64,000 nucleotides of DNA. Origin: an uncultured virus (IMG/VR IMGVR_UViG_2775507275_000005). Its lineage: Duplodnaviria; Heunggongvirae; Uroviricota; Caudoviricetes. The translations under genes and the position numbers were made by a program. The notes below the pieces were generated by a model. The model was not told where the DNA came from, did no database searches, and saw only the letters and a list, made by a program, of their open reading frames with translations. Below are positions 1 through 64,000 of this stretch, piece after piece. Position 1 is the stretch's first letter. Each line of letters starts with the position of its first letter. The DNA lies in the IMG/VR virus record IMGVR_UViG_2775507275_000005. The stretch is one strand, 5' to 3'.

Positions 1-1134
1 ATGCAGCCAAAAATCATATCTGTCTTCAACAATAAGGGTGGTGTCGGCAAAACCACGCTAACGTTTCACTTAGGTCATGCACTTGCAGAACTCGGACATA
101 AAGTGCTTATGGTCGATCTCGATCCACAGTGCAATCTTTCAATCTACGGAATACCCGTTGATAAGATTCAGGCGATATGGGACGCCGAGAATCCTTACAT
201 TGATGAGCCGGGCTTCGCAGACACGCGAAAAATCGTTCCGCCTGCACAATTCCAAAGTCTATGCACCGAACCACGCACAATGCACTTCCTTCTCAAACCC
301 ACTGAGGAAGGAACTGCCGAATTAGATTCGCTCCCGCCCCCGGTGCCCCTCGCTCAGAATCTTGACCTCATTCCGGGGAGACTTACCCTGCACATGTACG
401 AGGAGATGATTTCAAGAAGATGGAGTGATGCGTTTATTGGCCAGCCGTTAGCACTGCGGACTCTCGGGGAAATGCGCCGACTAATCTTGGCCTATGCAAA
501 GCAAAATAATTATCAGTATTGCATTGTAGATACCTCGCCCAGCCTAGGTCCGTTAAACAAGGTAGCCCTAAGCACGGTTGATGCGTTTCTCGTCCCATGC
601 GCACCTGATTTATTTAGCCTGTATGGCGTCAGAAACATTGGTAATTCATTACAACGTTGGTCTCACGAATTCAAGACGCTGTACACACTTATCTCCCCGA
701 CTCGCCGAAATTCCTTGCCAGAGCGAATGGTTCGCTTTCTCGGGTACACCGTGTACAACGCAAAGCTGAGAACAGGGGCGACCGAATGGGATATGGCAAT
801 TGCACATTATGATTACGCCAGACAAATTTCGGAAACAATTTCCGCTCACGTACCCACGGAATTAAGTGCGGGCATCGATGAGGCCGTATTGCGTGAACCG
901 ATAGGCGGCACAGCCGTAATGCACACGCACAACACGTTTCCATCACATGCGCAAAAGTATCATTGCCCGATGTGGCGTCTCCCCACTCTTCCTAATCTCG
1001 AAGCGGGGGATCAAGCGACGATTCAACTTAATCGGGATCGCTATCTCGCGACGCAAGGTGCTTATCATGTATTCGCGAAGAGCGTAGTCGAGCGTACCGA
1101 TGACTTGTCACCGACCGTAGAGGCACATCAATGA
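1..1134 (+). CDS. ParA/MinD-family ATPase (large, island-associated type)
   Basis: Deviant Walker A NNKGGVGKTT, DLDPQCN, Walker B IVDTSPSLG, PCAPDLFS; no parB neighbour inside the window. Confidence 0.9.
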   Translation: MQPKIISVFNNKGGVGKTTLTFHLGHALAELGHKVLMVDLDPQCNLSIYGIPVDKIQAIWDAENPYIDEPGFADTRKIVPPAQFQSLCTEPRTMHFLLKPTEEGTAELDSLPPPVPLAQNLDLIPGRLTLHMYEEMISRRWSDAFIGQPLALRTLGEMRRLILAYAKQNNYQYCIVDTSPSLGPLNKVALSTVDAFLVPCAPDLFSLYGVRNIGNSLQRWSHEFKTLYTLISPTRRNSLPERMVRFLGYTVYNAKLRTGATEWDMAIAHYDYARQISETISAHVPTELSAGIDEAVLREPIGGTAVMHTHNTFPSHAQKYHCPMWRLPTLPNLEAGDQATIQLNRDRYLATQGAYHVFAKSVVERTDDLSPTVEAHQ

Positions 1135-1832
1135 GTGCGGTGTCACCTACTCCTGAGGAGATTGAGGCTGCGCTTGCCGCATTCGAAATGCGGCGAGACG
1201 AGGTAAATTTGTTCCGCAAGCAAGTCGCTGACTTCTTTTCTACCAGTCGGTCACTCAATAGTGCCCCGCTTCCTGCCGTACATTCAGTCAAATCACGCGT
1301 TAAGGACGCGGACCATTTGCGCGAGAAGATCAAACGCAAATGGATGGATGGCCCCATCGACGCGACGAATTTCTTTACTCGCATCAATGATGCAGCAGGT
1401 GTTCGCGTATTGCACTTACATTCGCGACAGTTCGAGACCATCCATCAAGCGACGATTGGTCACATTGAACAAGGGTACTGGTATCTCGCGGAGCCCCCAA
1501 TTGCCTACAGTTGGGACCCTGAGGCCACTGCATTCTTCACAGGCTTGGGTCTGCGCGCCGAAATTCGCGATACGTATTACACGAGCATCCACTACATAGT
1601 GAAGCCTCAAGAACGCGTTGACTTAACTTGCGAGATTCAGGTACGTACACTCTTTGAAGAAGTTTGGGGAGAAATCGATCATGCCCTCAACTACCCTACT
1701 CCAACTACAAGCCTGCCGTGCAAAGAGCAGTTGCGAGTGCTCGCAAAACTGGCATCGACCGGCACGCGATTGGCAGATGCCATCTTCGCGATTCACGAGC
1801 ATGGCACCCAAGACGGCCAGCGCGCCGCTTAA
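1131..1832 (+). CDS. RelA/SpoT-domain small alarmone synthetase-like protein (no hydrolase domain)
   Basis: Synthetase motifs SRVKDADHLREKIKRK, INDAAGVR, YTSIHYIV, CEIQVRTLFEEVWGEIDH; ATGA overlap with the ParA gene. Confidence 0.88.
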   Translation: MSAVSPTPEEIEAALAAFEMRRDEVNLFRKQVADFFSTSRSLNSAPLPAVHSVKSRVKDADHLREKIKRKWMDGPIDATNFFTRINDAAGVRVLHLHSRQFETIHQATIGHIEQGYWYLAEPPIAYSWDPEATAFFTGLGLRAEIRDTYYTSIHYIVKPQERVDLTCEIQVRTLFEEVWGEIDHALNYPTPTTSLPCKEQLRVLAKLASTGTRLADAIFAIHEHGTQDGQRAA

Positions 1833-1944
1833 CACTTGCGATACTCGATCGATGGCGACACGGTAGAATTTCGCCACACTCTCGCCACAGTGAGAGTGCA
1901 TCAGACGTGTATCCAATCGTAACCAAGCGGTTAAGGCGAGATTG

Positions 1945-1957
1945 TAAGTGCTTGAAT
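1945..1957 (-). promoter_or_regulatory. IHF-like site left of the att core
   Basis: ATTCAAGCACTTA on the minus strand, one mismatch to WATCAANNNNTTR. Confidence 0.45.
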
Positions 1958-1970
1958 AAGCGAGGAATTC

Positions 1971-2015
1971 TGGCCCGCCCTACACGATTCGAACGTGTGA
2001 CCTACGGCTTAGAAG
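1971..2015 (-). repeat. 3' half of tRNA-Arg(TCT); prophage att core duplicate
   Basis: Minus strand CTTCTAAGCCGTAGGTCACACGTTCGAATCGTGTAGGGCGGGCCA contains the anticodon loop, T-arm (ACACG-TTCGAAT-CGTGT) and CCA end; the 5' half is absent. Confidence 0.9.
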
Positions 2016-2055
2016 AACGGCAGTTTGATAAGTAGCAGAAACGGAAGCGCAGTAA

Positions 2056-2068
2056 AATCAATGACTTG
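2056..2068 (+). promoter_or_regulatory. IHF site in the prophage att arm
   Basis: AATCAATGACTTG matches WATCAANNNNTTR exactly. Confidence 0.6.
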
Positions 2069-2212
2069 CAGCGATCGCCACATCTAATCGGCTGCGCTTC
2101 CGGTGCCAATTTTCGCCCTTTCGCGACGATTCTCGTCAAGATTTCGTCAAGGTCTCTGCACCCCACTTCGGGAGTCGGCTGATAGGCGAGCCGACCGACC
2201 GGACGCCCCCCC

Positions 2213-2412
2213 CTATTTCCGGCTTCCACCGCCGTCACCGAGGTCCTTGAGGCGCTTTTTGAGTTTCTGGTTCTGGACTACGAGTAGCGCGAGAGCAATC
2301 AACGTCGCGACTGGAAAAAACCACTCGCCGGAGTAATGAAGCAACGCCCACACGACCGCAGCAATCACGATGGCAAGGCGATCAGCACCAATCTGTCGGT
2401 CAGCTGGCTCAT
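2213..2412 (-). pseudogene. Small membrane protein, frameshifted
   Basis: MSQLTDRLVLIA continues as AIVIAAVVWALLHYSGEWFFPVATLIALALLVVQNQKLKK* only after restoring 1 nt near 2375; span is 200 nt. Confidence 0.55.
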
Positions 2413-2825
2413 GCTGCGGCTCTCCCTACAACCTGCGTGCGGAACGCAAACGCGCGTGCGCCCGGCCCCGGCCGGAGCACCTCGGGGTGCATTTGGATAG
2501 CGCGGTATACGTCCCGCGGCAGCGAAACGCCCTTCCGCGCTGCCCATTGGCGCACGGATGACGTCGCCGAGATCTTATTGCTGCACGTAATTGACGCATC
2601 GGTCGCGACGATCAGGCTGCTGACGACTGCACCCGCATAGAACGCGGCTCCACATGCCGAAACTACAGCGAGCATCTCGAGCCCGGTCGTTGCACCAATC
2701 AGTTCGGCGACTGTCGCGTCAGGACCCAGAGCCTTCAGAGTGCCGAGGATCGTGGTCAGTGAACCCGTCGCTGTCTGTACGGTTCCGAAAAGGCTCTCAG
2801 GCGCTAGCAGCCCTAGCGCTTCCAT
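2409..2825 (-). pseudogene. Hydrophobic Ala/Gly-rich hypothetical protein, probably 5'-truncated
   Basis: MEALGLLAPESLFGT...AAFYAGAVVSSLIVAT; no clear RBS or start, and it abuts the hairpin of the upstream module. Confidence 0.45.
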
Positions 2826-2842
2826 GTTCGCTTTGAATGAAA

Positions 2843-2868
2843 TGAAGCCCCGCCAAGACGGGGCTTCA
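2843..2868. terminator. Hairpin after the DUF2335-like gene
   Basis: TGAAGCCCCG-CCAAGA-CGGGGCTTCA, perfect 10-bp stem. Confidence 0.6.
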
Positions 2869-2871
2869 GGA

Positions 2872-3279
2872 CTACTTGCCGTTCGGGCCGGGCTTGGGCG
2901 GCGTTCGTACAGCCTTCCCGATGACGAAGACGGAAACCAGGCTGACAAGTGTTGCGCCACCAATTCCAACTGCTGCCCAATCGTGGCCCATGATCGCAAG
3001 TAACGCCGCAATGCCCAGCCCAACTACGCCGATAACGAATCCGGACAGAATGCCCGCCATGCGCTCGGCAAATCGGAAGGTGTTGATGCGGTGTGTCTCC
3101 GACCGGCGAAATTCGCCTTCGACACGCGCCTGCTCAAACACCCATTCGACCTTATCCGGAGCAATTTCCTTCAGGCGCTCGATCTGCGCCATCGGAAGGA
3201 GGGGCGCGTCAGTTTCGTGATGCGATACAGTGAGACTCCGGTCCTTATCCTTCACCTGTGCCGTTGTTTGTCGCCCCAT
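2872..3279 (-). CDS. DUF2335-like predicted membrane protein
   Basis: PLLPMAQIERLKEIAPDKVEWVFEQARVEGEFRR followed by two transmembrane helices. Confidence 0.7.
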   Translation of the reverse strand: MGRQTTAQVKDKDRSLTVSHHETDAPLLPMAQIERLKEIAPDKVEWVFEQARVEGEFRRSETHRINTFRFAERMAGILSGFVIGVVGLGIAALLAIMGHDWAAVGIGGATLVSLVSVFVIGKAVRTPPKPGPNGK

Positions 3280-3463
3280 TTTTCCCCGTGAGACAGTAGT
3301 AAGACTGCCGTTCAACGCGCGCTGCTACGCGCCGCATATCTGCCCCGACAGCCTCAAAGTCTCTCGCTTGGTCGCCTCTGCGGGGAATTTCGTATTGTGG
3401 GAAACTACCAAATGCGTTCAGCGACAAACCCATGCCAGCCAAGGCTTCGAGCAAGTGCTTCAT
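3245..3463 (-). CDS. Small hypothetical protein, upstream partner of the DUF2335-like gene
   Basis: GGAG RBS, overlaps the next gene, DQARDFEAVGADM motif. Confidence 0.6.
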   Translation of the reverse strand: MKHLLEALAGMGLSLNAFGSFPQYEIPRRGDQARDFEAVGADMRRVAARVERQSYYCLTGKNGATNNGTGEG

Positions 3464-3780
3464 TGCTTTCTCCAATTGGTCGACAGGAATCCCCAAGCTA
3501 GGCGCACGAGCGCCTCTCAAACATATGACAAAAAGCTAGGGGGTGGATGCATTGTACCCTCGAAACGTAAACCGCGTACTTGACAAGACAAAAAAACTCC
3601 AATCAAGTTCAATTATCGGCAGCAGACGCCCGAACTCAAGATAGGGGCAACACGAATGCACGAAAACAGATGCGGCAAATTGTCGCGGCGAGCACGTTCC
3701 AGTACCCGAAAAGAACCCGGAACCATTTTCCGTAAGCCTCACCTCGCCTTGAGATCCGATCATTCCGTGAGGCGCGCTCT

Positions 3781-4449
3781 TCAGTCAAGGTCGGCGACCA
3801 TCCCGTCAGCGGAATAGAGTTGCAACATCGCGCGAGCAGCCTCGACGTTCGACGTCGTGAGCCATTCTTCCCAATCGACCGGGCGAAGTATGACGACCGA
3901 CCGCTTTTCGTCGCCCGGCTTATGCATGCGCGACATGATGGGATGGCCCTCGGCATTGACCGTGATCATCGCCATCGTGTGCGTCTCTCTTCCATCCTCA
4001 CCCTTCAGGGTGCGCCAGATCCCTGCGACGCAGTACGGCCGCCAATCAGCCAGCCCGATTCGATGCCAGACGTTTCGGCCGGTCTCGTAGCACGGCTCGT
4101 AAATCCATTGCACCGGAATCAGACAGCGGCGACCGGCGCGCCACGCCGGCCCGTATAGCGGCGACTTCCCAAGATTGTCGTCACGCACGTTCATCGTGCT
4201 ACGCATGATCGGCGGCGCTTTGCCCTCAGCCTTCGCTTTATCGATGTTCGCCTTCTGCATCGCACGCGGCCAGTAACCAAACCCCGCGAGGAACGCCTCG
4301 ACGCGCCCGTCGATCATCGCAACCGTGGGCGCAAGATAGTCCGGGTAGATCTCAGGCTCCCAGGGCGCTCTCTTCCATAGGTCAATCAAGCCAAGCCGAA
4401 GCTCGCTGATGCCCGGATCTTCGTCGGGGGCGCGATAGTTGGTGCACAC
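3781..4449 (-). CDS. SOS response-associated peptidase (SRAP/HMCES/YedK family)
   Basis: GTG start giving (M)CTNY with the catalytic Cys2; RRCLIPVQWIYEP, MHKPGDEKRSVVIL; GAGG RBS. Confidence 0.88.
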   Translation of the reverse strand: MCTNYRAPDEDPGISELRLGLIDLWKRAPWEPEIYPDYLAPTVAMIDGRVEAFLAGFGYWPRAMQKANIDKAKAEGKAPPIMRSTMNVRDDNLGKSPLYGPAWRAGRRCLIPVQWIYEPCYETGRNVWHRIGLADWRPYCVAGIWRTLKGEDGRETHTMAMITVNAEGHPIMSRMHKPGDEKRSVVILRPVDWEEWLTTSNVEAARAMLQLYSADGMVADLD

Positions 4450-4500
4450 GGCGGCACCTCTTTTCAGGGGATGGATCACTTCATCATAGTCCAAGATATA

Positions 4501-4516
4501 CTGTATAAAATTACAG
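4501..4516. promoter_or_regulatory. LexA (SOS) box
   Basis: CTGTATAAAATTACAG = CTG-N10-CAG with an AT-rich core, between two divergent genes. Confidence 0.8.
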
Positions 4517-4534
4517 GTTTTCTCGTATTACGAA

Positions 4535-5176
4535 ATGATCCTGCCACCGTTCAATCCGCCCAAGCTACCCGAGATGACCGAGTGGTGGACGCGCTGCACG
4601 TATGCGGACGTCCAACGGCTGATTCTCGAAGTTCAACACCAGCGCCTCACTTTGTGGGAGCTCCGCAGCTGCATTGCCGATGCGTCGCGGCGGGCGCGCG
4701 CAATCGACCCGTCGTTGCTCGAGTATGGCGCGCCGCTACGGAGGCTCGGCTACATCGTCGACAAGGAAATTGGTCGTGCCGCCCCGTTCGCTCGCATGCA
4801 GGAACCGGTCGTGCCGTTTTCCGACGAGTGGCGTGCGCGCCAAGAAATCAGGTCAAAGCGCTGGGAGTCGCCAGACGACGCGCCGCCCGGCGCATCGCCG
4901 AAATCAATCCCGCAATTTCAGCGGGTAACGTGGGCTGAACTGCGCGAAAAATGGCGTCTCGAGGAAGGCAAGAAGGTCGGCCGGTATACGCTCGAGCAAC
5001 GCATGGCTCTCGAGATCGCATATTTGCGAAACAACATTGTTGGAAAATCGCGAAAGCTCGTCGACGCAGCTCGAGCTGAGGCAGAGAAACACGGGATGGA
5101 GCTATTCGCGCTCGACCAGTTGAAGCGCATCCTTGAAGTCGAGCGCGGCGAAGAGGCGTTCTATCGCATCACGTAG
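4535..5176 (+). CDS. Hypothetical protein divergent from SRAP
   Basis: 213-aa ORF with two internally similar halves (VQRLILEVQHQR / EQRMALEIAYLR). Confidence 0.7.
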   Translation: MILPPFNPPKLPEMTEWWTRCTYADVQRLILEVQHQRLTLWELRSCIADASRRARAIDPSLLEYGAPLRRLGYIVDKEIGRAAPFARMQEPVVPFSDEWRARQEIRSKRWESPDDAPPGASPKSIPQFQRVTWAELREKWRLEEGKKVGRYTLEQRMALEIAYLRNNIVGKSRKLVDAARAEAEKHGMELFALDQLKRILEVERGEEAFYRIT

Positions 5177-5308
5177 CAGGGACAAAAGATGAACGACCAG
5201 AACTTTCTCGATGAGATGCGAAGACCTGCTCGACTGTGGCGAACGCCACTCTCGCCGGCCACCTACTGCCCGCCCAAAACGGGAGCGGCGCGGCGAACTG
5301 CCGATGCA

Positions 5309-6400
5309 TCAGACTGGATCGCCACTACTGCTCGGAATCGAGCCTTTGGGCAAACGCGGCGTTTTGAGAATCGCAGCCTTCGCACTGAGCAATTCGTCGT
5401 CGCCCACCTCGAAGCGGCGCAGCCACGCTGCCGTTGATTCGCGCGTGTTGTAGACCGGCGCGCCGGCGTTGACCGTGCCGCGCTGAAGAATGTCCATGCT
5501 TTCCGCTCGCACGCGCCGCAGTGCCTTATCGAGGACGACGTAGGCCGGTGGCAAGAACGGGGGTTGCTCCTCGCGCTCGGAGAGACCCGACTCAGGCAAT
5601 ACGCCCGCACGGACGATAACGCCGGCACCGTAATCACCAATGGCAAACCAATTCGGAGGGAGTTCCGACGTCAGCGCGCGAACACCGCCGACGGTGTCCA
5701 ACATGGGCTTGCCGATGGCTGTCAGCCAATTGACGGATTTAATTTTGCCCTTCAGATCGCGGGCTGAAGTCGATCCGGGGTCGCCGACATCGAGCCCCGG
5801 CATAATTTGCGCGATCCAGTATTCCGTCGCCTCATTCTCGTGAGGAGCGGTCGGGGAAAGGTTGACGGCGAAGCCCGCCTGACCTTGAACGGCATCTAAG
5901 CGGCGCGCAGCATCAAAGAACAGTTTTGCGAAGGCATCGGGGTTCTCTTGGACAGCCACAACCGGCCATGAGAACGCAAGGGAGTTGAGACCGCGATTGC
6001 CCATCTTCTCTTGCCACTGGCGCTGACCCACGACCTCGAATCTCCAAAAACTTGCGTCCGAGGCTTGCTCCCCGCCAACGTAGCAGAAGTCGAAACGGTC
6101 CTCAGGACCGAGCTTACTGGCTGCTGCACGCAGAGGCTTGGCTCGCGCGAACGGTTGCGCCGCCTTCCCGTTACTCCATAGGAACGTCAATTTGCATTCG
6201 GGTACAGCACAGTAGTCGTCGAAACAGTCGGCAACCGCCGCGCGGACGGCGGGATCGAATGCACGCTCAAAATAGAGCGACGCGCGCACGACGACGGCCG
6301 CTCCGATTCCACCGGTTGCGTAGCGAGGTTCCAAAAGACCATTGGGCACCAGCGCTTTGCCCTGATTGGCCTTTGCCCATTCGAGAAAATTCTGATCCAT
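5309..6400 (-). CDS. DUF3396 / TsiV-like type VI immunity protein
   Basis: VQGQAGFAVN, PGLDVGD, KIKSVNWLTAIG, GVIVRAGVLP, PPAYV, AWLRRF; directly downstream of VRR-NUC. Confidence 0.85.
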   Translation of the reverse strand: MDQNFLEWAKANQGKALVPNGLLEPRYATGGIGAAVVVRASLYFERAFDPAVRAAVADCFDDYCAVPECKLTFLWSNGKAAQPFARAKPLRAAASKLGPEDRFDFCYVGGEQASDASFWRFEVVGQRQWQEKMGNRGLNSLAFSWPVVAVQENPDAFAKLFFDAARRLDAVQGQAGFAVNLSPTAPHENEATEYWIAQIMPGLDVGDPGSTSARDLKGKIKSVNWLTAIGKPMLDTVGGVRALTSELPPNWFAIGDYGAGVIVRAGVLPESGLSEREEQPPFLPPAYVVLDKALRRVRAESMDILQRGTVNAGAPVYNTRESTAAWLRRFEVGDDELLSAKAAILKTPRLPKGSIPSSSGDPV

Positions 6401-6427
6401 ATTCGCGTCGATGCTAGGAAGGCTCAA

Positions 6428-7162
6428 TTATGGAACGACTATGGGGGGCGGTGGCAACGGCAAACCACCCATGCCAGGCGGGGAAGCAGGACTGCGGTTA
6501 AGTAGTTGACGCAGGGAACGCCCGAGTTCGGAGAGCGCCTCAGAAACCGCTCGGAGCGGACTTTCATTGGCGTCATCGTCGGAACAGTCACAGTCGCCGG
6601 GGCCCATAGTCGCAACCTTTTCGGGCAAACCGGCAATGCGTGCGTAGTCGTCCTCTTGCTCGCGATCCCTTTCTTGAGGCGGGAATTTAATCTCCACCAC
6701 GCTCTTGATGTTGTCCTGAGTTGGCGGCAGAGATCCGTCCTTGACAATCACCACGTCGGGGCGCCGAACAGCACCGGCGCCAGCGGGATACGCATCTTTC
6801 CCGCCAGGCCAGTATTTTTGAATCCAGCCTGGCAAGTAAGGGTGCGGCTCCAAGGGAGACGCGGAGCGCATGATTGGCGACGGAGGGATCTGCGTCATGT
6901 CGTAGTTGACTTCCGACTTGTACGGGCTCTTCCACCCCATCGACCGATCCACGTCGCGCAGGTTGCGCGAAACGCACTGCTGCTTGAGGCTTTGGCCCGA
7001 TGCACCAGTGTCTGGTTCTCGACTGCATACACAAACGGCCTTGCAAATGACCTTTTTATCGACAGGGTCGGGCGTAGCGGGCCGAAGACGCACGGGCGTC
7101 GTTTCGCCCTTCGGCGACATGCCACCTTGACCGGAGTTGGCTCCGTAGGCACGACCACTCAT
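6428..7162 (-). CDS. VRR-NUC (TseV-like) nuclease T6SS effector
   Basis: YKSEVNYDM, RRPDVVIV...VVEIKFP..D...EQEDDY PD-(D/E)XK core; Cys-rich N-terminus. Confidence 0.85.
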   Translation of the reverse strand: MSGRAYGANSGQGGMSPKGETTPVRLRPATPDPVDKKVICKAVCVCSREPDTGASGQSLKQQCVSRNLRDVDRSMGWKSPYKSEVNYDMTQIPPSPIMRSASPLEPHPYLPGWIQKYWPGGKDAYPAGAGAVRRPDVVIVKDGSLPPTQDNIKSVVEIKFPPQERDREQEDDYARIAGLPEKVATMGPGDCDCSDDDANESPLRAVSEALSELGRSLRQLLNRSPASPPGMGGLPLPPPPIVVP

Positions 7163-7719
7163 AAAACACCGCCTTCGCCCGGCCCCTGAGTCGACTCGGC
7201 TGAAAATTGCAACGATCCAGCCGTGTTTGCCTCGTGCCACTGCGTGTAGCCGTCGGCGTCGGTCTGGCCGGATATTGTCCGGCCGTCCGCTGTTTGCAGA
7301 ACGTAGGGATGGTTCGCGATCGGTTTTCCAGTCGTCTCGTCAAATACCTGGAAGCGCCCACGGTATAGATTGTCCGGCCCTCGTGACATCGACTGCGGGA
7401 CGACGCTCTTCCCACCGCCGATCGAATTGCCGCCAGCGGCCCCTGATGTAGGGGCAACCGTGGCGAAGCCTTGCGACGCGATAAGCGTTGCCCCACACGC
7501 GGTCTTGTCTCCGTCTGTAGCAATCGGCCTGTCACCAAACGTCATGTTCAACTCGCGCTTTACGCTGACGATCGGGTAAATCCCACCACACCGCGGACAC
7601 GTCACCATGTCGCCAAGCAATGCGATTGCCCTTCCATGAACCGTGTTAGCGACGTTACAGCCGACCACACGCCCCCCATGCGTGGTCGTGTCCCCCTCGC
7701 AAATAAACGCAAACCCCAT
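7159..7719 (-). CDS. PAAR domain protein with C-terminal extension
   Basis: GDTTTHGGRV, GDMVTCPRCGG, GDKTACGATLIASQ; C-terminal GQTDADGYT motif. Confidence 0.92.
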   Translation of the reverse strand: MGFAFICEGDTTTHGGRVVGCNVANTVHGRAIALLGDMVTCPRCGGIYPIVSVKRELNMTFGDRPIATDGDKTACGATLIASQGFATVAPTSGAAGGNSIGGGKSVVPQSMSRGPDNLYRGRFQVFDETTGKPIANHPYVLQTADGRTISGQTDADGYTQWHEANTAGSLQFSAESTQGPGEGGVL

Positions 7720-7897
7720 GTCGAACTCTCCACAAGGAAATTTTCGATGGAATGTAGCACGGGGGAAATTGCCGGAACCACCCTGTCAGACATGACAGGA
7801 ATCCAAATCCGTAATTCCGCGAACACCGGAGTTGGATAAAAGCAATGCACCCGATTTTGGAGGCAAAGCCCCGGCCGGGCGACCGGGGCAACAAGCA

Positions 7898-8797
7898 TTA
7901 TTTCTTAACAGGCTCGATACCCCAGCATTGCGCGGACCGCCCTTCTTCCGGGATGGCCTCGCGGTTGTACTTGCACTTGTTGATCGTATCGAGCGCTACC
8001 TTGTAGCGCTCAACCAGCGGATCGACGATGCTCGCGATCTGAGCGTCTTGCGCGACCTTATCCGGCGTACTGCAATCGGCGCCCATGTGTGCGACATCCG
8101 GCTGAGACGTACCGCCAACTGTATCAACCGGAAAGACGTTGTTATTCGCAGCCACTTCAATGGCTCGATAAAGCGCTTTAGACGCGGTCGGATACGTCGT
8201 CGAAACAGCGCGTCCGGCTGCGTCGACCGAACTGACTACCTTATCGGGAGCGCACGACATGATCGGGAGGGCGGCGAATACCACCCGCCCTTTCATATAC
8301 TCTCGTTCCACGTAGATCAGCAGTTCGTTTTTGAAGCGATCCACCATCTCCGACTTCTCGTTCGAATCGATATAGCCCGTCATATCGTCGAACTGGAAAT
8401 TGACGAGCACCCATTCGCTGATGTTCGTTTTCGAGTTATAAACTTCGTCGATTGCCGGGCCGATTCCGTTGTTCTCGGACATGACGAGTTGGTGCAACGT
8501 CGTTCCATTGACAATGCCGGGATACACCCCGACATCCGCGCCGCGGGCCTTGAAGGCATCTTGAAGTGCGGCAATGGTGGCCGCGCCATCCGCCGAGCTG
8601 CTCTGGCTCGATAGGTTGCTCGAAACGTTGGCACCCGCGGCCATCGCCCGCGCTCGTTGCTCCGACACCAGCGGCGCGCCCGAATAGGTGAGCTTAATTG
8701 CCGGGCCAGACGATCCCCCACCACCATCATCCCCACCGCCACATGCGGAAACGTAGAGGCAAAGCGGAAGCGCCATGTAGGCGAAGGTTCTTTTCAT
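7898..8797 (-). CDS. Lipoprotein, moron downstream of the spanins
   Basis: Lipobox LYVSA-C followed by a Gly/Ser linker. Confidence 0.75.
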   Translation of the reverse strand: MKRTFAYMALPLCLYVSACGGGDDGGGGSSGPAIKLTYSGAPLVSEQRARAMAAGANVSSNLSSQSSSADGAATIAALQDAFKARGADVGVYPGIVNGTTLHQLVMSENNGIGPAIDEVYNSKTNISEWVLVNFQFDDMTGYIDSNEKSEMVDRFKNELLIYVEREYMKGRVVFAALPIMSCAPDKVVSSVDAAGRAVSTTYPTASKALYRAIEVAANNNVFPVDTVGGTSQPDVAHMGADCSTPDKVAQDAQIASIVDPLVERYKVALDTINKCKYNREAIPEEGRSAQCWGIEPVKK

Positions 8798-8858
8798 ATT
8801 CGATCTCAGGTCCATAGATGTTGTTCACTTCATGAGCCGCCGAGTTTACATTCGATTT

Positions 8859-9404
8859 TCATTTCTGACATCCAGGCGACTGCGGCCGGATCGCGCAGAC
8901 GTAACCCTGGAGGGCCGTCAGTTTGTCGATCTCGCGCTGATCGTCTCCAGCGACTGCAAAAACGCGTTCCGCAACCGCTGGGTCGACGTCTGCGAAGGCG
9001 GCGGCACCATTGCCCACGCCGGCGGCGCTGGAATCGCCGGGCACGCCGTCGCGACCGGCTGCCGTGCAGTTTCGGACGGCGACGCGCAGCCGCTCAGTGC
9101 CAGCGGCAAGAGCAGCCCGCAGGCTGCGACTCTCTGCTTCATGCTCGTTCCTCTCCTTCGTGGTTCGTTGGTCGACGGCGGCCACCGCCGACGCCGCCGC
9201 ATCGTGCGCGGCGATCGCGCGCTGCTCGGCGTCGAGCGCCGCTTGCGAGATCGCGTCCAACGCTTCGGCGTGCCGCAGTGCGTCGAGCGCTCGCGCGACC
9301 TGCTCGTCGGCAAGCCGACGTGCGCCGATCAGGTGTTCAATCCCAGCGCCGGCCGCCATGCCAAGCAGCGCGGCCAACAGATACGGGGTTGCTTTCGGCA
9401 TCAC
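8859..9404 (-). CDS. Rz: Rz-like i-spanin
   Basis: N-terminal TM helix, coiled coil, C-terminal LTALQGYV; downstream of the endolysin. Confidence 0.85.
   Translation of the reverse strand: MMPKATPYLLAALLGMAAGAGIEHLIGARRLADEQVARALDALRHAEALDAISQAALDAEQRAIAAHDAAASAVAAVDQRTTKERNEHEAESRSLRAALAAGTERLRVAVRNCTAAGRDGVPGDSSAAGVGNGAAAFADVDPAVAERVFAVAGDDQREIDKLTALQGYVCAIRPQSPGCQK
8918..9142 (-). CDS. Rz1: Rz1-like o-spanin lipoprotein embedded in Rz
   Basis: MKQRVAACGLLLPLALSG-C lipobox, Pro-rich CPAIPAPPAWAM; alternative frame inside Rz. Confidence 0.85.
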   Translation of the reverse strand: MKQRVAACGLLLPLALSGCASPSETARQPVATACPAIPAPPAWAMVPPPSQTSTQRLRNAFLQSLETISARSTN

Positions 9405-9898
9405 AGTCCCCGCTCACAGATCGCGCGCTCTTCCGCGCGCCGCTTCACCAAGCCGGGCATCTCCCGGCCCCGCGCCGTCACCCATTGCGGGCGACCGTCG
9501 TCGGACTCGTTAATCGCGCGGCACGCACTACGCAGGTCGCCCGCGTTGAAGCGCTTCGCCGTCGTGCTGTTGCAGTAGGCGGTCGGCCCAATGTTGTCCG
9601 CGAAGCTCACAGCTGCCGCGAGTTGATACGGCCGCCCCTTCAGGCCCGGCGTGCATCGGAGCACGCTCTCCGCGTGCGCGATCAGGTGCGCTTCGAGCGA
9701 CTGGCGACACTCGGCCTCGCTGTACACCTTGCCGACGACGACGTCCCGCGTGTCGCCCATGCACTTCGTCGGAATGCCGACCGGATCGAGATACCCGACC
9801 AGCTTGACGCCCTCGAATTTCGGGACAATGGAAAAAAGAAGGGCTGCCGCAGCAGCCCCCACAACACCCACAAGAGTCGTCCTCCGCATTTCAGCCAT
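9401..9898 (-). CDS. GH24 lysozyme, SAR-type endolysin
   Basis: N-terminal Ala/Gly-rich SAR helix; FEG...YLDPVGIPTKCMGDT catalytic region; GLVKRRAEERAIC. Confidence 0.92.
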   Translation of the reverse strand: MAEMRRTTLVGVVGAAAAALLFSIVPKFEGVKLVGYLDPVGIPTKCMGDTRDVVVGKVYSEAECRQSLEAHLIAHAESVLRCTPGLKGRPYQLAAAVSFADNIGPTAYCNSTTAKRFNAGDLRSACRAINESDDGRPQWVTARGREMPGLVKRRAEERAICERGL

Positions 9899-10103
9899 CG
9901 TGCTTCTCCATCTCCAGAATGCGCATGTCCGATTCGCGCTGTTCCCGACGATCCTTGCGCCACATAAAAAAGAAGTTGAGCCCAAACGTCGCGAATGCCG
10001 TCATGATCCCGACGATCACGCCGATATCCGTCAGCGTCAGTGAAGACGCAACAGCTGTAACACTTCCAACGTAGCTCGCCACCTCACTCGGACTCGCTCG
10101 CAT
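9891..10103 (-). CDS. Holin
   Basis: 70 aa, hydrophobic core, charged C-terminus, immediately upstream of the endolysin. Confidence 0.8.
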   Translation of the reverse strand: MRASPSEVASYVGSVTAVASSLTLTDIGVIVGIMTAFATFGLNFFFMWRKDRREQRESDMRILEMEKHDG

Positions 10104-10117
10104 CAGCCCCTCGCAAT

Positions 10118-10145
10118 AAAAAAGGGCCGCCATATTTGGCGGCCC
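10118..10145 (-). terminator. Intrinsic terminator between tail and lysis genes
   Basis: GGGCCGCCA-4nt-TGGCGGCCC followed by T6 on the minus strand. Confidence 0.75.
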
Positions 10146-10146
10146 G

Positions 10147-10863
10147 TTAAACGATTCCCGTCCCGTCAAGCACCATGAATCGCGAGTGATACTGTTCGCG
10201 AAAGCATGCGATATTCGGCGTTCTCCCACCGTTGTACAGTGCAGTTCCCCAAGACACATTCCCACCGTCAACGCGAATCGACGAGAGCTCAACCACGCCC
10301 GGGTCATAGCTCCACGCTCGATGAACGGAGTAGATGGCGGAAATCAGCACTGGCACGCCGTACGACCGAGAATGCCACGGCGGCGAAGGTGCGCCCTCGA
10401 CTGTCCATCCAACACCGTTCATGTAATCCTCGAAGATCACATCGAGGACCCGGAGAAACGGCTTCGACGAATCCGCGACCAATCTCCCGTTTGCATCGAA
10501 GACTTGTAACCCGAAGTTTCCCGCGGCGACGGGCACTTGGTCGAACACGAACAGTCGGACGTTACATGGTCGCTCGGTGATAAACGTCACGGAATACGAA
10601 CTTCCATTTCGCTTCGCACTCCACAGCGTTATTCCCACTGCGCCAGATGCGAGTACCGCGTACATCGGACCAGCCACTGACGAGAAAGTGAAAGTAACGC
10701 TTGGAAGATCTATCATGAACGTCCTTCCAGCATCATTGCGCGCCAAAGGCAACGAGCCGACCGCAGAATCCGCCGACATCGATTGCACCATCTGATAGTT
10801 CGGCGTTCGCCCGTCGATCTGATACACACCAGTATCAGTGAATGCCTGAAATCCTGCCGGCAT
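10147..10863 (-). CDS. Tail-tip associated protein
   Basis: MPAGFQAFTD..., FGLQVFDANGRLVADS; position downstream of gpJ. Confidence 0.7.
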   Translation of the reverse strand: MPAGFQAFTDTGVYQIDGRTPNYQMVQSMSADSAVGSLPLARNDAGRTFMIDLPSVTFTFSSVAGPMYAVLASGAVGITLWSAKRNGSSYSVTFITERPCNVRLFVFDQVPVAAGNFGLQVFDANGRLVADSSKPFLRVLDVIFEDYMNGVGWTVEGAPSPPWHSRSYGVPVLISAIYSVHRAWSYDPGVVELSSIRVDGGNVSWGTALYNGGRTPNIACFREQYHSRFMVLDGTGIV

Positions 10864-11171
10864 CAATACACTCCAAAAACGATCCACCCGGGGACTCGGG
10901 TGTACGCGTTCGATCCGCTTGAGTTCGGGCTATACGACCAACTGATTCCCCCTGCATTAATCGAGACGACTGGCGACGGCTCGGCGGCCGAAACACGAAA
11001 GAAAATCTGTTGCGGCATGAAGGCCCAAAACGGCTCCCCGCCCGACATATCCGCCGCGACACTCCCATCGCTCCCACCAGTCCACGCGATCCCGACCACC
11101 CGCCCTGCTCGCGACTTCGCGTCAAGGATCAGGCGGCCGACGCCATCGAATATCTGAAGCCCCGCTGTCAT
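10863..11171 (-). CDS. Small tail-tip associated protein
   Basis: MTAGLQIFDGVGRLILD...IVFGVY, coupled to gpJ. Confidence 0.7.
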   Translation of the reverse strand: MTAGLQIFDGVGRLILDAKSRAGRVVGIAWTGGSDGSVAADMSGGEPFWAFMPQQIFFRVSAAEPSPVVSINAGGISWSYSPNSSGSNAYTRVPGWIVFGVY

Positions 11172-14100
11172 TGTTGCCATACTCCCCAACGCACGCGAAG
11201 AACCCCGTTCGCGTCGTACGTGCGCCCCCCATTGCTATCGACCACCGTTCGGTTTCCCTGCCCATCAGTCGAATTGATCTCGAACCACCCACTCTTATCG
11301 AGCCGCCACCCCTGCCGGCCCGCAATGTAGTTGTCGGACTGGATGTAACTGCCGATCATCGCGTTCGTGATCCAGCCCGCACCGATCAGCGCTTGGCGCA
11401 AGAACACCTGCCCGCCCTGTACGACGAACGGCGCACCAATCACGCCCGCGCCGTCTTCGTCGATCACCGCAAACCGCTTCGCCGACACAAGCACCTGTGA
11501 TTCGACGACGCCGCTTTCGTTGTCGATGCCCACGCCGATCGCCGCCATGTATTTGCGCCCGTCGACGGTCGTCTGAACCTTGACCTGATACGACGCCGAG
11601 ACGCGCCCGTTCAGGTCGGCATAGGACTTCGCGACGGTCTGCACCGCGGCCACGTTGTCGTTCACCTTTGCCTGAACCGTCGTGATGTCCTGCGCCATCG
11701 CGCGCTCGCCTTCGACGCGCGCGATTGCCTCCTTCTGCACAGCAGCGTTCAGCAGGTTCGAGCTCGAGCGCGCCTGAGCCGCCACCGTGTCAACCTTCTT
11801 CGCAACCGCCATGTCGCCCTCGGCAATCGCCGACTGCAACGACCAGACGCCGGCATTGAGTGTCTCGTCGCCCGCGTAAATCGTCGCGTCGCCGGCCATC
11901 GGTGGGGTGATCAGGTCGATCGGCTCGCGCAGATCCGTGCTGAGCGCCGATCTCCCGATCTGCCCGACAAAATACTTCTCGTAGTCGCTTTGATCCGTGC
12001 TCGGCTGCCCCTGCACGCCCGGCCCCTTCGCCGGAAACCACGGTCCGACGTTGCCCGACGTGTCGACCAGTCGCGCCCAAAAATAGAAGACCTGCCCGAC
12101 CGCGAGCCCCTGATACGACGTCGACGCCTGCGGATACGCGAAGTCGGAGAATTTGACCGCGTCGTCGCGGCTCGGCGTGCGGCTGTACCAGATCTCCGTA
12201 CGCTGCGTGTCGCCCGCGGACCCGTCGCCCGGGAACGCCCATTTCAGATCGATCCCGTACACGATGCCCACCGCGGTCAGCGACACGACCGACGGCGGCG
12301 GACTAGTTTTCCCCGTGAGCTGCGTGTCGACGCCGTAGGCTGGAATCGACGTCACGCCGAGTGCGTTCTCGGCGCGCACGCGCGCGAGGTACTTCCCCCG
12401 ATAGATGCCCGACACTTCGACCTGCAAGCCGCCCGTCGACGGCGCACGTACCCACTCGCCGTTATCCTTCCGCCATTCGGCGACGTAGCTCGTCGCGTGG
12501 CTCGCCGCGTCCCACGCGATCACCATCGACGTTTTCGATATGCCCTGATCGACCACCGAATACGTCGACAGGCGCACGTTCGACGGCGGCGGCTGCACTG
12601 ACGGCGGAACGATCGTGATCGGCCGTTGCTGGATCTGTGCGCCGTCGTCGATCGCCGCGTACTTCCCCGGCTCGTACTGCGTCGCGTTGATCGTGTAGAC
12701 GATCTGGCCGTCGTCGTCGCTTTCCTGCACGCTCACCACGCGATACTGCTGCGCGGCGAGCTCGCGGCTTTCGACCATCCATACTGCGCCCGGCACCGGA
12801 TCGGCGTCGAAGCGCTGGGCGAGCGTGACCGTGTCGCCGTCGACCGACTTGACCGCGCGCGCCTGCGCAATACCCGACAGCAGAATCGCCGTGAAGCGAT
12901 CGCCCACCGTGATCGTCGGCGCCTTGTCGAGCGTGATCGTTTCGCCGGCCACAGCGCGGATGCGCCCGCCGATCCGGCGGCCGGCCCTCTTTGGATCGGC
13001 GACCGCAATCACCTGTCCCGGCGCACAAAGCGTCCCGTCGAGCCCGACCTGAAACGACACCGTGCCGGTTTCGTATCGCGACGTCAGCAGCAACCAGCGC
13101 CCGAGGCGGTGCGCCTGCGCCTGCGACGTGCAGCCAAACGCTGTGACTTCCGTCTTGATGACGCCGTATCGCGCGATCCCGTCGTCGTCCTGCACTGCTT
13201 CGACAGCCTGCTTGTACTGGTTCGTCGGATCGTTGTAGCTGACGAGCGCGACCGTGTAGCGTGTCTTGCGCTCGCTACCAACGTACTTGAACGCACCGCC
13301 GACGACATTCGCGGCCGTGTAGAGATAGACCGGATCGGACGGCATGTCCGCCGACGCGACGACCGACCCGGCGCCCCAGTACGAAATGCCGCGAAAAACG
13401 CTCGCGATATCCTGCACGACCTTGAACGCGTCCGCCTTTGTCTGAATCACGCAGTTGCACGTAAAGCGCGGTTCCTTGCCGCCCTTCCCATCCGATACCA
13501 GTTCGTCACAGTGACGCGCGATCGCGTACAGCGCCCACTTGTCGACCATCGACGCATCGACACGGTCGCCCAATCCGTAGAGCTTGTCGAGCAATAGGCC
13601 GTAGTAGACCCAAGCCGGATTGTTCGTCCATGCCATCTTGAACGTGCCATCCCACGTGCCCGAATACGTGCGGGTTTCCGGGTCGTAATTTGTCGGAACA
13701 CGGAAGATCATCCCCCGCACGTGATACGAGCGCACCGGAACGCTTGAGAACGAGCGCGCGTCGAAGGTCATGCCGACGAGCGCCGTCATCGGATAGCGGA
13801 GCTTCCGATCGATGATCTCGGTGATCGCCTCGATGTTGACCGCATCGGCAATCGTGGCCGTGTGCGCGTTCGGCGTGATGCGGCGCACACGGATCAGCCA
13901 ACCATTTTTCGCGCGCGGCAACTCGATCCGATGCGAGCGCTCGTAGAGCGACGTCGTCTTGCCATCGAACGCGCCAGCCAGCACCTGCGCATACGACCCG
14001 CCGTCGACCGACAAGTCGATCGCATAGTCGACGCGATAGCCCGTGACGTTGCCGTTCGACGTGTCCTGACGCTGTAGCGCCGGCACGCCGAAGCGCACAC

Positions 14101-14479
14101 GCACTGCGGTCAGTTGCGTGTTCTGAATCTGGCGCACCCACGGCGCATCGGACGTCAGCGGCACGCCGACGCCCGCCTCGCGCTCGACGGCCGGAAAGCC
14201 CGGGATGTAGTCCTGATCCTGCGTGCCGATTCGAACGTCGACGGTGTAGTTCTGGAAGTTCAGCGAGCCGTCCGCGTTCTGGATCGGCGTGCCGTCGAGA
14301 TAGACCGATTGCAGGCCGTTCACCAGCCCGACGATCGGCCCCTCCGAGATCACGTCAAGCACCTTCGCGCGCGCGATCGAATGCAGGCTGTCGGGCGATT
14401 CACTGCTGCCACCGCCACCACCACCGCCCTTGGCGCCGTAGATGCGCTTCAACCCGCCTTCAGCATGGACCTTCTTCAA
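11168..14479 (-). CDS. Tail tip / host specificity protein (lambda gpJ-like)
   Basis: GAKGGGG, DVISEGPIVGL, WDGTFKMAWTNNPAW, FGCTSQAQAHRLGRW, IQSDNYIAGRQGW; TTG start. Confidence 0.95.
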   Translation of the reverse strand: MKKVHAEGGLKRIYGAKGGGGGGGSSESPDSLHSIARAKVLDVISEGPIVGLVNGLQSVYLDGTPIQNADGSLNFQNYTVDVRIGTQDQDYIPGFPAVEREAGVGVPLTSDAPWVRQIQNTQLTAVRVRFGVPALQRQDTSNGNVTGYRVDYAIDLSVDGGSYAQVLAGAFDGKTTSLYERSHRIELPRAKNGWLIRVRRITPNAHTATIADAVNIEAITEIIDRKLRYPMTALVGMTFDARSFSSVPVRSYHVRGMIFRVPTNYDPETRTYSGTWDGTFKMAWTNNPAWVYYGLLLDKLYGLGDRVDASMVDKWALYAIARHCDELVSDGKGGKEPRFTCNCVIQTKADAFKVVQDIASVFRGISYWGAGSVVASADMPSDPVYLYTAANVVGGAFKYVGSERKTRYTVALVSYNDPTNQYKQAVEAVQDDDGIARYGVIKTEVTAFGCTSQAQAHRLGRWLLLTSRYETGTVSFQVGLDGTLCAPGQVIAVADPKRAGRRIGGRIRAVAGETITLDKAPTITVGDRFTAILLSGIAQARAVKSVDGDTVTLAQRFDADPVPGAVWMVESRELAAQQYRVVSVQESDDDGQIVYTINATQYEPGKYAAIDDGAQIQQRPITIVPPSVQPPPSNVRLSTYSVVDQGISKTSMVIAWDAASHATSYVAEWRKDNGEWVRAPSTGGLQVEVSGIYRGKYLARVRAENALGVTSIPAYGVDTQLTGKTSPPPSVVSLTAVGIVYGIDLKWAFPGDGSAGDTQRTEIWYSRTPSRDDAVKFSDFAYPQASTSYQGLAVGQVFYFWARLVDTSGNVGPWFPAKGPGVQGQPSTDQSDYEKYFVGQIGRSALSTDLREPIDLITPPMAGDATIYAGDETLNAGVWSLQSAIAEGDMAVAKKVDTVAAQARSSSNLLNAAVQKEAIARVEGERAMAQDITTVQAKVNDNVAAVQTVAKSYADLNGRVSASYQVKVQTTVDGRKYMAAIGVGIDNESGVVESQVLVSAKRFAVIDEDGAGVIGAPFVVQGGQVFLRQALIGAGWITNAMIGSYIQSDNYIAGRQGWRLDKSGWFEINSTDGQGNRTVVDSNGGRTYDANGVLRVRWGVWQQ

Positions 14480-15060
14480 ACCTGATCCTCCGCATAGATT
14501 CCCGAACTGACCACCTTCGAGCCGACGACCATTTCGCCGATGACGAGCGGCACCGGCTCGCCCTGCGCAGCGCTGTTCACGGGTCCGTTGAAGTAGTACG
14601 ACGTGCCGTTGTTTGCCGTTCCCGCGAGGCCGGCCTGTTGCGGACTGAGCATCTGCACGATGCCGCCCAGCGCCATCGACGCGCCGAGCCCCATCAGCGA
14701 TGTGCCCCACGGCTGCGCGAAACCGAACGTCGCCACCGCGCCAACGGCAACGAGTGCGGCGCCGAGAATCGTGTTGAAGAGCCCGCCGCGCTTACTGCCG
14801 ACGATTACCGGCGCAATGCGGATCTCGTCGCGCCCGACCGGATGCTCGAGCTCGTCCTCGTCGAGATTGCGCCGGCCGTTGAACACGGCGAACGTGAGGC
14901 CGGCGTCGCGCGCCGACGTCAGGAACGCACGGAAGCCGGGAATCAGCACCGACAACGCCCGCACCGCCTCCGTGGTCGACGAAACCGCCAGACGATGAAC
15001 TCTTCCGAAACGCCCACCGAGCACCCCATACAACCTTATCGTGCGAAGCGTCTCGTTCAC
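14476..15060 (-). CDS. Tail assembly protein I (lambda gpI-like)
   Basis: IRLYGVLGGRFG, IRIAPVIVGSK, SYYFNGPVNSAAQGEPVP. Confidence 0.92.
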   Translation of the reverse strand: MNETLRTIRLYGVLGGRFGRVHRLAVSSTTEAVRALSVLIPGFRAFLTSARDAGLTFAVFNGRRNLDEDELEHPVGRDEIRIAPVIVGSKRGGLFNTILGAALVAVGAVATFGFAQPWGTSLMGLGASMALGGIVQMLSPQQAGLAGTANNGTSYYFNGPVNSAAQGEPVPLVIGEMVVGSKVVSSGIYAEDQV

Positions 15061-15674
15061 TTTCGATCTCCCATATAGCGCAGTACCGTCGTGCAGCAGT
15101 CGGCCCACATCCCGCCCCACACCGCGCGCGTCGACAGACGCCCGTGCATGTGGTGCAGAAACTGCCCGTCACCGAGATACACGCCCGCGTGATTCGGCAC
15201 GCCGTTCTTGCTGCGGATCTGCATCAGCAGCACGTCGCCGACCTGCAACGTCACGTCGCGGCCGACGTCGAGAAAGCCGGCGTCCTGATAGTGGTTGAGG
15301 TAGAGGTTCGACCCGCCGTCGTTCCACCACTCGTCCTCGCGCTCGAAGTCGGGCAGCGAGACGCCGCGCTCACCGAGATACCAGTCGCGCACGATCCCGC
15401 CGCGCGCCTTCGAGATAACGTGGTCGACAGCAGTTGCCGGCGTCACGCGCCCGGCTTGCAAACAGGGCTGACAGAGGCCGCTGTCGCGGCGCAAGATGCG
15501 CTGCCTGATCTTGTCCCACGCGGTTCCGTATCCCCGCGCATGACGATTGCCGCGCACCGCGTCGGACTTCCACTTGACGGCCTCGTGCGCATGCTGATCG
15601 CAGTACGACTTACCATCCGCGACGAGCGCACCGCACCCCCGGTGCTTGCACGGCTTCATCGGGCGTCGTGCCAT
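15057..15674 (-). pseudogene. In-frame fusion of the terminase-associated HNH N-terminus to the gpK (NlpC/P60) C-terminus
   Basis: MARRPMKPC..RGYG..LCQPC..VDHVISKARGG joined at ~15396 to IVRDWY..LPDFERED..NHAGVYLGDG..LHH. Confidence 0.85.
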
Positions 15675-15699
15675 CTCGCCAAACTCCAGCTAACTTTAT

Positions 15700-15728
15700 T
15701 TGCATATTTGTTAGCGCTTTGCTAACAT
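15700..15728 (+). promoter_or_regulatory. TA promoter with palindromic operator
   Basis: TTGCAT-17-TAACAT; TGTTAGC-N5-GCTAACA inverted repeat at 15709-15727; ATG 6 nt after the -10. Confidence 0.7.
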
Positions 15729-15734
15729 ACGTTT

Positions 15735-15992
15735 ATGCACTCAATCGAATTCACCAAACAAGCCGCCCAAGCCCTCAAGGCAATGCCGCGCAACATTTCG
15801 GCGACGATTCGGGCGAAGATCGATGCATTGGCAGTTGATCCCTACGCACCGAATCCGAACGCGAAGAAGTTGGCGGGCCAGCCCGGCTACCGGCTCCGAG
15901 TTGGCGATTGGCGTGTGTTGTACGAAATCGAAGATGGCCGCGTCGTGATCGTTGTGCTGGCCGTCAAACCCCGTGGAGGTGCCTACAAATGA
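15735..15992 (+). CDS. RelE/ParE-family toxin
   Basis: IEFTKQAAQAL, KKLAGQPGYRLRVGDWRVLYEI, KPRGGAYK. Confidence 0.9.
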   Translation: MHSIEFTKQAAQALKAMPRNISATIRAKIDALAVDPYAPNPNAKKLAGQPGYRLRVGDWRVLYEIEDGRVVIVVLAVKPRGGAYK

Positions 15993-16375
15993 CCGAAGTT
16001 CAATTTATCGAGCAGGACGGCCACCGGGCCTTTGCCGTGGTCCCCATCGAACTGTGGGACCGCGTGAAGGACCTAATCGAAGATCTCGAAGATGAAGCGC
16101 TCTACGCGCAGGCCAAGGCAAGCGACGACGGCCGCCGCATCCCGGCCGCTGTGCTCGATGCTGAACTGGCGGGCGATCACCCTGTTCGAGCTTGGCGCAA
16201 CCATCTGCGCATGACGCAAGATGCGCTCGCCGCAGCAGCCGGCATCAGCAAACCGTATCTCAGCCAGATCGAAACCCGACAGCGCGTCGGCACTACCGAC
16301 GTGCTGTCTAAGATCGCCAGCGCACTTACCGTGCCCGTCGACGACTTGATCGAGCCGCCGCCCGCACAGTCGTAA
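15989..16375 (+). CDS. XRE-HTH antitoxin (HigA-like, toxin-first order)
   Basis: FAVVPIELW N-terminus; MTQDALAAAAGISKPYLSQIET HTH; ATGA overlap. Confidence 0.88.
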   Translation: MTEVQFIEQDGHRAFAVVPIELWDRVKDLIEDLEDEALYAQAKASDDGRRIPAAVLDAELAGDHPVRAWRNHLRMTQDALAAAAGISKPYLSQIETRQRVGTTDVLSKIASALTVPVDDLIEPPPAQS

Positions 16376-16506
16376 CGCAATGTCGCTCGTCTCGTCGGCC
16401 TGCGTAATGCAGTCGCATGAACTCGATGACCGCCACAGCCGCACGCACCCCGTGCGGACGACGGCGAAACATCAGAACAGCCATATCAGCTCCGGGCGCG
16501 GAAACG

Positions 16507-16537
16507 AAAAAGCCCGCGAGGCTTTCACCTTGCGGGC
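16507..16537 (-). terminator. Intrinsic terminator
   Basis: GCCCGCAAGG...CCTCGCGGGC followed by T5 on the minus strand. Confidence 0.6.
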
Positions 16538-16562
16538 AACCATATCAGCCGGCAATGTCGCT

Positions 16563-16847
16563 TCAGCGACGATCAACGGTGACAGTAGACTTCCCCACAG
16601 CAGACGCGTATTGGTTGAGCGCATAAACGCATTTCATGAACTCTGCGTCAATGTTCCGCGCCTCCGTCAACACCTCCTGAACCAAATCAGCATCAAATAC
16701 CGCAATATGCATGCGCCCCGGAGGCACCCCGTGCCCAACCGCATCTCTGAGTTTGCCAAGTGCCTTGTTGCGTTGCTCCCGAAGCTGCTCAAATATTTCA
16801 AGCGTCGCGTGGTAACGCCCGAGCACTTCGTAATTCGGTTCAGCCAT
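16563..16847 (-). CDS. Hypothetical protein
   Basis: GGAGG RBS, MAEPNYEVLGRYH, 94 aa, flanked by terminators. Confidence 0.7.
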   Translation of the reverse strand: MAEPNYEVLGRYHATLEIFEQLREQRNKALGKLRDAVGHGVPPGRMHIAVFDADLVQEVLTEARNIDAEFMKCVYALNQYASAVGKSTVTVDRR

Positions 16848-16906
16848 TGTTCCTCCATAAGGTAAATGACCTAAGAAGTATAACGACCCCATAGCGCGCT
16901 CCAATG

Positions 16907-16938
16907 AAAAAGCCCCGCCGGTTCGCCGAGCGGGGCTT
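16907..16938 (-). terminator. tR'-like terminator
   Basis: AAGCCCCGC...GCGGGGCTTTTT just downstream of the late promoter. Confidence 0.7.
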
Positions 16939-16968
16939 CTCGCATGCAACTTGTGCAGCATGGCGAAA

Positions 16969-16997
16969 ATCATATACTGCTGTAACAAGAGCGTCAA
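16969..16997 (-). promoter_or_regulatory. pR'-like late promoter
   Basis: TTGACG-17-TATGAT facing the morphogenesis/lysis genes and followed closely by a terminator. Confidence 0.7.
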
Positions 16998-17041
16998 GTG
17001 GGTATGTGGCACGCTCGCGCGGTTCAGTGGAGAACTAGGGA

Positions 17042-17566
17042 ATGACGGCGAACGCGAAGGTGAGCAATGAAAAGAAGAACCTCAACCGCCTGGCCGGCGA
17101 GCTTCTGGTCGCCTCGCGCCTGACTCAGCGTGGCTATATGGTGGCTCTGCAATGGGGCACAACTATCGGATACGACGTTCTCGTGTTCGACAAGAGCGGC
17201 AACTCAGCCTTCCTTGAAATCAAATCGTCCGCGTCGAACTCCCGCCGCTGGATACTCCAACAGAAATACGCGAACCCGCGCGCGGACAAGATACCAGCGG
17301 ACCGCCGATTTGTTTGCTGTGTGGATCTGGCAATCAAGGGCAAAGAGCCGGATGTCTACGTGTTCCCCGCAACAGTTGTGGCCGAAGGACTGCACTACTT
17401 CTTCGCCAGCAAGTTCCCTAACAGCCCCAGTTATCACTTGTCGCTCGACTTCAAGCCGCAATATCGCACGAAAGAGAACGGGGTGCTAACGGTCGGGCAA
17501 TACATCCACGCCGAGACTTACTTGGAAAACTATGCCGCGATCGGAATCGAAACCGTGACGGTGTAG
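17042..17566 (+). CDS. PD-(D/E)XK-family nuclease-like protein
   Basis: LAGELLVASRL..RGY...GYDVLV...FLEIKS pattern. Confidence 0.7.
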   Translation: MTANAKVSNEKKNLNRLAGELLVASRLTQRGYMVALQWGTTIGYDVLVFDKSGNSAFLEIKSSASNSRRWILQQKYANPRADKIPADRRFVCCVDLAIKGKEPDVYVFPATVVAEGLHYFFASKFPNSPSYHLSLDFKPQYRTKENGVLTVGQYIHAETYLENYAAIGIETVTV

Positions 17567-17788
17567 GACATCACCGGACAACCGGATGCACTGACATTTA
17601 ACTCGACTCACACGCGATTCGCTGTCGGCCCCGATAGTCACGAGCGCCGATATCGGCCAGAAACGGTCGTTCTGAAATCGTCGGCACATCGTTGGCGACT
17701 CATGCCCTGAGACAACACCGCCAGCATATGGACACCAATCGACGTGAGCGAAATCGAACGCTGGGAGGACTAGCCGCCTTATCCCTCC

Positions 17789-18343
17789 TCACACTGCATC
17801 GCTGGCTCCGCTATCGGGGGCTAGTGCGGATGTGGGGGCAACCAGACTCCTTGCAAACGCTGACGCGACGCGTTTTCCCGATGCCAAGTAGTTTTGAAGG
17901 TCAGTCGTTGTGACGTTGGCAAATGACGCGTTCAGGTTATGAACGAAAGAGTGCCGTGTATTAAGCAGGCTCTCATACGCTGCGAAAATATCGGCGCTGC
18001 CGGACGCGAGTCGCCGCTGGTTCAACCTGTTAACGAGCCTAACGAAATCCTTCTCGAATGCTGTGTCGAACCTCGCTAAAAGATCTCTCAGCGCTTTATA
18101 CCTGATTCTGGCATTGAATTTTGCTAAGTCGGCTTCGAGGACCGCGTGAAGGTATCTGTTCTGTTTGTCACAAAAGTCGAGGACAACGCTCTTGATTAGC
18201 GTTTCCAGATGCGTTGCGATGGTTACAGCACAGAAACCAATGTAGCGGTCCCTGAGGGGGTCAGATGCTAAGTTATCGACCTGTTCACAAAGATGGTCGA
18301 CTAAAGCATCCACTGCGACAATCTCAGTCGCATTGAGCTTCAT
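17789..18343 (-). CDS. HEPN-domain protein (MAE_28990/RiboL-PSP-like)
   Basis: Helical protein with ATHLET and the RxxxxH motif LLNTRHSFVH. Confidence 0.78.
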   Translation of the reverse strand: MKLNATEIVAVDALVDHLCEQVDNLASDPLRDRYIGFCAVTIATHLETLIKSVVLDFCDKQNRYLHAVLEADLAKFNARIRYKALRDLLARFDTAFEKDFVRLVNRLNQRRLASGSADIFAAYESLLNTRHSFVHNLNASFANVTTTDLQNYLASGKRVASAFARSLVAPTSALAPDSGASDAV

Positions 18344-19425
18344 TTTTGGTCGAACAGCAAAGCTGTCGCCCGATCAAAGCGGGTATGGACTTTTTCAATT
18401 GCATTTGTACCCTGCGAGATCGAATTCAGAAAATCCTTGTCAGCGCGGAGCTTCGCGTAGCCCACATCAAGGGGCGAATCGGTGGTCCTTTGAACATCGC
18501 TCAAGCAGCTGCAGAAAGTGGCTTCAAGCATCGCGGAATTGATCGGACCGCCTCGCTGGAACGGCGCGCCCGGGAGCTTTGTCGCAAGCTGCTTCGCCAC
18601 TTCCGGGAAGTTCTTCGTGAACGCGGCCACGGCCTCGGACTTCGCGTCTCGGTTCCGGTACATGCATGAACTAAGAAAGTCCTTCATCTTGCCGTCATAC
18701 TGATCTCTGAAATACGTCAGTGCAAAGACTCTTAGTAGCAGCTCAACGTCACGCATGTGCTTGTCCGGCAGATCTTTCCCCAGCAGCCTCCTCCAGTCTT
18801 CGATCTCGTTGAATTGCTTCAGCAAGTCGTTGAAAGCACCGCGGTACACTGCGTTGCGGATCTCCTGCGATTTCAGCGGCGTACCGCCAGTGTTCAGGCG
18901 CTCAAAGATCTGATACACGCTGCTATTGTCAGCTTCTGGCTTGAGTTGCCGGATGTTAATGGCTCGTAGAGGTGCGCTCTTGAGTTTACGTTGGGTCGTT
19001 GCGTCCAACTCGGAGAAGGTTCTTTTGTCGTACGGACTTTTGTCGGAGAGCCCCGTCAGCCTGAACACCTTTCGAGTTCCGCGAGACTCGTTTCCAAAGA
19101 AGCCCTCAAAGAAATAGGCAATCGACGTGATGCGCTGCTGCCCATCGATCACGATTAACTTGTGGTCGTCGTCGACGTACAGAAACACTTGCGGTATGGG
19201 TAGCCCAACAAGAAACGACTCGATCAGCTTCGACGCCTGCTCTATGTTCCAGACGTAACCGCGCTGGAAATCGGGAACGACGAGTTCGCCGGCCTTCCAC
19301 TGATCATAGAGGACCGAAAGCGTGAAATCCGTCGGATAGGAGGTCAGACTGTATTCGTGATACCTCTCGTCTCCCTCGTCGGTTTCATCTTCAAGCTCAA
19401 GCTCGTTAGCCTTGTCGTTCGCCAT
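18340..19425 (-). CDS. DUF262 (ParB/Srx-like, GmrS-type) protein
   Basis: PDFQRGYVW, LIESFLVGLPIPQVF, VIDGQQR, IFERLNTGGTPL; no HNH C-terminal domain. Confidence 0.9.
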   Translation of the reverse strand: MANDKANELELEDETDEGDERYHEYSLTSYPTDFTLSVLYDQWKAGELVVPDFQRGYVWNIEQASKLIESFLVGLPIPQVFLYVDDDHKLIVIDGQQRITSIAYFFEGFFGNESRGTRKVFRLTGLSDKSPYDKRTFSELDATTQRKLKSAPLRAINIRQLKPEADNSSVYQIFERLNTGGTPLKSQEIRNAVYRGAFNDLLKQFNEIEDWRRLLGKDLPDKHMRDVELLLRVFALTYFRDQYDGKMKDFLSSCMYRNRDAKSEAVAAFTKNFPEVAKQLATKLPGAPFQRGGPINSAMLEATFCSCLSDVQRTTDSPLDVGYAKLRADKDFLNSISQGTNAIEKVHTRFDRATALLFDQK

Positions 19426-19692
19426 GACGTCCTCTATTGTCGCTACGCGATGGACGCGCAGCTGCCGCTGTTTTGAGCAGTTTATCATGTGGTGATCGAG
19501 CATCAGCGAGCGAATCAGGGAGCGATGATTTCGGACATCGAGCGGCCGTTTTGGAGATGGGCGTCTGACTGTTCCGGGTCGGTAACGGTCGAAACATGAT
19601 TCACTACTCTTGAATTGACGCTGACCGCGGCGCCCCCCCCTGCGCGACACTGGCACTGTAACGCAACATCGGCGGCCCACCGATAACGCCCA

Positions 19693-20352
19693 TCACGCGA
19701 ATTCCGCTACACCGCATATCAGCCCTGTATCTTCAAAATACACCGTAAGCCTACCCACCGCTAGCGCCTCCACTTCTCGCAAGCGCTGCTCGATCTTTTC
19801 ATACGCGCGCTTGTACGTCATATGGCTCGCGCCGAAGCTGCGTTCGAGATCACGAAAGCTGATCGTCGCCCGCGCGTGATTCGCATACAGCCGGGCGAGC
19901 AGACAGTCGAGCGCAAGAATCGAAATGCCCGGAAACGACGGCTCCAGCCAACGCGACAGGCTCTGGATCGCTTCAGCGCGCTCGGCGAGGAAGTAGAAGC
20001 GCTTCACGCCTTCGTCGTCTCGCGTGTCCCCCATTTGCCCAAAACGCGCGATCACCGCCCATCGCTCGACGTCCATAAGCTTCGTCCGAACCGCGCTCAC
20101 CACGGCAGCACACTGCGCCCGCACTTCCGCCGCGTCGAGCCCGCTGAAGTTCACTGTAGAGTCAGCGGCCGATCCGGTCAATTGCCCGAGCCATTTGCAC
20201 TGTTCCTCGGACAGCTCGGGCTCGAGCTCCATTGCCCGAATAAGCGCCGTTCGAAGCACGTTCTTCGCGCGTGGCTCGCTCGCCAGAATCATGAACGACA
20301 CGTGCAGCGCTTGGCGAGTGCTGTCGAAAATGAAATCCATCTGTTGTCTCAT
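19693..20352 (-). CDS. Putative late-gene regulator (Q-position DNA-binding protein)
   Basis: Last early gene before the pR'-like promoter; C-terminal HTH-like SFRDLERSFGASHMTYKR. Confidence 0.5.
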   Translation of the reverse strand: MRQQMDFIFDSTRQALHVSFMILASEPRAKNVLRTALIRAMELEPELSEEQCKWLGQLTGSAADSTVNFSGLDAAEVRAQCAAVVSAVRTKLMDVERWAVIARFGQMGDTRDDEGVKRFYFLAERAEAIQSLSRWLEPSFPGISILALDCLLARLYANHARATISFRDLERSFGASHMTYKRAYEKIEQRLREVEALAVGRLTVYFEDTGLICGVAEFA

Positions 20353-20653
20353 GGAAGAACGCGGAACGGGGTGCCCCAGTACACCAGCCAGTTGATCAGC
20401 ACGGTCCGTATCTCCTCGCTTCGAGGAAACCGCATTTCGATTTGGCCGTCGTCGAGCTCGACACCCTCAAGCGGACAGCCGGGGAATGCAATGAACCTGT
20501 TCCCGGTAAGCGCTTCACTTCTCCGTATCGCCATCTTTGCCACCGGTTCCACGATGTCGCTCATATTGAAGTAGAGATGAGCGCTCACGACATCCGCTTC
20601 AAGCAATCGCAGATCAGCCAGTTACCCGAACTCAAGCTCACCTTCTTCTTCAC
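20349..20653 (-). pseudogene. Hypothetical phage protein, frameshifted
   Basis: GTG start coupled to the upstream stop gives KKKVSLSSGNWLICD, then the frame shifts to LEADVVSAHL..; span is 305 nt. Confidence 0.5.
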
Positions 20654-21249
20654 TCGACCTCCTGAATCGTGATGCCGTGCTCTCGGAGCATCAGCTTTCG
20701 TTTGATGACGTAGTCCTTGTTCTTCCGTGTGATGGCCGATTTCACGTCCTCGACAACAAGCTCGCCTGCGGAATTGCGATAGGTGAAGTCGGCAACGTAT
20801 TCGACTGCTCGCTCGATCGAGCCGTCCGAGCGCCGCTGACGCGCGATCAGCTCGAACTCCACCTGAAGACGAAGTTCGCTGATGTGGCCTGCCGCCTGTT
20901 GCCGGCTCAATTCGAACCACCGTGAGCGCTCGCGCTTGCTGTCGAACTTGATGCCGTTGTGCTCGCACTTCGTGTTGCGGTACTTCGAGCGCTTCGTGCT
21001 TCGGTATTTCGAGCGCCACGTGTGTCGGCAATTCGGGCGCCTAGTCGTCTTTGCTGGCGTGTGGAGCGGCCTGTCGAAGTCGCCGGACGCGATCTCGTCG
21101 AATTCCGAATTCGGTTGATTGCCCGTGCGGCGCATCACCTCGCGCTCGGCGAAGCTGCGGCCGATCGTCCTGTCCTCGCGGACACGAGCGGTCCCGAAGC
21201 GACCGCCCTCGATCGCGCTCTCGGGATAGCGGAGTGCGTTCTTGCTCAC
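20650..21249 (-). CDS. DUF1064 family endonuclease-like protein
   Basis: SKYRNTK..GIKFDSKRE, LQVEFEL, YVADFTY, VVEDVKS. Confidence 0.85.
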   Translation of the reverse strand: MSKNALRYPESAIEGGRFGTARVREDRTIGRSFAEREVMRRTGNQPNSEFDEIASGDFDRPLHTPAKTTRRPNCRHTWRSKYRSTKRSKYRNTKCEHNGIKFDSKRERSRWFELSRQQAAGHISELRLQVEFELIARQRRSDGSIERAVEYVADFTYRNSAGELVVEDVKSAITRKNKDYVIKRKLMLREHGITIQEVE

Positions 21250-22238
21250 ACGCTCTCCTGATCGCGCGGGATGTCGTTGAAGTACCGGTAGAGCTGCTCG
21301 TAGGTTTCGTTCCCGAAGCGGTTGGCCTCGCGAAGCATTTCCTCCATCGCCTCGCCGGGACCAGCCGCCTTCACGACGCGCGCCTTGAAGCGCATGAACA
21401 CCTCGCCGTCGCGCTGCTCGATGCCGAGTTGCTTACCGCGCTCAGTAACGCCTTGGGCGCTCGTGTGCCAGTCGGCAGGAACGTCCTGCCCGCTCGTCGC
21501 CGTGCCGTCCGACTTCAGCGGGAACAGCCCCGTCCAGCCGCGCAACACCGCTTCGTCGATGCAGTCCACCGGGGCGTGCCCAAGCTCTCTCAGCTTCTCG
21601 AGGCGGCGCAGCGAAACCTTCGCCGCCGGGCGCGTCCACGGCGCAGACTTCTCCGACGCTTTCGCCTCGCGGTGCTCGCACCAGTCGAGCCATGCGTCGA
21701 CGGGCAACCAGTCGGGCAGTTCGATCGATCGCAGTTCGCCATGCAACGCAACTCGCGGCGCACGCCGCGCGGGTTGATGGTTCTCTGACGGTTCTATGGT
21801 GGTTCCTGATGATTCGGGTGCAAAAGCTTTGCACCCTTTAGTGCTGTGATTTGCACCCTTTACGTCGCCAGTTGCACCCTTTACGTCGTCGTTTGCACCC
21901 TTTCCATTGGGTGCATTTTTTGCACCCTTTGAACCCGACGAAATGGGCGCAAGTTCTGCACCGTTTATCCAGTCCGAATTAATTCGGTATTCGCGCGTGT
22001 TCCCACGCCCGCCCTTCGACTCGCTCACGAGAATTAGCCAGCCCGACTGCTGCATCCGGCGAAGCTGGTACTGCACCGCACGCGGCGATTGGCGCGTCTT
22101 CGCAGCCAGCTTGTCGACGCTCGGATAGATGTGCGTGCCGTCGTCGTGCGAATGGTCCGCGAGTGCCAGCGCGAGAATCATCTCGCCGCCACCTTCCGGA
22201 TAGCGCTCGAACACGGCGTTCATAACCTTGACGCTCAT
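21246..22238 (-). CDS. Phage replication initiator (N-terminal HTH)
   Basis: ILALALADHSHDDG..YPSVDKLA, internal KGA repeats, C-terminal GWTGLF. Confidence 0.82.
   Translation of the reverse strand: MSVKVMNAVFERYPEGGGEMILALALADHSHDDGTHIYPSVDKLAAKTRQSPRAVQYQLRRMQQSGWLILVSESKGGRGNTREYRINSDWINGAELAPISSGSKGAKNAPNGKGANDDVKGATGDVKGANHSTKGCKAFAPESSGTTIEPSENHQPARRAPRVALHGELRSIELPDWLPVDAWLDWCEHREAKASEKSAPWTRPAAKVSLRRLEKLRELGHAPVDCIDEAVLRGWTGLFPLKSDGTATSGQDVPADWHTSAQGVTERGKQLGIEQRDGEVFMRFKARVVKAAGPGEAMEEMLREANRFGNETYEQLYRYFNDIPRDQESV
21816..21930. repeat. Iterons (putative phage origin)
   Basis: TTGCACCCTTT at 21829, 21851, 21872, 21893 and 21920, plus inverted GGGTGCA copies. Confidence 0.8.
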
Positions 22239-22245
22239 AGGCTCC

Positions 22246-22395
22246 TCAGTGCCCGCACGGCAACGCGCCGTCAGCGTCAGTCTTTGCGCCACATGACAGA
22301 CACGTACGCGTGGCCGCCGCACAAGCAGACACCGCATCAGGCGTGACTTCGCCGGTGCGCGTGGGAACGGGCTCTTTGATGTCGGTCGGAGTCAA
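22246..22395 (-). CDS. Small Cys-containing hypothetical protein
   Basis: TTG start coupled to the upstream gene; CLSCGAKTDADGALPCGH. Confidence 0.5.
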   Translation of the reverse strand: MTPTDIKEPVPTRTGEVTPDAVSACAAATRTCLSCGAKTDADGALPCGH

Positions 22396-22652
22396 GACGC
22401 TCTCCCGAGAGTCAAGCGATAGGCGCTCGGGTGACCGGGCCGGCGCGTAATGCGCAGCGCACCGGCCTCCTCCAACGTGCGAAGGGTCGACGACACGGTC
22501 ACGCGCGTCACGCCCGCGAATTCCGCAATGGCGTCGATCGACGGATCGCAATTCCCCTGCTCGTCGGCCAACCGCGCCAGAAAGATCAGGATCACCTTGG
22601 CCGTCGGCGGGAACTGCTCGCGCATAGCGCGGTTGAGGTGCTCGAAACTCAT
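22392..22652 (-). CDS. HTH-domain protein
   Basis: PTAKVILIFLARLADEQGNCDPSIDAIAEFAGVTRVTV. Confidence 0.75.
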   Translation of the reverse strand: MSFEHLNRAMREQFPPTAKVILIFLARLADEQGNCDPSIDAIAEFAGVTRVTVSSTLRTLEEAGALRITRRPGHPSAYRLTLGRAS

Positions 22653-22990
22653 TCGGCGGCCTCCTGTGCGCTTTCCGCGTCGTCAATACCGAGCACCCAT
22701 CGCAGCGCCGCCAAGCGCTCGCCCGTCGCCTCCGCAAGCGCCGCCTCGATCTGCTTACGCGGACGTACGCGTGCCGCCATACCGCCGAGCACGGCCTTCT
22801 GCGCACGCGAGCGCGCGTGCCCTTCCTTGCCGTCAGCGGCATCGATCAACGCCTGAACCTTCGCGCGTTGCTCGTCCGGCGACAGCTTCGCAAGCTTCAG
22901 CGCGTGCGACACAGTGATCTGTTCCGCCTCAACAGCGTCACGCACCGCCATGCAGCAGTCGAGCAGCTTCAATGCGGAGCGCACGGTAGG
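22649..22990 (-). pseudogene. C-terminal remnant of a ParB-like phage protein
   Basis: TVRSALKLLDC..VRDAVEAEQITVSHALKLAKLSPDEQ with no start; fused to the end of the methylase. Confidence 0.7.
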
Positions 22991-24090
22991 CGATCGCGCT
23001 GCAGCGGCTCGTAGTCGGGGTTGAGTTCGAAGCCGATGAAACGGCGGCCGAGACGCTGCGCTACCTGTCCGGTCGTGCCGCTGCCGAAGAACGGATCGAA
23101 GACGACGTCGCCCGGCCGGCTGCCGGCGAGCACGCACGGCTCGACGAGTGCCTCGGGAAAAGTCGCGAAGTGTGCTCCGTCGAACGATTGCGTCGGAATC
23201 GTCCAAACGCTGCGGCGGTTTCGACTCGTAACGAGCTCCGCGACCGACGCAGAAAACGATTCGTTCTGCTTTGGCCGTTTCGTTCGCGCGCCGCGGTTGT
23301 GCTCGACAGTCGAATGTGCGCCCGGCCCCGACTGCCAACCGGCAGCCGCTACAGCTTTCGGATTGACGCCCGCAGCACGCTGCCGCTCGGCGTATGCGAC
23401 GAGCCCGCTTTTCGTGCGGTGATGCTCATCGCCTGCCGCGAATGCATCCGCGGCCTTGTGCGACCGATTGCCGGACGCACGCCCATGTGCGCCGCCAGTC
23501 ACGGGCTCCTGCATCGCGTCGAAGTCGTAGTAGTAGCGCTCGCTCTTGCTCAGCAGGAACAGATACTCGTGCGCCTTCGTGCAGCGGTCGCGCACGCTCT
23601 CCGGCATCGGGTTCGGCTTGTGCCAAATGATGTCCTGCCGGAGATACCAGCCGGCATCCTGCAATGCGAACGCAAGGCGCCACGGCTGGCCCATCAGGTC
23701 CTTGATCTTGAGACCGTCGATGCCCGCCTTCCTGTTGCTCAGGCAGATGTTCTCCTTCGCGCGAGCGCGCCCGGCGAACGTCTCGCCACGCATCGGCGTC
23801 TGTCCGCCCGATGACGCATAGGCATCGCCCATGTTCAGCCAGAGCGTTCCGTCGTCCGCGAGCATCTCGCGCGCGAGATCAAACACCTCGACGAGCGTGT
23901 CGATAAACTCGCGCAGTGTCGGCTCGCTGCCGATCTCGCGATGCTTGTCCGGATGGCCGTCGGGCAGATACGAGCGGAGGCCCCAGTACGGCGGCGACGT
24001 CACTATCGTCTGCACCTTCACGCCATCGGCGATCATCGCGCGCATGAGGTCGCGGCAGTCGCCGCGATGGGAGCGGTCGAGCCAGTTCAT
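22969..24090 (-). CDS. N6-adenine/N4-cytosine DNA methyltransferase (beta class); last few residues replaced
   Basis: VTSPPYW, IWHKPNPMPESV.DR, HFATFP, DPFFGSGTTG. Confidence 0.92.
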   Translation of the reverse strand: MNWLDRSHRGDCRDLMRAMIADGVKVQTIVTSPPYWGLRSYLPDGHPDKHREIGSEPTLREFIDTLVEVFDLAREMLADDGTLWLNMGDAYASSGGQTPMRGETFAGRARAKENICLSNRKAGIDGLKIKDLMGQPWRLAFALQDAGWYLRQDIIWHKPNPMPESVRDRCTKAHEYLFLLSKSERYYYDFDAMQEPVTGGAHGRASGNRSHKAADAFAAGDEHHRTKSGLVAYAERQRAAGVNPKAVAAAGWQSGPGAHSTVEHNRGARTKRPKQNESFSASVAELVTSRNRRSVWTIPTQSFDGAHFATFPEALVEPCVLAGSRPGDVVFDPFFGSGTTGQVAQRLGRRFIGFELNPDYEPLQRDRLPCAPH

Positions 24091-25283
24091 CCGATCACCC
24101 CTCGGCACGCTTCGATCCACGCAACCGCCGCTTCCGCGTTGATCGCGTTGCCGTAGGCGCGCAGTCGTCCCACTCGCGCGGGAGCCCCATGAGCCAACGG
24201 GAATGTGCCGGGTTCAACTGGCCGCCACTTTCCATCCCGGCAGAGGAGCCAATCAGCATCTCGCCAGAAGCCGTTAATCGGGCCGGGATCAGCGGTGGCA
24301 ATTTCAACTCCGCTTCGGCGGCCGGCTGCAACGGTTGCATGCTCGCCAGCTTGGCCATTCCGTTCAGCGCTAGATTGATCGTCCCCGTTGCACCGCTGCG
24401 TTGGTAGTCCCGCACCTTCGCATCGCCCGTGGTCGGGCTTGCCCAGCCCGCGAACTGCGCCACATGATTCAGGCTCACCGCGACCTTGCGACCGTCCGGC
24501 GTCTTGCCCGTCGCGCTCAAGCCCGCGAACGATTGAGATCCCTCCGCGTTGCCAACAGTCGGCGTCGGCCAGCCCGACAGTTGCGCAACCATTCCAAGAT
24601 CCGTCAGGCTCACGCCCATCTTCGAGCCGCGCGCGATCGCGCGTAGCTTCCGTTCTAAGAACTGCTCCGGAGCCCCGCCCGCTTGGCATGCGGTTGGAGT
24701 GGGCCAACCGGCCAGCTTCGCGATGTTCGGCAATTCGGTTTTGCCGACGCCCGCTGATCCTCGCGCGTCGCTCGCGAGCGGCGTAGGCCATCCAATACGC
24801 CCGGTCTCGGATATGCGGGGAGCCGACGCCCGCAGACGGAAACGGGACACACCCATAGGCGTAGTCCAACGCTTCCACGTCAGCTTGAACAAGGTCGATC
24901 CAAGGGTCGACAGCCGAGCTCGCAACCTGCTCTCCAAAGACGATTGCAGGGCGGCGCTCGCCGATAAGCCAGTACCACGCAGGCCAGAGATGCCGCTCGT
25001 CATCAAACCCAAGTCCTTTGCCTGCCGCGCTGAAAGGTTGGCACGGACAGGAACCGGTCCAAACAGGTCGATCGTCGGGCCAGCCGGCGCGACGAAGCGC
25101 GTAGGACCAGACGCCGACGCCTGCGAAGAAATGGCACTGGGTGTATCCGCGCAGGTCGTCAGGATGGACGTCGCGGATGTCGCGCTCGTCGACGTCACCA
25201 GCTGCAATGTGACCGGCGGCGATGAGGTTTCGCAGCCACGCGGCGGTGACTGGATCGTGTTCGTTGTAGTAGGCGGCACTCAA
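24087..25283 (-). CDS. C5 cytosine DNA methyltransferase, main (alpha) chain
   Basis: FFAGVG (motif I), GSCPCQPFS (IV), GEQV (VI), PHIRDR (VIII), LRAYGNAI (X); no motif IX in this frame. Confidence 0.88.
24095..25279 (-). CDS. Overlapping-frame partner (beta) chain of the C5 methyltransferase; true start uncertain
   Basis: 394-codon open frame inside alpha with four GWPTP/GWASP repeats and the motif IX-like [19 protein letters not shown]. Confidence 0.72.
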
Positions 25284-25293
25284 ACGCTCCCCG

Positions 25294-25582
25294 CTACTCA
25301 GCCATGCCGCGCAGCCGCGCCGCGAGATTGAACAGCACCTGTGCGTGCTGGAAGATGCGCGCTTCGACCCGCACGACTTCGGAGTGCTCGACGCGCCCGT
25401 CTTCGAGCGTCTTGACGATCTCTCGGCCGACTAGGCCGTGCGTCGACCACGCCTTGCCCATCAGTTCGACGATGGCCGCGTCGCAGCACTCAACGGCGCT
25501 CGGCAACTTCACGAGCGCGTAACCACGCGCCGCTGCCCACGCTTCGAGCATCCGATCGTCGTTGGTCACGTCCGTCGCGCGA
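25294..25582 (-). pseudogene. C-terminal remnant of a CII/YmfL-like phage regulator
   Basis: TDVTNDDRMLEAWAAARGY..LEDGRVEHSE; N-terminus missing. Confidence 0.65.
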
Positions 25583-25611
25583 TCCGCAAACCGTCCTGAA
25601 TCGAGGTTCGA

Positions 25612-25651
25612 CCATGAACGACCAACAACAGAGCCGCGCTGATGCGCTGAC
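25612..25651 (+). repeat. 40-bp direct repeat, copy 1 (gene start)
   Basis: CCATGAACGACCAACAACAGAGCCGCGCTGATGCGCTGAC, identical at 27221-27260. Confidence 0.95.
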
Positions 25652-26795
25652 GGACGACCGCCGCGACGCGATCGATTACGCGATCCAGGTGCTTCGGCAA
25701 GTCGAGACAGGCGACGGTACGTTCGTCGGCCAGTGCGCAGACGCAATTTCCGGGCTCGCGGGCATCCTCGCCGCATTCCCTGGTGAGCACCCCGCAGCAG
25801 CGCCGATCGTCTCCGCGCCGGCCGACAAACGGGCGGCGTTCGAGGCATGGTGGACCCGAGACGTTCCGATCGAATACCGATCGATGCTCCCACTGCTTCT
25901 CCAGCGCAACGCCAAAGGCGAATACGACAATCCGCGCTGCGAAGGTGCGTGGGAGATTTGGCAAGCCAGCGCGGCAGCATCGCCCGCCGCGGCGATTCCG
26001 CAGCCCGTGCTCGACGCGCTTCGTTTTTACGCGAACGGCCATCACTTCAACATCGACCGCGACCACCAAGACTTCGACACGGTGAGCGACGAGGCGGTGA
26101 ACTGGCTATTCAGCGAGCGCGACGACGATTGCACCATGATCGAGGACGGCAGCATCGCGAAGGCCGCACTTTGTGGCGGTGTGCTCGGCTTCGAAGAACC
26201 GGAGGCACCGCTCGAAGGCGAAGTGTTCACCGCCGCCCTGCAACCCGCGCAGGCAGGCGCACAGGCAGAGACGCGCGAACCCGCTCGCCACGAATGGGAT
26301 GCGACGGGCGAGCGTTGCGTGAAGTGCGGCGATAAGGACTGGTTCGCGGACCCTCATTGCAGCGAATCGCGTATCAAGGGAAGCGCCCCCGCCGATGCGG
26401 TAGAGGCGGTAGGCATCGTGCACCGCCCCGCGCGCAACGGAGCCGATTTCAGCGTCGAATGGCTGCGCTCGCCGCCCGGTGGGGCGAAGCTCTACACCGC
26501 CCCGCCCGCTGCGAGAGTGGCGAGCCTGACGGATGAGCACCAAAGCGTTATCCGTGCGTTGATCGATTTGCTGGCAGCCGTGGAGACTGCATTTGATGAT
26601 AGCGAAGAGCGCGGCGGCACGAAGGAACGGCACCATGTGATCGACGCCTATAGTTTCGACGCGGTGTGTGGTGAGCTCGACAAGCTGGATGAGCTGCCAA
26701 ATGACAAGCCGGGTGAGGAGCTCGATGCAGCCGGCAAAGCAAAATGGGCGCTGCGTGCCATTCTCAATGGAGGCGACCATGCCGATCAAGCCTGA
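25614..26795 (+). CDS. Mosaic hypothetical phage protein (MNDQQQSRADALT type)
   Basis: GAGG RBS; short domains joined by Ala/Pro linkers. Confidence 0.75.
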   Translation: MNDQQQSRADALTDDRRDAIDYAIQVLRQVETGDGTFVGQCADAISGLAGILAAFPGEHPAAAPIVSAPADKRAAFEAWWTRDVPIEYRSMLPLLLQRNAKGEYDNPRCEGAWEIWQASAAASPAAAIPQPVLDALRFYANGHHFNIDRDHQDFDTVSDEAVNWLFSERDDDCTMIEDGSIAKAALCGGVLGFEEPEAPLEGEVFTAALQPAQAGAQAETREPARHEWDATGERCVKCGDKDWFADPHCSESRIKGSAPADAVEAVGIVHRPARNGADFSVEWLRSPPGGAKLYTAPPAARVASLTDEHQSVIRALIDLLAAVETAFDDSEERGGTKERHHVIDAYSFDAVCGELDKLDELPNDKPGEELDAAGKAKWALRAILNGGDHADQA

Positions 26796-27204
26796 GAACC
26801 GCGGCCGCTATCCGACGAACTGGCCAGAGATTCGCGCGCGCATCTTGGCGCGGGCCGGCAACCGTTGCGAGCAATGCTTTGTCGCGAACGGCGACACCAT
26901 CGTCCGCGGCATCGAAAAGGACGCCGGCACGTTCCAGCGTTTCGAAGGTGACGGCGAGGTGTACGCGGCCGACGATGGCCGTGTGCTCGGCTACTGCAAG
27001 GCATCGGAGTACTGCGGCTGCAAGTGGACGAAGGTCGTGCTTACGATCGCACACCTCGACCACGTGCCCGAGAACTGCGATGACGACAATCTGCGCGCTT
27101 GGTGCCAACGCTGCCACCTTGCCTACGACGCCGAGCACCACCGCGCGAACGCTGCTGCAACCCGGCATGCGCGTAAAGCGATCGGCGACCTGTTCGACGC
27201 CTGA
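26779..27204 (+). CDS. HNH-like zinc-binding protein
   Basis: RCEQC...LTIAHLDH.PENC...NLRAWCQRCH. Confidence 0.8.
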   Translation: MPIKPENRGRYPTNWPEIRARILARAGNRCEQCFVANGDTIVRGIEKDAGTFQRFEGDGEVYAADDGRVLGYCKASEYCGCKWTKVVLTIAHLDHVPENCDDDNLRAWCQRCHLAYDAEHHRANAAATRHARKAIGDLFDA

Positions 27205-27220
27205 CCCACATAGGACACCC

Positions 27221-27260
27221 CCATGAACGACCAACAACAGAGCCGCGCTGATGCGCTGAC
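27221..27260 (+). repeat. 40-bp direct repeat, copy 2
   Basis: Identical to 25612-25651. Confidence 0.95.
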
Positions 27261-28278
27261 ATACGACCAACGGCAAGCACTCGGCGAAGCGCTTGCGGAA
27301 TACTTCGGCAAGCTCGATTCCGACGAAGGTATCCGCACGCCGGAAGGACGAATCCTTCGCACGTTCGATTACTGCGACTCGCGCACGATCGACGATCTGA
27401 TCGATCGTGCGATCGTGCCCGCGCTCGCCGCTCCCCCCCTCGACCATATTTCCCAAGCAGGGAAAATGGTGGATGAGCAGGCGGCGTTCGAGGCCCACTA
27501 TGCAAAGATGTGGAATGCGGCCTACAACAACACGACGAACCACACGGCCGCCGACGTAGCAGAACTTCGTGAAGGGGACACCTACGGCGAGGATCGAACC
27601 TATCTCAACGCGAGCTGGGAAGGCTGGCAAGCCCGCGCCGCATCTGCCATTGAGACGGGGGCGGAAGAGGCGACGACCGAAGCGGCGATGCGCAAGACCA
27701 TGACGTCCGAACAGATCCGGCTCGAACGCAAGCTGACGTGCGAGGCGATCGACGGCGCGATCGCGTTCGGCTATCAGAACACGAATGCGCCGCCGAGCGA
27801 TGATCACTGGCTCGCGACGTACTGGCGCATGGGGCAGAAGCTGGCGGAGCTGGATGCATTGCCGGCGTCAGCGCGCTATCCGACCGCGTGGATTCGCTTC
27901 CGTAGCGACGGCGGATTCGAAGGCCCGATCATGGACAGCGATGAACGCATGTGCGACACGCGGCGCAAATCTGGAGCATGGTCGCCGCTCTTCCTCGGCC
28001 CCGCGCAGGCGAGCCCGCCCACCTGCACATGCCCCAGCGGCGACGGGTCGTTGCGGTGGCCGTGTCCGATGCATCCCCCTAGGCGGACGAGCGCGGAGCT
28101 GACGAACGACGACAAGCGAGATGCCGAGCGGTATCGCGCGCACATCAAATACGAGTACGAAACCCTTTACATGCCTGGCGCGGAAAAGAAGGGGCTAAGA
28201 CCACTGGCCTTCGCAGAGTACAAAGCGAGTGCCGATCAGGTCGCCGACGCCGCCCGCACCCAAGGGAGTCAATCGTGA
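27223..28278 (+). CDS. Mosaic hypothetical phage protein (MNDQQQSRADALT type)
   Basis: Same N-terminus as the 25614 gene; AAFEA..WEGWQARA and CTCPSGDGSLRWPCPMH modules. Confidence 0.75.
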   Translation: MNDQQQSRADALTYDQRQALGEALAEYFGKLDSDEGIRTPEGRILRTFDYCDSRTIDDLIDRAIVPALAAPPLDHISQAGKMVDEQAAFEAHYAKMWNAAYNNTTNHTAADVAELREGDTYGEDRTYLNASWEGWQARAASAIETGAEEATTEAAMRKTMTSEQIRLERKLTCEAIDGAIAFGYQNTNAPPSDDHWLATYWRMGQKLAELDALPASARYPTAWIRFRSDGGFEGPIMDSDERMCDTRRKSGAWSPLFLGPAQASPPTCTCPSGDGSLRWPCPMHPPRRTSAELTNDDKRDAERYRAHIKYEYETLYMPGAEKKGLRPLAFAEYKASADQVADAARTQGSQS

Positions 28279-28841
28279 GCGAGAACAGCAAAATCGAATG
28301 GTGTGATTCTACGTGGAATCCATGGGAAGGTTGCCAGAAGGTCGGCCCGGGATGCGACCACTGCTACGCAGAGGCGCGCAATGCACGCTTCGCTGGCGGC
28401 TCGGCCGTGAACTGGGGGCCGGGCGCGCCGCGTCGTCGCACGTCAGCCGCAAACTGGCGCAAGCCGCTCGCGTGGAACGCAGCGCACGAACAGTTCTTCG
28501 CTGCGCACGGCCGGCGCCAACGCGTCTTTTGCGCATCGCTCGCCGACGTGTTCGACAACGCGGTCAATCCAATGTGGCGAGTCGATCTCTTCGAGGTGAT
28601 CAGCAACACGCCAAATCTCGACTGGCTGCTATTGACGAAGCGAATCGGAAACGCGCGAGACATGATTTCCGGCGTCCTCGGCAGCATCATGCGCGATGAG
28701 CGTGAGTGGCCGTGGCCGAATGTCTGGCTCGGCGCGACGATCATGAGTGAATTCCCGATCCTCTTTGCCGGCCGGATGGTGCGCGCCATCCTCGACGGCC
28801 GCAAAACGCAGATGCGATGCTCTATCGGTGCAGAGGAGTAG
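28275..28841 (+). pseudogene. Truncated Gp37/Gp68 (DUF5131) protein fused to the start of an ASCH-like gene
   Basis: SKIEWCDSTWNPWEGCQKVGPGCDHCYA..LLTKR..NVWLGATI, then MSEFPILFAGRMVRAILDGRKTQ and an early stop. Confidence 0.8.
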
Positions 28842-28859
28842 TCACCTCGATCGTTGATT

Positions 28860-29105
28860 TTAGAGACCCGTGTCGTCTTGAGACGCCTTGTATCTGGCGT
28901 AAGCCTTTGCGGCTTCCATTGCTTCGTGGTGTGTCGCAAATTTCTCAACGATCGTGTGCCTCATGCTGGCGATGTGGGACTTCATCGCCGTATGGTCGCT
29001 CTTGCGCTCGAAACGCACGAGTGCGCGCCAAACACCCGAAGCCTCTTCGTATGCTTCGCAAAAACACAGATAACCGTTTTCGTCGACAACCATATGTTCC
29101 GACAT
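28860..29105 (-). CDS. Small hypothetical protein
   Basis: GGAGG RBS, 81 aa. Confidence 0.65.
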   Translation of the reverse strand: MSEHMVVDENGYLCFCEAYEEASGVWRALVRFERKSDHTAMKSHIASMRHTIVEKFATHHEAMEAAKAYARYKASQDDTGL

Positions 29106-29128
29106 ATCAGCCTCCGTATTGAACTGCA

Positions 29129-29374
29129 CTACGCGCTGATCACCCCGTCTACCCGACGCCGAGCCTCATCTCGCCGGTATTCGATTGCCAGATCAGGCGT
29201 GATTGTCACACCGGCTGGCAGCATGCGGATCGGCGCCTCGCGAAACAGCACGTCGCCATCGCGCGCGCGGACAATCGACATGCTCACGAGCACGCGCGGG
29301 CCAAGGGCATCGCTCTCCCGCTCGGTTGCCTCTATCTCGACGTCGTACCCGCGGTATGTGAATCGATCGAGCAT
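29129..29374 (-). CDS. Small hypothetical protein
   Basis: 81 aa, FTYRGYDVEI start. Confidence 0.6.
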   Translation of the reverse strand: MLDRFTYRGYDVEIEATERESDALGPRVLVSMSIVRARDGDVLFREAPIRMLPAGVTITPDLAIEYRRDEARRRVDGVISA

Positions 29375-29382
29375 AGCCCAGT

Positions 29383-29592
29383 TCAACCGTTTCGCGCGAG
29401 CCACTCAACGGCGAACGACCGAGCCCGCTCGACCGCTGCCTCTTCGGTTTCGTAGGTCCCGAGATTCTTGAAAAACGCCTCTGGGTTGTAGCCGATGTAG
29501 GTGAACGTCACCTGTGCGGCGAACTGGCCGTCTTCCGTCGCGCGCGGAGCGCAGTCGACGTGATAGCCGCGCATCGTGAACAAACTATGCAT
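29383..29592 (-). CDS. Small hypothetical protein
   Basis: 69 aa, FTMRGYHVDC..GQFAAQV..YETEEAAVERARSFA. Confidence 0.65.
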   Translation of the reverse strand: MHSLFTMRGYHVDCAPRATEDGQFAAQVTFTYIGYNPEAFFKNLGTYETEEAAVERARSFAVEWLARNG

Positions 29593-29936
29593 TTGAGCCA
29601 AACCATGAAACGAACCGAGGCGATCGTAGCACTCGCGGGTTTCATGAATCTGACGGCGTAACGCGTGTGGGCGTCAATGCTGGATTGAATTCACGGCCAA
29701 CCGCACGCTGGACTCGGCCTCGCCCGTCAGGACACCGGCAAACTCAACGCCGCATGTCGAGCACTCGCAATGCTCTCCGCGGCATTCGCCGTGGAACTCA
29801 CCGGCGCCAACCATCTCGAGATGATTCGGCTTGACGGTTGCCCGAGCAGGTCGACGCATTCTGCGCAAGGCTTGATCGTCTCTAGCTCCACGGCCACCTC
29901 CGTACTCTTTGAATTCGAATTGCAAGGGACCCCAGC

Positions 29937-30314
29937 ATGCACGATCTCGCGATAACGCCTGGCCGTTCGGACAACGAGGCCAATGAAGAAATCGCGCTCA
30001 CGCTTCATCAGGTAGCCAAACGCCTCCAACTGTCCTACAGCACGGTATTCGCGATGCGACATCAAATCGGATTCCGCCTACCAGGTTCGCGCCTATGGCG
30101 GGTCTGGCCGTCGCGCCTTGCCTGCCTAGCAGAAAAGCGCAACAATCTGACCCGGCTATCGCTGCGGGTCGGTGGAGAAACTGAATGCCCATCCGCAAAG
30201 ATAAAAAATCCGGTATCTGGCACCTCGATATCTGCTCGCCAAGCGGCGCGAGAATTAGACGCTCTACTGAAACCCGCGATCGAAAGGCGGCGCAGGAGTA
30301 TCACGACCGGCTGA
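29937..30314 (+). CDS. Excisionase-like HTH protein overlapping int
   Basis: LTLHQVAKRLQLSYSTV..GFRLPGSRLWRV; directly upstream of and overlapping the integrase. Confidence 0.65.
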   Translation: MHDLAITPGRSDNEANEEIALTLHQVAKRLQLSYSTVFAMRHQIGFRLPGSRLWRVWPSRLACLAEKRNNLTRLSLRVGGETECPSAKIKNPVSGTSISARQAARELDALLKPAIERRRRSITTG

Positions 30315-31157
30315 AAGCCGAGCTTTGGCGACAAGACAAACTCGGCGAGAAGGCCGATCGGACTTTCGAGGAAGCTGCCGTTCGGTTCCTTCAGCAGTGC
30401 GTCGGGCAACGCGACTATGCCGGGAAGCTCCGGCACGTGCTGTACTGGCGGGAGCAGTTCGGCGCGACGCCAGTTCGACTTCTAACGGCCGAGCGCATTT
30501 TCGATGCTCTACCCACGCACAAGCTGGTGAACGGCAAGCCTGCGCGGCCGCTCGCGCCCGGGACGCGCAATCGGTACATCAACACCATCCGACGCTTGAT
30601 CAATTTGTGCGTTGAGTGGGAATGGCTCGACCGCACGCCGAAGCTTCGCCGATTTGAGGAACCGGATGTGCGCGTGCGCTGGGAAACACCGGAGATCATC
30701 ATGACGATGATCAACGCGTTGCGCTTACCTTGGATGCGCGACGCAGCGATCGTCGCAGTGGCAACCGGAATGCGCGAATCGGAACTGTTTGGTTTGAGGG
30801 TTTCGCAGATCGATCTCGCTCAACGCAACGCGTGGATCACGCACGCCGAAGCGAAGTCGAAGCGGGCTCGATCTGTACCGCTCAATCAGGACGCGATTAG
30901 CGTGCTCGAGCGGCGCATGCGAGCCGCTATGGACCTTGTATTCACGCGGGAATACACGCGCGGAGACGGGCCACCTAAGCTGATTCGGCAGATCGACAAG
31001 CGCGACTTTGCGCGTGCGTGTCGGGCGGCCGGAATGGTCGACTTCCACTGGCACGACCTGCGGCACACCTGGGCGAGTTGGCACGTGCAGCGCGGCACGC
31101 CGCTGATGGTGCTAAAGGAGTTGGGCGGCTGGGAGACGATCGCGATGGTTCAGAAGT
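30185..31157 (+). pseudogene. int: Tyrosine integrase interrupted at the catalytic Tyr
   Basis: ATGMRESEL, FHWHDLRHTWASW, LGGWETIAMVQK, then unrelated sequence where Y-A-H is expected. Confidence 0.9.
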
Positions 31158-31174
31158 TGTGGGGAGGTGCTCGA

Positions 31175-31321
31175 TTTGACACCGCCAGAATCTGAACTCG
31201 AAAGCCGCTCGAACGCCCGCAGCACAAGGCGTTGAGCGATTTCGGCGGACGCGACGGTGCGCGAAGGATTCTGCGAGAAATGACTGCGAAATGCGCGGAT
31301 TTCGCAAAGATTTTGACACCG
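31175..31321 (+). repeat. Putative transposase-binding sites at the left end
   Basis: TTTGACACCG at 31175 and 31312, plus related GATTTCG motifs between them. Confidence 0.5.
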
Positions 31322-31354
31322 GATTAGGCGGGAAATGGAAGTTATCCACACCAC

Positions 31355-32113
31355 CTATATTTGCCGGCCTACCCAAACAACGCGACCAATGATCTCGAAG
31401 TCGCTCGGCGGCGACGCCAGATCAATCGTGAACGGTCGGTACGCCTCGTTGGCGCTACTTACTTCGAGTTTCCCCTCCGGGAGCCTTTGAAGACGCTTCA
31501 CAAACAGCTCCCCGTCCATTCTCAGCACGTACAGGCCTGCCCCTGGCCGGTTATCCGCTTGGTTGACCAAGATAACGTCCCTATCACTCAGAACCCCCTC
31601 CATCGAATCCCCCTTAACCGTAATGACGGCCAAGTCTTTGGGATTTACCCCTAGAAAGTTGTCGATCCAATAGCGACGAAAGGCCATCGCCAAGGGAGGC
31701 TTTTCGCCGCCAAGCGCCGCCCCGTGGCCTGCAGCGGCTTTGACGTTATATCGCGGGATGAACACAAATTCCGCGATGTCGACTGGATTGCCAAGCGTGT
31801 CAACGACATGGTCTGCCCCATTTGCCGACTGAGCGCCAACCAGGCTGGGTTCAGAACCGCGGCCGGTTGCAAGCCATTCAACTGATACGCCAGCGGTATC
31901 GGCTATCGCGACGAGCAGAGGTAGCGTCGGGAAGCCGCCCTGGGCGATTCGATTCAGCCCGGTTTGCGAGACCCCAGCCGCGCGGGCAAAGGACGCCTCG
32001 CTCCCTTGCCAGCGGCTCAGAACCAACCTCAAACGCGTATGGAATCCACTTTCAGGTCCGTCGATCGAACCTGAAAGTTGAGCTTCGCTGGAATCGTCCA
32101 CTTTCGTGCTCAT
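31355..32113 (-). CDS. Phage repressor, HTH + S24 peptidase
   Basis: SFARAAGVSQTGLNR HTH, VSVEWLATG, AAAGHG, VKGDSMEG, FVKRL. Confidence 0.9.
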   Translation of the reverse strand: MSTKVDDSSEAQLSGSIDGPESGFHTRLRLVLSRWQGSEASFARAAGVSQTGLNRIAQGGFPTLPLLVAIADTAGVSVEWLATGRGSEPSLVGAQSANGADHVVDTLGNPVDIAEFVFIPRYNVKAAAGHGAALGGEKPPLAMAFRRYWIDNFLGVNPKDLAVITVKGDSMEGVLSDRDVILVNQADNRPGAGLYVLRMDGELFVKRLQRLPEGKLEVSSANEAYRPFTIDLASPPSDFEIIGRVVWVGRQI

Positions 32114-32114
32114 G

Positions 32115-32223
32115 CAAGTAGTTGATATGAAAGGAAATGCACTCAAATGATTCGGATCAACCCTAAAAATGAACACTCAACAACTCGAAAGCGCTTGATG
32201 ATGTGATCATTTGAGGTTAAAGT
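32115..32223. promoter_or_regulatory. Operator/enhancer region with IHF site and early promoter
   Basis: TATCAACTACTTG (minus strand, 32115-32127); CTCAAATGAT / ATCATTTGAG inverted pair at 32142 and 32206; TTGATG-17-TAAAGT at 32195-32223. Confidence 0.65.
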
Positions 32224-32255
32224 GAGCGCAAATGCTTAGAGAATGGGATGAGCGA

Positions 32256-32573
32256 ATGCGCATACACGAACACCACAAAAAAACCGGCGAGGATTGGGGC
32301 GCGAACAAAATCCGTTACGCCCTTAATGAGGCCGGTTGGAACTGGTCGACTCTCGCCAAAGCGGCGGGCTATGCCAGCAGCGCGGCCCTTCGAGCCGCCG
32401 CAGACAAGTCTTATCCGAAAGCGGAGCGAATTATTGCCGGTGCGATCGGGGTGCCCCCCGAAACCATCTGGCCGAGCCGATACGAAAAGCGGAATTTTAC
32501 GCCCGTTTTGTCACCGTCCTCCCCTGTTTGTGCGCCCCGCGCTGTGCGTTCGGCCGCCGTTGCAATGGATTGA
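32256..32573 (+). CDS. ner: Ner/Nlp-like DNA-binding protein
   Basis: DW...IRYAL..AG.....L....YPKAERIIAGAIGVPPETIWPSRY. Confidence 0.9.
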   Translation: MRIHEHHKKTGEDWGANKIRYALNEAGWNWSTLAKAAGYASSAALRAAADKSYPKAERIIAGAIGVPPETIWPSRYEKRNFTPVLSPSSPVCAPRAVRSAAVAMD

Positions 32574-32634
32574 ATCGTACGCACCCCGATCCCGACGCGC
32601 TATCGGCGCGATTCCCGACCTGGACGACACGACG

Positions 32635-33117
32635 ATGAGAAAACGGACCTGGAAATCCCTGCACGCGACAAGCCTGAGCGAGGCTTTCGAATTGTGCGTT
32701 GAACATGCTGCTGAACGCCGCCGGCCGGCGAAAGTGCTGGCCGATCTGATGGGCGTCGAAGTGAAAACGATGTATCGCTGGCTCGCCGAGACGTCGATGC
32801 CCCTGAACCGCGTGCGTCAATTCGAAGAATTCTGTGGCGCGCGTTTCGTTAGCGAATACCTGTGCATCGCCGACGGCCGGCGCGTCGTCATCGAGATTCC
32901 GACTGGCCGTCGACCCGGCGTCGCCGATCTGGCGTCTCTGCAATCCGCGTTCGCCGACGCGGCGGCGGTGCTCTGCCGCTATTACGCATCGGGCCACGAA
33001 CAGGCGGAAGCCGTCACGGCGCTCACCCATGCGATGACGCAGGCCGGCTACCACCGCGAGAACGTCATGAAGGATCGTGTACCCGAGCTGCGGTTTGATG
33101 AAGCGGGGGCCGAGTAA
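32635..33117 (+). CDS. Hypothetical regulatory protein
   Basis: HTH-like KVLADLMGVEVKTMYRWL; lies between ner and the transposase. Confidence 0.75.
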   Translation: MRKRTWKSLHATSLSEAFELCVEHAAERRRPAKVLADLMGVEVKTMYRWLAETSMPLNRVRQFEEFCGARFVSEYLCIADGRRVVIEIPTGRRPGVADLASLQSAFADAAAVLCRYYASGHEQAEAVTALTHAMTQAGYHRENVMKDRVPELRFDEAGAE

Positions 33118-35294
33118 TGCAGGTCGCCGTCAAATCGCACTACGCCGCCGCCGAATTGGCGGGCATGAACCTGCCGAGCCTTCCGACCACGATGCAAGGT
33201 GTCAAACTGCGCGCGAAATCGGCGGCTTGGTCGTTTCGGAAACGCGAGGGTCGCGGTGGCGGCCTCGAATATGCGCTCGAAAGCCTGCCCGTCGACGCAC
33301 AAGCAGAAATCCGCCGCCGAGCGTCAACCGCGCTCGTCGGGACGATGCCCGAAGCGAAGCCGCAGGCGATCATCCGCCGCGAGCAGCAACTGCAGCTCGT
33401 CGAGACCGATGCGCAGCGCCTGCGCGCCGATGCGCGCAAGGGCATCTTGTCGATGCTCGATCGCATCATGACGCAATGCCGTGTCTCGCGCGAGGCGGCG
33501 ATGCACACGCTGCTCACGCAGGCGCGCCTCGGCACGCTCGACGATCACCTGACAGCCATGTTGCGCGCGGCCAAAGATGCGCGCGGTCGCAAGGGTGACG
33601 AATTCCCGAGCATCCGCACGCTGAAGCGCTATCTCGGCCTCGCGAAACAAGGCTCTCTCGCGCCGAAGATTCCGAAGTCGAGCTTCGTGATCCCGGCGTG
33701 GGCGAAGCTCTTCCTCGAACACTATCAGCAGCCGCAGAAGCCGTCGGTCGAGCAAGCCTATCGTGACTTCACGACGGCATGCGCGGTGCAGCGCGTCGCA
33801 TACGACGTGCCGAGCGTCCATCAGGTCCGACGCTTCCTCGACAAGCTCGGCAGCGTGACGTTGCAGACCGGGCGTATGGGATCGCGCGAACTGAAGACCA
33901 TGCTGCCGTTTATCCGCCGCACGTTCGACAAGCTGCTGCCGAACGACATCTGGTCGGCCGACGGTCATACGTTCGACGCGGAGGTACAGCACCCGCTGCA
34001 CGGTCGGCCGTTCCGACCGGAGATCACGTCGATTATCGACGTCGCCACGCGACGCGCGGTTGGCATTTCGCTCGATCTGGCCGAATCGTCGTTCGCAGTG
34101 CTCGACGCGCTGAGCACGGCGGTACTCAAGTGCGGCGTGCCGAGCATGTTCTACGTCGACAACGGGTCCGGCTACAAAAACGCGCTGCTCAAAGACGAAG
34201 GTGTCGGTGTCCAGGGTCGCTTGGGCTTCGTCGTCACGCACTCGATTCCGTACAACTCGCAGGCACGAGGTGTCGTCGAGCGCCTTCACCAGACGCTGTG
34301 GGTCGCCGCCGCGAAGAAGCTGCCGTCGTACATGGGCGCGGACATGGACCGCCAGGCCAAGCACGTGATGTTCAAGATCACGCGCGACGTTCTCAAGCAC
34401 GGCGGCGCGATCTCGCTGATGGGATGGGACGCGTTCATCCAGTTTTGCCAGGAACAGGTCGACGCGTACAACGACCGTCCCCATAGCACGCTCCCCGTCA
34501 TCCGTGATCCAAACACCGGCAAGCGTCGGCACATGTCACCCAATGAAGCGTGGGCGGCGCATGTTGCGCAAGGTTGGCAGGCCGACGCGCTCGACGAACA
34601 CGATGCGCGCATGGTGTTCCGGCCGCGTATCAAGCGCACCGTCGCGCGCGGCGAGGTTCGGTTCCTGAATCACCGGTATTCGAATCCGCAGGAGCTGCTC
34701 GAATTCCACGACGAAGAAGTTCAAGTCGCTTACGACATCAACGATGCGCGGTTCGTTTGGATCTACGCGCTCGACGGTCGCTACATCTGCCAGGCCGAGG
34801 CCGGCGCGAACGAACGGGCCTACATGCCGCAGTCCGCTGTCGAACAGGCTCGCGAGAAGCGTGCCGATGCGCGAGCGAATCGCCTGCAAGCGAAGCTCGA
34901 CGAGGTCGAGGCGGAACGTCGTGGCCAACCGGCACTCACCCTCGAAACGCCCGAGGTCATCACGATCCCGGGGTTCGGCGACATCACGCGCCACGCGCTG
35001 AGTCGGCGCTTTGTGGACGTCGAGCCAGTGATCGACATCGAACCGGCCGCACTCATGGCCCTTGAACCGCAATCGGAAGCCGTCACTGAAACCGCCACCG
35101 TGTTTCAGCTTCCGGAAACACCCGAACTGCGATTTGCCCGGTGGCAGACCCTGAACGAACACATCGAAACAGGGGGCATTCCCGACCAGGACGAATTGCA
35201 GTGGTACGGCAGATACGCGTTGAGCAAAGAATTCGCGGCGCAAAAGCGCCGCGCGGAACAGGCTGAAGAGTTGCAGCTCGCCAGCCATCAGTAA
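33117..35294 (+). CDS. MuA-like DDE transposase
   Basis: N-terminal Mu HTH (RKREGRGGGLEY); WSADGH, YVDNGSGY, ARGVVER; YNDRPH. Confidence 0.95.
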   Translation: MQVAVKSHYAAAELAGMNLPSLPTTMQGVKLRAKSAAWSFRKREGRGGGLEYALESLPVDAQAEIRRRASTALVGTMPEAKPQAIIRREQQLQLVETDAQRLRADARKGILSMLDRIMTQCRVSREAAMHTLLTQARLGTLDDHLTAMLRAAKDARGRKGDEFPSIRTLKRYLGLAKQGSLAPKIPKSSFVIPAWAKLFLEHYQQPQKPSVEQAYRDFTTACAVQRVAYDVPSVHQVRRFLDKLGSVTLQTGRMGSRELKTMLPFIRRTFDKLLPNDIWSADGHTFDAEVQHPLHGRPFRPEITSIIDVATRRAVGISLDLAESSFAVLDALSTAVLKCGVPSMFYVDNGSGYKNALLKDEGVGVQGRLGFVVTHSIPYNSQARGVVERLHQTLWVAAAKKLPSYMGADMDRQAKHVMFKITRDVLKHGGAISLMGWDAFIQFCQEQVDAYNDRPHSTLPVIRDPNTGKRRHMSPNEAWAAHVAQGWQADALDEHDARMVFRPRIKRTVARGEVRFLNHRYSNPQELLEFHDEEVQVAYDINDARFVWIYALDGRYICQAEAGANERAYMPQSAVEQAREKRADARANRLQAKLDEVEAERRGQPALTLETPEVITIPGFGDITRHALSRRFVDVEPVIDIEPAALMALEPQSEAVTETATVFQLPETPELRFARWQTLNEHIETGGIPDQDELQWYGRYALSKEFAAQKRRAEQAEELQLASHQ

Positions 35295-35311
35295 CACCAA
35301 CAGGAGCAAGC

Positions 35312-36058
35312 ATGACACAACTCGAATCCACGCTCAAACCGATTGTAGGCGGCGTCGCTCAAATCACCAACCTGAACCTGTGCGACATCGCGATTGAGCG
35401 CGCCGTCTCGCGCAGCGCGAACCTGCCCGGTCTCGTGTGCTTTTACGGCCCGTCCGGCTACGGCAAGAGCATGGCCGCGAACTACGTGGCGAACGCTCGC
35501 CGCGCGCGCTACGTGCAGGCGAAGTCGGTCTGGACGAAGAAGCATTTCCTGAAAGCGATCCTGTTCGAGATGGGTATCAAACCCGGCGGCACGATCCCCG
35601 AGATGGCCGATCAGGTCGCCGAAGAACTGGCCGCGTCCGGCCGGCCGCTGATCATCGACGAGATGGATCACCTGGTCGACCGCAACGCGGTCGAGCTGGT
35701 CCGCGATCTGTACGAGTCGAGCCAGGCACCGATCTTGATGATCGGCGAGGAAGCGCTGCCGATCAAACTCAAGAAGTGGGAGCGTATGCACGGCCGCGTG
35801 CTGGCCTGGGTGCCGGCACAGCCCGTCACGATCGACGACGCCCGCCAGCTCGCGACGCTGTATTGCCGACACATCACGGTTGCGGACGATCTGCTCACGC
35901 GGCTCGTCGAACTGGCGCACGGGTCCGTGCGTCGCGTCTGCGTGAACCTCGAACGTATCCAGGAGGAAGCGTTGATGGCCGGCAAGGATGCGATCGACCT
36001 CGCGCAGTGGGGCAAGCGCGAGCTGTACACCGGCGAAGCGCCGAAGCGCCGCGTGTGA
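35312..36058 (+). CDS. MuB-like AAA ATPase
   Basis: GPSGYGKS, LIIDEMD, VRDLYE. Confidence 0.93.
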   Translation: MTQLESTLKPIVGGVAQITNLNLCDIAIERAVSRSANLPGLVCFYGPSGYGKSMAANYVANARRARYVQAKSVWTKKHFLKAILFEMGIKPGGTIPEMADQVAEELAASGRPLIIDEMDHLVDRNAVELVRDLYESSQAPILMIGEEALPIKLKKWERMHGRVLAWVPAQPVTIDDARQLATLYCRHITVADDLLTRLVELAHGSVRRVCVNLERIQEEALMAGKDAIDLAQWGKRELYTGEAPKRRV

Positions 36059-36065
36059 GGTCGAC

Positions 36066-36296
36066 ATGATCGACCACCACATCACACCCGAAGCGAATGC
36101 CGCCGCCGATGCCGGTCGAGCGATTCAGTTCGTCGCTCGCGTGTCCGCAGTGGCACTCGCTGCACTCCTGGCCGGATTGCTGATCCCGTCGACCTGGATC
36201 GATCTGGCTACCTGGACGGTCGTCGTGCTGTTCGCTGCGCTGACTTGCATCGCGCTCGCTGCTCTGGCTGTTGTGAAGGGAGGCAAACATGGCTAG
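36066..36296 (+). CDS. Small membrane protein
   Basis: GAGG RBS, two hydrophobic helices. Confidence 0.6.
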   Translation: MIDHHITPEANAAADAGRAIQFVARVSAVALAALLAGLLIPSTWIDLATWTVVVLFAALTCIALAALAVVKGGKHG

Positions 36297-36915
36297 AAAA
36301 CCCGCCCACCTTGAACTGACCGGCGGCAAGGGTCCGCGACAGCGTGTATGGGAAGCGATTCGCAGCCAGCGAGACGACTTCACCCCGCACAGCATCGTCC
36401 GTGCTGCCGACATCGACAAGGCGACCGTTCAGACGTATTTGCAAGCGCTGGAACGCGGCGAGTACGTCGAGCAGATCGGCGAGCGCAAGGCGATCAGTGA
36501 TCGGAAGCACTATCGCCTCGTCCGCGACGTCGGTGTCGAAGCCCCGCGTCTCGATCGCAAGGGCCAGCCCGTCATGCAGTCGCGTGGCAACGAACATATG
36601 TGGCGCACGATGCGCATCATGGGCGACTTCACGCCGCGCGAGCTGGCTATGCGTGCGTCGACGCCCGACGTCGCGATTACCGACTCGACGGCGCAGTCCT
36701 ACGTCAAGTGCCTGTCGCACGCTGGCTACCTGATGCTCGTTGATCCGGGTCACGCATACATCCGTGGCAAGGGCGCAAAACAGGCGCGGTATCGCCTGAT
36801 TGCGTCGAAGTACACCGGCCCGCGCCCGCCGATGATCCAGCGCACGAAATCGGTCTACGACCCGAACCTTGGGAAGGTCGTATGGCAAGAGGAGCCGGAC
36901 CATGACGCATGCTGA
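36289..36915 (+). CDS. Conserved Mu-like early protein (tandem wHTH)
   Basis: RQRVWEAIR, MWRTMR, TGPRPPMIQR..VYDPN. Confidence 0.75.
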   Translation: MARKPAHLELTGGKGPRQRVWEAIRSQRDDFTPHSIVRAADIDKATVQTYLQALERGEYVEQIGERKAISDRKHYRLVRDVGVEAPRLDRKGQPVMQSRGNEHMWRTMRIMGDFTPRELAMRASTPDVAITDSTAQSYVKCLSHAGYLMLVDPGHAYIRGKGAKQARYRLIASKYTGPRPPMIQRTKSVYDPNLGKVVWQEEPDHDAC

Positions 36916-37234
36916 TCCGGACTGGCTCGCCATGCTTCGCGAGGCTGTCGCCGCGACGTCGCAAACCAACGTGGCCAAGCTGCTCGACGTCTCACGAACG
37001 ACCGTTTCGCTTGTCCTGTCGGGCAAATACCCCGGCAAAACCGATCGCGTCGCCGCCCGCGTCCTGAAGACGTTCGGACAGGTGCAGTGCACGCATACCG
37101 GGCAGCCGATCTCGCTGACGGTATGCGTGTCCTTCGCCAATCGCCGCGCCCCGATCAATAACCCGATGGAACTGAGCCACTGGCGCACGTGCCGCAACTG
37201 CCCGCTGCGCCCTGTTAAAGGAGAGTCCAAGTGA
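36902..37234 (+). CDS. HTH protein with Cys-rich C-terminus
   Basis: SQTNVAKLLDVSRTTVSLVLSGKY; WRTCRNCP. Confidence 0.75.
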   Translation: MTHADPDWLAMLREAVAATSQTNVAKLLDVSRTTVSLVLSGKYPGKTDRVAARVLKTFGQVQCTHTGQPISLTVCVSFANRRAPINNPMELSHWRTCRNCPLRPVKGESK

Positions 37235-37539
37235 CGACGAACTGTAACGCCCTCAATTCGCCCGTGCCACCGATCAATCAGCTCATGCAGCTCACGGCAC
37301 TGCGTCTCGCAGCGACGATCGAGACGCTCACCACGCACGGCTTCACGGTCATCGGCATCGAGTTCTCGAACGGCTCGAAGCCGACGATCCAGGTGCAGAA
37401 CTGCGAGGTGTGCGCCGACATGATCGCGAAAGGCGAAGCCACGTACTACCGCACGGGTGGCTCGGGCATCTCACGTTACCGCACCGGCCAGTTCAAGGTC
37501 GGCGAGATCCGTGTGCTGTGGACGGAGCGAGGACACTAA
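37231..37539 (+). CDS. Hypothetical protein
   Basis: GGAG RBS, coupled GTG start. Confidence 0.65.
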   Translation: MTTNCNALNSPVPPINQLMQLTALRLAATIETLTTHGFTVIGIEFSNGSKPTIQVQNCEVCADMIAKGEATYYRTGGSGISRYRTGQFKVGEIRVLWTERGH

Positions 37540-37593
37540 AAATAGAAGCAGCACCTTCCTCGAAGATCATAAAACTATATTAGGAGTCCTTTT

Positions 37594-37911
37594 ATGAAGC
37601 TACACGTTTTCACATGCTCTGACGAAGGGCGTCGTGCCCGTCGTATTCCGGTCGATGGCGATCGCATCGATTTTCCCGAATATCCGACGGAGCTGTTTGC
37701 TGCTCATGCCAATCCGGTTGCAACAACGGCGGGCGAGCCGGCATTTGTCGTGACGCACGTTGGCACAGGCTTTCGTATTGCAAGTGGCAAGACGCAAGCC
37801 GCTGCGATTTCGATGGCGAAACGTCTCATCAAAGAGAAGTCAACGGAAGAGTTCTGGCAGGGAGTTTCTGCCGCTCGCAAGCTCATCAAGGCATATCAAA
37901 CCCTCTCTTGA
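37594..37911 (+). CDS. Hypothetical protein (AT-richer insert)
   Basis: AGGAG RBS, VVTHVGTGFRI. Confidence 0.65.
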   Translation: MKLHVFTCSDEGRRARRIPVDGDRIDFPEYPTELFAAHANPVATTAGEPAFVVTHVGTGFRIASGKTQAAAISMAKRLIKEKSTEEFWQGVSAARKLIKAYQTLS

Positions 37912-37922
37912 AAGGAATGAAC

Positions 37923-38360
37923 ATGGCATCCGTACAGCAGATTCTCCAGGCCATCATCGACCACCCGGGTTCGTCCGGCGCGCAGCTCGCCGAGCAGCTC
38001 GACGTGGATGCGAAGGACATCCAGCCGCGCATCGATCCGTACATCCGCCAGGGGCGCGTGATCCGCGACAAGAAGGTCATGGATGGCTCGTCCCCGATCA
38101 ATCTGTACTACCCGAGCGACGATCTTGTGCGCGAGTTCGACGGCACGAAACAGACCGTGACAAAAGCCGCGCGAAAAGCACCGGCATTTACTCCGACCGA
38201 TGCCGCGCCTGGTGATTTCGTCTGCGGCTTCTCGACGGCCGGCCGCCTCACGGTAACCAAGGGACGGAAGACGATCGAGCTGACGCGCGAGGAAACGTCT
38301 CGTCTGCTCAAGTTCGTCGACTGCATCAACATCGAAGCGATCGCGGGAGCACAAGCATGA
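37923..38360 (+). CDS. Hypothetical wHTH protein
   Basis: QQILQAIIDHPGSSGAQLAEQLDV. Confidence 0.65.
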   Translation: MASVQQILQAIIDHPGSSGAQLAEQLDVDAKDIQPRIDPYIRQGRVIRDKKVMDGSSPINLYYPSDDLVREFDGTKQTVTKAARKAPAFTPTDAAPGDFVCGFSTAGRLTVTKGRKTIELTREETSRLLKFVDCINIEAIAGAQA

Positions 38361-38662
38361 CTATCCATATCACCCAAGGCCAAACCCTGACCAACCCCGA
38401 GGCATTAAGCAGTGTGGCCGAACTGCGATGCGAGTTGCGCCGCGCGAACGCAACGGTGCAGCAACTTCTGACCAAGATCGCACAGTACGACGAGATTGGT
38501 TCGCAAATGGTTGGTGCAGTGAATCACCTCCTGACGCTGCACGTTCAGGGAGATATCACTGGCCTCGCCGAATGGCTAGATGAGTATCTGTCGGAACGGC
38601 CGCGCGTGCGAGAGAAGATCGAAGAGGCGATCGAGAGCAAGAACCTCTGGCGCATGCACTGA
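38357..38662 (+). CDS. Hypothetical protein
   Basis: Coupled ORF with GGAG RBS. Confidence 0.6.
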   Translation: MTIHITQGQTLTNPEALSSVAELRCELRRANATVQQLLTKIAQYDEIGSQMVGAVNHLLTLHVQGDITGLAEWLDEYLSERPRVREKIEEAIESKNLWRMH

Positions 38663-38695
38663 CCGGTCAATCCATTTTCCTACCAGGAACACGCT

Positions 38696-39313
38696 ATGAC
38701 GAAGAATCAAATCCCGGTCGGCTACGTAAAAGACGCACGTGGCCGCCTCATTCCGGAATCGCTGGTCGAGCCGATCGACCAGTTGCGTGATCAAACGATC
38801 ACGTCGTTGGTGGCCGAGGCCAAGCGTCTTCAGTCGGAGATGGCCGAGTTCAAGACGCGTGCATTCGGCGACATCGCTGCGTTCGTCGAAGCCAGTCATG
38901 AGCAATACGGCGTCAAGGTCGGTGGCGCGAAGGGCAACATTTCGCTCATCACGTTCGACGGCCGTTACAAGATCGTGCGCCAGATCGCCGAACACCTTCA
39001 GTTCGACGAGCGCCTGCAGGCGGCGAAGGAACTGATCGACGAGTGCCTGCGCGAATGGACCGAAGGCAGCAACGACAAGGTCAAGGTGCTGATCAACGAA
39101 GCGTTCCAGGTCGACAAGGAAGGCAACGTGAACACCGGGCGCATTCTCGCGTTGCGTCGCCTCGCGATCGACGATCCGAAGTGGACCAAGGCGATGCGTG
39201 CGATCGTCGACAGCATTCGAGTGACGGGCAGCAAGCCATATATTCGGCTGTACGAGCGCGTCGACGAGACGGAAGAATATCGCGCGATCAGTCTCGATCT
39301 CGCGGCGATCTGA
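38696..39313 (+). CDS. DUF3164 family protein
   Basis: DARGRLIP, GGAKGNI..FDG, FDERLQAAKELIDEC, AFQVDKEG. Confidence 0.88.
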   Translation: MTKNQIPVGYVKDARGRLIPESLVEPIDQLRDQTITSLVAEAKRLQSEMAEFKTRAFGDIAAFVEASHEQYGVKVGGAKGNISLITFDGRYKIVRQIAEHLQFDERLQAAKELIDECLREWTEGSNDKVKVLINEAFQVDKEGNVNTGRILALRRLAIDDPKWTKAMRAIVDSIRVTGSKPYIRLYERVDETEEYRAISLDLAAI

Positions 39314-39326
39314 GAGGCGCACAGAC

Positions 39327-39599
39327 ATGGTCACGAAATCCACAGGTTCCAGTCGCCGGCTAAAGCCGGTCGCCTACGTCGAAATTGGCTTCTACGGATA
39401 TCTCCTCGACGCAGACAAGGCGCTGCAGGTGATGAAGGTACTTGGCGAGGCAGTCATGTGCGAAGAACGCTACGACGGGATGAAGCAAGTCTATTACGTC
39501 GGCGAGACACCCAATCTCCGGATGACGATGGTGAACCCGGACACGGTGTGTCGTCGTAGCGAATCCGACTTGCTCGCGATCGAATCCAACAGGGGCTGA
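39327..39599 (+). CDS. Hypothetical protein
   Basis: GAGG RBS, 90 aa, in operon. Confidence 0.6.
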   Translation: MVTKSTGSSRRLKPVAYVEIGFYGYLLDADKALQVMKVLGEAVMCEERYDGMKQVYYVGETPNLRMTMVNPDTVCRRSESDLLAIESNRG

Positions 39600-39605
39600 A
39601 CAACA

Positions 39606-40304
39606 ATGGACAGGAACACCGCCATCGCGAAAATCAGGAAGTGCCTCGCATTGTCGAAATCGAGCGAGCCGCACGAAGCCGCCGCTGCACTTCGCCAGGC
39701 ACAGAAGCTGATGAAGCAATTCGGGATCGACCATCCCGAACTGCTCGCGGCCGGCGTGAGCGAGGAATGGGTGAAGAGCGCTGCCGCGCGCCGGCCGGTA
39801 CGGTATGAGGTCGCGCTCGCGGGCGTCGTTGCTGACGCATACGGCTGCGAATTGCTGTTTCGTCGCCAGCTCAACGATACGTGTACGGCGATTGTCGGCG
39901 GCTATACGTTCGTCGGCGTTGCACCCGCGTCCGAGATCGCGAAGTACACGTTCGACGTGTTCGCACGTCAGTTGCGCGCGGCACGTCGCGACTACATCCA
40001 GACGAAGCTGCGCCGCTGCGGTCCGAAGAACAAAACAGCGCGCGCCGACGAGTTTTGCGAAGGATGGGTGTACGCGGTGCGCCAGCAGATGCAGAACGCA
40101 TCCCGTACCGATGAGCAAAAGACCATGATCGATGCATATATGCGCGCGAACCACGGCGAGGTACGCGAGTTTGAGCCGCGCACTCGGGACGTGGCCGGCC
40201 GCCGCACGACCGACGATCACTGGCGCGGTGTCGAGCAGGGTCGGTCGGCTGTTGTCCGTCCCGGTGTCGGCACACCTGACATGCGGAGGCTCGGCCATGT
40301 CTGA
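39606..40304 (+). CDS. DUF2786-domain protein
   Basis: KIRKCLALSKSSEPHEAAAALRQAQKLM. Confidence 0.85.
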   Translation: MDRNTAIAKIRKCLALSKSSEPHEAAAALRQAQKLMKQFGIDHPELLAAGVSEEWVKSAAARRPVRYEVALAGVVADAYGCELLFRRQLNDTCTAIVGGYTFVGVAPASEIAKYTFDVFARQLRAARRDYIQTKLRRCGPKNKTARADEFCEGWVYAVRQQMQNASRTDEQKTMIDAYMRANHGEVREFEPRTRDVAGRRTTDDHWRGVEQGRSAVVRPGVGTPDMRRLGHV

Positions 40305-40382
40305 CGTGCTGATCATCGTGACGGGCGTCGTCTTCCTGGTCTGTCTCTGCCGCAAGGAACTGCGGCGCTGGTGGAGGTCGTG

Positions 40383-40781
40383 ATGCTGATCGCAAAAACA
40401 ACGGTAGCCAAAATCCACATCGCCAAACAACAGCTCGCGATGACCGACGACGAATACCGCACGGTGCTTCGCAGCATCGCCGGCGTCGGCTCGTCGAAAG
40501 ACCTGACTCCGGAGGGGGCGCACAAGCTGCTGAAGCACTTCGAGCGCTGCGGCTTCAAACCGAAGCGCGATGCCGGCCGTCGACCGCACGTTGCGCAGCC
40601 GCGCGCCGCTCAGATTCGCAAGATTGAAGCGCTGCTAGCTGACGCTGGCCGTCCGTGGGATTACGTCGGCGGCATGGTGAAGCGAATCTGCAAGGTCGAC
40701 GCGATCGAGTTCTGTGACGACGTGATGCTCGGCAAGCTCATCGCCGCGCTGCAATACGATGCGAAGCGGAGGTCGGCATGA
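40383..40781 (+). CDS. gemA: Mu gp16/GemA (DUF1018) protein
   Basis: AKIHIAKQQLAMTDDEYR..L....G..SSKDL; KIEALL. Confidence 0.85.
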   Translation: MLIAKTTVAKIHIAKQQLAMTDDEYRTVLRSIAGVGSSKDLTPEGAHKLLKHFERCGFKPKRDAGRRPHVAQPRAAQIRKIEALLADAGRPWDYVGGMVKRICKVDAIEFCDDVMLGKLIAALQYDAKRRSA

Positions 40782-41212
40782 AGTTCGATGGTGTCGAACA
40801 CCTGTTGCCCGACGTCGTGAAGACGATCGTCAAGCTGATCGGTCTGCCGACGACGGTACGCCTGGTCGAGCAGCTCGGCGGCACGACGTTCCCGGTCGCG
40901 CTGCGCCGCTCGCGTCTCGGCGAAATCCGTTACGAGGCGCTGGCCGAGATCGTCGGCCCGGAAGCGGCCGATCAGCTCACTGCGCATTTTGGCGGTGACG
41001 TGTTGTATATCCCGCGTTGCGCGAAGGCCATGCGCGAACTGATGTACCGCAGTATTCGCGCTGAGTTCGACGTGTTGACCCGCGACCATGCTGCAAACCA
41101 CGCTGTCGCGCAGCTCGCACTTCGCTATCAGATGGCCGACCGTCATGTTTGGCGCATCCTGAAGCGCGCTGACGCATCCGAACGTGCCGTTCCCCAGGCC
41201 GAGTTGTTCTAG
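40778..41212 (+). CDS. mor: Mor/C-family transcription activator
   Basis: FGGDVLYIPRC, LALRYQMADRHVWRIL. Confidence 0.88.
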   Translation: MKFDGVEHLLPDVVKTIVKLIGLPTTVRLVEQLGGTTFPVALRRSRLGEIRYEALAEIVGPEAADQLTAHFGGDVLYIPRCAKAMRELMYRSIRAEFDVLTRDHAANHAVAQLALRYQMADRHVWRILKRADASERAVPQAELF

Positions 41213-41238
41213 CGTTAGAATCCCGCCATGATTAAACG

Positions 41239-41266
41239 AAGCCCCGCCACACGTGCGGGGCTTTTT
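41239..41266 (+). terminator. Intrinsic terminator ending the early/middle operon
   Basis: AAGCCCCGC-CACACGT-GCGGGGCTTTTT. Confidence 0.85.
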
Positions 41267-41277
41267 GTTGGTCCCCG

Positions 41278-41322
41278 CTGACATCGGTCGACTCGTGTCA
41301 GTGGCCGTGCAGCATCAACAAT
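41278..41322 (+). promoter_or_regulatory. Late promoter, Plys-like
   Basis: CTGACATC...AACAAT, same layout as the motifs at 49828 and 62023. Confidence 0.6.
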
Positions 41323-41353
41323 GCGGTCATCATTCCACATACCGAGGGTATCG

Positions 41354-41875
41354 ATGGCACGCATTACGGCCAGCGCGGCGGGCGGACAGAACATCGTCGC
41401 GTTTCTCGACATGATCGCCGCAAGCGAGATCGACGCATGGACGCGTCAGAACAGTGACGACGGGTATAACGTGCTCGTCGGCTCGCACGGTCCAATGAAG
41501 CGCAACGGCAAGGCCATTGCCTCTCGCCTCCTCACATTCCCCTCCTACGCGAAGCACCCTGGCATCTACAACGCGGAGCTGAATTCGACGGCCGCTGGTC
41601 GCTACCAGCTCCTGTCGCGCTACTACGCGCCCTACGCGCAGTTGCTCAAGCTCAATGACTTCAGTCCGGATTCCCAGGACCTGATCGCTATCCAGCAGAT
41701 TCGCGAGCGCCGCGCGCTGCCGCTGATCGCCGCCGGTCAGCTCGCGGCCGCGATCAAAGCGTGTTCGAACATTTGGGCGTCGTTGCCCGGCAACGACTAC
41801 GGTCAGCGCCAGAACGAACTGGCCATGCTCACCGTCGCGTACAAAGCGGCTGGCGGCATCGTCGCTATCGCCTGA
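41354..41875 (+). CDS. Lambda R-type endolysin (GH104 transglycosylase)
   Basis: AFLDMIAASE, STAAGRYQLL, DFSPDSQD, IWASLPG..YGQ. Confidence 0.92.
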   Translation: MARITASAAGGQNIVAFLDMIAASEIDAWTRQNSDDGYNVLVGSHGPMKRNGKAIASRLLTFPSYAKHPGIYNAELNSTAAGRYQLLSRYYAPYAQLLKLNDFSPDSQDLIAIQQIRERRALPLIAAGQLAAAIKACSNIWASLPGNDYGQRQNELAMLTVAYKAAGGIVAIA

Positions 41876-41892
41876 TCGGAGCAGCTCACCTC

Positions 41893-42138
41893 ATGCGCCT
41901 CGCCGATCTCATCACGGGCCACGACGGCAAGCTGTCGCATTCGAAGCTCTGGCCGAATGTGGCCGCCGCCGTTGCTACTGGCATGTTCATTTACCAGGGC
42001 ATCACGAAGCAACTGACGATCGAGACCTGGGCGATTTACCTCGGTTGCGTCGGCGGCTACTCGGCCGTCATCCAGGCACTCGCCGCATGGCGCGGCCGTC
42101 CCTCCAAGGAAAGGGCAAATGACGATAGCAATCTGTAA
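41893..42138 (+). CDS. Putative holin
   Basis: GKLSHSKLWPNV, two TM helices, after the endolysin. Confidence 0.65.
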   Translation: MRLADLITGHDGKLSHSKLWPNVAAAVATGMFIYQGITKQLTIETWAIYLGCVGGYSAVIQALAAWRGRPSKERANDDSNL

Positions 42139-42739
42139 GTACGGGAAGCTGGCCGTAGGCATCGTCATTGCTGCACTGCTCGCGTTCGCCTTCGCGAAAA
42201 CCTACCAGCGCGGCTACAGCGTGGCGGCCGCACGCGGCGACAAGGCGCTGTCCGACTACCGGGCGTCCGTCGAGCACACAGCCGCGTCGGCCGCGAGCGA
42301 CGCATTCGGTCGATACGTGGCCGACGTGGCACGCGCATCGGCCGCGGAGTCCGGCTATCTCAACGTTCAAACCGCCGTCACGCAGAGCGCGACGGCACTT
42401 AAGGAGCGAATCGACCATGTCGCGCAACCTCACCGTAGCCCGCCGGCTCCCGGCCGGAAAAGTGATGTGCCTGTCGTTGGTTGCGTGTTCAGCCGTGGCT
42501 TTGTCCGCGTGTGGAACGATGCAGCGGGCATCGCCGACGCTGGTGATTCCGCCATGCCGACAAGCGCCGATCCCGCCGCTGCTGTTGTCGGTCCCGACGC
42601 CGATGCCGCCGCTGACTCCGGGGTATCACAAGCCGACATCCTCGACTGGTTCGTCGACTACGCGACCCGCGCCCGAAACACCGAATCGAAACTGAAGGCG
42701 GTGAAGGCCGCGCTTACGAAACAAGAGGACAAGCAATAG
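42119..42739 (+). CDS. Rz-like i-spanin
   Basis: N-terminal TM helix, CVFSRGFVRVWN. Confidence 0.7.
   Translation: MTIAICKYGKLAVGIVIAALLAFAFAKTYQRGYSVAAARGDKALSDYRASVEHTAASAASDAFGRYVADVARASAAESGYLNVQTAVTQSATALKERIDHVAQPHRSPPAPGRKSDVPVVGCVFSRGFVRVWNDAAGIADAGDSAMPTSADPAAAVVGPDADAAADSGVSQADILDWFVDYATRARNTESKLKAVKAALTKQEDKQ
42417..42695 (+). CDS. Embedded Rz1-like lipoprotein
   Basis: AAGGAG RBS at 42401; lipobox ALSA-C; Pro-rich mature region. Confidence 0.7.
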   Translation: MSRNLTVARRLPAGKVMCLSLVACSAVALSACGTMQRASPTLVIPPCRQAPIPPLLLSVPTPMPPLTPGYHKPTSSTGSSTTRPAPETPNRN

Positions 42740-42973
42740 ATGGATGACTTTGACCACGCGAGCGACATAGAAGAACAGTATCGCGCGCTCGCGATCGCGG
42801 CAGCAACGCGACCCGCTCGCAGCACTGTCGAATCGGAAGCGTTTTGCCAGAACGAGGCATGCGGCGAACCCATTCCGGAGGAACGTCGCCGCGCGATACC
42901 TGGTTGCCGTTTTTGTATCGAGTGCCAGGCGCGACGCGAACAGGTTCTAAAACGGAGGTGCGCGTGCAAGTGA
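42740..42973 (+). CDS. TraR/DksA C4 zinc-finger protein
   Basis: C...CGEPIPEERRRAIPGCRFCIECQ. Confidence 0.9.
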   Translation: MDDFDHASDIEEQYRALAIAAATRPARSTVESEAFCQNEACGEPIPEERRRAIPGCRFCIECQARREQVLKRRCACK

Positions 42974-43266
42974 CATTCGATCCGGCCGCGATTTTTATGG
43001 GCGTCATCACGCTTCTGCTCGGAGCTGTAAACCTCTTCGGCGGTGTTGTGATCCGCAGCGTCCTGAAGAAGATGGAAGACAACGAAGTCCGGGACGCTGG
43101 CATCCAGCGCGACATGGCTGCGTTCCGCGAGATGGTGGCGCGCGAATACGTTCCTCGCTCCGAGAATCAGGCTATGCGCGATGAATTCCGAGATGGTCTG
43201 CGCAGCATTGACCAAAAGCTGACCGACATCAACACCAAGCTGGACAGAAAACAGGACAAGCAATGA
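42964..43266 (+). CDS. Membrane-anchored coiled-coil protein
   Basis: TM helix, then EYVPRSE..IDQKL. Confidence 0.65.
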   Translation: MQVTFDPAAIFMGVITLLLGAVNLFGGVVIRSVLKKMEDNEVRDAGIQRDMAAFREMVAREYVPRSENQAMRDEFRDGLRSIDQKLTDINTKLDRKQDKQ

Positions 43267-43469
43267 GCGAAGTCAAGGTGGAAGAAAGCCCCGAAATGAA
43301 GCTGCTGAGGAAGATCGACGCGGGGGTCGGCGAGTTGAAGGAACAGGTCGCCAACGTCGAGCGGCGTGCCATCAAGTATGGCGCGGCGGCTGGCGCAGGT
43401 GCCGGCGCGGTGGCCGGTGGCATTGTCGCGATGGGTATCTCGTTTGCCCGCGCGAAGCTGGGAATTTAA
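43263..43469 (+). CDS. Small Mu-like protein
   Basis: GAAAGAGAGAVAGG C-terminal helix, upstream of the small terminase. Confidence 0.65.
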   Translation: MSEVKVEESPEMKLLRKIDAGVGELKEQVANVERRAIKYGAAAGAGAGAVAGGIVAMGISFARAKLGI

Positions 43470-43474
43470 CGCGC

Positions 43475-43972
43475 ATGGCCTACCCGAAGGAAGTGCGCGA
43501 CAAGGTGCGTCGAGCTTTCGTGTTCGATCGTCTGTCGCTCGAAGTCGCCGCGCTAAAGAGCGGCGTCAATTCGTCGACGGCTCGGCGCTGGAAGGACGAT
43601 GCGCGCGCGGCCGGTGACGATTGGGACAAGGCCCAGGCAGCGCAGCTCATCGCGGGCGGTGGCATTGAAGGCGCGGCCCGTCAGATGCTGGCCGGCCTGG
43701 TCACGCAATATCAAGCGACGATGGACGAACTGGACGGTGCGGAGATGAAGCCGGCCGACAAGGTCGCGCTGCTCGCGAGTCTCGCCGATGCGTACAACAA
43801 GACGATCAACGCATCGAAACGCATCCTGCCGGAGACGAACGAGCTGGCGATCGCGATGGGCGTCGTGCAGCGCCTGGCTACGTTCATCAAGGATCGGCAT
43901 CCGGAACACGTCGGCGCGTTCGCCGATGTCCTCGGCCCGTTCGGCGACGAGTTGGCCACCGCCTATGGTTGA
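43475..43972 (+). CDS. DUF1804 protein (small terminase, Mu gp27-like)
   Basis: TARRWKDDARAAGDDWDK, LASLADAY. Confidence 0.85.
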   Translation: MAYPKEVRDKVRRAFVFDRLSLEVAALKSGVNSSTARRWKDDARAAGDDWDKAQAAQLIAGGGIEGAARQMLAGLVTQYQATMDELDGAEMKPADKVALLASLADAYNKTINASKRILPETNELAIAMGVVQRLATFIKDRHPEHVGAFADVLGPFGDELATAYG

Positions 43973-43981
43973 GGTGATGAC

Positions 43982-44179
43982 ATGCTGATTAAACTGACCC
44001 GCGACAACGCGGTGAATCCTGTTCACGTCGTTAGTGCCCGTATCGAACACCGTGATCGCGATACGCGCCTCGTTGTTGAGACGGTGACCGGCAACGTGAT
44101 CTATGTGACGCACAATCTGTATGACGGCGTCGATGTGTACAAGGTCTATCAGGCGCTGCTCGACGCGAAGGCGGACTGA
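43982..44179 (+). CDS. Hypothetical protein
   Basis: GAGG RBS, MLIKL...AVNP.HV. Confidence 0.6.
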   Translation: MLIKLTRDNAVNPVHVVSARIEHRDRDTRLVVETVTGNVIYVTHNLYDGVDVYKVYQALLDAKAD

Positions 44180-44180
44180 C

Positions 44181-45968
44181 ATGGTCCAGAAGTTCACTGA
44201 GAAGGATTTCCACAAGGAAATCGCCGAGCTGCAGGCCGAGCTGCGGCGCGACATCGAGGCCCATGCAACGGGCCTCGATCCGTCACCGGCCGCGCGCCTG
44301 GAACGCCGTCGACGCGTGCTCGTCGACGGCGACTATCAGTTCTTCGCGTACACGTATTTCCCGCATCACATTCGCGGCACGCCGTCGCTGTTCCAGGCGC
44401 ACTTCTGCGGGCGGTTCCCGAAGCTGCTGCGCCAGCCTGGCGGCACGCGTGAATGGTGGGTCGCGCCGCGCGGCGAGGCGAAGTCGTCGATGTGCACGAA
44501 GATCGGTCCCGTCTACATCATCGTGCAGGGGCTGCTGCAGCGTGAGGAAGTCCGGCGCGAGGTCGGCTGGACCGGCGAGCTGCCGTCGTTTCTCGACTAC
44601 GTCATCTTGCTCGGCGCGGAGACGTCGCTGCCGACCAAACTGCTCGAAGTCGTTAAAACGGAGCTGACCGCTAACGCGGCGCTTCAGCTCGACTTCCCCG
44701 AGGTGTGCGGCAAGGGGCCGATGTGGAAGGTCGGCGAGTTCGTCACGAAGAACGGCGTGAAGGTCGAGCCGTTCGGTGCCGAGCAGGCGATTCGCGGCAC
44801 GTTCCACGGCGCGAGCCGTCCCAAGGTGCTGATGGGCGATGACCTGATCACCGACGCGGAGGCGAAGAGTCCGACCGAACGCCAGAATCGCTGGACATGG
44901 CTGGAAAAGGCGATCGACTACCTCGGCCCGCCCGACGGCAGCGTGAAATACATCGGCGTCGGCACGGTGCTGGACAAGGATGATCCGATCTCGCGCGCGA
45001 AGCGCACGATCGGCCATATCGTCCATCATTTCCGCGCGATCGCGCAGATGCCGACGAACATGGATCTGTGGCAGCAGTGCGAAGCGCTGATGCTGAACGA
45101 CGACAAGCCGGCGATCGAAGAGGCCGCCGCGCGTGGTGAGGCGATCGCCGACACCGATCTGCCATCGTATCAGTTCTACCTGGAACACCGGGCCGAGATG
45201 GACGCTGGCGCCGTCACGTCGTGGCCATCGGTGCGCACGCTGTTCTATCTGATGCGTCAGCGTGCGAAATCGCCGCGCGCGTTCGCGACCGAGATGCAGG
45301 GCGATCCGCGCACCGAAGAAGACAAGGTGTTCGGTCACATCACGTTCTGGGTGCAGCGATTGCAGTCCTGGTTGATGTTCGGCGCGTGCGATCCATCGAT
45401 GGGGCAAGGCAGGAAGTCGGACCCGTCCGCGATCTTGGTCGGCGGTCTGGACATCGTCAGTCGCAAGCTGCACGTCATCCACGCGGAGATCAAGCGCCGC
45501 GTGCCGTCGAAGCTCGAAGCTGACCTGATCAAGGTTCAACGTGAATTCCGGTGCCGCGCGTTCGGCTTCGAAAACAACAATGCGTATGAATGGGCGCGAC
45601 AGGATCTGATCAAGGCCGCATTGCGGGCCGGCGTGCCGTTACCGCTCGTCGGCGTCACGGCGAGCGTCGCACCCGAGTTGCGGATCGATTCATTGGAGCC
45701 GTTCGTCACGGATCGCATTACGCCATCGATTTTGTTCCACGCGACGCAAACTGCGCTGCTCGCCGAGCTGGATGAATGGCCGGAGCCGCAGGGCCATCAC
45801 CACTTTGACGGCCTGACCGCGCTGCACATTCTTTGGATGATCGCGCAGTCGCGCGGCTACGGCATCACGGACGGTTACGAGGCGGTCACGTCCCGGCCGA
45901 TCGAGCGCGGTGCCGATCACGATGACGACGACTATGACTATCCGCTGTCGAGCCGGCGCGGCTATTGA
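44181..45968 (+). CDS. Terminase large subunit
   Basis: APRGEAKS, RP...MGDD, VGTVL, GACDPSMG, HFDG. Confidence 0.92.
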   Translation: MVQKFTEKDFHKEIAELQAELRRDIEAHATGLDPSPAARLERRRRVLVDGDYQFFAYTYFPHHIRGTPSLFQAHFCGRFPKLLRQPGGTREWWVAPRGEAKSSMCTKIGPVYIIVQGLLQREEVRREVGWTGELPSFLDYVILLGAETSLPTKLLEVVKTELTANAALQLDFPEVCGKGPMWKVGEFVTKNGVKVEPFGAEQAIRGTFHGASRPKVLMGDDLITDAEAKSPTERQNRWTWLEKAIDYLGPPDGSVKYIGVGTVLDKDDPISRAKRTIGHIVHHFRAIAQMPTNMDLWQQCEALMLNDDKPAIEEAAARGEAIADTDLPSYQFYLEHRAEMDAGAVTSWPSVRTLFYLMRQRAKSPRAFATEMQGDPRTEEDKVFGHITFWVQRLQSWLMFGACDPSMGQGRKSDPSAILVGGLDIVSRKLHVIHAEIKRRVPSKLEADLIKVQREFRCRAFGFENNNAYEWARQDLIKAALRAGVPLPLVGVTASVAPELRIDSLEPFVTDRITPSILFHATQTALLAELDEWPEPQGHHHFDGLTALHILWMIAQSRGYGITDGYEAVTSRPIERGADHDDDDYDYPLSSRRGY

Positions 45969-45979
45969 GGAAACTGAAC

Positions 45980-47569
45980 ATGGCTCAAATTCTTGATATG
46001 TACGGACAGCCGATCCAGCGCGAGGTGCTGTCCGAGCCGCAGACGTCGAAGCTCGGCTGGATCACGCGCGATTTTGCGCAGCATCCGTCGCGAGGCCTCA
46101 CGCCGAAGAAGCTGCATTCGATCCTGGAAGCCGCCGAGTACGGCGACCTGATGGCGCAGTCCGATCTGTTCGTCGACATGGAGGAACGCGACGCGCACCT
46201 GTTCGCCGAGATGAGCAAGCGCAAGCGCGCGCTGCTCACGCTCGACTGGAACATCGTCGCACCCGCGAATGCCAGCGCCGAAGAGAAAAAGCAAACCGCG
46301 CAGTTGGATGAGTGGTTCACCGACATCGCCAACTTCGACGACGTGCTATTCGATCTGATGGACGCGGTCGGCCACGGTTTCTCGGCGCAGGAGATCGAGT
46401 GGCACCAGGTCGAGAAGGTATGGCTCCCGAAAACGCTTACTCACCGGCCGCAGCGCTGGTTCCGCACGCCGCTGTACGACGGCAACGATCTGCGTCTGCG
46501 TGACAACTCGTCGGACGGCCAACCGCTCTGGCCGTTCGGATGGCTCGTGCACAAGCATCGCGCGAAGAGTGGGTATCTGACCCGCGCAGGTCTGCACCGC
46601 GTGTTGGCATGGCCGTACCTGTTCAAGACCTATGCCGTGTCGGACCTCGCCGAGTTCCTCGAAATCTACGGTCTGCCGCTGCGCGTCGGCAAGTATCCGC
46701 CCGGTTCGACGAAGGAAGAGAAAGCCACGCTGCTGCGCGCGGTCGCCGAGATCGGCCACAACGCGGCCGGCATCATCCCCGAAGGGATGCTGATCGAGTT
46801 CAAGGAAGCCGCCGACGGCTCGAAAGATCCGTTCGAGGCGATGATCAACTGGTGCGAGAAAAGCGTGTCGAAGGCGATCCTGGGCGGCACGCTGACGTCG
46901 CAGGCCGATGGCAAAACGTCGACGAACGCACTCGGCAAGACGCATAACGAGGTGCGGCAGGATCTGTTGACGTCGGACGCCCGCCAGGCGCAGCGCACAC
47001 TCACGAGCCTCTGTTACATGCTGTCGGCTCTGAACTTCGGCGCATCCGACCCGCGCCGCTGCCCGCGTTTCGAATTCGATACGCGCGACCCTGCGGACTT
47101 GGCGCTGTATGCCGATGCGATTCCGAAGTTCGTCGGAGCCGGAATGAAAATCGGCCGCCAGTGGGCGCAGGACAAGCTCATGATCCCGGAGCCGAAGGAC
47201 GGCGAAGACATCCTCACGGTGCCGAAGCCGCAGATGGCGCTGCCGCCCGAAGAGCGTACCGACGAGCTGCCGCGTACCGCGAAGATGCGGTATCGCGCCG
47301 TGCTGCGCAATGCGGCCGGCGAGATCGTCTATCCCGACCAGGACGAGCTGGACCAGACGGTTGCCGCGCTACCGGCCGACGCGATCACCGAGGCGCTGCG
47401 CGCCACGCTCGGACCGGCGATCGCGGCGCTGCGTCGGGGCGCGACGCCTGACGAGGCGATCGAGATGCTGCTCGAAGCGCAGCCGGACATGGACGATACG
47501 GCGATGCAGGAGCTGCTCGCGCGCTGCATCTTCGTGGCCGACGTGTGGGGGCGGCTGAATGGCGGTTGA
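45980..47569 (+). CDS. Portal protein (DUF935, Mu gp29)
   Basis: HPSRGLTP, DMEERDAH, FLEIYGLPLRVGKY, SKAILGGTLT. Confidence 0.93.
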   Translation: MAQILDMYGQPIQREVLSEPQTSKLGWITRDFAQHPSRGLTPKKLHSILEAAEYGDLMAQSDLFVDMEERDAHLFAEMSKRKRALLTLDWNIVAPANASAEEKKQTAQLDEWFTDIANFDDVLFDLMDAVGHGFSAQEIEWHQVEKVWLPKTLTHRPQRWFRTPLYDGNDLRLRDNSSDGQPLWPFGWLVHKHRAKSGYLTRAGLHRVLAWPYLFKTYAVSDLAEFLEIYGLPLRVGKYPPGSTKEEKATLLRAVAEIGHNAAGIIPEGMLIEFKEAADGSKDPFEAMINWCEKSVSKAILGGTLTSQADGKTSTNALGKTHNEVRQDLLTSDARQAQRTLTSLCYMLSALNFGASDPRRCPRFEFDTRDPADLALYADAIPKFVGAGMKIGRQWAQDKLMIPEPKDGEDILTVPKPQMALPPEERTDELPRTAKMRYRAVLRNAAGEIVYPDQDELDQTVAALPADAITEALRATLGPAIAALRRGATPDEAIEMLLEAQPDMDDTAMQELLARCIFVADVWGRLNGG

Positions 47570-48872
47570 TCTGGCCTACGCGATCGGCCTCGAACCGGAG
47601 AAAGCGATCGCCTACTTCGAGTCGAAGGGCTACCAGATCGGATTCCGCTGGCAGGACGTCGCCGCCGAGGCGCACGCGAAGGCGTTCACGGTTGCCGGCG
47701 TGATGAAGGTCGACGTGCTGCAGGACATTCGCCAGGCGCTCACGACGTCGTTAAAAAAGGGCACGACGTTCGACGAGTTTAAACGGCAGCTTTCGCCGGT
47801 CCTGGAACGCAAGGGTTGGCTCGGCCAGGGCGTAATAGTCGACCCGGACACTGGCGAGATCGAGGGCAAGCGGCTCACGCCCCGTCGCTTGCAGACGATC
47901 TTCCAGACCAACATGCAGTCGGCCTACATGGCCGGCCGCTACGCGACGCAGCTCGAGCAGGTCGACACGCATCCGTATTGGGAGTACGTCGCGGTGCTCG
48001 ATAGCCGCACGCGGCCGGCGCACCGCGCGCTCGCCGGCGCGATCTACCGGTACGACGATCCGTTCTGGCAGACGTTCTATCCGCCGAACGGCTACCGGTG
48101 CCGGTGCCGCGTGCGGACCCGCACGCGCGCGTATGTCGAACAGAACGGTATCCCGGTACGCGACAGCAAGGGGAACATCGTCGAGGTCGAGATCGTCGAT
48201 CGCTCCGGCGCGAAACAGCCCGCGCTCGCCTATAAAGACCCGGCCACCGGTCAGAAGCTGCTGCCGGACCCGGGTTTCAGCTCGAACCCCGGCGCGCAGT
48301 GGATGAAGCCATTCACACCGCCACCGTCCGACAGCTTGCCGCGCACCTTCCCGTCCGGCGTCGAGCTGCCGACGGTGCCGACGCCGACCCCGGTGCCGGC
48401 GTCGACCATGCTGCCGGCCGGCCTTCCCCCGCAGCAATACGCGCAGGCGTTCCTGCGGGAGTTCGGCCTGCAGCTCGGCGAGTCGACGGTATTCAAGGAC
48501 GTCACGCGCTCGGCCGTCACGATCTCGGAGGATCTGTTCCAGGCCGGCGACGGAAGCTGGAAGGCGGACAAGGATGGGCGCGGCGCGTATATGTCGCTGC
48601 TCGCGCGGGCGATCCAGGAACCGGACGAGGTATGGCTGCGGTGGGAAGAGAGTCGCGCGCAGCCCGGGACGTGGTTGCTCAAACGGCGCTACATCAAGTC
48701 CTGGTTGATCGACGGCCAGGCTGGCGCGCAATACGGTCTGAGCGTCTTCGAGCTGGGCCAGGACGGCTGGGCCGGGTCGACGGCCATGATGGCGAACGTC
48801 GAGCGCGGCGAGGAAGCGCGCCGTCGCTATATAGAGAAGCAGCGTGACGGTTTTCTGGCGTACCGCAAATAG
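47559..48872 (+). CDS. MuF (Mu gp30) head protein with C-terminal PBECR2-like nuclease domain
   Basis: RLQTIFQTN, DSRTRPAH, YPPNGYRCRC; C-terminal LLARAIQEPDEVW..RRYIK..GWAGST..YIEKQRDG. Confidence 0.85.
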   Translation: MAVDLAYAIGLEPEKAIAYFESKGYQIGFRWQDVAAEAHAKAFTVAGVMKVDVLQDIRQALTTSLKKGTTFDEFKRQLSPVLERKGWLGQGVIVDPDTGEIEGKRLTPRRLQTIFQTNMQSAYMAGRYATQLEQVDTHPYWEYVAVLDSRTRPAHRALAGAIYRYDDPFWQTFYPPNGYRCRCRVRTRTRAYVEQNGIPVRDSKGNIVEVEIVDRSGAKQPALAYKDPATGQKLLPDPGFSSNPGAQWMKPFTPPPSDSLPRTFPSGVELPTVPTPTPVPASTMLPAGLPPQQYAQAFLREFGLQLGESTVFKDVTRSAVTISEDLFQAGDGSWKADKDGRGAYMSLLARAIQEPDEVWLRWEESRAQPGTWLLKRRYIKSWLIDGQAGAQYGLSVFELGQDGWAGSTAMMANVERGEEARRRYIEKQRDGFLAYRK

Positions 48873-48876
48873 AAAA

Positions 48877-48957
48877 GCCCGCGACGCCGACTCGTCGCGG
48901 GCCACCGTGCAGTTCCTTTGGTCGCGTCAGTCGGAAGCTTGTGCGACTGCAATCGGT
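48877..48957 (+). ncRNA. Candidate structured RNA (kissing loop) downstream of MuF
   Basis: 10-bp stem with loop CCGACT; the second hairpin loop contains AGTCGG. Confidence 0.4.
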
Positions 48958-48975
48958 ATGAACAGAGTATAGCCG

Positions 48976-49560
48976 ATGATTGAAACCCAGGTCGATGACA
49001 CGCAGTACGAGGCGGCGATGGCGCGGGTGTACGCGCTGATGCAGGATGCCTCGCCGATCACGTCGCTGATCGCCGCGCTGATGCTCGACGCAGTCGAAGA
49101 GAATTTCGCGCAACAGGGGCGGCCGAAGTGGCTCGGGTTGAGTCCGAAGACGCTCAAGCGCCGCCGCGAGGAAGCCGGCACCGGCAAGATTCTGCAGCGC
49201 TCAGGCCGACTCGCGTCGAGCGTCACGTCGACGCACGACGCCACGTCCGCCCGCGTCGGCACTAATGTCGTATACGCGGCGATCCACCAGTTCGGCGGCA
49301 CGATCCAGCGCCATCCCATGTCCGGCTACGTTAGATTGCGCAAGGGCCGCGACGGCATGATCATGCGCCAGGCGAACCACCCGCACCTGGCCGTGTTCGC
49401 GAAGAACGGCCACAAGCAGGTCAAGATCGTGAAATGGACCCGTAGCCAGGGCTGGACGATCAAGATTCCGGCGCGTCCGGTCTTCGTGCTGACCGAGGCG
49501 GACAATATCGGGATCGAGTCGGAGGTTTCCGCCTACCTGCGCCGCCTATTCGATGCTTGA
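48976..49560 (+). CDS. Virion morphogenesis protein (Mu gpG)
   Basis: ENFAQQGRPKW..L, ILQRSGRL, VGTNVVYAAIHQFGG, IPARP. Confidence 0.92.
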   Translation: MIETQVDDTQYEAAMARVYALMQDASPITSLIAALMLDAVEENFAQQGRPKWLGLSPKTLKRRREEAGTGKILQRSGRLASSVTSTHDATSARVGTNVVYAAIHQFGGTIQRHPMSGYVRLRKGRDGMIMRQANHPHLAVFAKNGHKQVKIVKWTRSQGWTIKIPARPVFVLTEADNIGIESEVSAYLRRLFDA

Positions 49561-49800
49561 GTGGCGGCAAAAGGCCGAAATGGAAAATTAGGGCCTAGAA
49601 GCCGCTGGGATACTGTGGGGTTGCCGAGGTATAGGTCAGGACTGGCGAAGCCCGCCACGTTGTTTAACCCCCCCGTTAAAAACGATTTCTTATCGGGAGG
49701 GTGTTGAGAAAAACTGTTCGGGCTCGGGAAAACCGAAAATCGCCAGTGCGAGATACGCCCGGCGCATGAGATTTTTTCCATGCGCGCAGTATAGCGGCCC
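49561..49800. other. Non-coding G-I interval, candidate strong gyrase site
   Basis: AT-richer with A-tracts; same position as the Mu SGS; ~18.5 kb from the left end. Confidence 0.5.
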
Positions 49801-49827
49801 CCTCGTGGCGGATGACGGCAGGCCCAA

Positions 49828-49871
49828 CTGACCTCTGCCAGCTCGTCAGGCCCGCTACTGGCCGCCACCAT
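49828..49871 (+). promoter_or_regulatory. Late promoter, PI-like
   Basis: CTGACCTC, CACCAT starting 38 nt later, ATG 6 nt after that. Confidence 0.65.
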
Positions 49872-49877
49872 GGCGGC

Positions 49878-50987
49878 ATGGCTACTTTCTTCATCGCGGC
49901 ACTTTCCGCGCAAATCCAGTCCACCGGCACGACGCTCAAGCTGCTGCCGGCCGGCGAGTTCCGTGCGCGGGACGGCCGGCCGACCCAATGCGCCGCGTGG
50001 CGGCTCGATGCGGCTGGCGCGGAACGCCTCATCGCGGCGGCCAGCGCGCGCCAGACCCGCTATGTGATCGACTATGAGCACCAGACGCTGAACTCGGCGA
50101 CGAACGGCCAGCCCGCGCCGGCCGCTGCCTGGTTCAAGACGCTGGAATGGCGCGAAGGCGACGGTCTGTACGCGACCGACGTCAAATGGACCGCTCGCGC
50201 CTCCTTGATGCTCGACGCCGACGAATACGCCTACATCTCTCCCGTGTTCGCCTTTGACAAGGCGGGCAACGTGACCGCGCTGCTCAATGCGGCGCTGACC
50301 AACGACCCCGCGCTCGACTGTCTCGACGAGGTGCAGCTCACGGCTGCCTGCTCGGCGGCGATGCACGCATTCGACTCCGCCGCGCACGCGGCGCTTTCCA
50401 CTGTCCTACCTACCGAGGTTCCCAATATGGAAGAACTCCTGGAACAACTGCGCTGGCTGCTGAACATGCCGGTCGGCGCGACCGCCGATGACGTCACGGC
50501 CCAGCTCAAGAAGCTGATCGAATCGCTGTCCGGCGGCCAGGGCGTCGCGGCCGCGAGCGCCAACCTGCCGGCGTTGCTCGACGCGCAGCGCAGCCAGATC
50601 GCCACGCTCACGGCAAACCAGGCCGACCCGGCGCGCTTCGTGCCGATCGCGGTCATGACCGACCTGCGCACGCAGCTCGACGCGGCCAACGCGAAGCTCG
50701 CCGGCAACGAAGTCGAGGAACTGGTGACGGCCGCGCTGAAGAACGGCCGCCTGCTGCCTGCGCAGGAAGGCTGGGCGCGCGACCTGGGCAAGAGCAACGT
50801 CGCCGCGCTGAAGCAATTCATCTCGACCGCTCAGCCGATCCAAGCGCTCGGCGGCACGCAGACGGGCGGCAACCCGCCGGCCGACGACAGAACGGGCGCT
50901 GCCGCGCTGTCGGCCGAAGAACTCGCCGTGTGTAAGGCGCTCGGCCTCGACCCTGCGACCTACAAGACGTCGCAGCCGGCCGCCTGA
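49878..50987 (+). CDS. Mu gpI protease/scaffold
   Basis: LLPAGEFRARDGRP, IDYEHQT, PAAAW, YISPVF, ALTNDPAL. Confidence 0.92.
   Translation: MATFFIAALSAQIQSTGTTLKLLPAGEFRARDGRPTQCAAWRLDAAGAERLIAAASARQTRYVIDYEHQTLNSATNGQPAPAAAWFKTLEWREGDGLYATDVKWTARASLMLDADEYAYISPVFAFDKAGNVTALLNAALTNDPALDCLDEVQLTAACSAAMHAFDSAAHAALSTVLPTEVPNMEELLEQLRWLLNMPVGATADDVTAQLKKLIESLSGGQGVAAASANLPALLDAQRSQIATLTANQADPARFVPIAVMTDLRTQLDAANAKLAGNEVEELVTAALKNGRLLPAQEGWARDLGKSNVAALKQFISTAQPIQALGGTQTGGNPPADDRTGAAALSAEELAVCKALGLDPATYKTSQPAA
50427..50987 (+). CDS. Internal-start scaffold (Mu gpZ-like)
   Basis: GAGGT RBS and in-frame ATG (MEELLEQLRWLL). Confidence 0.6.
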   Translation: MEELLEQLRWLLNMPVGATADDVTAQLKKLIESLSGGQGVAAASANLPALLDAQRSQIATLTANQADPARFVPIAVMTDLRTQLDAANAKLAGNEVEELVTAALKNGRLLPAQEGWARDLGKSNVAALKQFISTAQPIQALGGTQTGGNPPADDRTGAAALSAEELAVCKALGLDPATYKTSQPAA

Positions 50988-51029
50988 CGGTCGCGTGGCC
51001 GCTCGTTTCACTTCCACCAGGAGATTCAC

Positions 51030-51440
51030 ATGACTGCATTGACTGCCGACCGCGACACCGTCCATCGCGCCGGCCTGCTGTTCAGCTACCCGGCCAAGAG
51101 CGGCGTGCTGTTCTTTGTCGGCGCGATCGCCGCGATCGACACGGCGACCGGCTTCGCGACCAAGGGCGCGGAATCGACCACGCTCAAGGGCGCGGGCATC
51201 GTCCAGGAGCAGATCGACAACACGGCCGGCGCGGACGGCGCGAAGACCGTGACGATCCGGCGCGGCCAGTGGCGTGTCGCGAATTCAGCCGGCGCTGATC
51301 AACTCACGCTGAAGGACATCGGCTCGACCGCGTACATCGTCGACGACCAGACCGTCGCGAAGACGGACGGCGGCGGCAAGCGCTCGGTCGCCGGCACCGT
51401 GGTCGACATCGACCCGGGCGGCGTCTGGATAGCGTTCTAA
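51030..51440 (+). CDS. Head decoration-like protein
   Basis: MTALTADRDT, YIVDDQTV, GVWI; upstream of the capsid gene. Confidence 0.7.
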   Translation: MTALTADRDTVHRAGLLFSYPAKSGVLFFVGAIAAIDTATGFATKGAESTTLKGAGIVQEQIDNTAGADGAKTVTIRRGQWRVANSAGADQLTLKDIGSTAYIVDDQTVAKTDGGGKRSVAGTVVDIDPGGVWIAF

Positions 51441-51484
51441 CGCGATCCGCTACACCCCAATCGACTACTCCATAAGGAAAGCAC

Positions 51485-52378
51485 ATGGAAATCAACCGCG
51501 CCAACCTGCGCGCCCTGTTCACGGGATACAACACCGTATTCCAGCAAGCCTTCGACGGCGCGCCGTCCGACTGGAATCGCGTGGCGATGCCAGTGCCGTC
51601 GACCACTTCGCAGGAAGTCTATCCGTGGCTCGGCCAGACCACACGCTTTCGCGAGTGGATCGGCGACCGTGTTCTTCAGAATCTGACGTCCCACGATTTC
51701 TCGATCAAGAACAAATCGTTTGAGAACACAGTCACAGTCGGCCGCACCACGGTCGAGGACGATACCTACGGCATTTACAAGCCGGCTATGGCGCAGCTCG
51801 GCCTCGACGCGAAGCAGCATCCGGACGAGCTGGTGTTCGGCTTGCTCAAGCAAGGTGCGACGAAAACCTGCTACGACGGTCAATATTTTTTCGATACCGA
51901 TCATCCGGTCGTGCAGGAAAACGGCACGGTCGGTTCCGTCTCGAACTTCAAGGCAGGCACTGGCCCGACCTGGTATTTGCTTGATATGACGCGCGTCGTC
52001 AAGCCGATCATCTTGCAGCAGCGCAAGCCGTACAACTTCGTGGCTATGGACCAGGAAACCGACGAAGTCGTGTTCTCGGCGAACGCGCTCCGCTACGGCG
52101 TCGACGCACGTTGCAACGTCGGCTTCGCACTTTGGCAACTCGCGTATGCATCGCAGGACGAGCTGAACGAAGACAGCTACGAGGCCGCTCGCCAGGCAAT
52201 GACCAGCATGAAGGGCGACAACGGCCGCCCGCTCGGCATCCGACCGTCGCTCCTGGTCGTGCCGCCGATGTATGAGGGGCGCGGCCGGAAGATCCTCAAC
52301 GCCGATGCGAACAACTACGGCGCGACCAACGTCTGGAAGGGTTCGGCCGATCTATTGGCGACGCCCTGGCTGGCATAG
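51485..52378 (+). CDS. Major capsid protein (Mu gpT)
   Basis: YPWLG, REWIGDR, HPDELVF, CYDGQYFFDTDHP, YGVDAR, LVVPP. Confidence 0.95.
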   Translation: MEINRANLRALFTGYNTVFQQAFDGAPSDWNRVAMPVPSTTSQEVYPWLGQTTRFREWIGDRVLQNLTSHDFSIKNKSFENTVTVGRTTVEDDTYGIYKPAMAQLGLDAKQHPDELVFGLLKQGATKTCYDGQYFFDTDHPVVQENGTVGSVSNFKAGTGPTWYLLDMTRVVKPIILQQRKPYNFVAMDQETDEVVFSANALRYGVDARCNVGFALWQLAYASQDELNEDSYEAARQAMTSMKGDNGRPLGIRPSLLVVPPMYEGRGRKILNADANNYGATNVWKGSADLLATPWLA

Positions 52379-52506
52379 CAGGACACACCGGGATAACACC
52401 CCCGCGAGAGACGACCGCGCGACGCCGATAAGCGCGGAGGAAGACCGTCCCGGAGCTGCGGCGCAATGGTGGGCTCCGGTTGAGTTCGAATTCACAGGAG
52501 AGGTTC

Positions 52507-53061
52507 ATGAGCAAGAAACATCCGGCGATCAAGGTGGCGTCGGCCAAGGAAGGGTTTCGCCGCGCTGGCCATGTGTTCGGGATCGTGCCGAAAACGATCG
52601 CGCTGGCTGCGCTTCATCCGGACGCACACGCCGCAATCGTCGCCGACAAGTCCCTGGTCGTGGTCGACACGGCGATCCATCTCAGCGACGAAGAAGCGGC
52701 GGCGCTCCCGCACCACGACGCCGACCACGTGATCGCCGCGCTCGCAAATGCAGACACGCTGACGCTCGACGTGAGCGAAGACGACGCGAAGCGTGCGCTG
52801 GCGCTGGCCGACATCGAAGCGGAGCTGGCGCAGCGCGAAGCGTCGATCAAGCTGCGCGAGGGCGATCTGAAGGCCGCCGAAGACGAATTCGAAGCTGCCG
52901 AAGCGGACCTGAAACGCCGCATTGCCGAATTCGACGAGCGCCACGCGGGCCTCGTCACGCGCGAAAACGATCTGCTCGCGCGCATCCAGGCATTCGAGGC
53001 CGAGCAGGAAGCCGCGAAATCCGGCGGCAAGTCCACGCAGTCGGCCGGCAAGAAGAGCTAA
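52507..53061 (+). CDS. HI1506-like Mu head accessory protein
   Basis: GFRRAGHVF motif and coiled-coil C-terminus. Confidence 0.7.
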   Translation: MSKKHPAIKVASAKEGFRRAGHVFGIVPKTIALAALHPDAHAAIVADKSLVVVDTAIHLSDEEAAALPHHDADHVIAALANADTLTLDVSEDDAKRALALADIEAELAQREASIKLREGDLKAAEDEFEAAEADLKRRIAEFDERHAGLVTRENDLLARIQAFEAEQEAAKSGGKSTQSAGKKS

Positions 53062-53067
53062 CGCGCC

Positions 53068-53481
53068 ATGTACGCCACCGTCGAATTCATGATCGGTCGC
53101 TTCGGACAGCGCGAGGCGATCTCGCTGTCCGATCGCGAACGCACCGGCGACGTGAACGCCGTCGTGCTGGCCGATGCGCTCGACGAGGCATCCGCCGAGA
53201 TCGATACGTATCTGGCGGGCCGGTACGCGCTGCCGCTCGATCCGCAACCGAAGATGCTCGCGGGCGTGTGTTGCGACATCGCGCGCTATCGCCTGTGCGG
53301 CGGCGAAACCGTCATGACCGACGAAATCGACAAGCGTTACAAGGCCGCGATCGCATTCCTGAAGCTCGTCGCGACCGGCGACGTCACGCTCGGCTCGACG
53401 ACGACGGGTTCGATTCCGCAACCCGACAACTCTGTCCAGTTCGTGACAGGCACGCGCGTGTTCGCTCGCGAGAACCGATAA
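53068..53481 (+). CDS. Mu gp36 (DUF1320) head-tail adaptor
   Basis: ASAEIDTYLAGRYALPL, CDIARYRL. Confidence 0.9.
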   Translation: MYATVEFMIGRFGQREAISLSDRERTGDVNAVVLADALDEASAEIDTYLAGRYALPLDPQPKMLAGVCCDIARYRLCGGETVMTDEIDKRYKAAIAFLKLVATGDVTLGSTTTGSIPQPDNSVQFVTGTRVFARENR

Positions 53482-53485
53482 CGCC

Positions 53486-54154
53486 ATGCCCTACGTCCCG
53501 ATCGTCACTGCAGTTGAGCTTGGCGTCGTCGACCGCCTCACGCGCGGCCTCGGCAAGATGGTCGCCGAGGTCAAGACCTACGGCGGGGAATTCGACGACG
53601 AAGAATTGGACACCGTCGTGCGGCGCTTCCCGGCCGCGTGGGTGACGTTTGGCGGCGTGAAGCGCACCGATCCCGTCGCGACGAGTCGATCGAAGTGGAA
53701 GGCCGAGGCGACCTTCGTCGTGATGGTCGGCGCACGCAGCGTTCGGAACGAAGAAACCAGTCGGCACGGCGGACCGGCGCAGATCGAGGTCGGCACGAAC
53801 CTGCTGATCTCGGCCGTCCGCTACCTCCTGAACGAGCAGGACATGGGCCTGCCGATCCGGCATTTCGCGCCGGGCGCGATTCGCACGCTGTTCAACACGA
53901 AGGTCCGTAACGACGCCATGTCGGTCTACGCGCTCGAATTTCATACCGCGTGGGTTGAAGACACGCTATTCGTCGGCGCGTTTCCGCAAGGCAGCGTCGA
54001 AGGTCCGCTCGGCGAGGTGTTCGAGCAATACGACGGCCAGCTCGATCCACCGACGCCGGACTGGAAGTCGACGCTGCTGCGCTACTACCTGCAACCCGGC
54101 ACCGATCGCCCCGCCGATGCGGTGGATCACATTGAGATGAAGGAGCAACCATGA
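53486..54154 (+). CDS. Mu gp37 (DUF1834)
   Basis: VKTYGGEFD, PAAWVTFGG. Confidence 0.85.
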   Translation: MPYVPIVTAVELGVVDRLTRGLGKMVAEVKTYGGEFDDEELDTVVRRFPAAWVTFGGVKRTDPVATSRSKWKAEATFVVMVGARSVRNEETSRHGGPAQIEVGTNLLISAVRYLLNEQDMGLPIRHFAPGAIRTLFNTKVRNDAMSVYALEFHTAWVEDTLFVGAFPQGSVEGPLGEVFEQYDGQLDPPTPDWKSTLLRYYLQPGTDRPADAVDHIEMKEQP

Positions 54155-54378
54155 AAGTGAAAGCCCGTTCCGGGTTGCGTGTCCCGAAGGAACACGCATC
54201 GCGCCAGTACATCACGGACGCTGAAGCCGTCGATGTGCCGGATACCGCCTATTACCACCGCCGCGTCGCCGACGGCGATCTGGTTGTGGAAGCTGCGCCG
54301 GCCGTGGAGTCGAGCGTCGACGTCGCGCCGAGTCCCGCGGTTGAATCGAGTGCCAAAAAGGCCGCGAAAGGAACCTAA
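54151..54378 (+). CDS. Mu gp38 (DUF2635)
   Basis: GLRVPKE, YYHRRVADGDL. Confidence 0.85.
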   Translation: MKVKARSGLRVPKEHASRQYITDAEAVDVPDTAYYHRRVADGDLVVEAAPAVESSVDVAPSPAVESSAKKAAKGT

Positions 54379-54381
54379 CTG

Positions 54382-55803
54382 ATGGCAAGCCAAAACATCG
54401 CTTTCGATACGATCCCGTCGGGCATCCGCAAGCCGGGCAAGTACTTCGAATACAACACGAAACTCGCCGTGCGTACGCTGCCGGCGAACGACCAGACCGT
54501 GATCATCGTCGGGCAGCGTACCGCTGACGGCACTGTCCCGGCGCTGAAGCCGGTCGATGTGTTCTCCGGCGACCAGGCGGCGCTGTACTTCGGCGCAGGC
54601 TCGCTCGCGCACATCGCGGCCGTCGCGGCGATCACGGCGAACAAATACGTCAGCCTGACGGTCATCGCCGTCGACGACGCGCAGGCCGGCCAACCGGCCA
54701 AGGGATCGGTGGAGTTCAAGGGGCCAGCGACGGCCGATGGCGCGTTCGCGCTGATCATCGGCAACACCCGGGTCGACATCGCCGTGTACGCGACCGACAC
54801 GGAAACGGCGATTGCCACGCGTCTCGCGGCTCAGATCGCGCAGAAGACGGCGCTGCCGGTCACGGCGGATTCGGTCAACGGCAAGGTGACGTTGACGACG
54901 AAGAACAAGGGCGCGTTCGGCAATGACATGGTCCTGTCGCAGCTCAACCAGGCAGCCGGCGTCACGGCGACGATCACGGCGTTCACGGGCGGCCTGAACG
55001 ATCCCGACATCGCCCTGGCGCTCGCGGCCGTGTACGGCGCGAAGTACAACGTGTATGTGACGTGCTGGCCGACGAAGGAATCACTGACGAAGCTGCGCAC
55101 GCACCTGGACAGCATCTCGGGGCCGCTCGAACAGCGTCCGGCAGTGAGCGTCGCTGGCACGCCCGCGACGCTCGCCACCGCGACCACGCTGGCCGGCGAC
55201 CTCGACGCGGGCCGGATCACGATCGGCTGGCACCCGGGTTCGGTGTGCTTGCCGGCCGAGATCGCCGCCGCCTATGCGGCTGTCATTGCCAGCGAGACGG
55301 ACCCGGCGCGGCCGCTGAACACGCTCGCGCTGACCGGCCTCGACGTGACGCCGATCCCGTCGCAGCCCGGGCGCACCGAGCAGGAGAAGGCGCTGCACAA
55401 CGGCGTGACGCCGTTCGAGATCGGCCCGGGCAACGCTGTGCAGATCGTCCGGTCGATCACGACGTACACGAAAGATGCGCAGGGCATCGACGATCCAGCG
55501 CTGCTCGACATCACGACGATCCGCACGCTCGACTACGTTCGCAAAGCGTGTCAGCAGCGTATTGCGCTGCGGTTCCCGCGCGAGAAGCTGTCGGAGAAGA
55601 CGCCGCCGAAGGTGCGTAGCGAACTGCTCGACGTGCTCTACAAGCTGGAAGAGCTGGAAATCATCGAGAACGTCGACGCGAACAAGGACAAGCTGATCGT
55701 CGAGCGCGATCTGCAGGACGTCAACCAGCTCAATGCTGCGATCCCGTGCGACGTCGTGAACGGGTTGCACGTGTTCGCCGGCCGGATCGACCTGATCCTG
55801 TAA
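54382..55803 (+). CDS. Tail sheath protein (Mu gpL)
   Basis: IRKPGKYFE, FGAGS, DPARPLNTL, LHNGVTP, RSITTY. Confidence 0.95.
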   Translation: MASQNIAFDTIPSGIRKPGKYFEYNTKLAVRTLPANDQTVIIVGQRTADGTVPALKPVDVFSGDQAALYFGAGSLAHIAAVAAITANKYVSLTVIAVDDAQAGQPAKGSVEFKGPATADGAFALIIGNTRVDIAVYATDTETAIATRLAAQIAQKTALPVTADSVNGKVTLTTKNKGAFGNDMVLSQLNQAAGVTATITAFTGGLNDPDIALALAAVYGAKYNVYVTCWPTKESLTKLRTHLDSISGPLEQRPAVSVAGTPATLATATTLAGDLDAGRITIGWHPGSVCLPAEIAAAYAAVIASETDPARPLNTLALTGLDVTPIPSQPGRTEQEKALHNGVTPFEIGPGNAVQIVRSITTYTKDAQGIDDPALLDITTIRTLDYVRKACQQRIALRFPREKLSEKTPPKVRSELLDVLYKLEELEIIENVDANKDKLIVERDLQDVNQLNAAIPCDVVNGLHVFAGRIDLIL

Positions 55804-55832
55804 CACCCTTCGCAACACTATAGGAGCCAGCC

Positions 55833-56210
55833 ATGGCATTGGAAGAATACGTTGGCGCGATCGTGCTCGAGGTCGACGGCCAGGAGGCCGAGGTCGTGAG
55901 CGTGTCGCCAACGTCGAAGACCGGCAAGAAGCCGGTCAAGACGATGAATCGCACGGGCCGCGTCAAGGGCTTCGCGCGTGGCGTCGAGGAACACGAGCTG
56001 AAGGTGGCGGTCGTGATCCCACTCGACGGCGACGAGATCGACTGGTTCAACATGGAGGGCGGCAAGCTGACCATGTTTCCGGTATCACCCGGCGGCCAGC
56101 GCGTGAGCTATTACGACTGCGTCACGCTCGACATGGGCGATCAGTACAGCGTGGAAAACGAGGCGCGCCGCGACCTCACCATCTTCTCGACTCGACGGGT
56201 GACGGAATGA
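55833..56210 (+). CDS. Tail tube protein
   Basis: Position after the sheath; EYVGAIVLEVDG, VKTMN. Confidence 0.75.
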   Translation: MALEEYVGAIVLEVDGQEAEVVSVSPTSKTGKKPVKTMNRTGRVKGFARGVEEHELKVAVVIPLDGDEIDWFNMEGGKLTMFPVSPGGQRVSYYDCVTLDMGDQYSVENEARRDLTIFSTRRVTE

Positions 56211-56605
56211 GCATCATGACGGAAAAGGGTTCGCTGGACTACGGCATCGAATATCCGGCCGGCAGTGGCCAGTATCACTACGACTTCGAGCTGCGTCTCG
56301 CGACGGTCGACGACAACATCTCAGCCTATGAGCATCCGTCGATCCTCGGCGGCGGTGTGTCGAACATGCGCGTCAACGCGGCGATCATCTCGTCATGCCT
56401 GCTGTCGCTCGGCACTGTCCCGAAGGAAGAGATCACGCCGGAGCTGATCGGCACGGCGATCGACGTCGACTATGACCAGTTGTACGCCAAGCAGGAACTG
56501 CTCAAAAAAAAGCGAAAGGAAAGGAAACCCACCTTCGCAACTTCCGACTCGCCGTCCTCATCCTCGGACCCTGCGGGTTCAGCGAAGAGCGAGTCCGGAA
56601 CCTGA
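56207..56605 (+). CDS. Tail assembly chaperone
   Basis: Between tube and tape measure; slippery A-run at 56504-56512. Confidence 0.75.
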   Translation: MSIMTEKGSLDYGIEYPAGSGQYHYDFELRLATVDDNISAYEHPSILGGGVSNMRVNAAIISSCLLSLGTVPKEEITPELIGTAIDVDYDQLYAKQELLKKKRKERKPTFATSDSPSSSSDPAGSAKSESGT

Positions 56606-56733
56606 GCGAACCGGAGCTGGAGGGTTACCTGTCCGCGTTCGCCACGCTGCGCGGACAGGGTTCGAACGGTCGTCCCGGGAAGACCGGGCCGACCGTTAAA
56701 AGCATGCGGCGCAAACGCCGCAAGGGTAAATAG
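56504..56733 (+). other. Programmed -1 frameshift site and extension (gpGT-like)
   Basis: CTC AAA AAA AAG; the -1 frame stays open to TAG at 56731-56733, 2 nt before the tape measure ATG. Confidence 0.75.
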
Positions 56734-56735
56734 GA

Positions 56736-58988
56736 ATGTCTCGCGATCTCGCCGTCGGCATGACCATTCGGATGCGCGACCAGGTGTCCGCACCGGCGCA
56801 GCAATCCGAACGCAATGTCCAGCGCAGCGTGCGCCAGACGACGCAGACCTATACCGACGCGTCGCGCGTCGCCGTGTCGACGAGCCGGATGCTGTACAAC
56901 GTCCGCATGACGCAGAGCGCGCAGGCCGAGCAAGCCGTGCAACGCAATGTCGCGCAGACCGAGGCTGCGTATCAGCGCGCGAACCGTAACGTGCTGACCG
57001 GGTCGCAACGGCTCGCCAATGCCCGTCAGCAGCTCGACATTCGATCGGAACAGACGATCCGGCGCGAAATCGATCAGACGGTCGCGTCGTACAACCGACT
57101 CGCGCGGGCCGGCTTCTCGTCGTCGAACGAACAAGCTCGTGCATTCGCAGCCGTTCAGCGCAAGGTCGCTGAGCTGAACAAGGAACTTGGCAAGACGGTC
57201 GAACGCGAAAGCCTGCTGGCTCGCGGCTCGCATGGCATGCTGCGCGTCGGCGAAGGGATCGCGGGGGCCTATGCCGGAGCGCGTGTACTGTCCGGCCCGG
57301 TGGGCCAGGCAATGCGGTTCGATCAGCATCTGGCGATGATCGCGAACACCAGCTATCGCAACCTTGCACCGAAGGATCGCGTGAAGGCCACCGATGAGCT
57401 GCGAGCAGTTGTTTACGCGGCTGTTCAGGAGGGTGGCGGGACGCTCGACCAAGCGATGGAATCCCTCGAAAAACTGATGGCTCACGACGCGCTTGGACAC
57501 AAAGCCGCGTTCGAGCTTCTGCCGAAACTGCAGCGAGGTGCGCAAGCCGAGGGAGCCGACCCGGTCGACCTGGGCAACGTCGCGGTCAAGGCTGTGCAGA
57601 ACTTGCGCTTTGAAGAGCACGATACCGGGCGTGTTCTGGACATGGGGGCAGTTGCCAGCCACATGGGTGAATTCAAGTTCCCGGACCTGAGTCATTACCT
57701 TCCGGCGCAGATGGCGGCCGCAGGCAATGCGGGTTTCTCGGGCGCGCGCGGCTACGCGAAGATTCTGGCGCTGAACGAAACCGCGATGTCCACGGCCGGC
57801 ACCGCCGGTCAGGCCGGCACGAACGTGACCGACCTGCTCAACCAGATGTCGAGCCGGGAGCTGGCGCACGCGGCGAAACGCGCCGGCATCAAGGATTTCG
57901 AGGGCGTCAAAATGCGGACCCTGGCGCGCGGCGGCGACATGCTCGACGCGATAGAGGCGACGATCGAGACGATCTTCAAGAGCGACAAGAAGTACCAGGA
58001 AATCCAGCGCAAACTGAAAACCGCCAAACCGGGCGAGGACAAGGAATTGCTGACGGACATGGCGAACCTGCTGCAGGGTTCGGCGATCGGCAAGCTGTTC
58101 GGCAACCAGCAGTCCGTGATGGCGCTGACCGGCTACATCACGCAGAAGCACAAGCGGCAGGAGGTGTATGAAGCCGCCATGCACGAATGGGATCGCGGAG
58201 GCGGCACGATCGCAGGCGACTTCGACGTCGTGAAAGCGATGGACGGGTTCAAGGCGCAGCAGCTCAAGAACGAGGCCGAGATCGCGGAGATGGACGCCCT
58301 GCGCGGATTGAATCACCAGCTCGGCGACGCGGCGTCGAAGCTCGCGAACTATGCGAAGGAATACCCGGGCCTCGCGAAAGCAATTGCCGGCACCACGCTC
58401 GCATTCGAAGGGCTGACGGCCATCCTCCTGGGCGCGGGTCTGATGCGGTTTGTGACCGGCGGCCGCGCTGCCGGTGCCGTGGCGGCAGCCGATGCCGGGC
58501 TGGCGAGCGCAGGTGTCGCAGGCGCGGCCAGCGCGGCAGGATTCGGCGCACGGTTCGCAGGCATGGCGAAAGCCATCGGCACGCGTGGTGGCCCATTGCT
58601 GGCGATCGCAAGCGGCCTCGAGGCGTTTTCGATCGCGGGCGATCAGTCGAAGACGGCTGACGAGAAGAAAGCCGCTTACGTCGGTGTTGCCGGCGGTGCT
58701 GTTGGTGGTCTTGCCGGGATGGCTGCTGGTGCGGCGACCGGCGCGGCGCTTGGCTCGGTCGTTCCCGTCGCAGGCAACATCGTCGGCGCGGGCGTCGGGG
58801 CCGTCGCCGGATACTTCGGCCACGAATGGGGGGAGAAGCTCGGCAAAATGATCGGCGACGCGATCTTCGCGCAGAAGAAGGACGAGAAGCCGCCTGTTGT
58901 CGAGGGACACTTCACCATCAACCTCGATGGCCAGCACCTCTACGACTTCGTCACGATGGCTGGCCAAAAGGCGGCTCGGAGATTCTGA
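56736..58988 (+). CDS. Tape measure protein
   Basis: 750 aa, Ala-rich helical, GEFKFPDL..LP, Gly/Ala-rich C-terminus. Confidence 0.9.
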   Translation: MSRDLAVGMTIRMRDQVSAPAQQSERNVQRSVRQTTQTYTDASRVAVSTSRMLYNVRMTQSAQAEQAVQRNVAQTEAAYQRANRNVLTGSQRLANARQQLDIRSEQTIRREIDQTVASYNRLARAGFSSSNEQARAFAAVQRKVAELNKELGKTVERESLLARGSHGMLRVGEGIAGAYAGARVLSGPVGQAMRFDQHLAMIANTSYRNLAPKDRVKATDELRAVVYAAVQEGGGTLDQAMESLEKLMAHDALGHKAAFELLPKLQRGAQAEGADPVDLGNVAVKAVQNLRFEEHDTGRVLDMGAVASHMGEFKFPDLSHYLPAQMAAAGNAGFSGARGYAKILALNETAMSTAGTAGQAGTNVTDLLNQMSSRELAHAAKRAGIKDFEGVKMRTLARGGDMLDAIEATIETIFKSDKKYQEIQRKLKTAKPGEDKELLTDMANLLQGSAIGKLFGNQQSVMALTGYITQKHKRQEVYEAAMHEWDRGGGTIAGDFDVVKAMDGFKAQQLKNEAEIAEMDALRGLNHQLGDAASKLANYAKEYPGLAKAIAGTTLAFEGLTAILLGAGLMRFVTGGRAAGAVAAADAGLASAGVAGAASAAGFGARFAGMAKAIGTRGGPLLAIASGLEAFSIAGDQSKTADEKKAAYVGVAGGAVGGLAGMAAGAATGAALGSVVPVAGNIVGAGVGAVAGYFGHEWGEKLGKMIGDAIFAQKKDEKPPVVEGHFTINLDGQHLYDFVTMAGQKAARRF

Positions 58989-58989
58989 T

Positions 58990-60300
58990 ATGGCATGGAA
59001 AGATAGCCTGCTCGATGCTTCGTTTCGCGGCGTTCCGTTCGACGCGCAGCACACGGACGATACGATCGACCGCGATACCGCTGAATACGCGGTGCCGCAC
59101 GTCGACGGCGAAGACGTTGAAGATCTCGGCCTGAAGGCGCACACCACCAGTATTACCGCGATCTTCTTCGGCGACGATTACGAGGATCGGATGCAGGCGC
59201 TGCTCGGCGCACTCGCGATCAAGGGGCCGGGCGAACTGATCCATCCGGTGTTCGGGTCGATGCCAAGCATGCAGCTCATTGGCGCGCACGTGTCGCATGA
59301 TGCCGAGAACGTCGACGCGTGTGTGATCGAGATGCGGTTCAAGCGCTCGACGCCGGCCAATCCGTTCTTCATTGAGCAGCGGCCGACGCAAACCGCTGAC
59401 GCCGCCGCGCAGCTCGCGACCACCGCGCAGGATGCCGGCACCAGCATGTTCGAGCGAGCAGTCGGCCTGCTCAAGACGATGAAGGCTGGCCTGCGCCGAC
59501 TCAATGCTTTGCGCGATGTCCTGAGCGAGACGCTCGGTCCGATCACGGCGCTTGTCGTCGGCTTTCGACGTGCGACGGTCGATTATCTGTCCTGGCCGGG
59601 CGCGTTCGCGTCGGACCTGATCGGCCTGGTCAGCGGTATCGCGGATTTCCGTTCGTTCGATCCAGGACTCGTCATGTCTGACTGGAACGACATGCGCGAC
59701 CAGATGAAGACGGTCGTGAAGCTGCCTGCAGCGTCGGCCGCTGGCCAGCCGCTCGTCATTCCTGGCACGCAGGCCACGACGGCCGCACCCAGCAGCTCGA
59801 CCGACCCCGCCACGCCGTATGCGCCGGCACGTCCTAGCACCGTTGCCGCTGACGCATCGGACATCCAGCTCGTCACGGCCGTCACGGCGGTTGTCGTTGC
59901 CACGGTGACGGCCAGCGTTGCATCCGACATCCTGGCGAATGAGGCCGACACACCGACGCTGACGCCGGATCAGGTCGAGCAGATCGCGAACGATACGCGT
60001 GAATTGATCCAGGCCGCGATCGACGCCGTACGCGCGGCCGTGCCGGTCGAACAGGCTCGGCCCGTTATCGAGCCGTTAAAAGAGACGGCACTGTCGGTGC
60101 AGGAGCTGGCGATCAAGGTGATCGACGTCCTGCCGCCGATCATTTCGCGCACGGTTGATGCGCCGTCGAACCTCACGTTGCTGGCGCATCTCTGGTACGG
60201 AGACTATTTGCGCTCGACGGAGCTTCTTCGCCTGAATTCACAGATCCGCAATCCGAACTTCATTCAGCGAGGAGACATTGTCCGTGGCTTCGCCCAATAA
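58990..60300 (+). CDS. DNA circularization protein (Mu gpN)
   Basis: DASFRGVPF, EDLG, GELIHPVFG, LAHLWYGD..R..EL.RLN..I.NPNF. Confidence 0.92.
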   Translation: MAWKDSLLDASFRGVPFDAQHTDDTIDRDTAEYAVPHVDGEDVEDLGLKAHTTSITAIFFGDDYEDRMQALLGALAIKGPGELIHPVFGSMPSMQLIGAHVSHDAENVDACVIEMRFKRSTPANPFFIEQRPTQTADAAAQLATTAQDAGTSMFERAVGLLKTMKAGLRRLNALRDVLSETLGPITALVVGFRRATVDYLSWPGAFASDLIGLVSGIADFRSFDPGLVMSDWNDMRDQMKTVVKLPAASAAGQPLVIPGTQATTAAPSSSTDPATPYAPARPSTVAADASDIQLVTAVTAVVVATVTASVASDILANEADTPTLTPDQVEQIANDTRELIQAAIDAVRAAVPVEQARPVIEPLKETALSVQELAIKVIDVLPPIISRTVDAPSNLTLLAHLWYGDYLRSTELLRLNSQIRNPNFIQRGDIVRGFAQ

Positions 60301-61408
60301 CGATGTGACGCTGCTGATCGGTGGCAAGGCGCATAGTGCCTGGTCGTCGTATTCGATCGATTCCGATCTGCTGACGCCGGCCGACGCGTGGGACGTGCGC
60401 CTCACGCGCCCGGCCGGCAAGATGCCGGACACGGTCAAATCCGGCGCGCATGTCCAGGTGAAGGTCGGCGACGACACGGTGCTCGTCGGCTACGTCGACC
60501 AGGTGCGTCGCCGCACCAGCAAGACCGAGAAGACGCTGTCGATCAGCGGCCGGGACTATGCCGCGATCCTGCGCGACTGCTCGGCACCGATTTTCACGGC
60601 TAAACAGGTCACGTTAGCGGAGGTGGTCGCGAACATCGTTAAACCGCTCGGGATCAGGAAGATTCGTATCGACACGGCGCGCGCGCAGTCGACGTGGGAC
60701 AAGATCAGCGTCGACCCGGGTGACACGGCATGGGACGCGCTCGTTCACGCGGCCGAGGGTGAAGGTTTGTGGCCGTGGTTCGATCCGGACGGCACGCTCG
60801 TGGTCGGCGGGCCGGACTACAATGCCCCGCCCGTCGCGAGCCTGATCCTGCGCGAGGATGGTAAGGGCAACAACGTCGAGTGGTTCGACGAGGATTTGTC
60901 GATCGCCGAGCGACACTCGGAAGTCACGGTGCTCGGCCAGGCGCACGGCACCGGATCGAAGGCCGGCAAGCACGCCATCAAGGCGACCGTGAAAGACAAG
61001 GATGTGCCGGTGTACCGCCCCAAGATAGTCGTCGACCACGACGCGCCCAATCTGGCAGCGGCCGAAGCGCGTGCGCGCAAGATCATTTCCGACTCGGCAC
61101 TCGCCGCGCACACGCTGCGCGCGAGCGTCAAGGGACACCGAACCTCGGACGGCGTGCTGTGGAAGCCGGGCCAACGGGTGCACGTCGTATGGGAGGAATA
61201 CGGGATCGACGCCATCTACTTCCTGATGGCGCGTCGATTCACGGGTGGCCGTCCAGGCGGCACGCACACGACGCTGACCCTGAAGGAAGATGGCGTGTGG
61301 ATTCTCGACGCGCATCCGCATTCGGGCCGCAAGCATCGGAAGAAGAAACGCGGCGGACCATCGATCGAAGTCACGGACGCCACCATCGACGCGAGCATCA
61401 TGAAATGA
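60284..61408 (+). CDS. Baseplate hub (Mu gpP/gp44)
   Basis: WSSYSIDSDLLTPADAW, GRD..A.L.DCS, LWKPGQRV. Confidence 0.9.
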   Translation: MASPNNDVTLLIGGKAHSAWSSYSIDSDLLTPADAWDVRLTRPAGKMPDTVKSGAHVQVKVGDDTVLVGYVDQVRRRTSKTEKTLSISGRDYAAILRDCSAPIFTAKQVTLAEVVANIVKPLGIRKIRIDTARAQSTWDKISVDPGDTAWDALVHAAEGEGLWPWFDPDGTLVVGGPDYNAPPVASLILREDGKGNNVEWFDEDLSIAERHSEVTVLGQAHGTGSKAGKHAIKATVKDKDVPVYRPKIVVDHDAPNLAAAEARARKIISDSALAAHTLRASVKGHRTSDGVLWKPGQRVHVVWEEYGIDAIYFLMARRFTGGRPGGTHTTLTLKEDGVWILDAHPHSGRKHRKKKRGGPSIEVTDATIDASIMK

Positions 61409-62007
61409 TCAAGGACATCGACAAGCGCATCCAGCGTGCGGTTTCCGGCATTCGGCAAGCCTTCCGAGGAATGATCGGTGGCGTGCAGACAAACGGCCCG
61501 ACCGCGACCGTTCGCGGCGAAGGTCTCGCTGGCGAGAACATGGTCGACCTCGAACTATTCCAACACTACGGCTACACCAGTTCGCCGCCGGCCGGCACGA
61601 TGATGGTCGTGGTGCCGGTCGGCGGCAAGACGAGTCATGGAATCGTCATCGCGACCGAGCATGGTCAGTATCGGTTGAAGGCGTTGAAGGCTGGCGAGGT
61701 GGCGCTGTACACGGACGAAGGTGATTCCATCGTCCTCGCTCGCGGCCGCGTCATCGACATCAAGACGAAGACGCTGAACATCGAAGCCGAAGAATCGGTC
61801 AACTTCAAGACGCCGACCGTCAATATGGATCACGCGCTCAACGTGGCCGAGCAGATCACCGGCAAGGGCGGCATGTCGATGTCGGGTGGCGGCGGCGCGC
61901 GCATCGACAGCCTGAACGTCGACAAGGATGCCGTGATCAGCGGCAAGAGCTTCAACGGCCACAAGCATCCGGAAACGGGCAGCATCACGGGCACCCCTGT
62001 CGCCTGA
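61405..62007 (+). CDS. Baseplate spike (Mu gp45)
   Basis: FQHYGYTSSPP, GEVALY, C-terminal HKH. Confidence 0.9.
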   Translation: MIKDIDKRIQRAVSGIRQAFRGMIGGVQTNGPTATVRGEGLAGENMVDLELFQHYGYTSSPPAGTMMVVVPVGGKTSHGIVIATEHGQYRLKALKAGEVALYTDEGDSIVLARGRVIDIKTKTLNIEAEESVNFKTPTVNMDHALNVAEQITGKGGMSMSGGGGARIDSLNVDKDAVISGKSFNGHKHPETGSITGTPVA

Positions 62008-62022
62008 CATCAGCGGCACTCA

Positions 62023-62066
62023 CTGACCTCCATCATCTGAATTGTCCACGCGCGCGCGATCACAAT
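62023..62066 (+). promoter_or_regulatory. Late promoter upstream of gp46
   Basis: CTGACCTC, CACAAT starting 38 nt later, ATG 6 nt after that. Confidence 0.65.
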
Positions 62067-62072
62067 CGCGGC

Positions 62073-62423
62073 ATGGACGCACTTCTGAACCCGCAAACTG
62101 GCGGATATACCGGCACGCAAACGACGACGCTTGCGAATGCCGTGTATATCCGCCTTGCCACACCGCTCGGCTCCTGGTGGGCCGCGCTCGACGTCGGGTC
62201 GCTGCTGCACACGCTGGCGCGCGAGAAAGATACGCCCCGCGTGCGCCGTCTCGCCGTTCAATACGCCGAGCAAGCGCTCGCCCCGTTGGTCAAGGACGGC
62301 CGCGCGCGCAAGGTGTCGGTGTCGTCCGCATCCGCCGAAAAAGGCTGGCTCATTCTGTTCATCGAAGTGGTCGACGTCACGGGCGACGTGCGCCACTTCC
62401 AACATCCGGTCAAGGTGTCGTAA
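62073..62423 (+). CDS. Mu gp46 baseplate protein
   Basis: LANAVYIRL.TPLGSWW, GSLLH.L.REK, YAEQAL. Confidence 0.9.
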   Translation: MDALLNPQTGGYTGTQTTTLANAVYIRLATPLGSWWAALDVGSLLHTLAREKDTPRVRRLAVQYAEQALAPLVKDGRARKVSVSSASAEKGWLILFIEVVDVTGDVRHFQHPVKVS

Positions 62424-63490
62424 TGCCGGCAACCGTTCTGACTCTCGACCAGATCCGCGAAAACATTCTTCGCGAGATCAAGAATCAGCGCCCGGAAGCT
62501 GACGTCGGGCCGGATTCGGATCACTTCGTGCGCGCGAGCGGCACGGCCAGCGCGATCGAAGGTCTGTACGCGCATCAGGTCTGGACCGCCAAACAGATTT
62601 TTCCGGACACGGCCGACGAAGACAAACTCATTCTTCACGCGCGCCTGCGCGGCATCGAGCGCAAGCCGGCCGTCGTCGCGAGCGGCACCGCGCGCGCGAC
62701 GGGCAAGCCCGGCATCCAGGTCGCCAGCGGTTTGAGCGCGAAGTACCAGGACGGCACGGCTTATGTGACGACGAGCGGCGGCACGTTTGACGCGGCGGGC
62801 AATCTCGTCGTCAGTGTGGTGGCCGTCGACGCCGGTGTCGACGGAAACCGTCAGGATGGCGATGCGCTCACGCTCACCGTGCCGCCGGTCAACGTCGACG
62901 CGACGCTGGCGATCATCAGTCTTCGTGGCGGCACGGCAATCGAAACGCTCGACAGCTTGCTCGCACGTCTGCTGCAGCGCATTCGTCGTCCACCGGCCGG
63001 CGGCAACAAATACGATTACTGGCAATGGGCGATGGAGGTGGCCGGCGTAACGGCCGCGTTTGTCTATCCGTTGCGTCGGGGGCTCGGCACGGTCGACGTC
63101 GTTATCGTGACCGAAGATGGCCTACCTTCGGATGACGTATTAAAAGCCGTGCAGGCGCACATTGACGATCAGCGGCCGGTGCGGGCCAAGGATGCACGCG
63201 TTGTCGTGCCGTCGATCAAGCCCTACGACGTCACGGCGGCCGTCAAGCTGAACGGCATCACGCTCGACGCGGCTCAATCGGCTGTCGAATCCGGTCTCGC
63301 AGCCTATAACGCGATCGTGTCTCCTGGCGACATGGTCATTCGAAACCGCATCGGCGGCGTCATCAACGATACGCTTGGCATCGAAGACTATGTGCTTGAA
63401 AGCCCAACGGCCAATGTCGTCCCAGTGGTCGATGCGCAGGTGATCGAGTGGTGCCGGCTCGGCAAGGTGACGTTGAGGACGATGACATGA
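62423..63490 (+). CDS. Baseplate J-like (Mu gp47)
   Basis: QIFPDTAD, GG...E, PPAGGNKYDY..WA, GTVDV. Confidence 0.92.
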   Translation: MPATVLTLDQIRENILREIKNQRPEADVGPDSDHFVRASGTASAIEGLYAHQVWTAKQIFPDTADEDKLILHARLRGIERKPAVVASGTARATGKPGIQVASGLSAKYQDGTAYVTTSGGTFDAAGNLVVSVVAVDAGVDGNRQDGDALTLTVPPVNVDATLAIISLRGGTAIETLDSLLARLLQRIRRPPAGGNKYDYWQWAMEVAGVTAAFVYPLRRGLGTVDVVIVTEDGLPSDDVLKAVQAHIDDQRPVRAKDARVVVPSIKPYDVTAAVKLNGITLDAAQSAVESGLAAYNAIVSPGDMVIRNRIGGVINDTLGIEDYVLESPTANVVPVVDAQVIEWCRLGKVTLRTMT

Positions 63491-64000
63491 ACGAACACGC
63501 CGAACTGCTCGGGCGGCTTATTCCTGCCGTCTCATACGATCCGCGTGAGCCGCGTCTCGCGGCCGAGCTGACTGCCGAAGGAAAGGTGCTGGATCGCGCG
63601 CTCGCCGACGCCGAAACGATCGTGAACGGCATCACGCCGTTCTTTGCGCACCAGCTCTTGCCAGATTGGGAGCGTGTGTGTGGCATCACGCCGGCTGTGG
63701 ATGCGACGTTGCAACAGCGCATATCGACCGTCGTCGCCAAGGTCAATGAGACTGGCGGCATGTCAATTGCGTACTTCAAGCGACTGGCAAACGCTCTGGG
63801 CTACCGGATCGAAATCGTCGAGCTGGAGCCATTTCGCGTTGACGAAGGTGCGATCGGCGATGCGATCTGGATCGAGGACATCGTCTATCAATGGGGTGTA
63901 ACCGTTCACGGCTCGCCTTCACTGGAAATCTACTTCCGTGTTGACGAAAGCGCGGTTGGCGAGCCGCTGCTGACGTTTGCCGACCCGATTCTCGAATCCG
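63487..64000 (+). CDS. Mu gp48 (DUF2313), runs off the window
   Basis: LLPDWERVCG, GGMSIAYFKRLA..LGY.I.I. Confidence 0.88.
   Translation, partial: MNEHAELLGRLIPAVSYDPREPRLAAELTAEGKVLDRALADAETIVNGITPFFAHQLLPDWERVCGITPAVDATLQQRISTVVAKVNETGGMSIAYFKRLANALGYRIEIVELEPFRVDEGAIGDAIWIEDIVYQWGVTVHGSPSLEIYFRVDESAVGEPLLTFADPILES

Follow-up and report, generated by a model that had tools for sequence, protein, structure and literature searches.

The first two genes of the window analysed here, i.e., the whole 64,000-nt stretch of IMG/VR record IMGVR_UViG_2775507275_000005, from an uncultured virus of the Caudoviricetes, encode a ParA/MinD-type ATPase and a small alarmone synthetase (SAS), and they form a horizontally mobile, self-contained two-gene module, whose members are obligatorily linked and co-inherited. 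This pair is most likely an uncharacterised growth-arrest module of the abortive-infection or phage-defence type. The best reading of its function, to which we assign a probability of about 0.5, is that the pair is a mobile module serving in conflict or defence, with the ATPase as a sensor or switch that would control the synthetase in an ATP-dependent way.

Organization of the locus

The features of the region are listed in Table 1. The genes are coupled by the tetranucleotide ATGA at positions 1131–1134, which comprises the stop codon of the ATPase gene and the start codon of the synthetase gene; at 1119–1123 the sequence AGAGG reads as a ribosome-binding-like motif. Base 1 of the window is the natural start of the ATPase, since its homologues begin at the same N-terminus. 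The G+C content of positions 1–1832 is 0.511 versus 0.619 in the remainder of the window, and it is the lowest among 311 sliding windows of equal size; hence, the description of two AT-richer, overlapping genes given by the sequence-only reading was accurate. The island junction that it proposed at this place was also found, given that an attachment-site remnant adjoins the pair. Positions 1971–2015 correspond to the 3' 45 nt of the tRNA-Arg(TCT) gene of the nearest genome, on the minus strand, and positions 1944–1970 to the downstream flank of the same gene. At the tRNA-Arg of that genome the blastn match shows 99% identity across 72 nt, and a second match of the complete remnant (92% across 136 nt) is located 43 kb away from the tRNA-Arg site, at a site without a tRNA. 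The remnant marks the junction with an island or prophage region that extends at higher coordinates. A tRNA scan of the window called zero tRNA genes, and the Rfam and promoter/terminator scans of the region gave nothing bearing on the pair. The pair occurs neither in the nearest genome nor in the nearest provirus record.

Table 1. Position of the features identified at the start of the window.
Feature	Coordinates	Strand	Remarks
ParA/MinD-type deviant Walker A ATPase gene, 377 aa	1..1134	+	ATG at base 1
Small alarmone synthetase gene, 233 aa, putative PRel subfamily	1131..1832	+	Synthetase domain only
Coupling region inside the 3' end of the ATPase gene	1119..1134	+	AGAGG motif and ATGA stop/start
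Attachment-site remnant, 3' part of tRNA-Arg(TCT) and downstream flank	1880..2015	-	blastn to the nearest genome

The ATPase

The ATPase matches the Pfam families AAA_31 (1.4e-29) and CbiA (5.6e-16). No variation was seen in 35 homologues at residues K12, G13, G14, G16, K17, T19, D39, D41 and D177; the first of these belong to the deviant Walker A motif KGGVGKT, which includes K12 and K17. With its signature lysine, its aspartates at Walker A' and B, and a predicted model (pLDDT 88) of Soj-like fold, this protein falls with the ParA/MinD ATPases (SIMIBI class, deviant Walker A), and from its residues it is expected to be catalytically competent. When the model was compared with the PDB, the top Foldseek match was 3pg5 (E 5.7e-15), and the profile match to this entry extends along residues 1–349 (E 1.4e-37); the matches to Soj/ParA, the closest fold among characterised proteins, have E values of about 2e-10. 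The structure 3pg5 is that of DIP2308 from Corynebacterium diphtheriae, released by structural genomics as an 'uncharacterized protein', which is a full-length relative that shares the motifs FNNKGGVGKTT, DPQCN, PSLG and DLFS with the ATPase, with an identity of only 25–27%. A literature search for DIP2308 found no paper. The ATPase belongs, then, to an uncharacterised ParA branch typified by DIP2308. It shares with ParA, Soj and MinD the deviant Walker A, the signature lysine, the Walker A'/B aspartates and the fold; however, it differs from them by an insertion of about 60 aa (at about residues 50–110), by about 120 extra aa at the C-terminal end (at about residues 255–370), and by the lack of a ParB or MinE-type partner gene. 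Regarding ParB, its absence from the neighbourhood, which had been claimed for the window, holds for the 22 ORFs located between 2.4 and 22.3 kb, as judged with Pfam, and for the 145 nearest neighbours in the 80 loci described below.

The synthetase

RelA_SpoT (PF04607, 1.3e-13) is the sole Pfam match of the second protein, and for this reason it is considered to be devoid of a hydrolase domain. Twelve residues are invariant in 25 homologues (R56, K58, D87, G90, R92, Y150, S152, H154, E168, Q170, R172 and H184), of which D87 sits in the sequence INDAAG. In alignment they fall on the RelP catalytic motifs, as anticipated by the sequence-only reading, which had described all four synthetase motifs and no hydrolase. 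The motifs considered were the basic ATP-binding motif, the Asp of DxxGxR, Y-x-S-x-H and the Glu of EIQxRT. Profile matches to RelP/RelQ have E values of about 2e-8, and the folds closest to the predicted model (pLDDT 83) are those of RelQ (5ded) and RelP (6ewz), with CapRel (7ztb) lower in the list. PF04607, the catalytic motifs and the lack of an HD hydrolase domain identify this protein as a small alarmone synthetase of the RelA/SpoT superfamily. The model ends in one long helix; residues 197–219 of this C-terminal helix are almost invariant, and they are suggested as a candidate site of contact with the ATPase. The median pI of the family is 6.1, and this acidic value weakly argues against tRNA as the substrate.

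The synthetase appears to belong to PRel, a catalogued but unstudied SAS subfamily, an assignment made by strain identity and motifs (the subfamilies of Jimmy et al. 2020 were defined by HMMs and a tree). The strains of two of our loci are listed in Dataset S2 of that work, i.e., Methylibium sp. Root1272 (L033), for which PRel is the only SAS, and Paenibacillus senegalimassiliensis SIT18 (L044), for which PRel is also listed; furthermore, the pRel rows of the alignment file carry the same motifs as the synthetase. What is new with respect to the sequence-only reading is that the subfamily is already catalogued, and that it has been knocked out in Pseudomonas syringae under the name 'fpRel'.

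Conservation and genomic context of the pair

An ATPase homologue is found directly upstream in 77 of the 80 loci that bear a relative of the synthetase, and conversely the synthetase adjoins all three strong ATPase orthologues present in 401 genomes of the phylum, so the pair is conserved as a unit. The only gene clusters common to these loci are the ATPase and the synthetase; the next one occurs in just 4 loci, i.e., there is no conserved third gene. With starts taken from the longest ORFs, the intergenic gap ranges from -23 to +20 nt in 69/71 loci, and the 4-nt overlap is present in 18. Both proteins have the same mean divergence (0.45 each), and the pairwise distances of one correlate with those of the other (r 0.67, a value reached by 0/999 permutations), as would also be expected if the genes were simply inherited together and their products did not interact. 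The pair spans 10 phyla, including archaea (methanogens among them), with at least 18 phylum changes on the tree. Among 72,556 plasmid records a single orthologue was detected, on a 1.68-Mb replicon of Caballeronia, and the phage records contained no match to the ATPase at E<=1e-15 and no close copy of the pair. No ATPase-synthetase fusion was found, which is weak evidence; in a few members of the family a C-terminal domain or a methyltransferase is fused to the synthetase, and an upstream ATPase is missing at one of the loci concerned.

The flanks of the pair vary between loci. The proximity to defence genes, to which the sequence-only reading had looked for support, stands as a frequent occurrence: a PADLOC match lies near the pair in 21/79 loci (single-protein matches with E<=1e-30, three ORFs on either side), a figure that has no matched control. 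These matches include type I RM, Old, AbiE, Lamassu LmuB, SIR2-pAgo, PD-Lambda-1 and IetA, and in one locus (L021) the pair lies between hsdR/hsdS and hsdM; at least 3 of the 21 look generic (ABC-F-like in L008, UvrD/PD-(D/E)XK in L014 and PolA-like in L077). Toxins of toxin-antitoxin systems, transposases and recombinases are also found among the nearest neighbours, and many loci are located amid housekeeping genes, e.g., those for GlnRS, EF-G, PGK and FtsZ. The module itself is absent from PADLOC, since PADLOC-DB v2.0.0 gave no full-length system match for either protein. The ATPase matched PDC-M28B (4.5e-7) along the 38 residues of the P-loop only, and the synthetase matched PDC-S33 at 0.0096, an insignificant value; both identities were rejected.

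ATPase genes whose products show about 30% full-length identity to the window ATPase overlap other partner genes by 4 nt. The partner encodes SLFN_AlbA_2 and HATPase_c_4 domains in 5 loci, HATPase_c_4 only in 1 locus, and SIR2_2 in 1 locus. SIR2 and Schlafen-type proteins are activated effectors in known systems, and the pairing of the ATPase relatives with their genes points to a general sensor family.

Proposed function and alternative explanations

All ParA/MinD proteins have in common an ATP-sandwich dimer. In the mechanism that we propose, the ATPase would form such a dimer and serve as a nucleotide-dependent switch or sensor, and the synthetase would be the effector, licensed or released by the ATPase. 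The synthetase would then pyrophosphorylate purine nucleotides, with (p)ppGpp as the most likely product, and growth arrest would follow; the product is hinted at by the median pI of the family and by the report of a probable orthologue in P. syringae DC3000 as a (p)ppGpp contributor. Five elements of this scheme are inferences: contact between both proteins, activation or inhibition as the direction of control, what triggers the response, its product and a role in defence. The interpretation given by the sequence-only reading, in which the ATPase gates the synthetase as a sensor or antitoxin, is thus partly supported. The linkage and mobility of the pair, its variable and often defence-rich flanks, the modular partners of the ATPase, the invariant catalytic residues and the precedents of PANGU and GiPD474 treated below speak in favour of a conflict module; on the other hand, the generic PADLOC matches, the housekeeping flanks, the rarity on plasmids, the lack of matches in phage records, of a full-length PADLOC match and of an ATPase-synthetase fusion, and the literature on DC3000, in which the synthetase is an ordinary stringent-response contributor, speak against it.

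The last of these points leads to an alternative that we judge rather unlikely, namely, that the pair is accessory to normal alarmone physiology and not a conflict system. The ATPase would then place or regulate the synthetase (e.g., at the nucleoid or according to ATP/ADP), and the module would be a third input of the stringent response. ParA/MinD proteins are positioning ATPases, and the many loci amid housekeeping genes are also consistent with such a role. Nevertheless, the pair has been transferred across phyla and into archaea, which to our knowledge lack a classical stringent response, it resides in compositionally foreign DNA, and it is found in differing neighbourhoods where defence and mobile genes occur. 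It is also rare (3/401 genomes, and 41 'PRel' entries in the 23,583 rows of the alignment file of Jimmy et al. 2020) and strain-specific, being listed among the genes unique to DC3000 and absent from the nearest genome and from the B. ubonensis strain in the table of Jimmy et al. 2020.

Support for a physiological role comes from DC3000 itself. According to the passages covered of the study of this strain, (p)ppGpp production relies on RelA, SpoT and fpRel, a ppGpp0 strain required the three deletions, and fpRel is presented as an ordinary player in the stringent response, active without lethality (PMC7146990). The only SAS of DC3000 is classed as PRel in the alignment file of Jimmy et al. 2020. 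From the tables, the locus-tag order and the annotation, the DC3000 pair is probably PSPTO_0855 (ParA-family) and PSPTO_0856 (fpRel); in the passages covered, both genes appear among those unique to DC3000, and PSPTO_0856 is down in the triple mutant (log2 -3.17) (PMC7146990). As the window synthetase, fpRel would then be of the PRel class and would probably adjoin a ParA-family gene. The primary paper on fpRel is said to have appeared in MPMI in 2015. The same DC3000 passages do not discuss the ParA neighbour (PMC7146990). Given that the pair is probably present in DC3000, where a deletion of the synthetase and a link to ppGpp are already on record, the relationship between ATPase and synthetase is directly testable in this strain, and the role of fpRel there may merit a second look.

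Unlikelier still is a classical toxin-antitoxin system without phage sensing, in which the synthetase would be a toxSAS and the upstream ATPase its antitoxin, acting either by sequestration (type II) or by offsetting the product or target of the synthetase (type IV). Such a system would account for the overlapping bicistron, in which the putative antitoxin precedes the synthetase, a gene order seen in most toxin-antitoxin loci and in the validated toxSAS, for the patchy and mobile distribution, and for the toxins and toxin-antitoxin-like genes near some loci. However, a 370-aa ATPase that has kept all its catalytic residues exceeds the needs of a neutraliser, and its relatives are paired with genes of the SIR2 and Schlafen type, i.e., of effectors that are activated. 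In three loci (L043, L061 and L071) the ATPase gene is broken beside an intact synthetase ORF, which is weak evidence because all three are MAG or draft assemblies; together with the probable DC3000 orthologue, reported in the passages covered as active without lethality (PMC7146990), these loci make a classical antitoxin somewhat less likely. The NetFlax network includes large ATPase antitoxins, as described in the part covered of Ernits 2023; nevertheless, the partner-dependent SAS of PANGU, the only one studied that has a similar layout, is non-toxic alone according to the preprint passages covered (bioRxiv 10.64898/2026.04.06.716658).

Finally, it is highly improbable that the ATPase is an orphan ParA left from plasmid or ICE partition beside an unrelated synthetase gene: Soj/ParA is its closest characterised fold and the NCBIfam ParA and RepA models match its N-terminus, but the partition-family score is 69 bits versus a cut-off of 180, the Soj/ParA profile matches span only about 45 N-terminal residues in the P-loop region, the pairing is kept in 77/80 loci of 10 phyla with only one orthologue on a plasmid-class replicon, and the lack of a ParB domain in the 145 nearest neighbours (0/145) and of a conserved third gene led us to reject a ParABS system.

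Returning to the conflict or defence module, a wider and tentative proposal, with the odds against it, is that the DIP2308-type ATPases may be the common sensor of a widespread class of modular two-gene immune systems that has gone unrecognised. These ATPases would hold their partners silent, either as DNA-bound ATP-dimers or at normal ATP levels, and the degradation of the chromosome or the collapse of ATP caused by a phage would license interchangeable effectors, namely PRel, a SIR2 NADase or a Schlafen/HATPase_c_4 protein. If true, the PRel branch, which is present from Proteobacteria to methanogenic archaea, would provide the first case of a defence that acts through an alarmone and is gated by a ParA-type ATPase.

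Comparison with known systems

The literature search found no description of a system formed by ParA and an SAS, in agreement with the sequence-only reading, which named no such system; the neighbourhood of PRel might be shown in the SI appendix and Dataset S1 of Jimmy et al. 2020, outside the scope of this search. In the parts covered of Jimmy et al. 2020, Ernits 2023, a Schlafen paper, Atkinson 2011 and a paper on exported synthetases, such a system does not appear. In the parts at hand of Jimmy et al. 2020, the toxSAS (FaRel, FaRel2, PhRel, PhRel2 and CapRel) share with the window pair a stand-alone synthetase, a conserved and often overlapping bicistron, a partner of a different fold and a patchy mobility (PMC7229694). 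In contrast, the window synthetase, as a PRel, is outside the five validated subfamilies, its ParA/MinD partner is not among the six antitoxins described, and PRel itself goes unmentioned in the main text, as far as these parts extend (PMC7229694).

The closest parallel in layout is PANGU type I, formed by the YejK-like nucleoid protein Pag1A and the GRel synthetase Pag1B, in which, according to the passages covered of the preprint, the DNA-bound partner activates GRel to make pppGpp (bioRxiv 10.64898/2026.04.06.716658). As described there, PANGU type I resembles the window pair in being a two-gene operon with the partner first, an SAS effector that makes an alarmone and a modular partner family that pairs with several other effectors. 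Non-specific nucleoid binding is a property that ParA proteins share with YejK, and by analogy a similar logic of release from damaged DNA is conceivable for the ATPase. Nevertheless, the partner in the window is a P-loop ATPase (AAA_31/CbiA, ParA fold) instead of YejK, and the 233-aa synthetase is apparently a PRel and not a GRel, and has no C-terminal acidic DNA-mimic domain. Membership in PANGU type I was rejected on account of the other partner fold and the other SAS class; likewise, the ten PANGU clusters name no ParA partner in the passages covered (bioRxiv 10.64898/2026.04.06.716658).

A ParA/MinD-like (AAA_31) protein encoded by a Gifsy prophage, GiPD474, confers phage resistance, as stated in the part covered of PMC12724215. 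Like the window ATPase, it is of the ParA/MinD type, a likeness by description, and it has an extra domain of unknown function; it differs in being a single-gene system without a synthetase (PMC12724215).

So far, alarmone synthetases are represented by the toxSAS toxins, by fused sensors such as CapRel, and by the effectors activated by a nucleoid protein in PANGU. A ParA/MinD ATPase as an obligatory partner would add a new mode of control to this list, and it would give a function both to the SAS subfamily PRel and to the ParA branch for which 3pg5 is the only structure.

Gene organization and the island junction

The ATPase and synthetase genes (Table) overlap in the ATGA at 1131–1134, which joins the stop codon of the former to the start codon of the latter, and an AGAGG sequence lies 7 nt 5' of the synthetase start codon. 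Both coordinates and overlap, as assigned by a sequence-only reading, were recovered when the ORFs were read. The ATPase homologues share the N-terminal sequence M-x-x-I-S-x-FNNKGGVGKT with the window protein; therefore base 1 of the window happens to be the natural start codon. The AT-richness attributed to the pair was also found, since its G+C content is 0.511 (0.619 elsewhere in the window) and is the lowest among 311 windows of equal size. The same reading placed the pair at an island junction, and this junction is real, given that an attachment-site remnant derived from a tRNA-Arg(TCT) gene is located directly after the synthetase stop codon. The 45-nt tRNA piece is accompanied by 27 nt of the downstream flank of tRNA-Arg, and neither ARAGORN nor Rfam detected an RNA gene at this remnant. 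A second site in the nearest genome, 43 kb from the first and without the tRNA, matches window positions 1880–2015. The pair is absent from the nearest genome and from the nearest provirus record, which has 38% of the window's words in common.

Downstream of the pair, the attachment-site remnant comes first, followed by the SRAP gene and then the PAAR-TsiV cassette; beyond these lie the remains of a lambdoid prophage, and a GmrSD/HEPN pair. The latter, located in the prophage region at a distance of 16 kb from the ATPase-synthetase pair, is probably a defence pair of known type. At L030, one of the loci with a synthetase relative, the upstream neighbour of the pair is likewise a HEPN RiboL-PSP gene.

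Table. Features of the window discussed in the text
Feature	Position	Strand	Description
ATPase gene	1-1134	+	377 aa; Pfam AAA_31 (1.4e-29) and CbiA
Synthetase gene	1131-1832	+	233 aa; Pfam RelA_SpoT (1.3e-13), sole Pfam family
Attachment-site remnant	1971-2015		Last 45 nt (3' end) of tRNA-Arg(TCT) from the nearest genome
SRAP gene	3781-4494		SOS-response-associated peptidase
T6SS-type cassette	5309-7719	-	PAAR protein, 270-aa ORF and TsiV protein
TsiV protein	5309-6427	-	'Immunity for VRR-NUC'; part of the cassette
270-aa ORF	6428-7240	-	Unknown; part of the cassette
PAAR protein	7159-7719	-	Part of the cassette
Lambdoid prophage remnant	9401-15674	-	Lysozyme, J-like tail tip protein (1180 aa), tail assembly I, NlpC/P60 K
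HTH, DUF1064 and replication-like genes	15908-22337		After the lambdoid tail genes
GmrSD_N/DUF262-type gene overlapping HEPN RiboL-PSP gene	17789-19680	-	PADLOC NsnA 7e-72, PD-T4-2_A 5e-49

Conservation and distribution of the pair

The ATPase and the synthetase form a conserved two-gene module. The protein collection contains no fewer than 2,251 proteins that are related to the synthetase and similar to it in length. When a single genome of each species was scanned, 184 encoding stretches were obtained, of which the best 80 were analysed as loci. Using tblastn, an ATPase homologue in the same orientation was detected directly 5' in 77 of these best 80 of 184, so that the pair, whose conservation the sequence-only reading had left to be checked, is indeed conserved. 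The three exceptions are L065, where the contig extends merely 284 nt upstream of the synthetase; L012, with an unknown upstream ORF of 211 aa; and L059, where the synthetase (P0124) is fused to a methyltransferase domain and a vWA protein, and no ATPase, lies upstream. When 880 ORFs of at least 70 aa from the best 80 of 184 loci were clustered, the ATPase was represented in 77 loci and the synthetase in 74; no third conserved gene cluster appeared, the next-largest comprising 4 loci. Taking starts as those of the longest ORFs, 69 of 71 loci have an intergenic gap between -23 and +20 nt, and the 4-nt overlap occurs in 18. The pairwise distances of both proteins correlate across 69 pairs (r 0.67, a value reached in 0 of 999 permutations) and mean divergence is 0.45 for each; this shows co-inheritance as a unit, short of proof of interaction.

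In a separate sample, drawn from the phylum and comprising 401 genomes, the module is rare, as a strong ATPase orthologue (544–609 bits) was found in 3, each with the synthetase immediately 3'. Two genomes of one genus lack the synthetase and carry an N-terminal ATPase fragment alone (L091 1498–1719 and L094 1498–1692; 65–74 aa, 51–57% identical), which is probably a decayed copy in each case.

The 68 full-length loci counted belong to ten phyla: Pseudomonadota (29), Bacteroidota (17), Bacillota (9), Methanobacteriota and Acidobacteriota (3 each), Campylobacterota (2), and Elusimicrobiota, Cyanobacteriota, Myxococcota and Nitrospirota (1 each), one locus having no phylum given. The ATPase tree requires at least 18 phylum changes versus a minimum possible of 9, a figure that binning errors in MAGs may inflate. 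The ATPases of a Myxococcota MAG (L037) and a Methanobacterium MAG (L041) are near-identical (branches of 0.046 and 0.008), which is due either to an error in binning or to a transfer between domains that took place very recently. An orthologue was present in 1 of 72,556 plasmid records, a 1.68-Mb Caballeronia replicon, and no true orthologues were found in the phage collection.

The ATPase

The predicted structure of the ATPase (pLDDT 88, pTM 0.90) shows a Soj/ParA core that carries a helical insertion and is extended by further helices at the C-terminus. Its best match in structure and in sequence is the uncharacterised protein DIP2308 of Corynebacterium diphtheriae, PDB 3pg5 (Foldseek 5.7e-15; profile 1.4e-37 over residues 1–349). 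Soj/ParA, McdA, MinD and NifH rank after it, with profile matches to the P-loop region only. The partition models of NCBIfam reach 69 bits, below the cut-off of 180, and align with no more than the N-terminal 45 residues. Proteins of the ParA/MinD family dimerise in an ATP-dependent manner and hydrolyse ATP. Since the signature lysine K12, together with K17, D39/D41 and D177, is invariant among the homologues, the window ATPase is expected to do the same. C44 of the DPQCN motif is nearly invariant. In the C-terminal extension, residues 300–328 include the invariant P300, G302, H308, H310, N311, T312, P314, Q318, P323, W325 and P328; this motif, of no known role, occupies a mostly coil segment of the model and is present only in part in 3pg5.

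The synthetase

Pfam detected RelA_SpoT and nothing else in the synthetase, which therefore lacks a hydrolase domain; the catalytic positions are all invariant among 25 homologues. The sequence-only reading, which described intact synthetase motifs and no hydrolase, is right on both counts. A profile of these homologues matches RelP and RelQ chains (E ~2e-8) in two blocks with the catalytic motifs. The nearest folds to the model (pLDDT 83) are RelQ 5ded and RelP 6ewz, with CapRel 7ztb and Rel lower in the ranking, at modest TM-scores of 0.4–0.47. The family has a mildly acidic median pI of 6.1, which might fit nucleotide substrates slightly better than tRNA. The most conserved stretch is a C-terminal helix, where 18 of the 23 positions of 197–219 are invariant; it is placed with low confidence (pLDDT 56–65), and we propose it as a putative contact or oligomerisation surface.

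In Dataset S2 of Jimmy et al. 2020 (PMC7229694), PRel is the sole SAS of Methylibium sp. Root1272 and one of five RSHs of Paenibacillus senegalimassiliensis SIT18. These same strains carry our loci L033 and L044, and the pRel rows in the alignment file of that study have the motifs of the window synthetase; therefore, the latter is a PRel. The rarity of the module is also seen in the genome table of this study, where PRel occurs 41 times in the 23,583 rows available; the main text leaves PRel unmentioned, and the available FlaGs sheets cover the toxSAS groups, RelQ, RelP and RelV only. The entry for Pseudomonas syringae pv. tomato DC3000 reads PRel, SpoT and RelA. According to PMC7146990, which cites a 2015 paper, (p)ppGpp production in DC3000 depends on RelA, SpoT and 'fpRel', and PMC7952654 lists pspto_0856 alongside spoT and dksA. 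From these tables and annotations we infer that PSPTO_0856 is fpRel and PRel, with PSPTO_0855 as its ParA-like partner. If so, a member of the family makes (p)ppGpp in vivo and the host is not killed.

Neighbouring genes and exchange of partners

Up to three ORFs of at least 100 aa on each side were compared with the PADLOC models; this covered 79 loci and 376 ORFs, as L013 has no such ORF. At least one match at E<=1e-30 was found in 21 of 79 loci (subsets 8/32, 8/29 and 5/18). The sequence-only reading had proposed to look for enrichment near defence genes; the figure is suggestive only, because these are single-protein matches and there is no matched control. They include type I RM (L003, L021, L043, L064), Old (L028), AbiEi/AbiEii (L065), LmuB (L062), SIR2-pAgo (L048), PD-Lambda-1 (L047), IetA (L080), HEC-01/AriA-like (L037) and several PDC candidates; three look generic (an ABC-F-type protein at L008, UvrD and PD-(D/E)XK at L014, PolA-like at L077). 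By Pfam, the nearest neighbours comprise NACHT, HEPN, Mrr, YhcG nucleases, PIN, HigB, MazF and MNT-type nucleotidyltransferase; transposases, recombinases, P2 GPA replication protein and DUF927 primase; and the housekeeping GlnRS, EF-G, PGK, SAICAR synthetase and FtsZ. At L021 (326–8182) the pair is inserted within a type I restriction-modification operon, with hsdR/hsdS on one side and hsdM on the other.

The 401-genome sample also contains 11 loci with ATPases of ~330 aa, ~30% identical to that of the window over nearly the full length. In five (L090, L093, L097, L101, L102) an SLFN_AlbA_2+HATPase_c_4 gene lies upstream with a 4-nt overlap, in L095 HATPase_c_4 alone was called in the upstream gene, and in L099 (1312–3170) a SIR2_2 gene follows with a 4-nt overlap; no partner gene was identified at the other 4 of the 11. 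The SIR2_2 and SLFN_AlbA_2/HATPase_c_4 loci may be sister modules. On the synthetase side, L051 and L060 carry a different ATPase subfamily (28–29% identical to the window's, 40% to each other), an extra unknown C-terminal domain of ~290 aa occurs among the ~50% identical synthetases P0121–P0126 (P0124, at L059, being the one with the methyltransferase domain), and the more distant P0127 (32% identical) is fused to CYTH. By analogy, this exchange of partners resembles sensor-effector defence families.

Possible function and comparison with known systems

We consider, with a probability of about 0.5, that the two genes make up a mobile module for conflict or defence: the ATPase would act as an ATP-dependent switch or sensor for the synthetase, and the PRel synthetase would be the effector that arrests growth. 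An accessory physiological alarmone module is a less probable explanation; the DC3000 literature supports it, but it is opposed by the rarity and strain specificity of the module, by its transfer between phyla and by the finding of archaeal members and a foreign composition. Somewhat more doubtful is a classical TA system with the ATPase as antitoxin: the gene architecture fits, yet the ATPase has kept its catalytic residues, a broken ATPase gene accompanies an intact synthetase ORF at L043, L061 and L071 (all MAG or draft), and the DC3000 data suggest synthetase activity without lethality. An orphan partition ParA is highly improbable, given the fixed pairing with the synthetase and the lack of a ParB domain in all 145 nearest upstream and downstream ORFs (Pfam; best 80 of 184 loci).

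As regards novelty, the pair, which the sequence-only reading had suggested comparing with defence catalogues, matches no PADLOC v2.0.0 model beyond the P-loop for either protein. No characterised ParA+SAS system was known to that reading, and similarly no description of a ParA-type partner of a small alarmone synthetase was found in the literature searched, the SI appendix and Dataset S1 of Jimmy et al. 2020 excepted. The synthetase subfamily has already been catalogued and was probably knocked out once, and the ATPase branch is known from one orphan structure (3pg5). The wider hypothesis that DIP2308-type ATPases are sensors is testable. A likeness is seen with PANGU: according to the preprint (bioRxiv 10.64898/2026.04.06.716658), a YejK-like nucleoid protein, whose partner is either a GRel synthetase or another effector, switches on the synthetase to produce pppGpp, each gene alone being non-toxic. 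As in the relatives of the window ATPase, one partner family is combined with different effector-type genes. Partner-controlled alarmone synthetase modules are known, and what would be new here is a ParA-type ATPase as the putative controlling partner.

What the first reader, a model, noticed from the sequence alone, without database searches (positions are those of the whole stretch)
47559..48975. MuF with a putative RNase tip, no protein immunity gene, and a kissing-loop RNA candidate directly downstream
Seen: MuF carries a C-terminal extension after a Pro-rich linker, and the next gene is structural gpG. The 103-nt gap folds into hairpin 1 (GCCCGCGACG/CGTCGCGGGC, 48877-48902, loop CCGACT) and hairpin 2 (ACCG-TGCA..GTCGCG / TGCGAC-TGCA..CGGT, 48904-48957). 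The loop of hairpin 2 contains AGTCGG (48929-48934), the exact complement of loop 1. Known: MuF proteins can carry C-terminal toxins, normally followed by immunity genes; BECR-fold domains are RNases; type III antitoxins are pseudoknotted RNAs. Inference: the RNA is the antitoxin, substrate or cofactor of a virion-associated nuclease, or a processing site controlling late mRNA. Alternative: hairpin 1 is only a minus-strand terminator, since it is preceded by AAAA.
Basis: partly seen in the sequence, partly recalled or inferred. Interest (0 to 1): 0.8.

Follow-up and report, generated by a model that had tools for sequence, protein, structure and literature searches.

The report
Phage small RNA paired with MuF nuclease
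The gap after this Mu-like prophage's MuF gene most likely encodes a new, widely conserved 90-base RNA, read from the opposite strand, that occurs only beside MuF proteins with an intact nuclease-like tip and may be that tip's missing antidote or partner.

Summary
MuF (47559-48872) carries a full PBECR2 domain. gpG follows after 103 nt that hold no ORF.

Comparison with about 240 related loci shows a conserved structured RNA, but on the minus strand:
- The alignment is 94.4% paired, and 20 of 32 pairs show compensatory changes.
- G-U pairs favour the minus strand 42 to 6.
- The loop-loop hexamers covary. In a sister family all 6 kissing pairs change on both sides and stay 100% paired.

Among 94 unique PBECR2 domains whose gpG could be located, 69 of 69 with an intact K-K-R motif have the gap, and 21 of 25 with a degraded motif lack it. 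After phylogenetic correction only 3 independent contrasts remain.

There is no Rfam match and I found no paper describing it. My best reading is an RNA partner or antidote of the virion nuclease domain. No binding, cleavage or expression has been shown.

The parts
47559..48872 (+). MuF head protein, 437 aa: Phage_Mu_F domain, Pro-rich linker, C-terminal PBECR2 domain
   Evidence: ORF list and Pfam
48447..48866 (+). PBECR2 (PF18810) domain, MuF residues 297-436. It contains no histidine.
   Evidence: 102.3 bits, E 2.6e-29. The AF2 model shows a helix followed by four strands. No His in the domain.
48561..48581 (+). Codons of K335, K338 and R341 (motif W-K-A-D-K-x-x-R-G). Together with T408 (48780-48782) these form the signature that tracks the RNA gap.
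   Evidence: Alignments A2 and A3; tables
48966..48971 (-). -10 box TATACT of the small-RNA promoter. It overlaps the ribosome-binding region of gpG on the other strand.
   Evidence: TCGACC-18-TATACT. T, A, T and the final T are at least 90% conserved among the 25 relatives. TATAnT occurs on the minus strand in 37 of 54 gaps and on the plus strand in 6 of 54.
48990..48995 (-). Weak -35-like hexamer TCGACC, inside the first codons of gpG
   Evidence: only; its conservation was not tested
48867..48959 (-). Predicted small RNA of about 90 nt. The start near 48959 is inferred from the -10 box; the 3' end lies in the U-tract.
   Evidence: Covariance model R1 matches 48866-48959 on the minus strand at 105.9 bits, E 3e-23. 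Structure. Both ends are inferred, not measured.
48904..48957 (-). P1-P2 hairpin domain. P1 pairs 48945-48957 with 48904-48915. P2 pairs 48935-48938 with 48924-48928.
   Evidence: P1 has 11 pairs, 7 with changes on both sides, 97.8% paired. P2 has 4 pairs, 89% paired.
48929..48934 (-). P2 loop CCGACU (minus strand), kissing partner 1
   Evidence: for this family; for the sister family
48914..48921 (-). Unpaired internal-loop motif CCAAAGGA, invariant in all 25 relatives
   Evidence: Invariant columns
48877..48902 (-). Its 6-nt loop AGUCGG (48887-48892) is kissing partner 2.
   Evidence: 11 pairs, 9 G-C; 10 pairs, 8 with changes on both sides, 94.1% paired.
48867..48876 (-). U-tract UUUUCUAUUU of the terminator. 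It overlaps the MuF stop codon (48870-48872).
   Evidence: A minus-strand T-run sits at the MuF stop in 38 of 54 gaps.
48976..49560 (+). gpG virion morphogenesis protein (Phage_tail_S), the next late gene

Best explanation
The 103-nt gap is a gene for a small RNA of about 90 nt, transcribed from the minus strand and convergent with MuF.

Anatomy:
- Its own sigma-70-type -10 box overlaps the gpG ribosome-binding region.
- It folds into a long hairpin, P1, with an invariant internal loop (CCAAAGGA).
- P1 is capped by a short stem, P2, whose 6-nt loop is CCGACU.
- A terminator hairpin, P3, follows; its 6-nt loop AGUCGG is complementary to the P2 loop.
- The two loops pair, either within one molecule or between molecules.

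The RNA is a dedicated companion of the C-terminal PBECR2 (predicted RNase or RNA-binding) domain of MuF. The most likely mechanism is that the RNA binds the domain and keeps it harmless in the cell that makes virions, and in lysogens, taking the place of the protein immunity gene that other MuF toxins carry. The RNA-free domain then travels in the virion and acts in a newly infected cell.

Shown here: the RNA structure, its strand, its conservation, and its co-occurrence with an intact domain signature.
Inferred: expression, binding, inhibition, and any nuclease activity.
For: 1. Structure. In 25 relatives 94.4% of cells pair, against 80.7% in shuffles (0 of 500 reach it). 20 of 32 pairs change on both sides. 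Slid controls give 30-50%.

2. Kissing loops.
- 4 of 6 kissing pairs show double changes in this family.
- In the sister family of 12 sequences all 6 do, and 72 of 72 cells pair.
- 32 of 57 distinct loop-1 sequences have a complement of at least 5 nt in their own partner window. The maximum in 20,000 permutations was 18.

3. Strand.
- Non-Watson-Crick nested cells are G-U on the minus strand 42 times, against 6 for the plus strand. The sister family gives 21 against 6.
- TATAnT sits next to gpG on the minus strand in 37 of 54 gaps, on the plus strand in 6 of 54. A T-run sits at the MuF stop in 38 of 54.
- All 55 matches of model R1 in 100 loci are on the minus strand directly after MuF.

4. 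Search from the RNA side. R1 finds 3 places in 2 of 151 genomes of the family. All 3 lie between MuF and gpG.

5. Link to the domain.
- Of 94 unique PBECR2 domains with gpG located, 69 have intact K-K-R and a gap of at least 70 nt; 0 have intact K-K-R and no gap; 21 are degraded with no gap; 4 are degraded with a gap.
- R341 plus T/S408 both present: 70 with a gap, 2 without.
- These positions fit the Arg-in-helix plus Ser/Thr-in-strand-4 configuration that Iyer et al. 2017 describe for PBECR (PMC5512222, section read) when mapped on the model's helix-plus-four-strands order.
- Phage Mu (MuF_C, called inactive by Iyer et al.) and BcepMu (short MuF) have no gap.

6. [quoted passage not shown] 2017, PMC5576092, passages read).

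7. Other long-MuF families carry other structured gaps at the same place. The domain families were called; I sorted the gap types by eye.
Against: - There is no expression evidence.
- No binding, cleavage or toxicity data exist for any PBECR2 domain that I could find.
- The domain-RNA association is strongly phylogenetic. Only 3 independent contrasts lie on well-supported branches. All go the same way, but the sign test gives p = 0.25.
- The RNA gene abuts the domain's codons, so joint inheritance as one cassette could produce the correlation without any physical interaction.
- Searches were seeded with patterns from RNA-associated domains, which biases that sample.
- Three PBECR2 relatives with a different motif (L088, L100, L107), and L196 with two of the three K-K-R residues, do have gaps.
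- The model matched no solved BECR structure (Foldseek: nothing at E <= 0.001; VIA best Z 4.1). The RNase assignment therefore rests on the Pfam profile alone.
- The domain has no histidine.
- The RNA is fully complementary to the late mRNA, which by itself suggests an antisense role.
- Single-sequence folding is not exceptional.
Confidence: 0.45

Rival explanations
1. Cis-antisense regulator, type I-like. The small RNA pairs with the complementary F-G intercistronic part of the late mRNA. This triggers cleavage or blocks gpG translation and so tunes MuF or gpG output. The protein domain is not a direct partner.
For: - Convergent orientation; the RNA is complementary to the late mRNA over its whole length.
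- Its promoter overlaps the gpG ribosome-binding region.
- Convergent, 3'-overlapping antisense RNAs are known in type I toxin-antitoxin systems and often start pairing by loop-loop contacts (recalled, not checked here).
Against: - Antisense pairing needs no complementarity between two loops of the same strand, yet that complementarity covaries.
- An unpaired 8-nt motif is invariant in 25 of 25 sequences, which looks like a protein or tertiary contact.
- The overlap with the MuF reading frame is only the stop codon.
- It does not explain why the element tracks the K-K-R-T state of the domain, unless only active domains need repression.
Confidence: 0.2
2. Assembly or packaging RNA.
For: - The gene sits in the head module between portal/MuF and gpG/protease.
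- Two 6-nt loops with conserved complementarity could pair within or between molecules.
- phi29 pRNA uses covarying intermolecular loops (recalled).
Against: - Close relatives with short or degraded MuF tips lack the RNA. I take them to be functional phages, so it is not a general assembly factor.
- No Rfam pRNA match.
- By my rough helix-length estimate (not a computation) an intramolecular kiss is also feasible.
Confidence: 0.1
3. Anti-defence or decoy RNA (for example a tRNA mimic) that merely shares a cassette with MuF tips and acts on host systems, not on MuF.
For: At the same position in an Erwinia prophage (L019) the element matches Rfam tRNA at 37.9 bits (gathering score 29) on the minus strand, with an aberrant anticodon arm. 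Other loci show T-arm-like motifs by eye.
Against: - The window's RNA matches no tRNA model.
- This reading does not predict the strict link to the domain signature.
Confidence: 0.1
4. Plus-strand mRNA element: a processing site, attenuator or translational control of gpG within the late transcript.
For: It lies between two co-oriented late genes, and the hairpins exist on either strand.
Against: - G-U against A-C asymmetry of 42:6 and 21:6 favours the minus strand.
- The conserved -10 box and the U-tract are on the minus strand.
- No T-run follows hairpin 1 on the plus strand.
Confidence: 0.05
5. DNA-level feature: a gyrase or protein-binding site, a recombination joint of the tip cassette, or a plain bidirectional terminator with no RNA product of its own.
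For: - Mu-like genomes hold a central gyrase site.
- Hairpin 1 is flanked by an A-run and some T.
- The tip looks like a swapped cassette. From the identities I estimate that the window and L003 are about 90% identical in the N-terminal part but 43% in the tip.
Against: - In Mu the gyrase site is annotated between G and I, not between F and G.
- Compensatory changes in three helices and in the loop-loop helix, plus the strand asymmetry, are not expected for duplex DNA.
- Hairpin 1 is not a dispersed repeat.
Confidence: 0.03

Closest known systems
Type III toxin-antitoxin systems (ToxIN, AvcID)
   Same: A non-coding RNA gene lies directly beside a gene for a (predicted) enzyme toxin. No protein antitoxin is present. 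In those systems the RNA neutralises the protein by binding it (recalled; the AvcID abstract appeared in the listing).
   Different: - Type III antitoxins are tandem repeats upstream of the toxin on the same strand, and the toxin processes them.
- Here there is one structured unit with no repeats, convergent, with its own promoter and terminator.
- The 'toxin' is a domain of a virion structural protein.
MuF polymorphic toxins with protein immunity (Jamet et al. 2017; MuF-RelA_SpoT)
   Same: A MuF N-terminal domain carries a variable C-terminal effector in temperate phages. The effector end is cassette-like (PMC5576092, passages read).
   Different: Those are followed by a small immunity ORF (89.4% of 191). 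Here none fits. Jamet et al. left the role of the Proteobacterial C-terminal extensions (Ct_MAD) open.
PBECR domains of polyvalent and MuF proteins (Iyer et al. 2017)
   Same: The same domain family and the same MuF-PBECR architecture. Those authors predicted RNase or RNA-binding roles (PMC5512222, section 19 read).
   Different: In the passages I read, no companion RNA is mentioned. The proposed targets were host or phage mRNA or CRISPR RNA.
phi29 pRNA
   Same: A phage-encoded structured RNA tied to head and portal proteins, with two loops whose complementarity covaries (recalled).
   Different: No sequence or Rfam similarity. pRNA loops pair over 4 nt between molecules, and pRNA is essential for packaging. 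This RNA is absent from close relatives.
Antisense RNAs with kissing loops (ColE1 RNAI/RNAII, R1 CopA/CopT; type I txpA/RatA)
   Same: Small structured RNAs with 6-7-nt loops that pair fully; convergent or antisense gene layout (recalled).
   Different: There the loops pair with the target RNA. Here the two complementary loops are in the same RNA and covary with each other.
Rfam Mu-gpT-DE motif
   Same: Another conserved RNA motif in the head module of Mu-like phages (recalled; the name was seen only in the search listing).
   Different: It lies downstream of gpT, not of MuF. No Rfam family matched the window's gap at E <= 1.

Membership tests
Pfam PBECR2 (PF18810) | Profile match above the gathering score over the whole profile | tested here: met
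   102.3 bits against 27.1; profile 1-120 of 120; MuF residues 297-436
BECR-fold RNases | [quoted passage not shown] | tested here: inconclusive
   The AF2 model (pLDDT 80.7) has H49-64 followed by four strands. Foldseek finds nothing at E <= 0.001 and the VIA best Z is 4.1.
BECR-fold RNases | Active site: His (or Arg in one PBECR family) in the helix plus Ser/Thr in strand 4 (Iyer et al. 2017) | tested here: inconclusive
   There is no His in the domain. R341 lies at the start of the helix and T408 in strand 4, and both are invariant in the 9 RNA-associated domains. Whether PBECR2 is the Arg family was not stated in the text I read.
Type III toxin-antitoxin | Antitoxin RNA made of tandem direct repeats | tested here: not met
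   No tandem repeat in 48873-48975. Two loci (L073, L132) carry two different elements in tandem.
Type III toxin-antitoxin | Antitoxin upstream of the toxin on the same strand, separated by a terminator | tested here: not met
   The RNA is downstream of MuF and convergent with it
Type III toxin-antitoxin | The RNA binds and inhibits the toxin protein | not testable with these tools
   Needs biochemistry
Type I toxin-antitoxin | Antisense RNA to the mRNA of a small membrane-toxic peptide | tested here: not met
   The neighbour is a 437-aa head protein, and the overlap with its frame is the stop codon only
phi29 pRNA | Match to the Rfam pRNA model | tested here: not met
   No Rfam match at E <= 1 in 47000-50000
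phi29 pRNA | Intermolecular pairing of two loops into a ring on the portal | not testable with these tools
   Loop complementarity is met. Whether it is within or between molecules is unknown.
tRNA / tRNA-like | Match to the tRNA covariance model or to ARAGORN | tested here: not met
   None in the window. Only the positional counterpart in L019 matches.
Rho-independent terminator (minus strand) | G+C-rich hairpin followed by a U-tract | tested here: met
   11 pairs, 9 G-C, tail TTTCTATTTG; kept in relatives

The most novel reading that the evidence does not exclude
Mu-like temperate phages guard a virion-delivered RNase domain with an RNA instead of a protein.

- A small kissing-loop RNA made from its own promoter neutralises the MuF tip in producer cells and lysogens.
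- The tip is therefore active only in newly infected cells that lack the RNA.
- Lysogens are immune to the tips of sibling phages.
- The fast-changing loop hexamers, and the different RNA types beside different PBECR families, would set the specificity.

This would be the first RNA immunity for a polymorphic-toxin-like effector.
Probability: 0.35. Interest if true: 0.9.

Novelty: new variant of a known kind. Interest (0 to 1): 0.8.

Why it matters
Two papers left the same question open. Jamet et al. 2017 could not say what the C-terminal extensions of Proteobacterial MuF proteins do, or why they lack immunity genes. Iyer et al. 2017 could not say what the phage PBECR domains act on.

A conserved RNA gene welded to the intact form of the domain gives both questions a concrete, testable candidate. 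It also adds an RNA family with a textbook-quality covarying loop-loop interaction. The family is unannotated even in two isolated phages, RcapMu and Rhizobium phage RR1-B.

If the RNA is an antidote, it extends RNA antitoxins from abortive-infection loci to virion-delivered effectors. It also suggests that similar gaps after other effector fusions deserve a look.

Tried and rejected
- Own assembly: not held, so I searched the family around the nearest genome instead.
- RNA-seq: no RNA holder was listed, so no reads could be laid.
- ARAGORN found no tRNA in the window or in 16 loci.
- Rfam: nothing for the window. In 24 loci the only hits were a tRNA match in L019 and sub-threshold noise.
- Fold searches of the PBECR2 model gave no clear relative.
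- My first ORF-based gap parser mis-called L043/L044, L049, L062 and L088 because of spurious high-GC ORFs. I corrected this by inspection and by locating gpG with tblastn.
- Alignment A6 (20 sister-family rows) misaligned 8 rows: L214, L216, L212, L221, L152, L220, RR1-B and RcapMu. I dropped those 8 before the count on A7 (12 rows). By eye, RR1-B and RcapMu keep the design.
- The independent-contrast test of domain state against RNA did not reach significance.
- The weak R1 match at 16501-16582 (18.8 bits) looks like an ordinary terminator.
- Literature searches found no description of this RNA. One search was badly framed and uninformative.
- Earlier-findings look-ups returned nothing relevant.
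- I considered a REP-like dispersed repeat and rejected it.
- I considered the Mu gyrase site and rejected it.
Full report
**What is in the window**

The region belongs to the late (head) module of a Mu-like prophage. In order it holds:
- the large terminase;
- Portal_Mu (45965-47569);
- MuF (47559-48872);
- a 103-nt gap;
- gpG/Phage_tail_S (48976-49560);
- a gap of about 300 nt;
- the Mu-like protease I.

MuF has the Phage_Mu_F domain at residues 55-185, then a Pro-rich stretch, then a complete PBECR2 domain at residues 297-436 (102.3 bits; cut-off 27.1). The complementary hexamer AGTCGG lies at 48929-48934. Hairpin 1 is unique in the window, and the gap has no tandem repeat.

On its own the sequence is not remarkable:
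- Fold z-scores are -1.58 on the plus strand and -1.14 on the minus strand.
- The consensus scans are not enriched in the region. They do flag a minus-strand terminator at 48903-48876 and a minus-strand promoter-like site, TCGACC-18-TATACT, ending at 48966.
- No Rfam family matches at E <= 1, and there is no tRNA.

**Relatives**

I collected relatives in two ways.

First, I seeded scans with the whole MuF, or with an alignment of MuFs. This gave 35 loci from species genomes and 80 from viral contigs. I located gpG in each by tblastn. Of the 116 junctions, including the window, 10 had no gpG and 8 were duplicates. That left 98:
- Long MuFs: 54 have a gap of at least 70 nt and 30 have none.
- Short MuFs (301 aa or less): 11 have no gap and 3 have one.
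- Of those 3, two gaps hold stop-free frames of 86 and 68 codons, so they probably carry an inserted gene. The third (L108) is an unrelated AT-rich 79-nt stretch.

Second, I seeded scans with the C-terminal domains that have a gap (alignment A3). This gave 50 metagenome loci and 76 viral loci. That second sample is biased towards the RNA-associated clade.

**The structure, and which strand folds**

I aligned the 25 distinct gaps that share the window's CCTTTGG core. I chose them by that motif, not by loop complementarity. One of them (L125) has a loop mismatch. The alignment is on the minus strand (A4).

RNAalifold gives three helices:
- P1, in window coordinates 48945-48957 with 48904-48915;
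- P2, 48935-48938 with 48924-48928;
- P3, the terminator hairpin, 48877-48902.

After adding the loop-loop helix I counted pairs:
- 94.4% of 789 cells form standard pairs, against 80.7% in shuffles (0 of 500 reach it).
- 20 of 32 pairs change on both sides.
- Sliding the partner by 1-3 columns drops pairing to 30-50%.
- P2 closes a loop of exactly six bases, which is the kissing hexamer. The terminator loop is also exactly six bases.

Four independent signs say the folded strand is the minus strand:
- Among nested pairs, 42 non-Watson-Crick cells are G-U on the minus strand. Only 6 are A-C, which would be G-U on the plus strand.
- TATACT next to the gpG start has its T, A, T and last T at least 90% conserved. 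TATAnT is found there on the minus strand in 37 of 54 gaps, and on the plus strand in 6 of 54.
- An A-run precedes hairpin 1 on the plus strand, which is a U-tract on the minus strand. This holds in 38 of 54 gaps.
- A covariance model of the RNA (R1) hits 55 times in 100 loci, every time on the minus strand directly after the MuF tip.

The RNA would therefore start near 48959, about 7 nt after the -10 box. This start is inferred. It would end in the U-tract 48876-48867, which overlaps the MuF stop codon. The length would be about 90 nt. An unpaired CCAAAGGA (48921-48914) is invariant in all 25 sequences.

**The kissing loops**

The hexamer pair differs between lineages but stays complementary. 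Written as on the plus strand, loop 1 then its partner, examples are:
- CCGACT / AGTCGG (the window);
- CTCGCT / AGCGAG;
- CCGCCG / CGGCGG;
- CCGATT / AATCGG;
- CCGGAT / ATCCGG;
- CTCGTC / GACGAG;
- CCGCCC / GGGCGG.

I ran a permutation test on every unique gap that has a hairpin near the MuF stop. There were 93 of 129, unrelated ones included, holding 57 distinct loop-1 sequences. Of these, 32 of 57 have a perfect complement of at least 5 nt in their own partner window. The maximum in 20,000 permutations was 18.

A sister family has the same design but different sequence. Its internal loop reads CCUCCAAUCC. After I dropped 8 of 20 rows that MAFFT misaligned, 12 rows remained, and they give an independent replicate:
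- 94.5% paired, against 68.1% in shuffles.
- 23 of 26 pairs change on both sides.
- All 6 kissing pairs show double changes, and 72 of 72 cells pair.
- G-U against A-C is 21 to 6 for the minus strand.

R1 also picks up members of this family weakly (L146, L156 and L159, at 30-35 bits), so the two families are probably related.

Whether the loops pair within one molecule or between molecules cannot be told from sequence. By my own rough estimate of helix lengths, which is not a computation, an intramolecular kiss is possible.

**Link to the nuclease-like domain**

From the RNA side, R1 found 3 places in 2 of 151 genomes of the family. All 3 lie between a MuF (92-99% identical) and gpG. In the window it found only the gap itself, at 105.9 bits.

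From the protein side, there are 114 unique PBECR2 tips. For 20 of them gpG was not found. The other 94 divide as follows:
- K335-K338-R341 intact, with a gap: 69.
- Intact, without a gap: 0.
- Not intact, without a gap: 21.
- Not intact, with a gap: 4. These are L196 (two of the three residues) and L088, L100 and L107 (a different K...RERY motif).

R341 together with Thr/Ser at position 408 is present in 70 tips with a gap and in 2 without.

In the AF2 model (pLDDT 80.7), R341 sits at the start of the single long helix and T408 in the fourth strand. Iyer et al. 2017 describe BECR active sites as a His in the helix (an Arg in one PBECR family) plus Ser/Thr in strand 4 (PMC5512222, section 19 read). 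The window's domain has no His at all. The picture is consistent with 'intact, possibly active tip = RNA present; decayed tip = RNA absent'.

Named phages fit this picture:
- Phage Mu, whose tip Iyer et al. call inactive, has F and G overlapping.
- BcepMu has a short MuF and no gap.
- JBD25 has no gap.
- RcapMu and Rhizobium phage RR1-B have unannotated gaps of 92 and 103 nt. By eye these show a -10 box, complementary loops and a terminator on the minus strand.

**Cautions**

- On a tree of the tips, the motif changes at least 9 times and the gap at least 7 times. Only 3 independent contrasts sit on well-supported branches. All 3 go the same way, but the sign test gives p = 0.25.
- The RNA gene touches the tip's last codons, so linkage alone could keep them together. 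From the identities I estimate that the window and L003 are about 90% identical in the N-terminal part but 43% in the tip. This suggests the tip and the RNA travel as one cassette.
- No solved structure resembles the model.
- No expression data could be obtained.

**Other gaps at the same place**

After long MuFs with other tips, the same position holds other elements of 80-180 nt. The tips include weak PBECR3 or MuF_C hits and unknown domains. Most of these elements have a minus-strand TATAnT. I sorted them by eye only. One of them, in an Erwinia prophage (L019), matches Rfam tRNA on the minus strand at 37.9 bits, with the anticodon arm replaced. I did not test these elements for covariation.

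**Reading**

The best-supported explanation is a dedicated RNA partner of the MuF tip, most likely an antidote. Known MuF toxins carry a protein immunity gene at this position (Jamet et al. 2017, passages read), and here only an RNA gene fits.

- An antisense role on the late mRNA is the main rival and is not excluded.
- A pRNA-like assembly role and a decoy role are possible but fit the distribution less well.
- A plus-strand mRNA element and a DNA site are unlikely.

**Novelty**

The MuF-PBECR fusion is published. The RNA is not in Rfam 15, and none of my searches found a paper that describes it. The supplements of the two key papers were not read.

Noticed in passing
window 49561-49874: The gpG-protease gap is about 314 nt and has lower G+C. 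It holds a twice-repeated TTAAC-type motif that is kept in about ten relatives. It also has a second minus-strand CTATACT (49789-49795) followed by a hairpin, and a conserved 7-bp inverted repeat over the start of gene I. In phage Mu the strong gyrase site is annotated in this same G-I gap.
   Followed up: partly
L019 3823-3901 (minus); also L012, L067, L079, L090, L098, L105, L106: At the MuF-gpG position of phages with other long tips there are tRNA-like elements on the minus strand. L019 matches Rfam tRNA at 37.9 bits with a 24-nt insert in place of the anticodon arm. ARAGORN calls none of those I gave it (L012 and L019).
   Followed up: partly
L022, L058, L059, L068, L078, L095, L101 and others, just after the MuF stop: A third kind of gap lies beside weak PBECR3 tips. 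It has a closing stem, a conserved CTACGGCAGGGAG...CACCGTG core, and loops CTCCC / GGGAG that are also complementary. I did not test it for covariation or strand.
   Followed up: no
L073/L219 (gap 215 nt); L132/L133: Two different kissing-loop elements sit in tandem between MuF and gpG, each with its own hexamer pair.
   Followed up: no
L131 (gap 405 nt); L217 (gap 813 nt): Extra DNA lies between the MuF tip and gpG. In L131 the RNA (R1, 43.4 bits) is kept at the gpG side of the insert.
   Followed up: no
L032, L035 (Treponema MAGs): MuF is fused to CdiA_C and to a Gln_amidase (papain-fold toxin) domain. Long downstream stretches could hold protein immunity genes.
   Followed up: no
window 16501-16582 (minus): Weak R1 match (18.8 bits, E 0.01). 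It is a G+C-rich hairpin with a T-run, probably an ordinary terminator.
   Followed up: partly
window 47751-48905 (minus): A 384-codon open frame runs antisense to MuF and starts inside the RNA. I take it as the usual high-GC antisense artefact, because its GTG start is not kept in relatives.
   Followed up: partly
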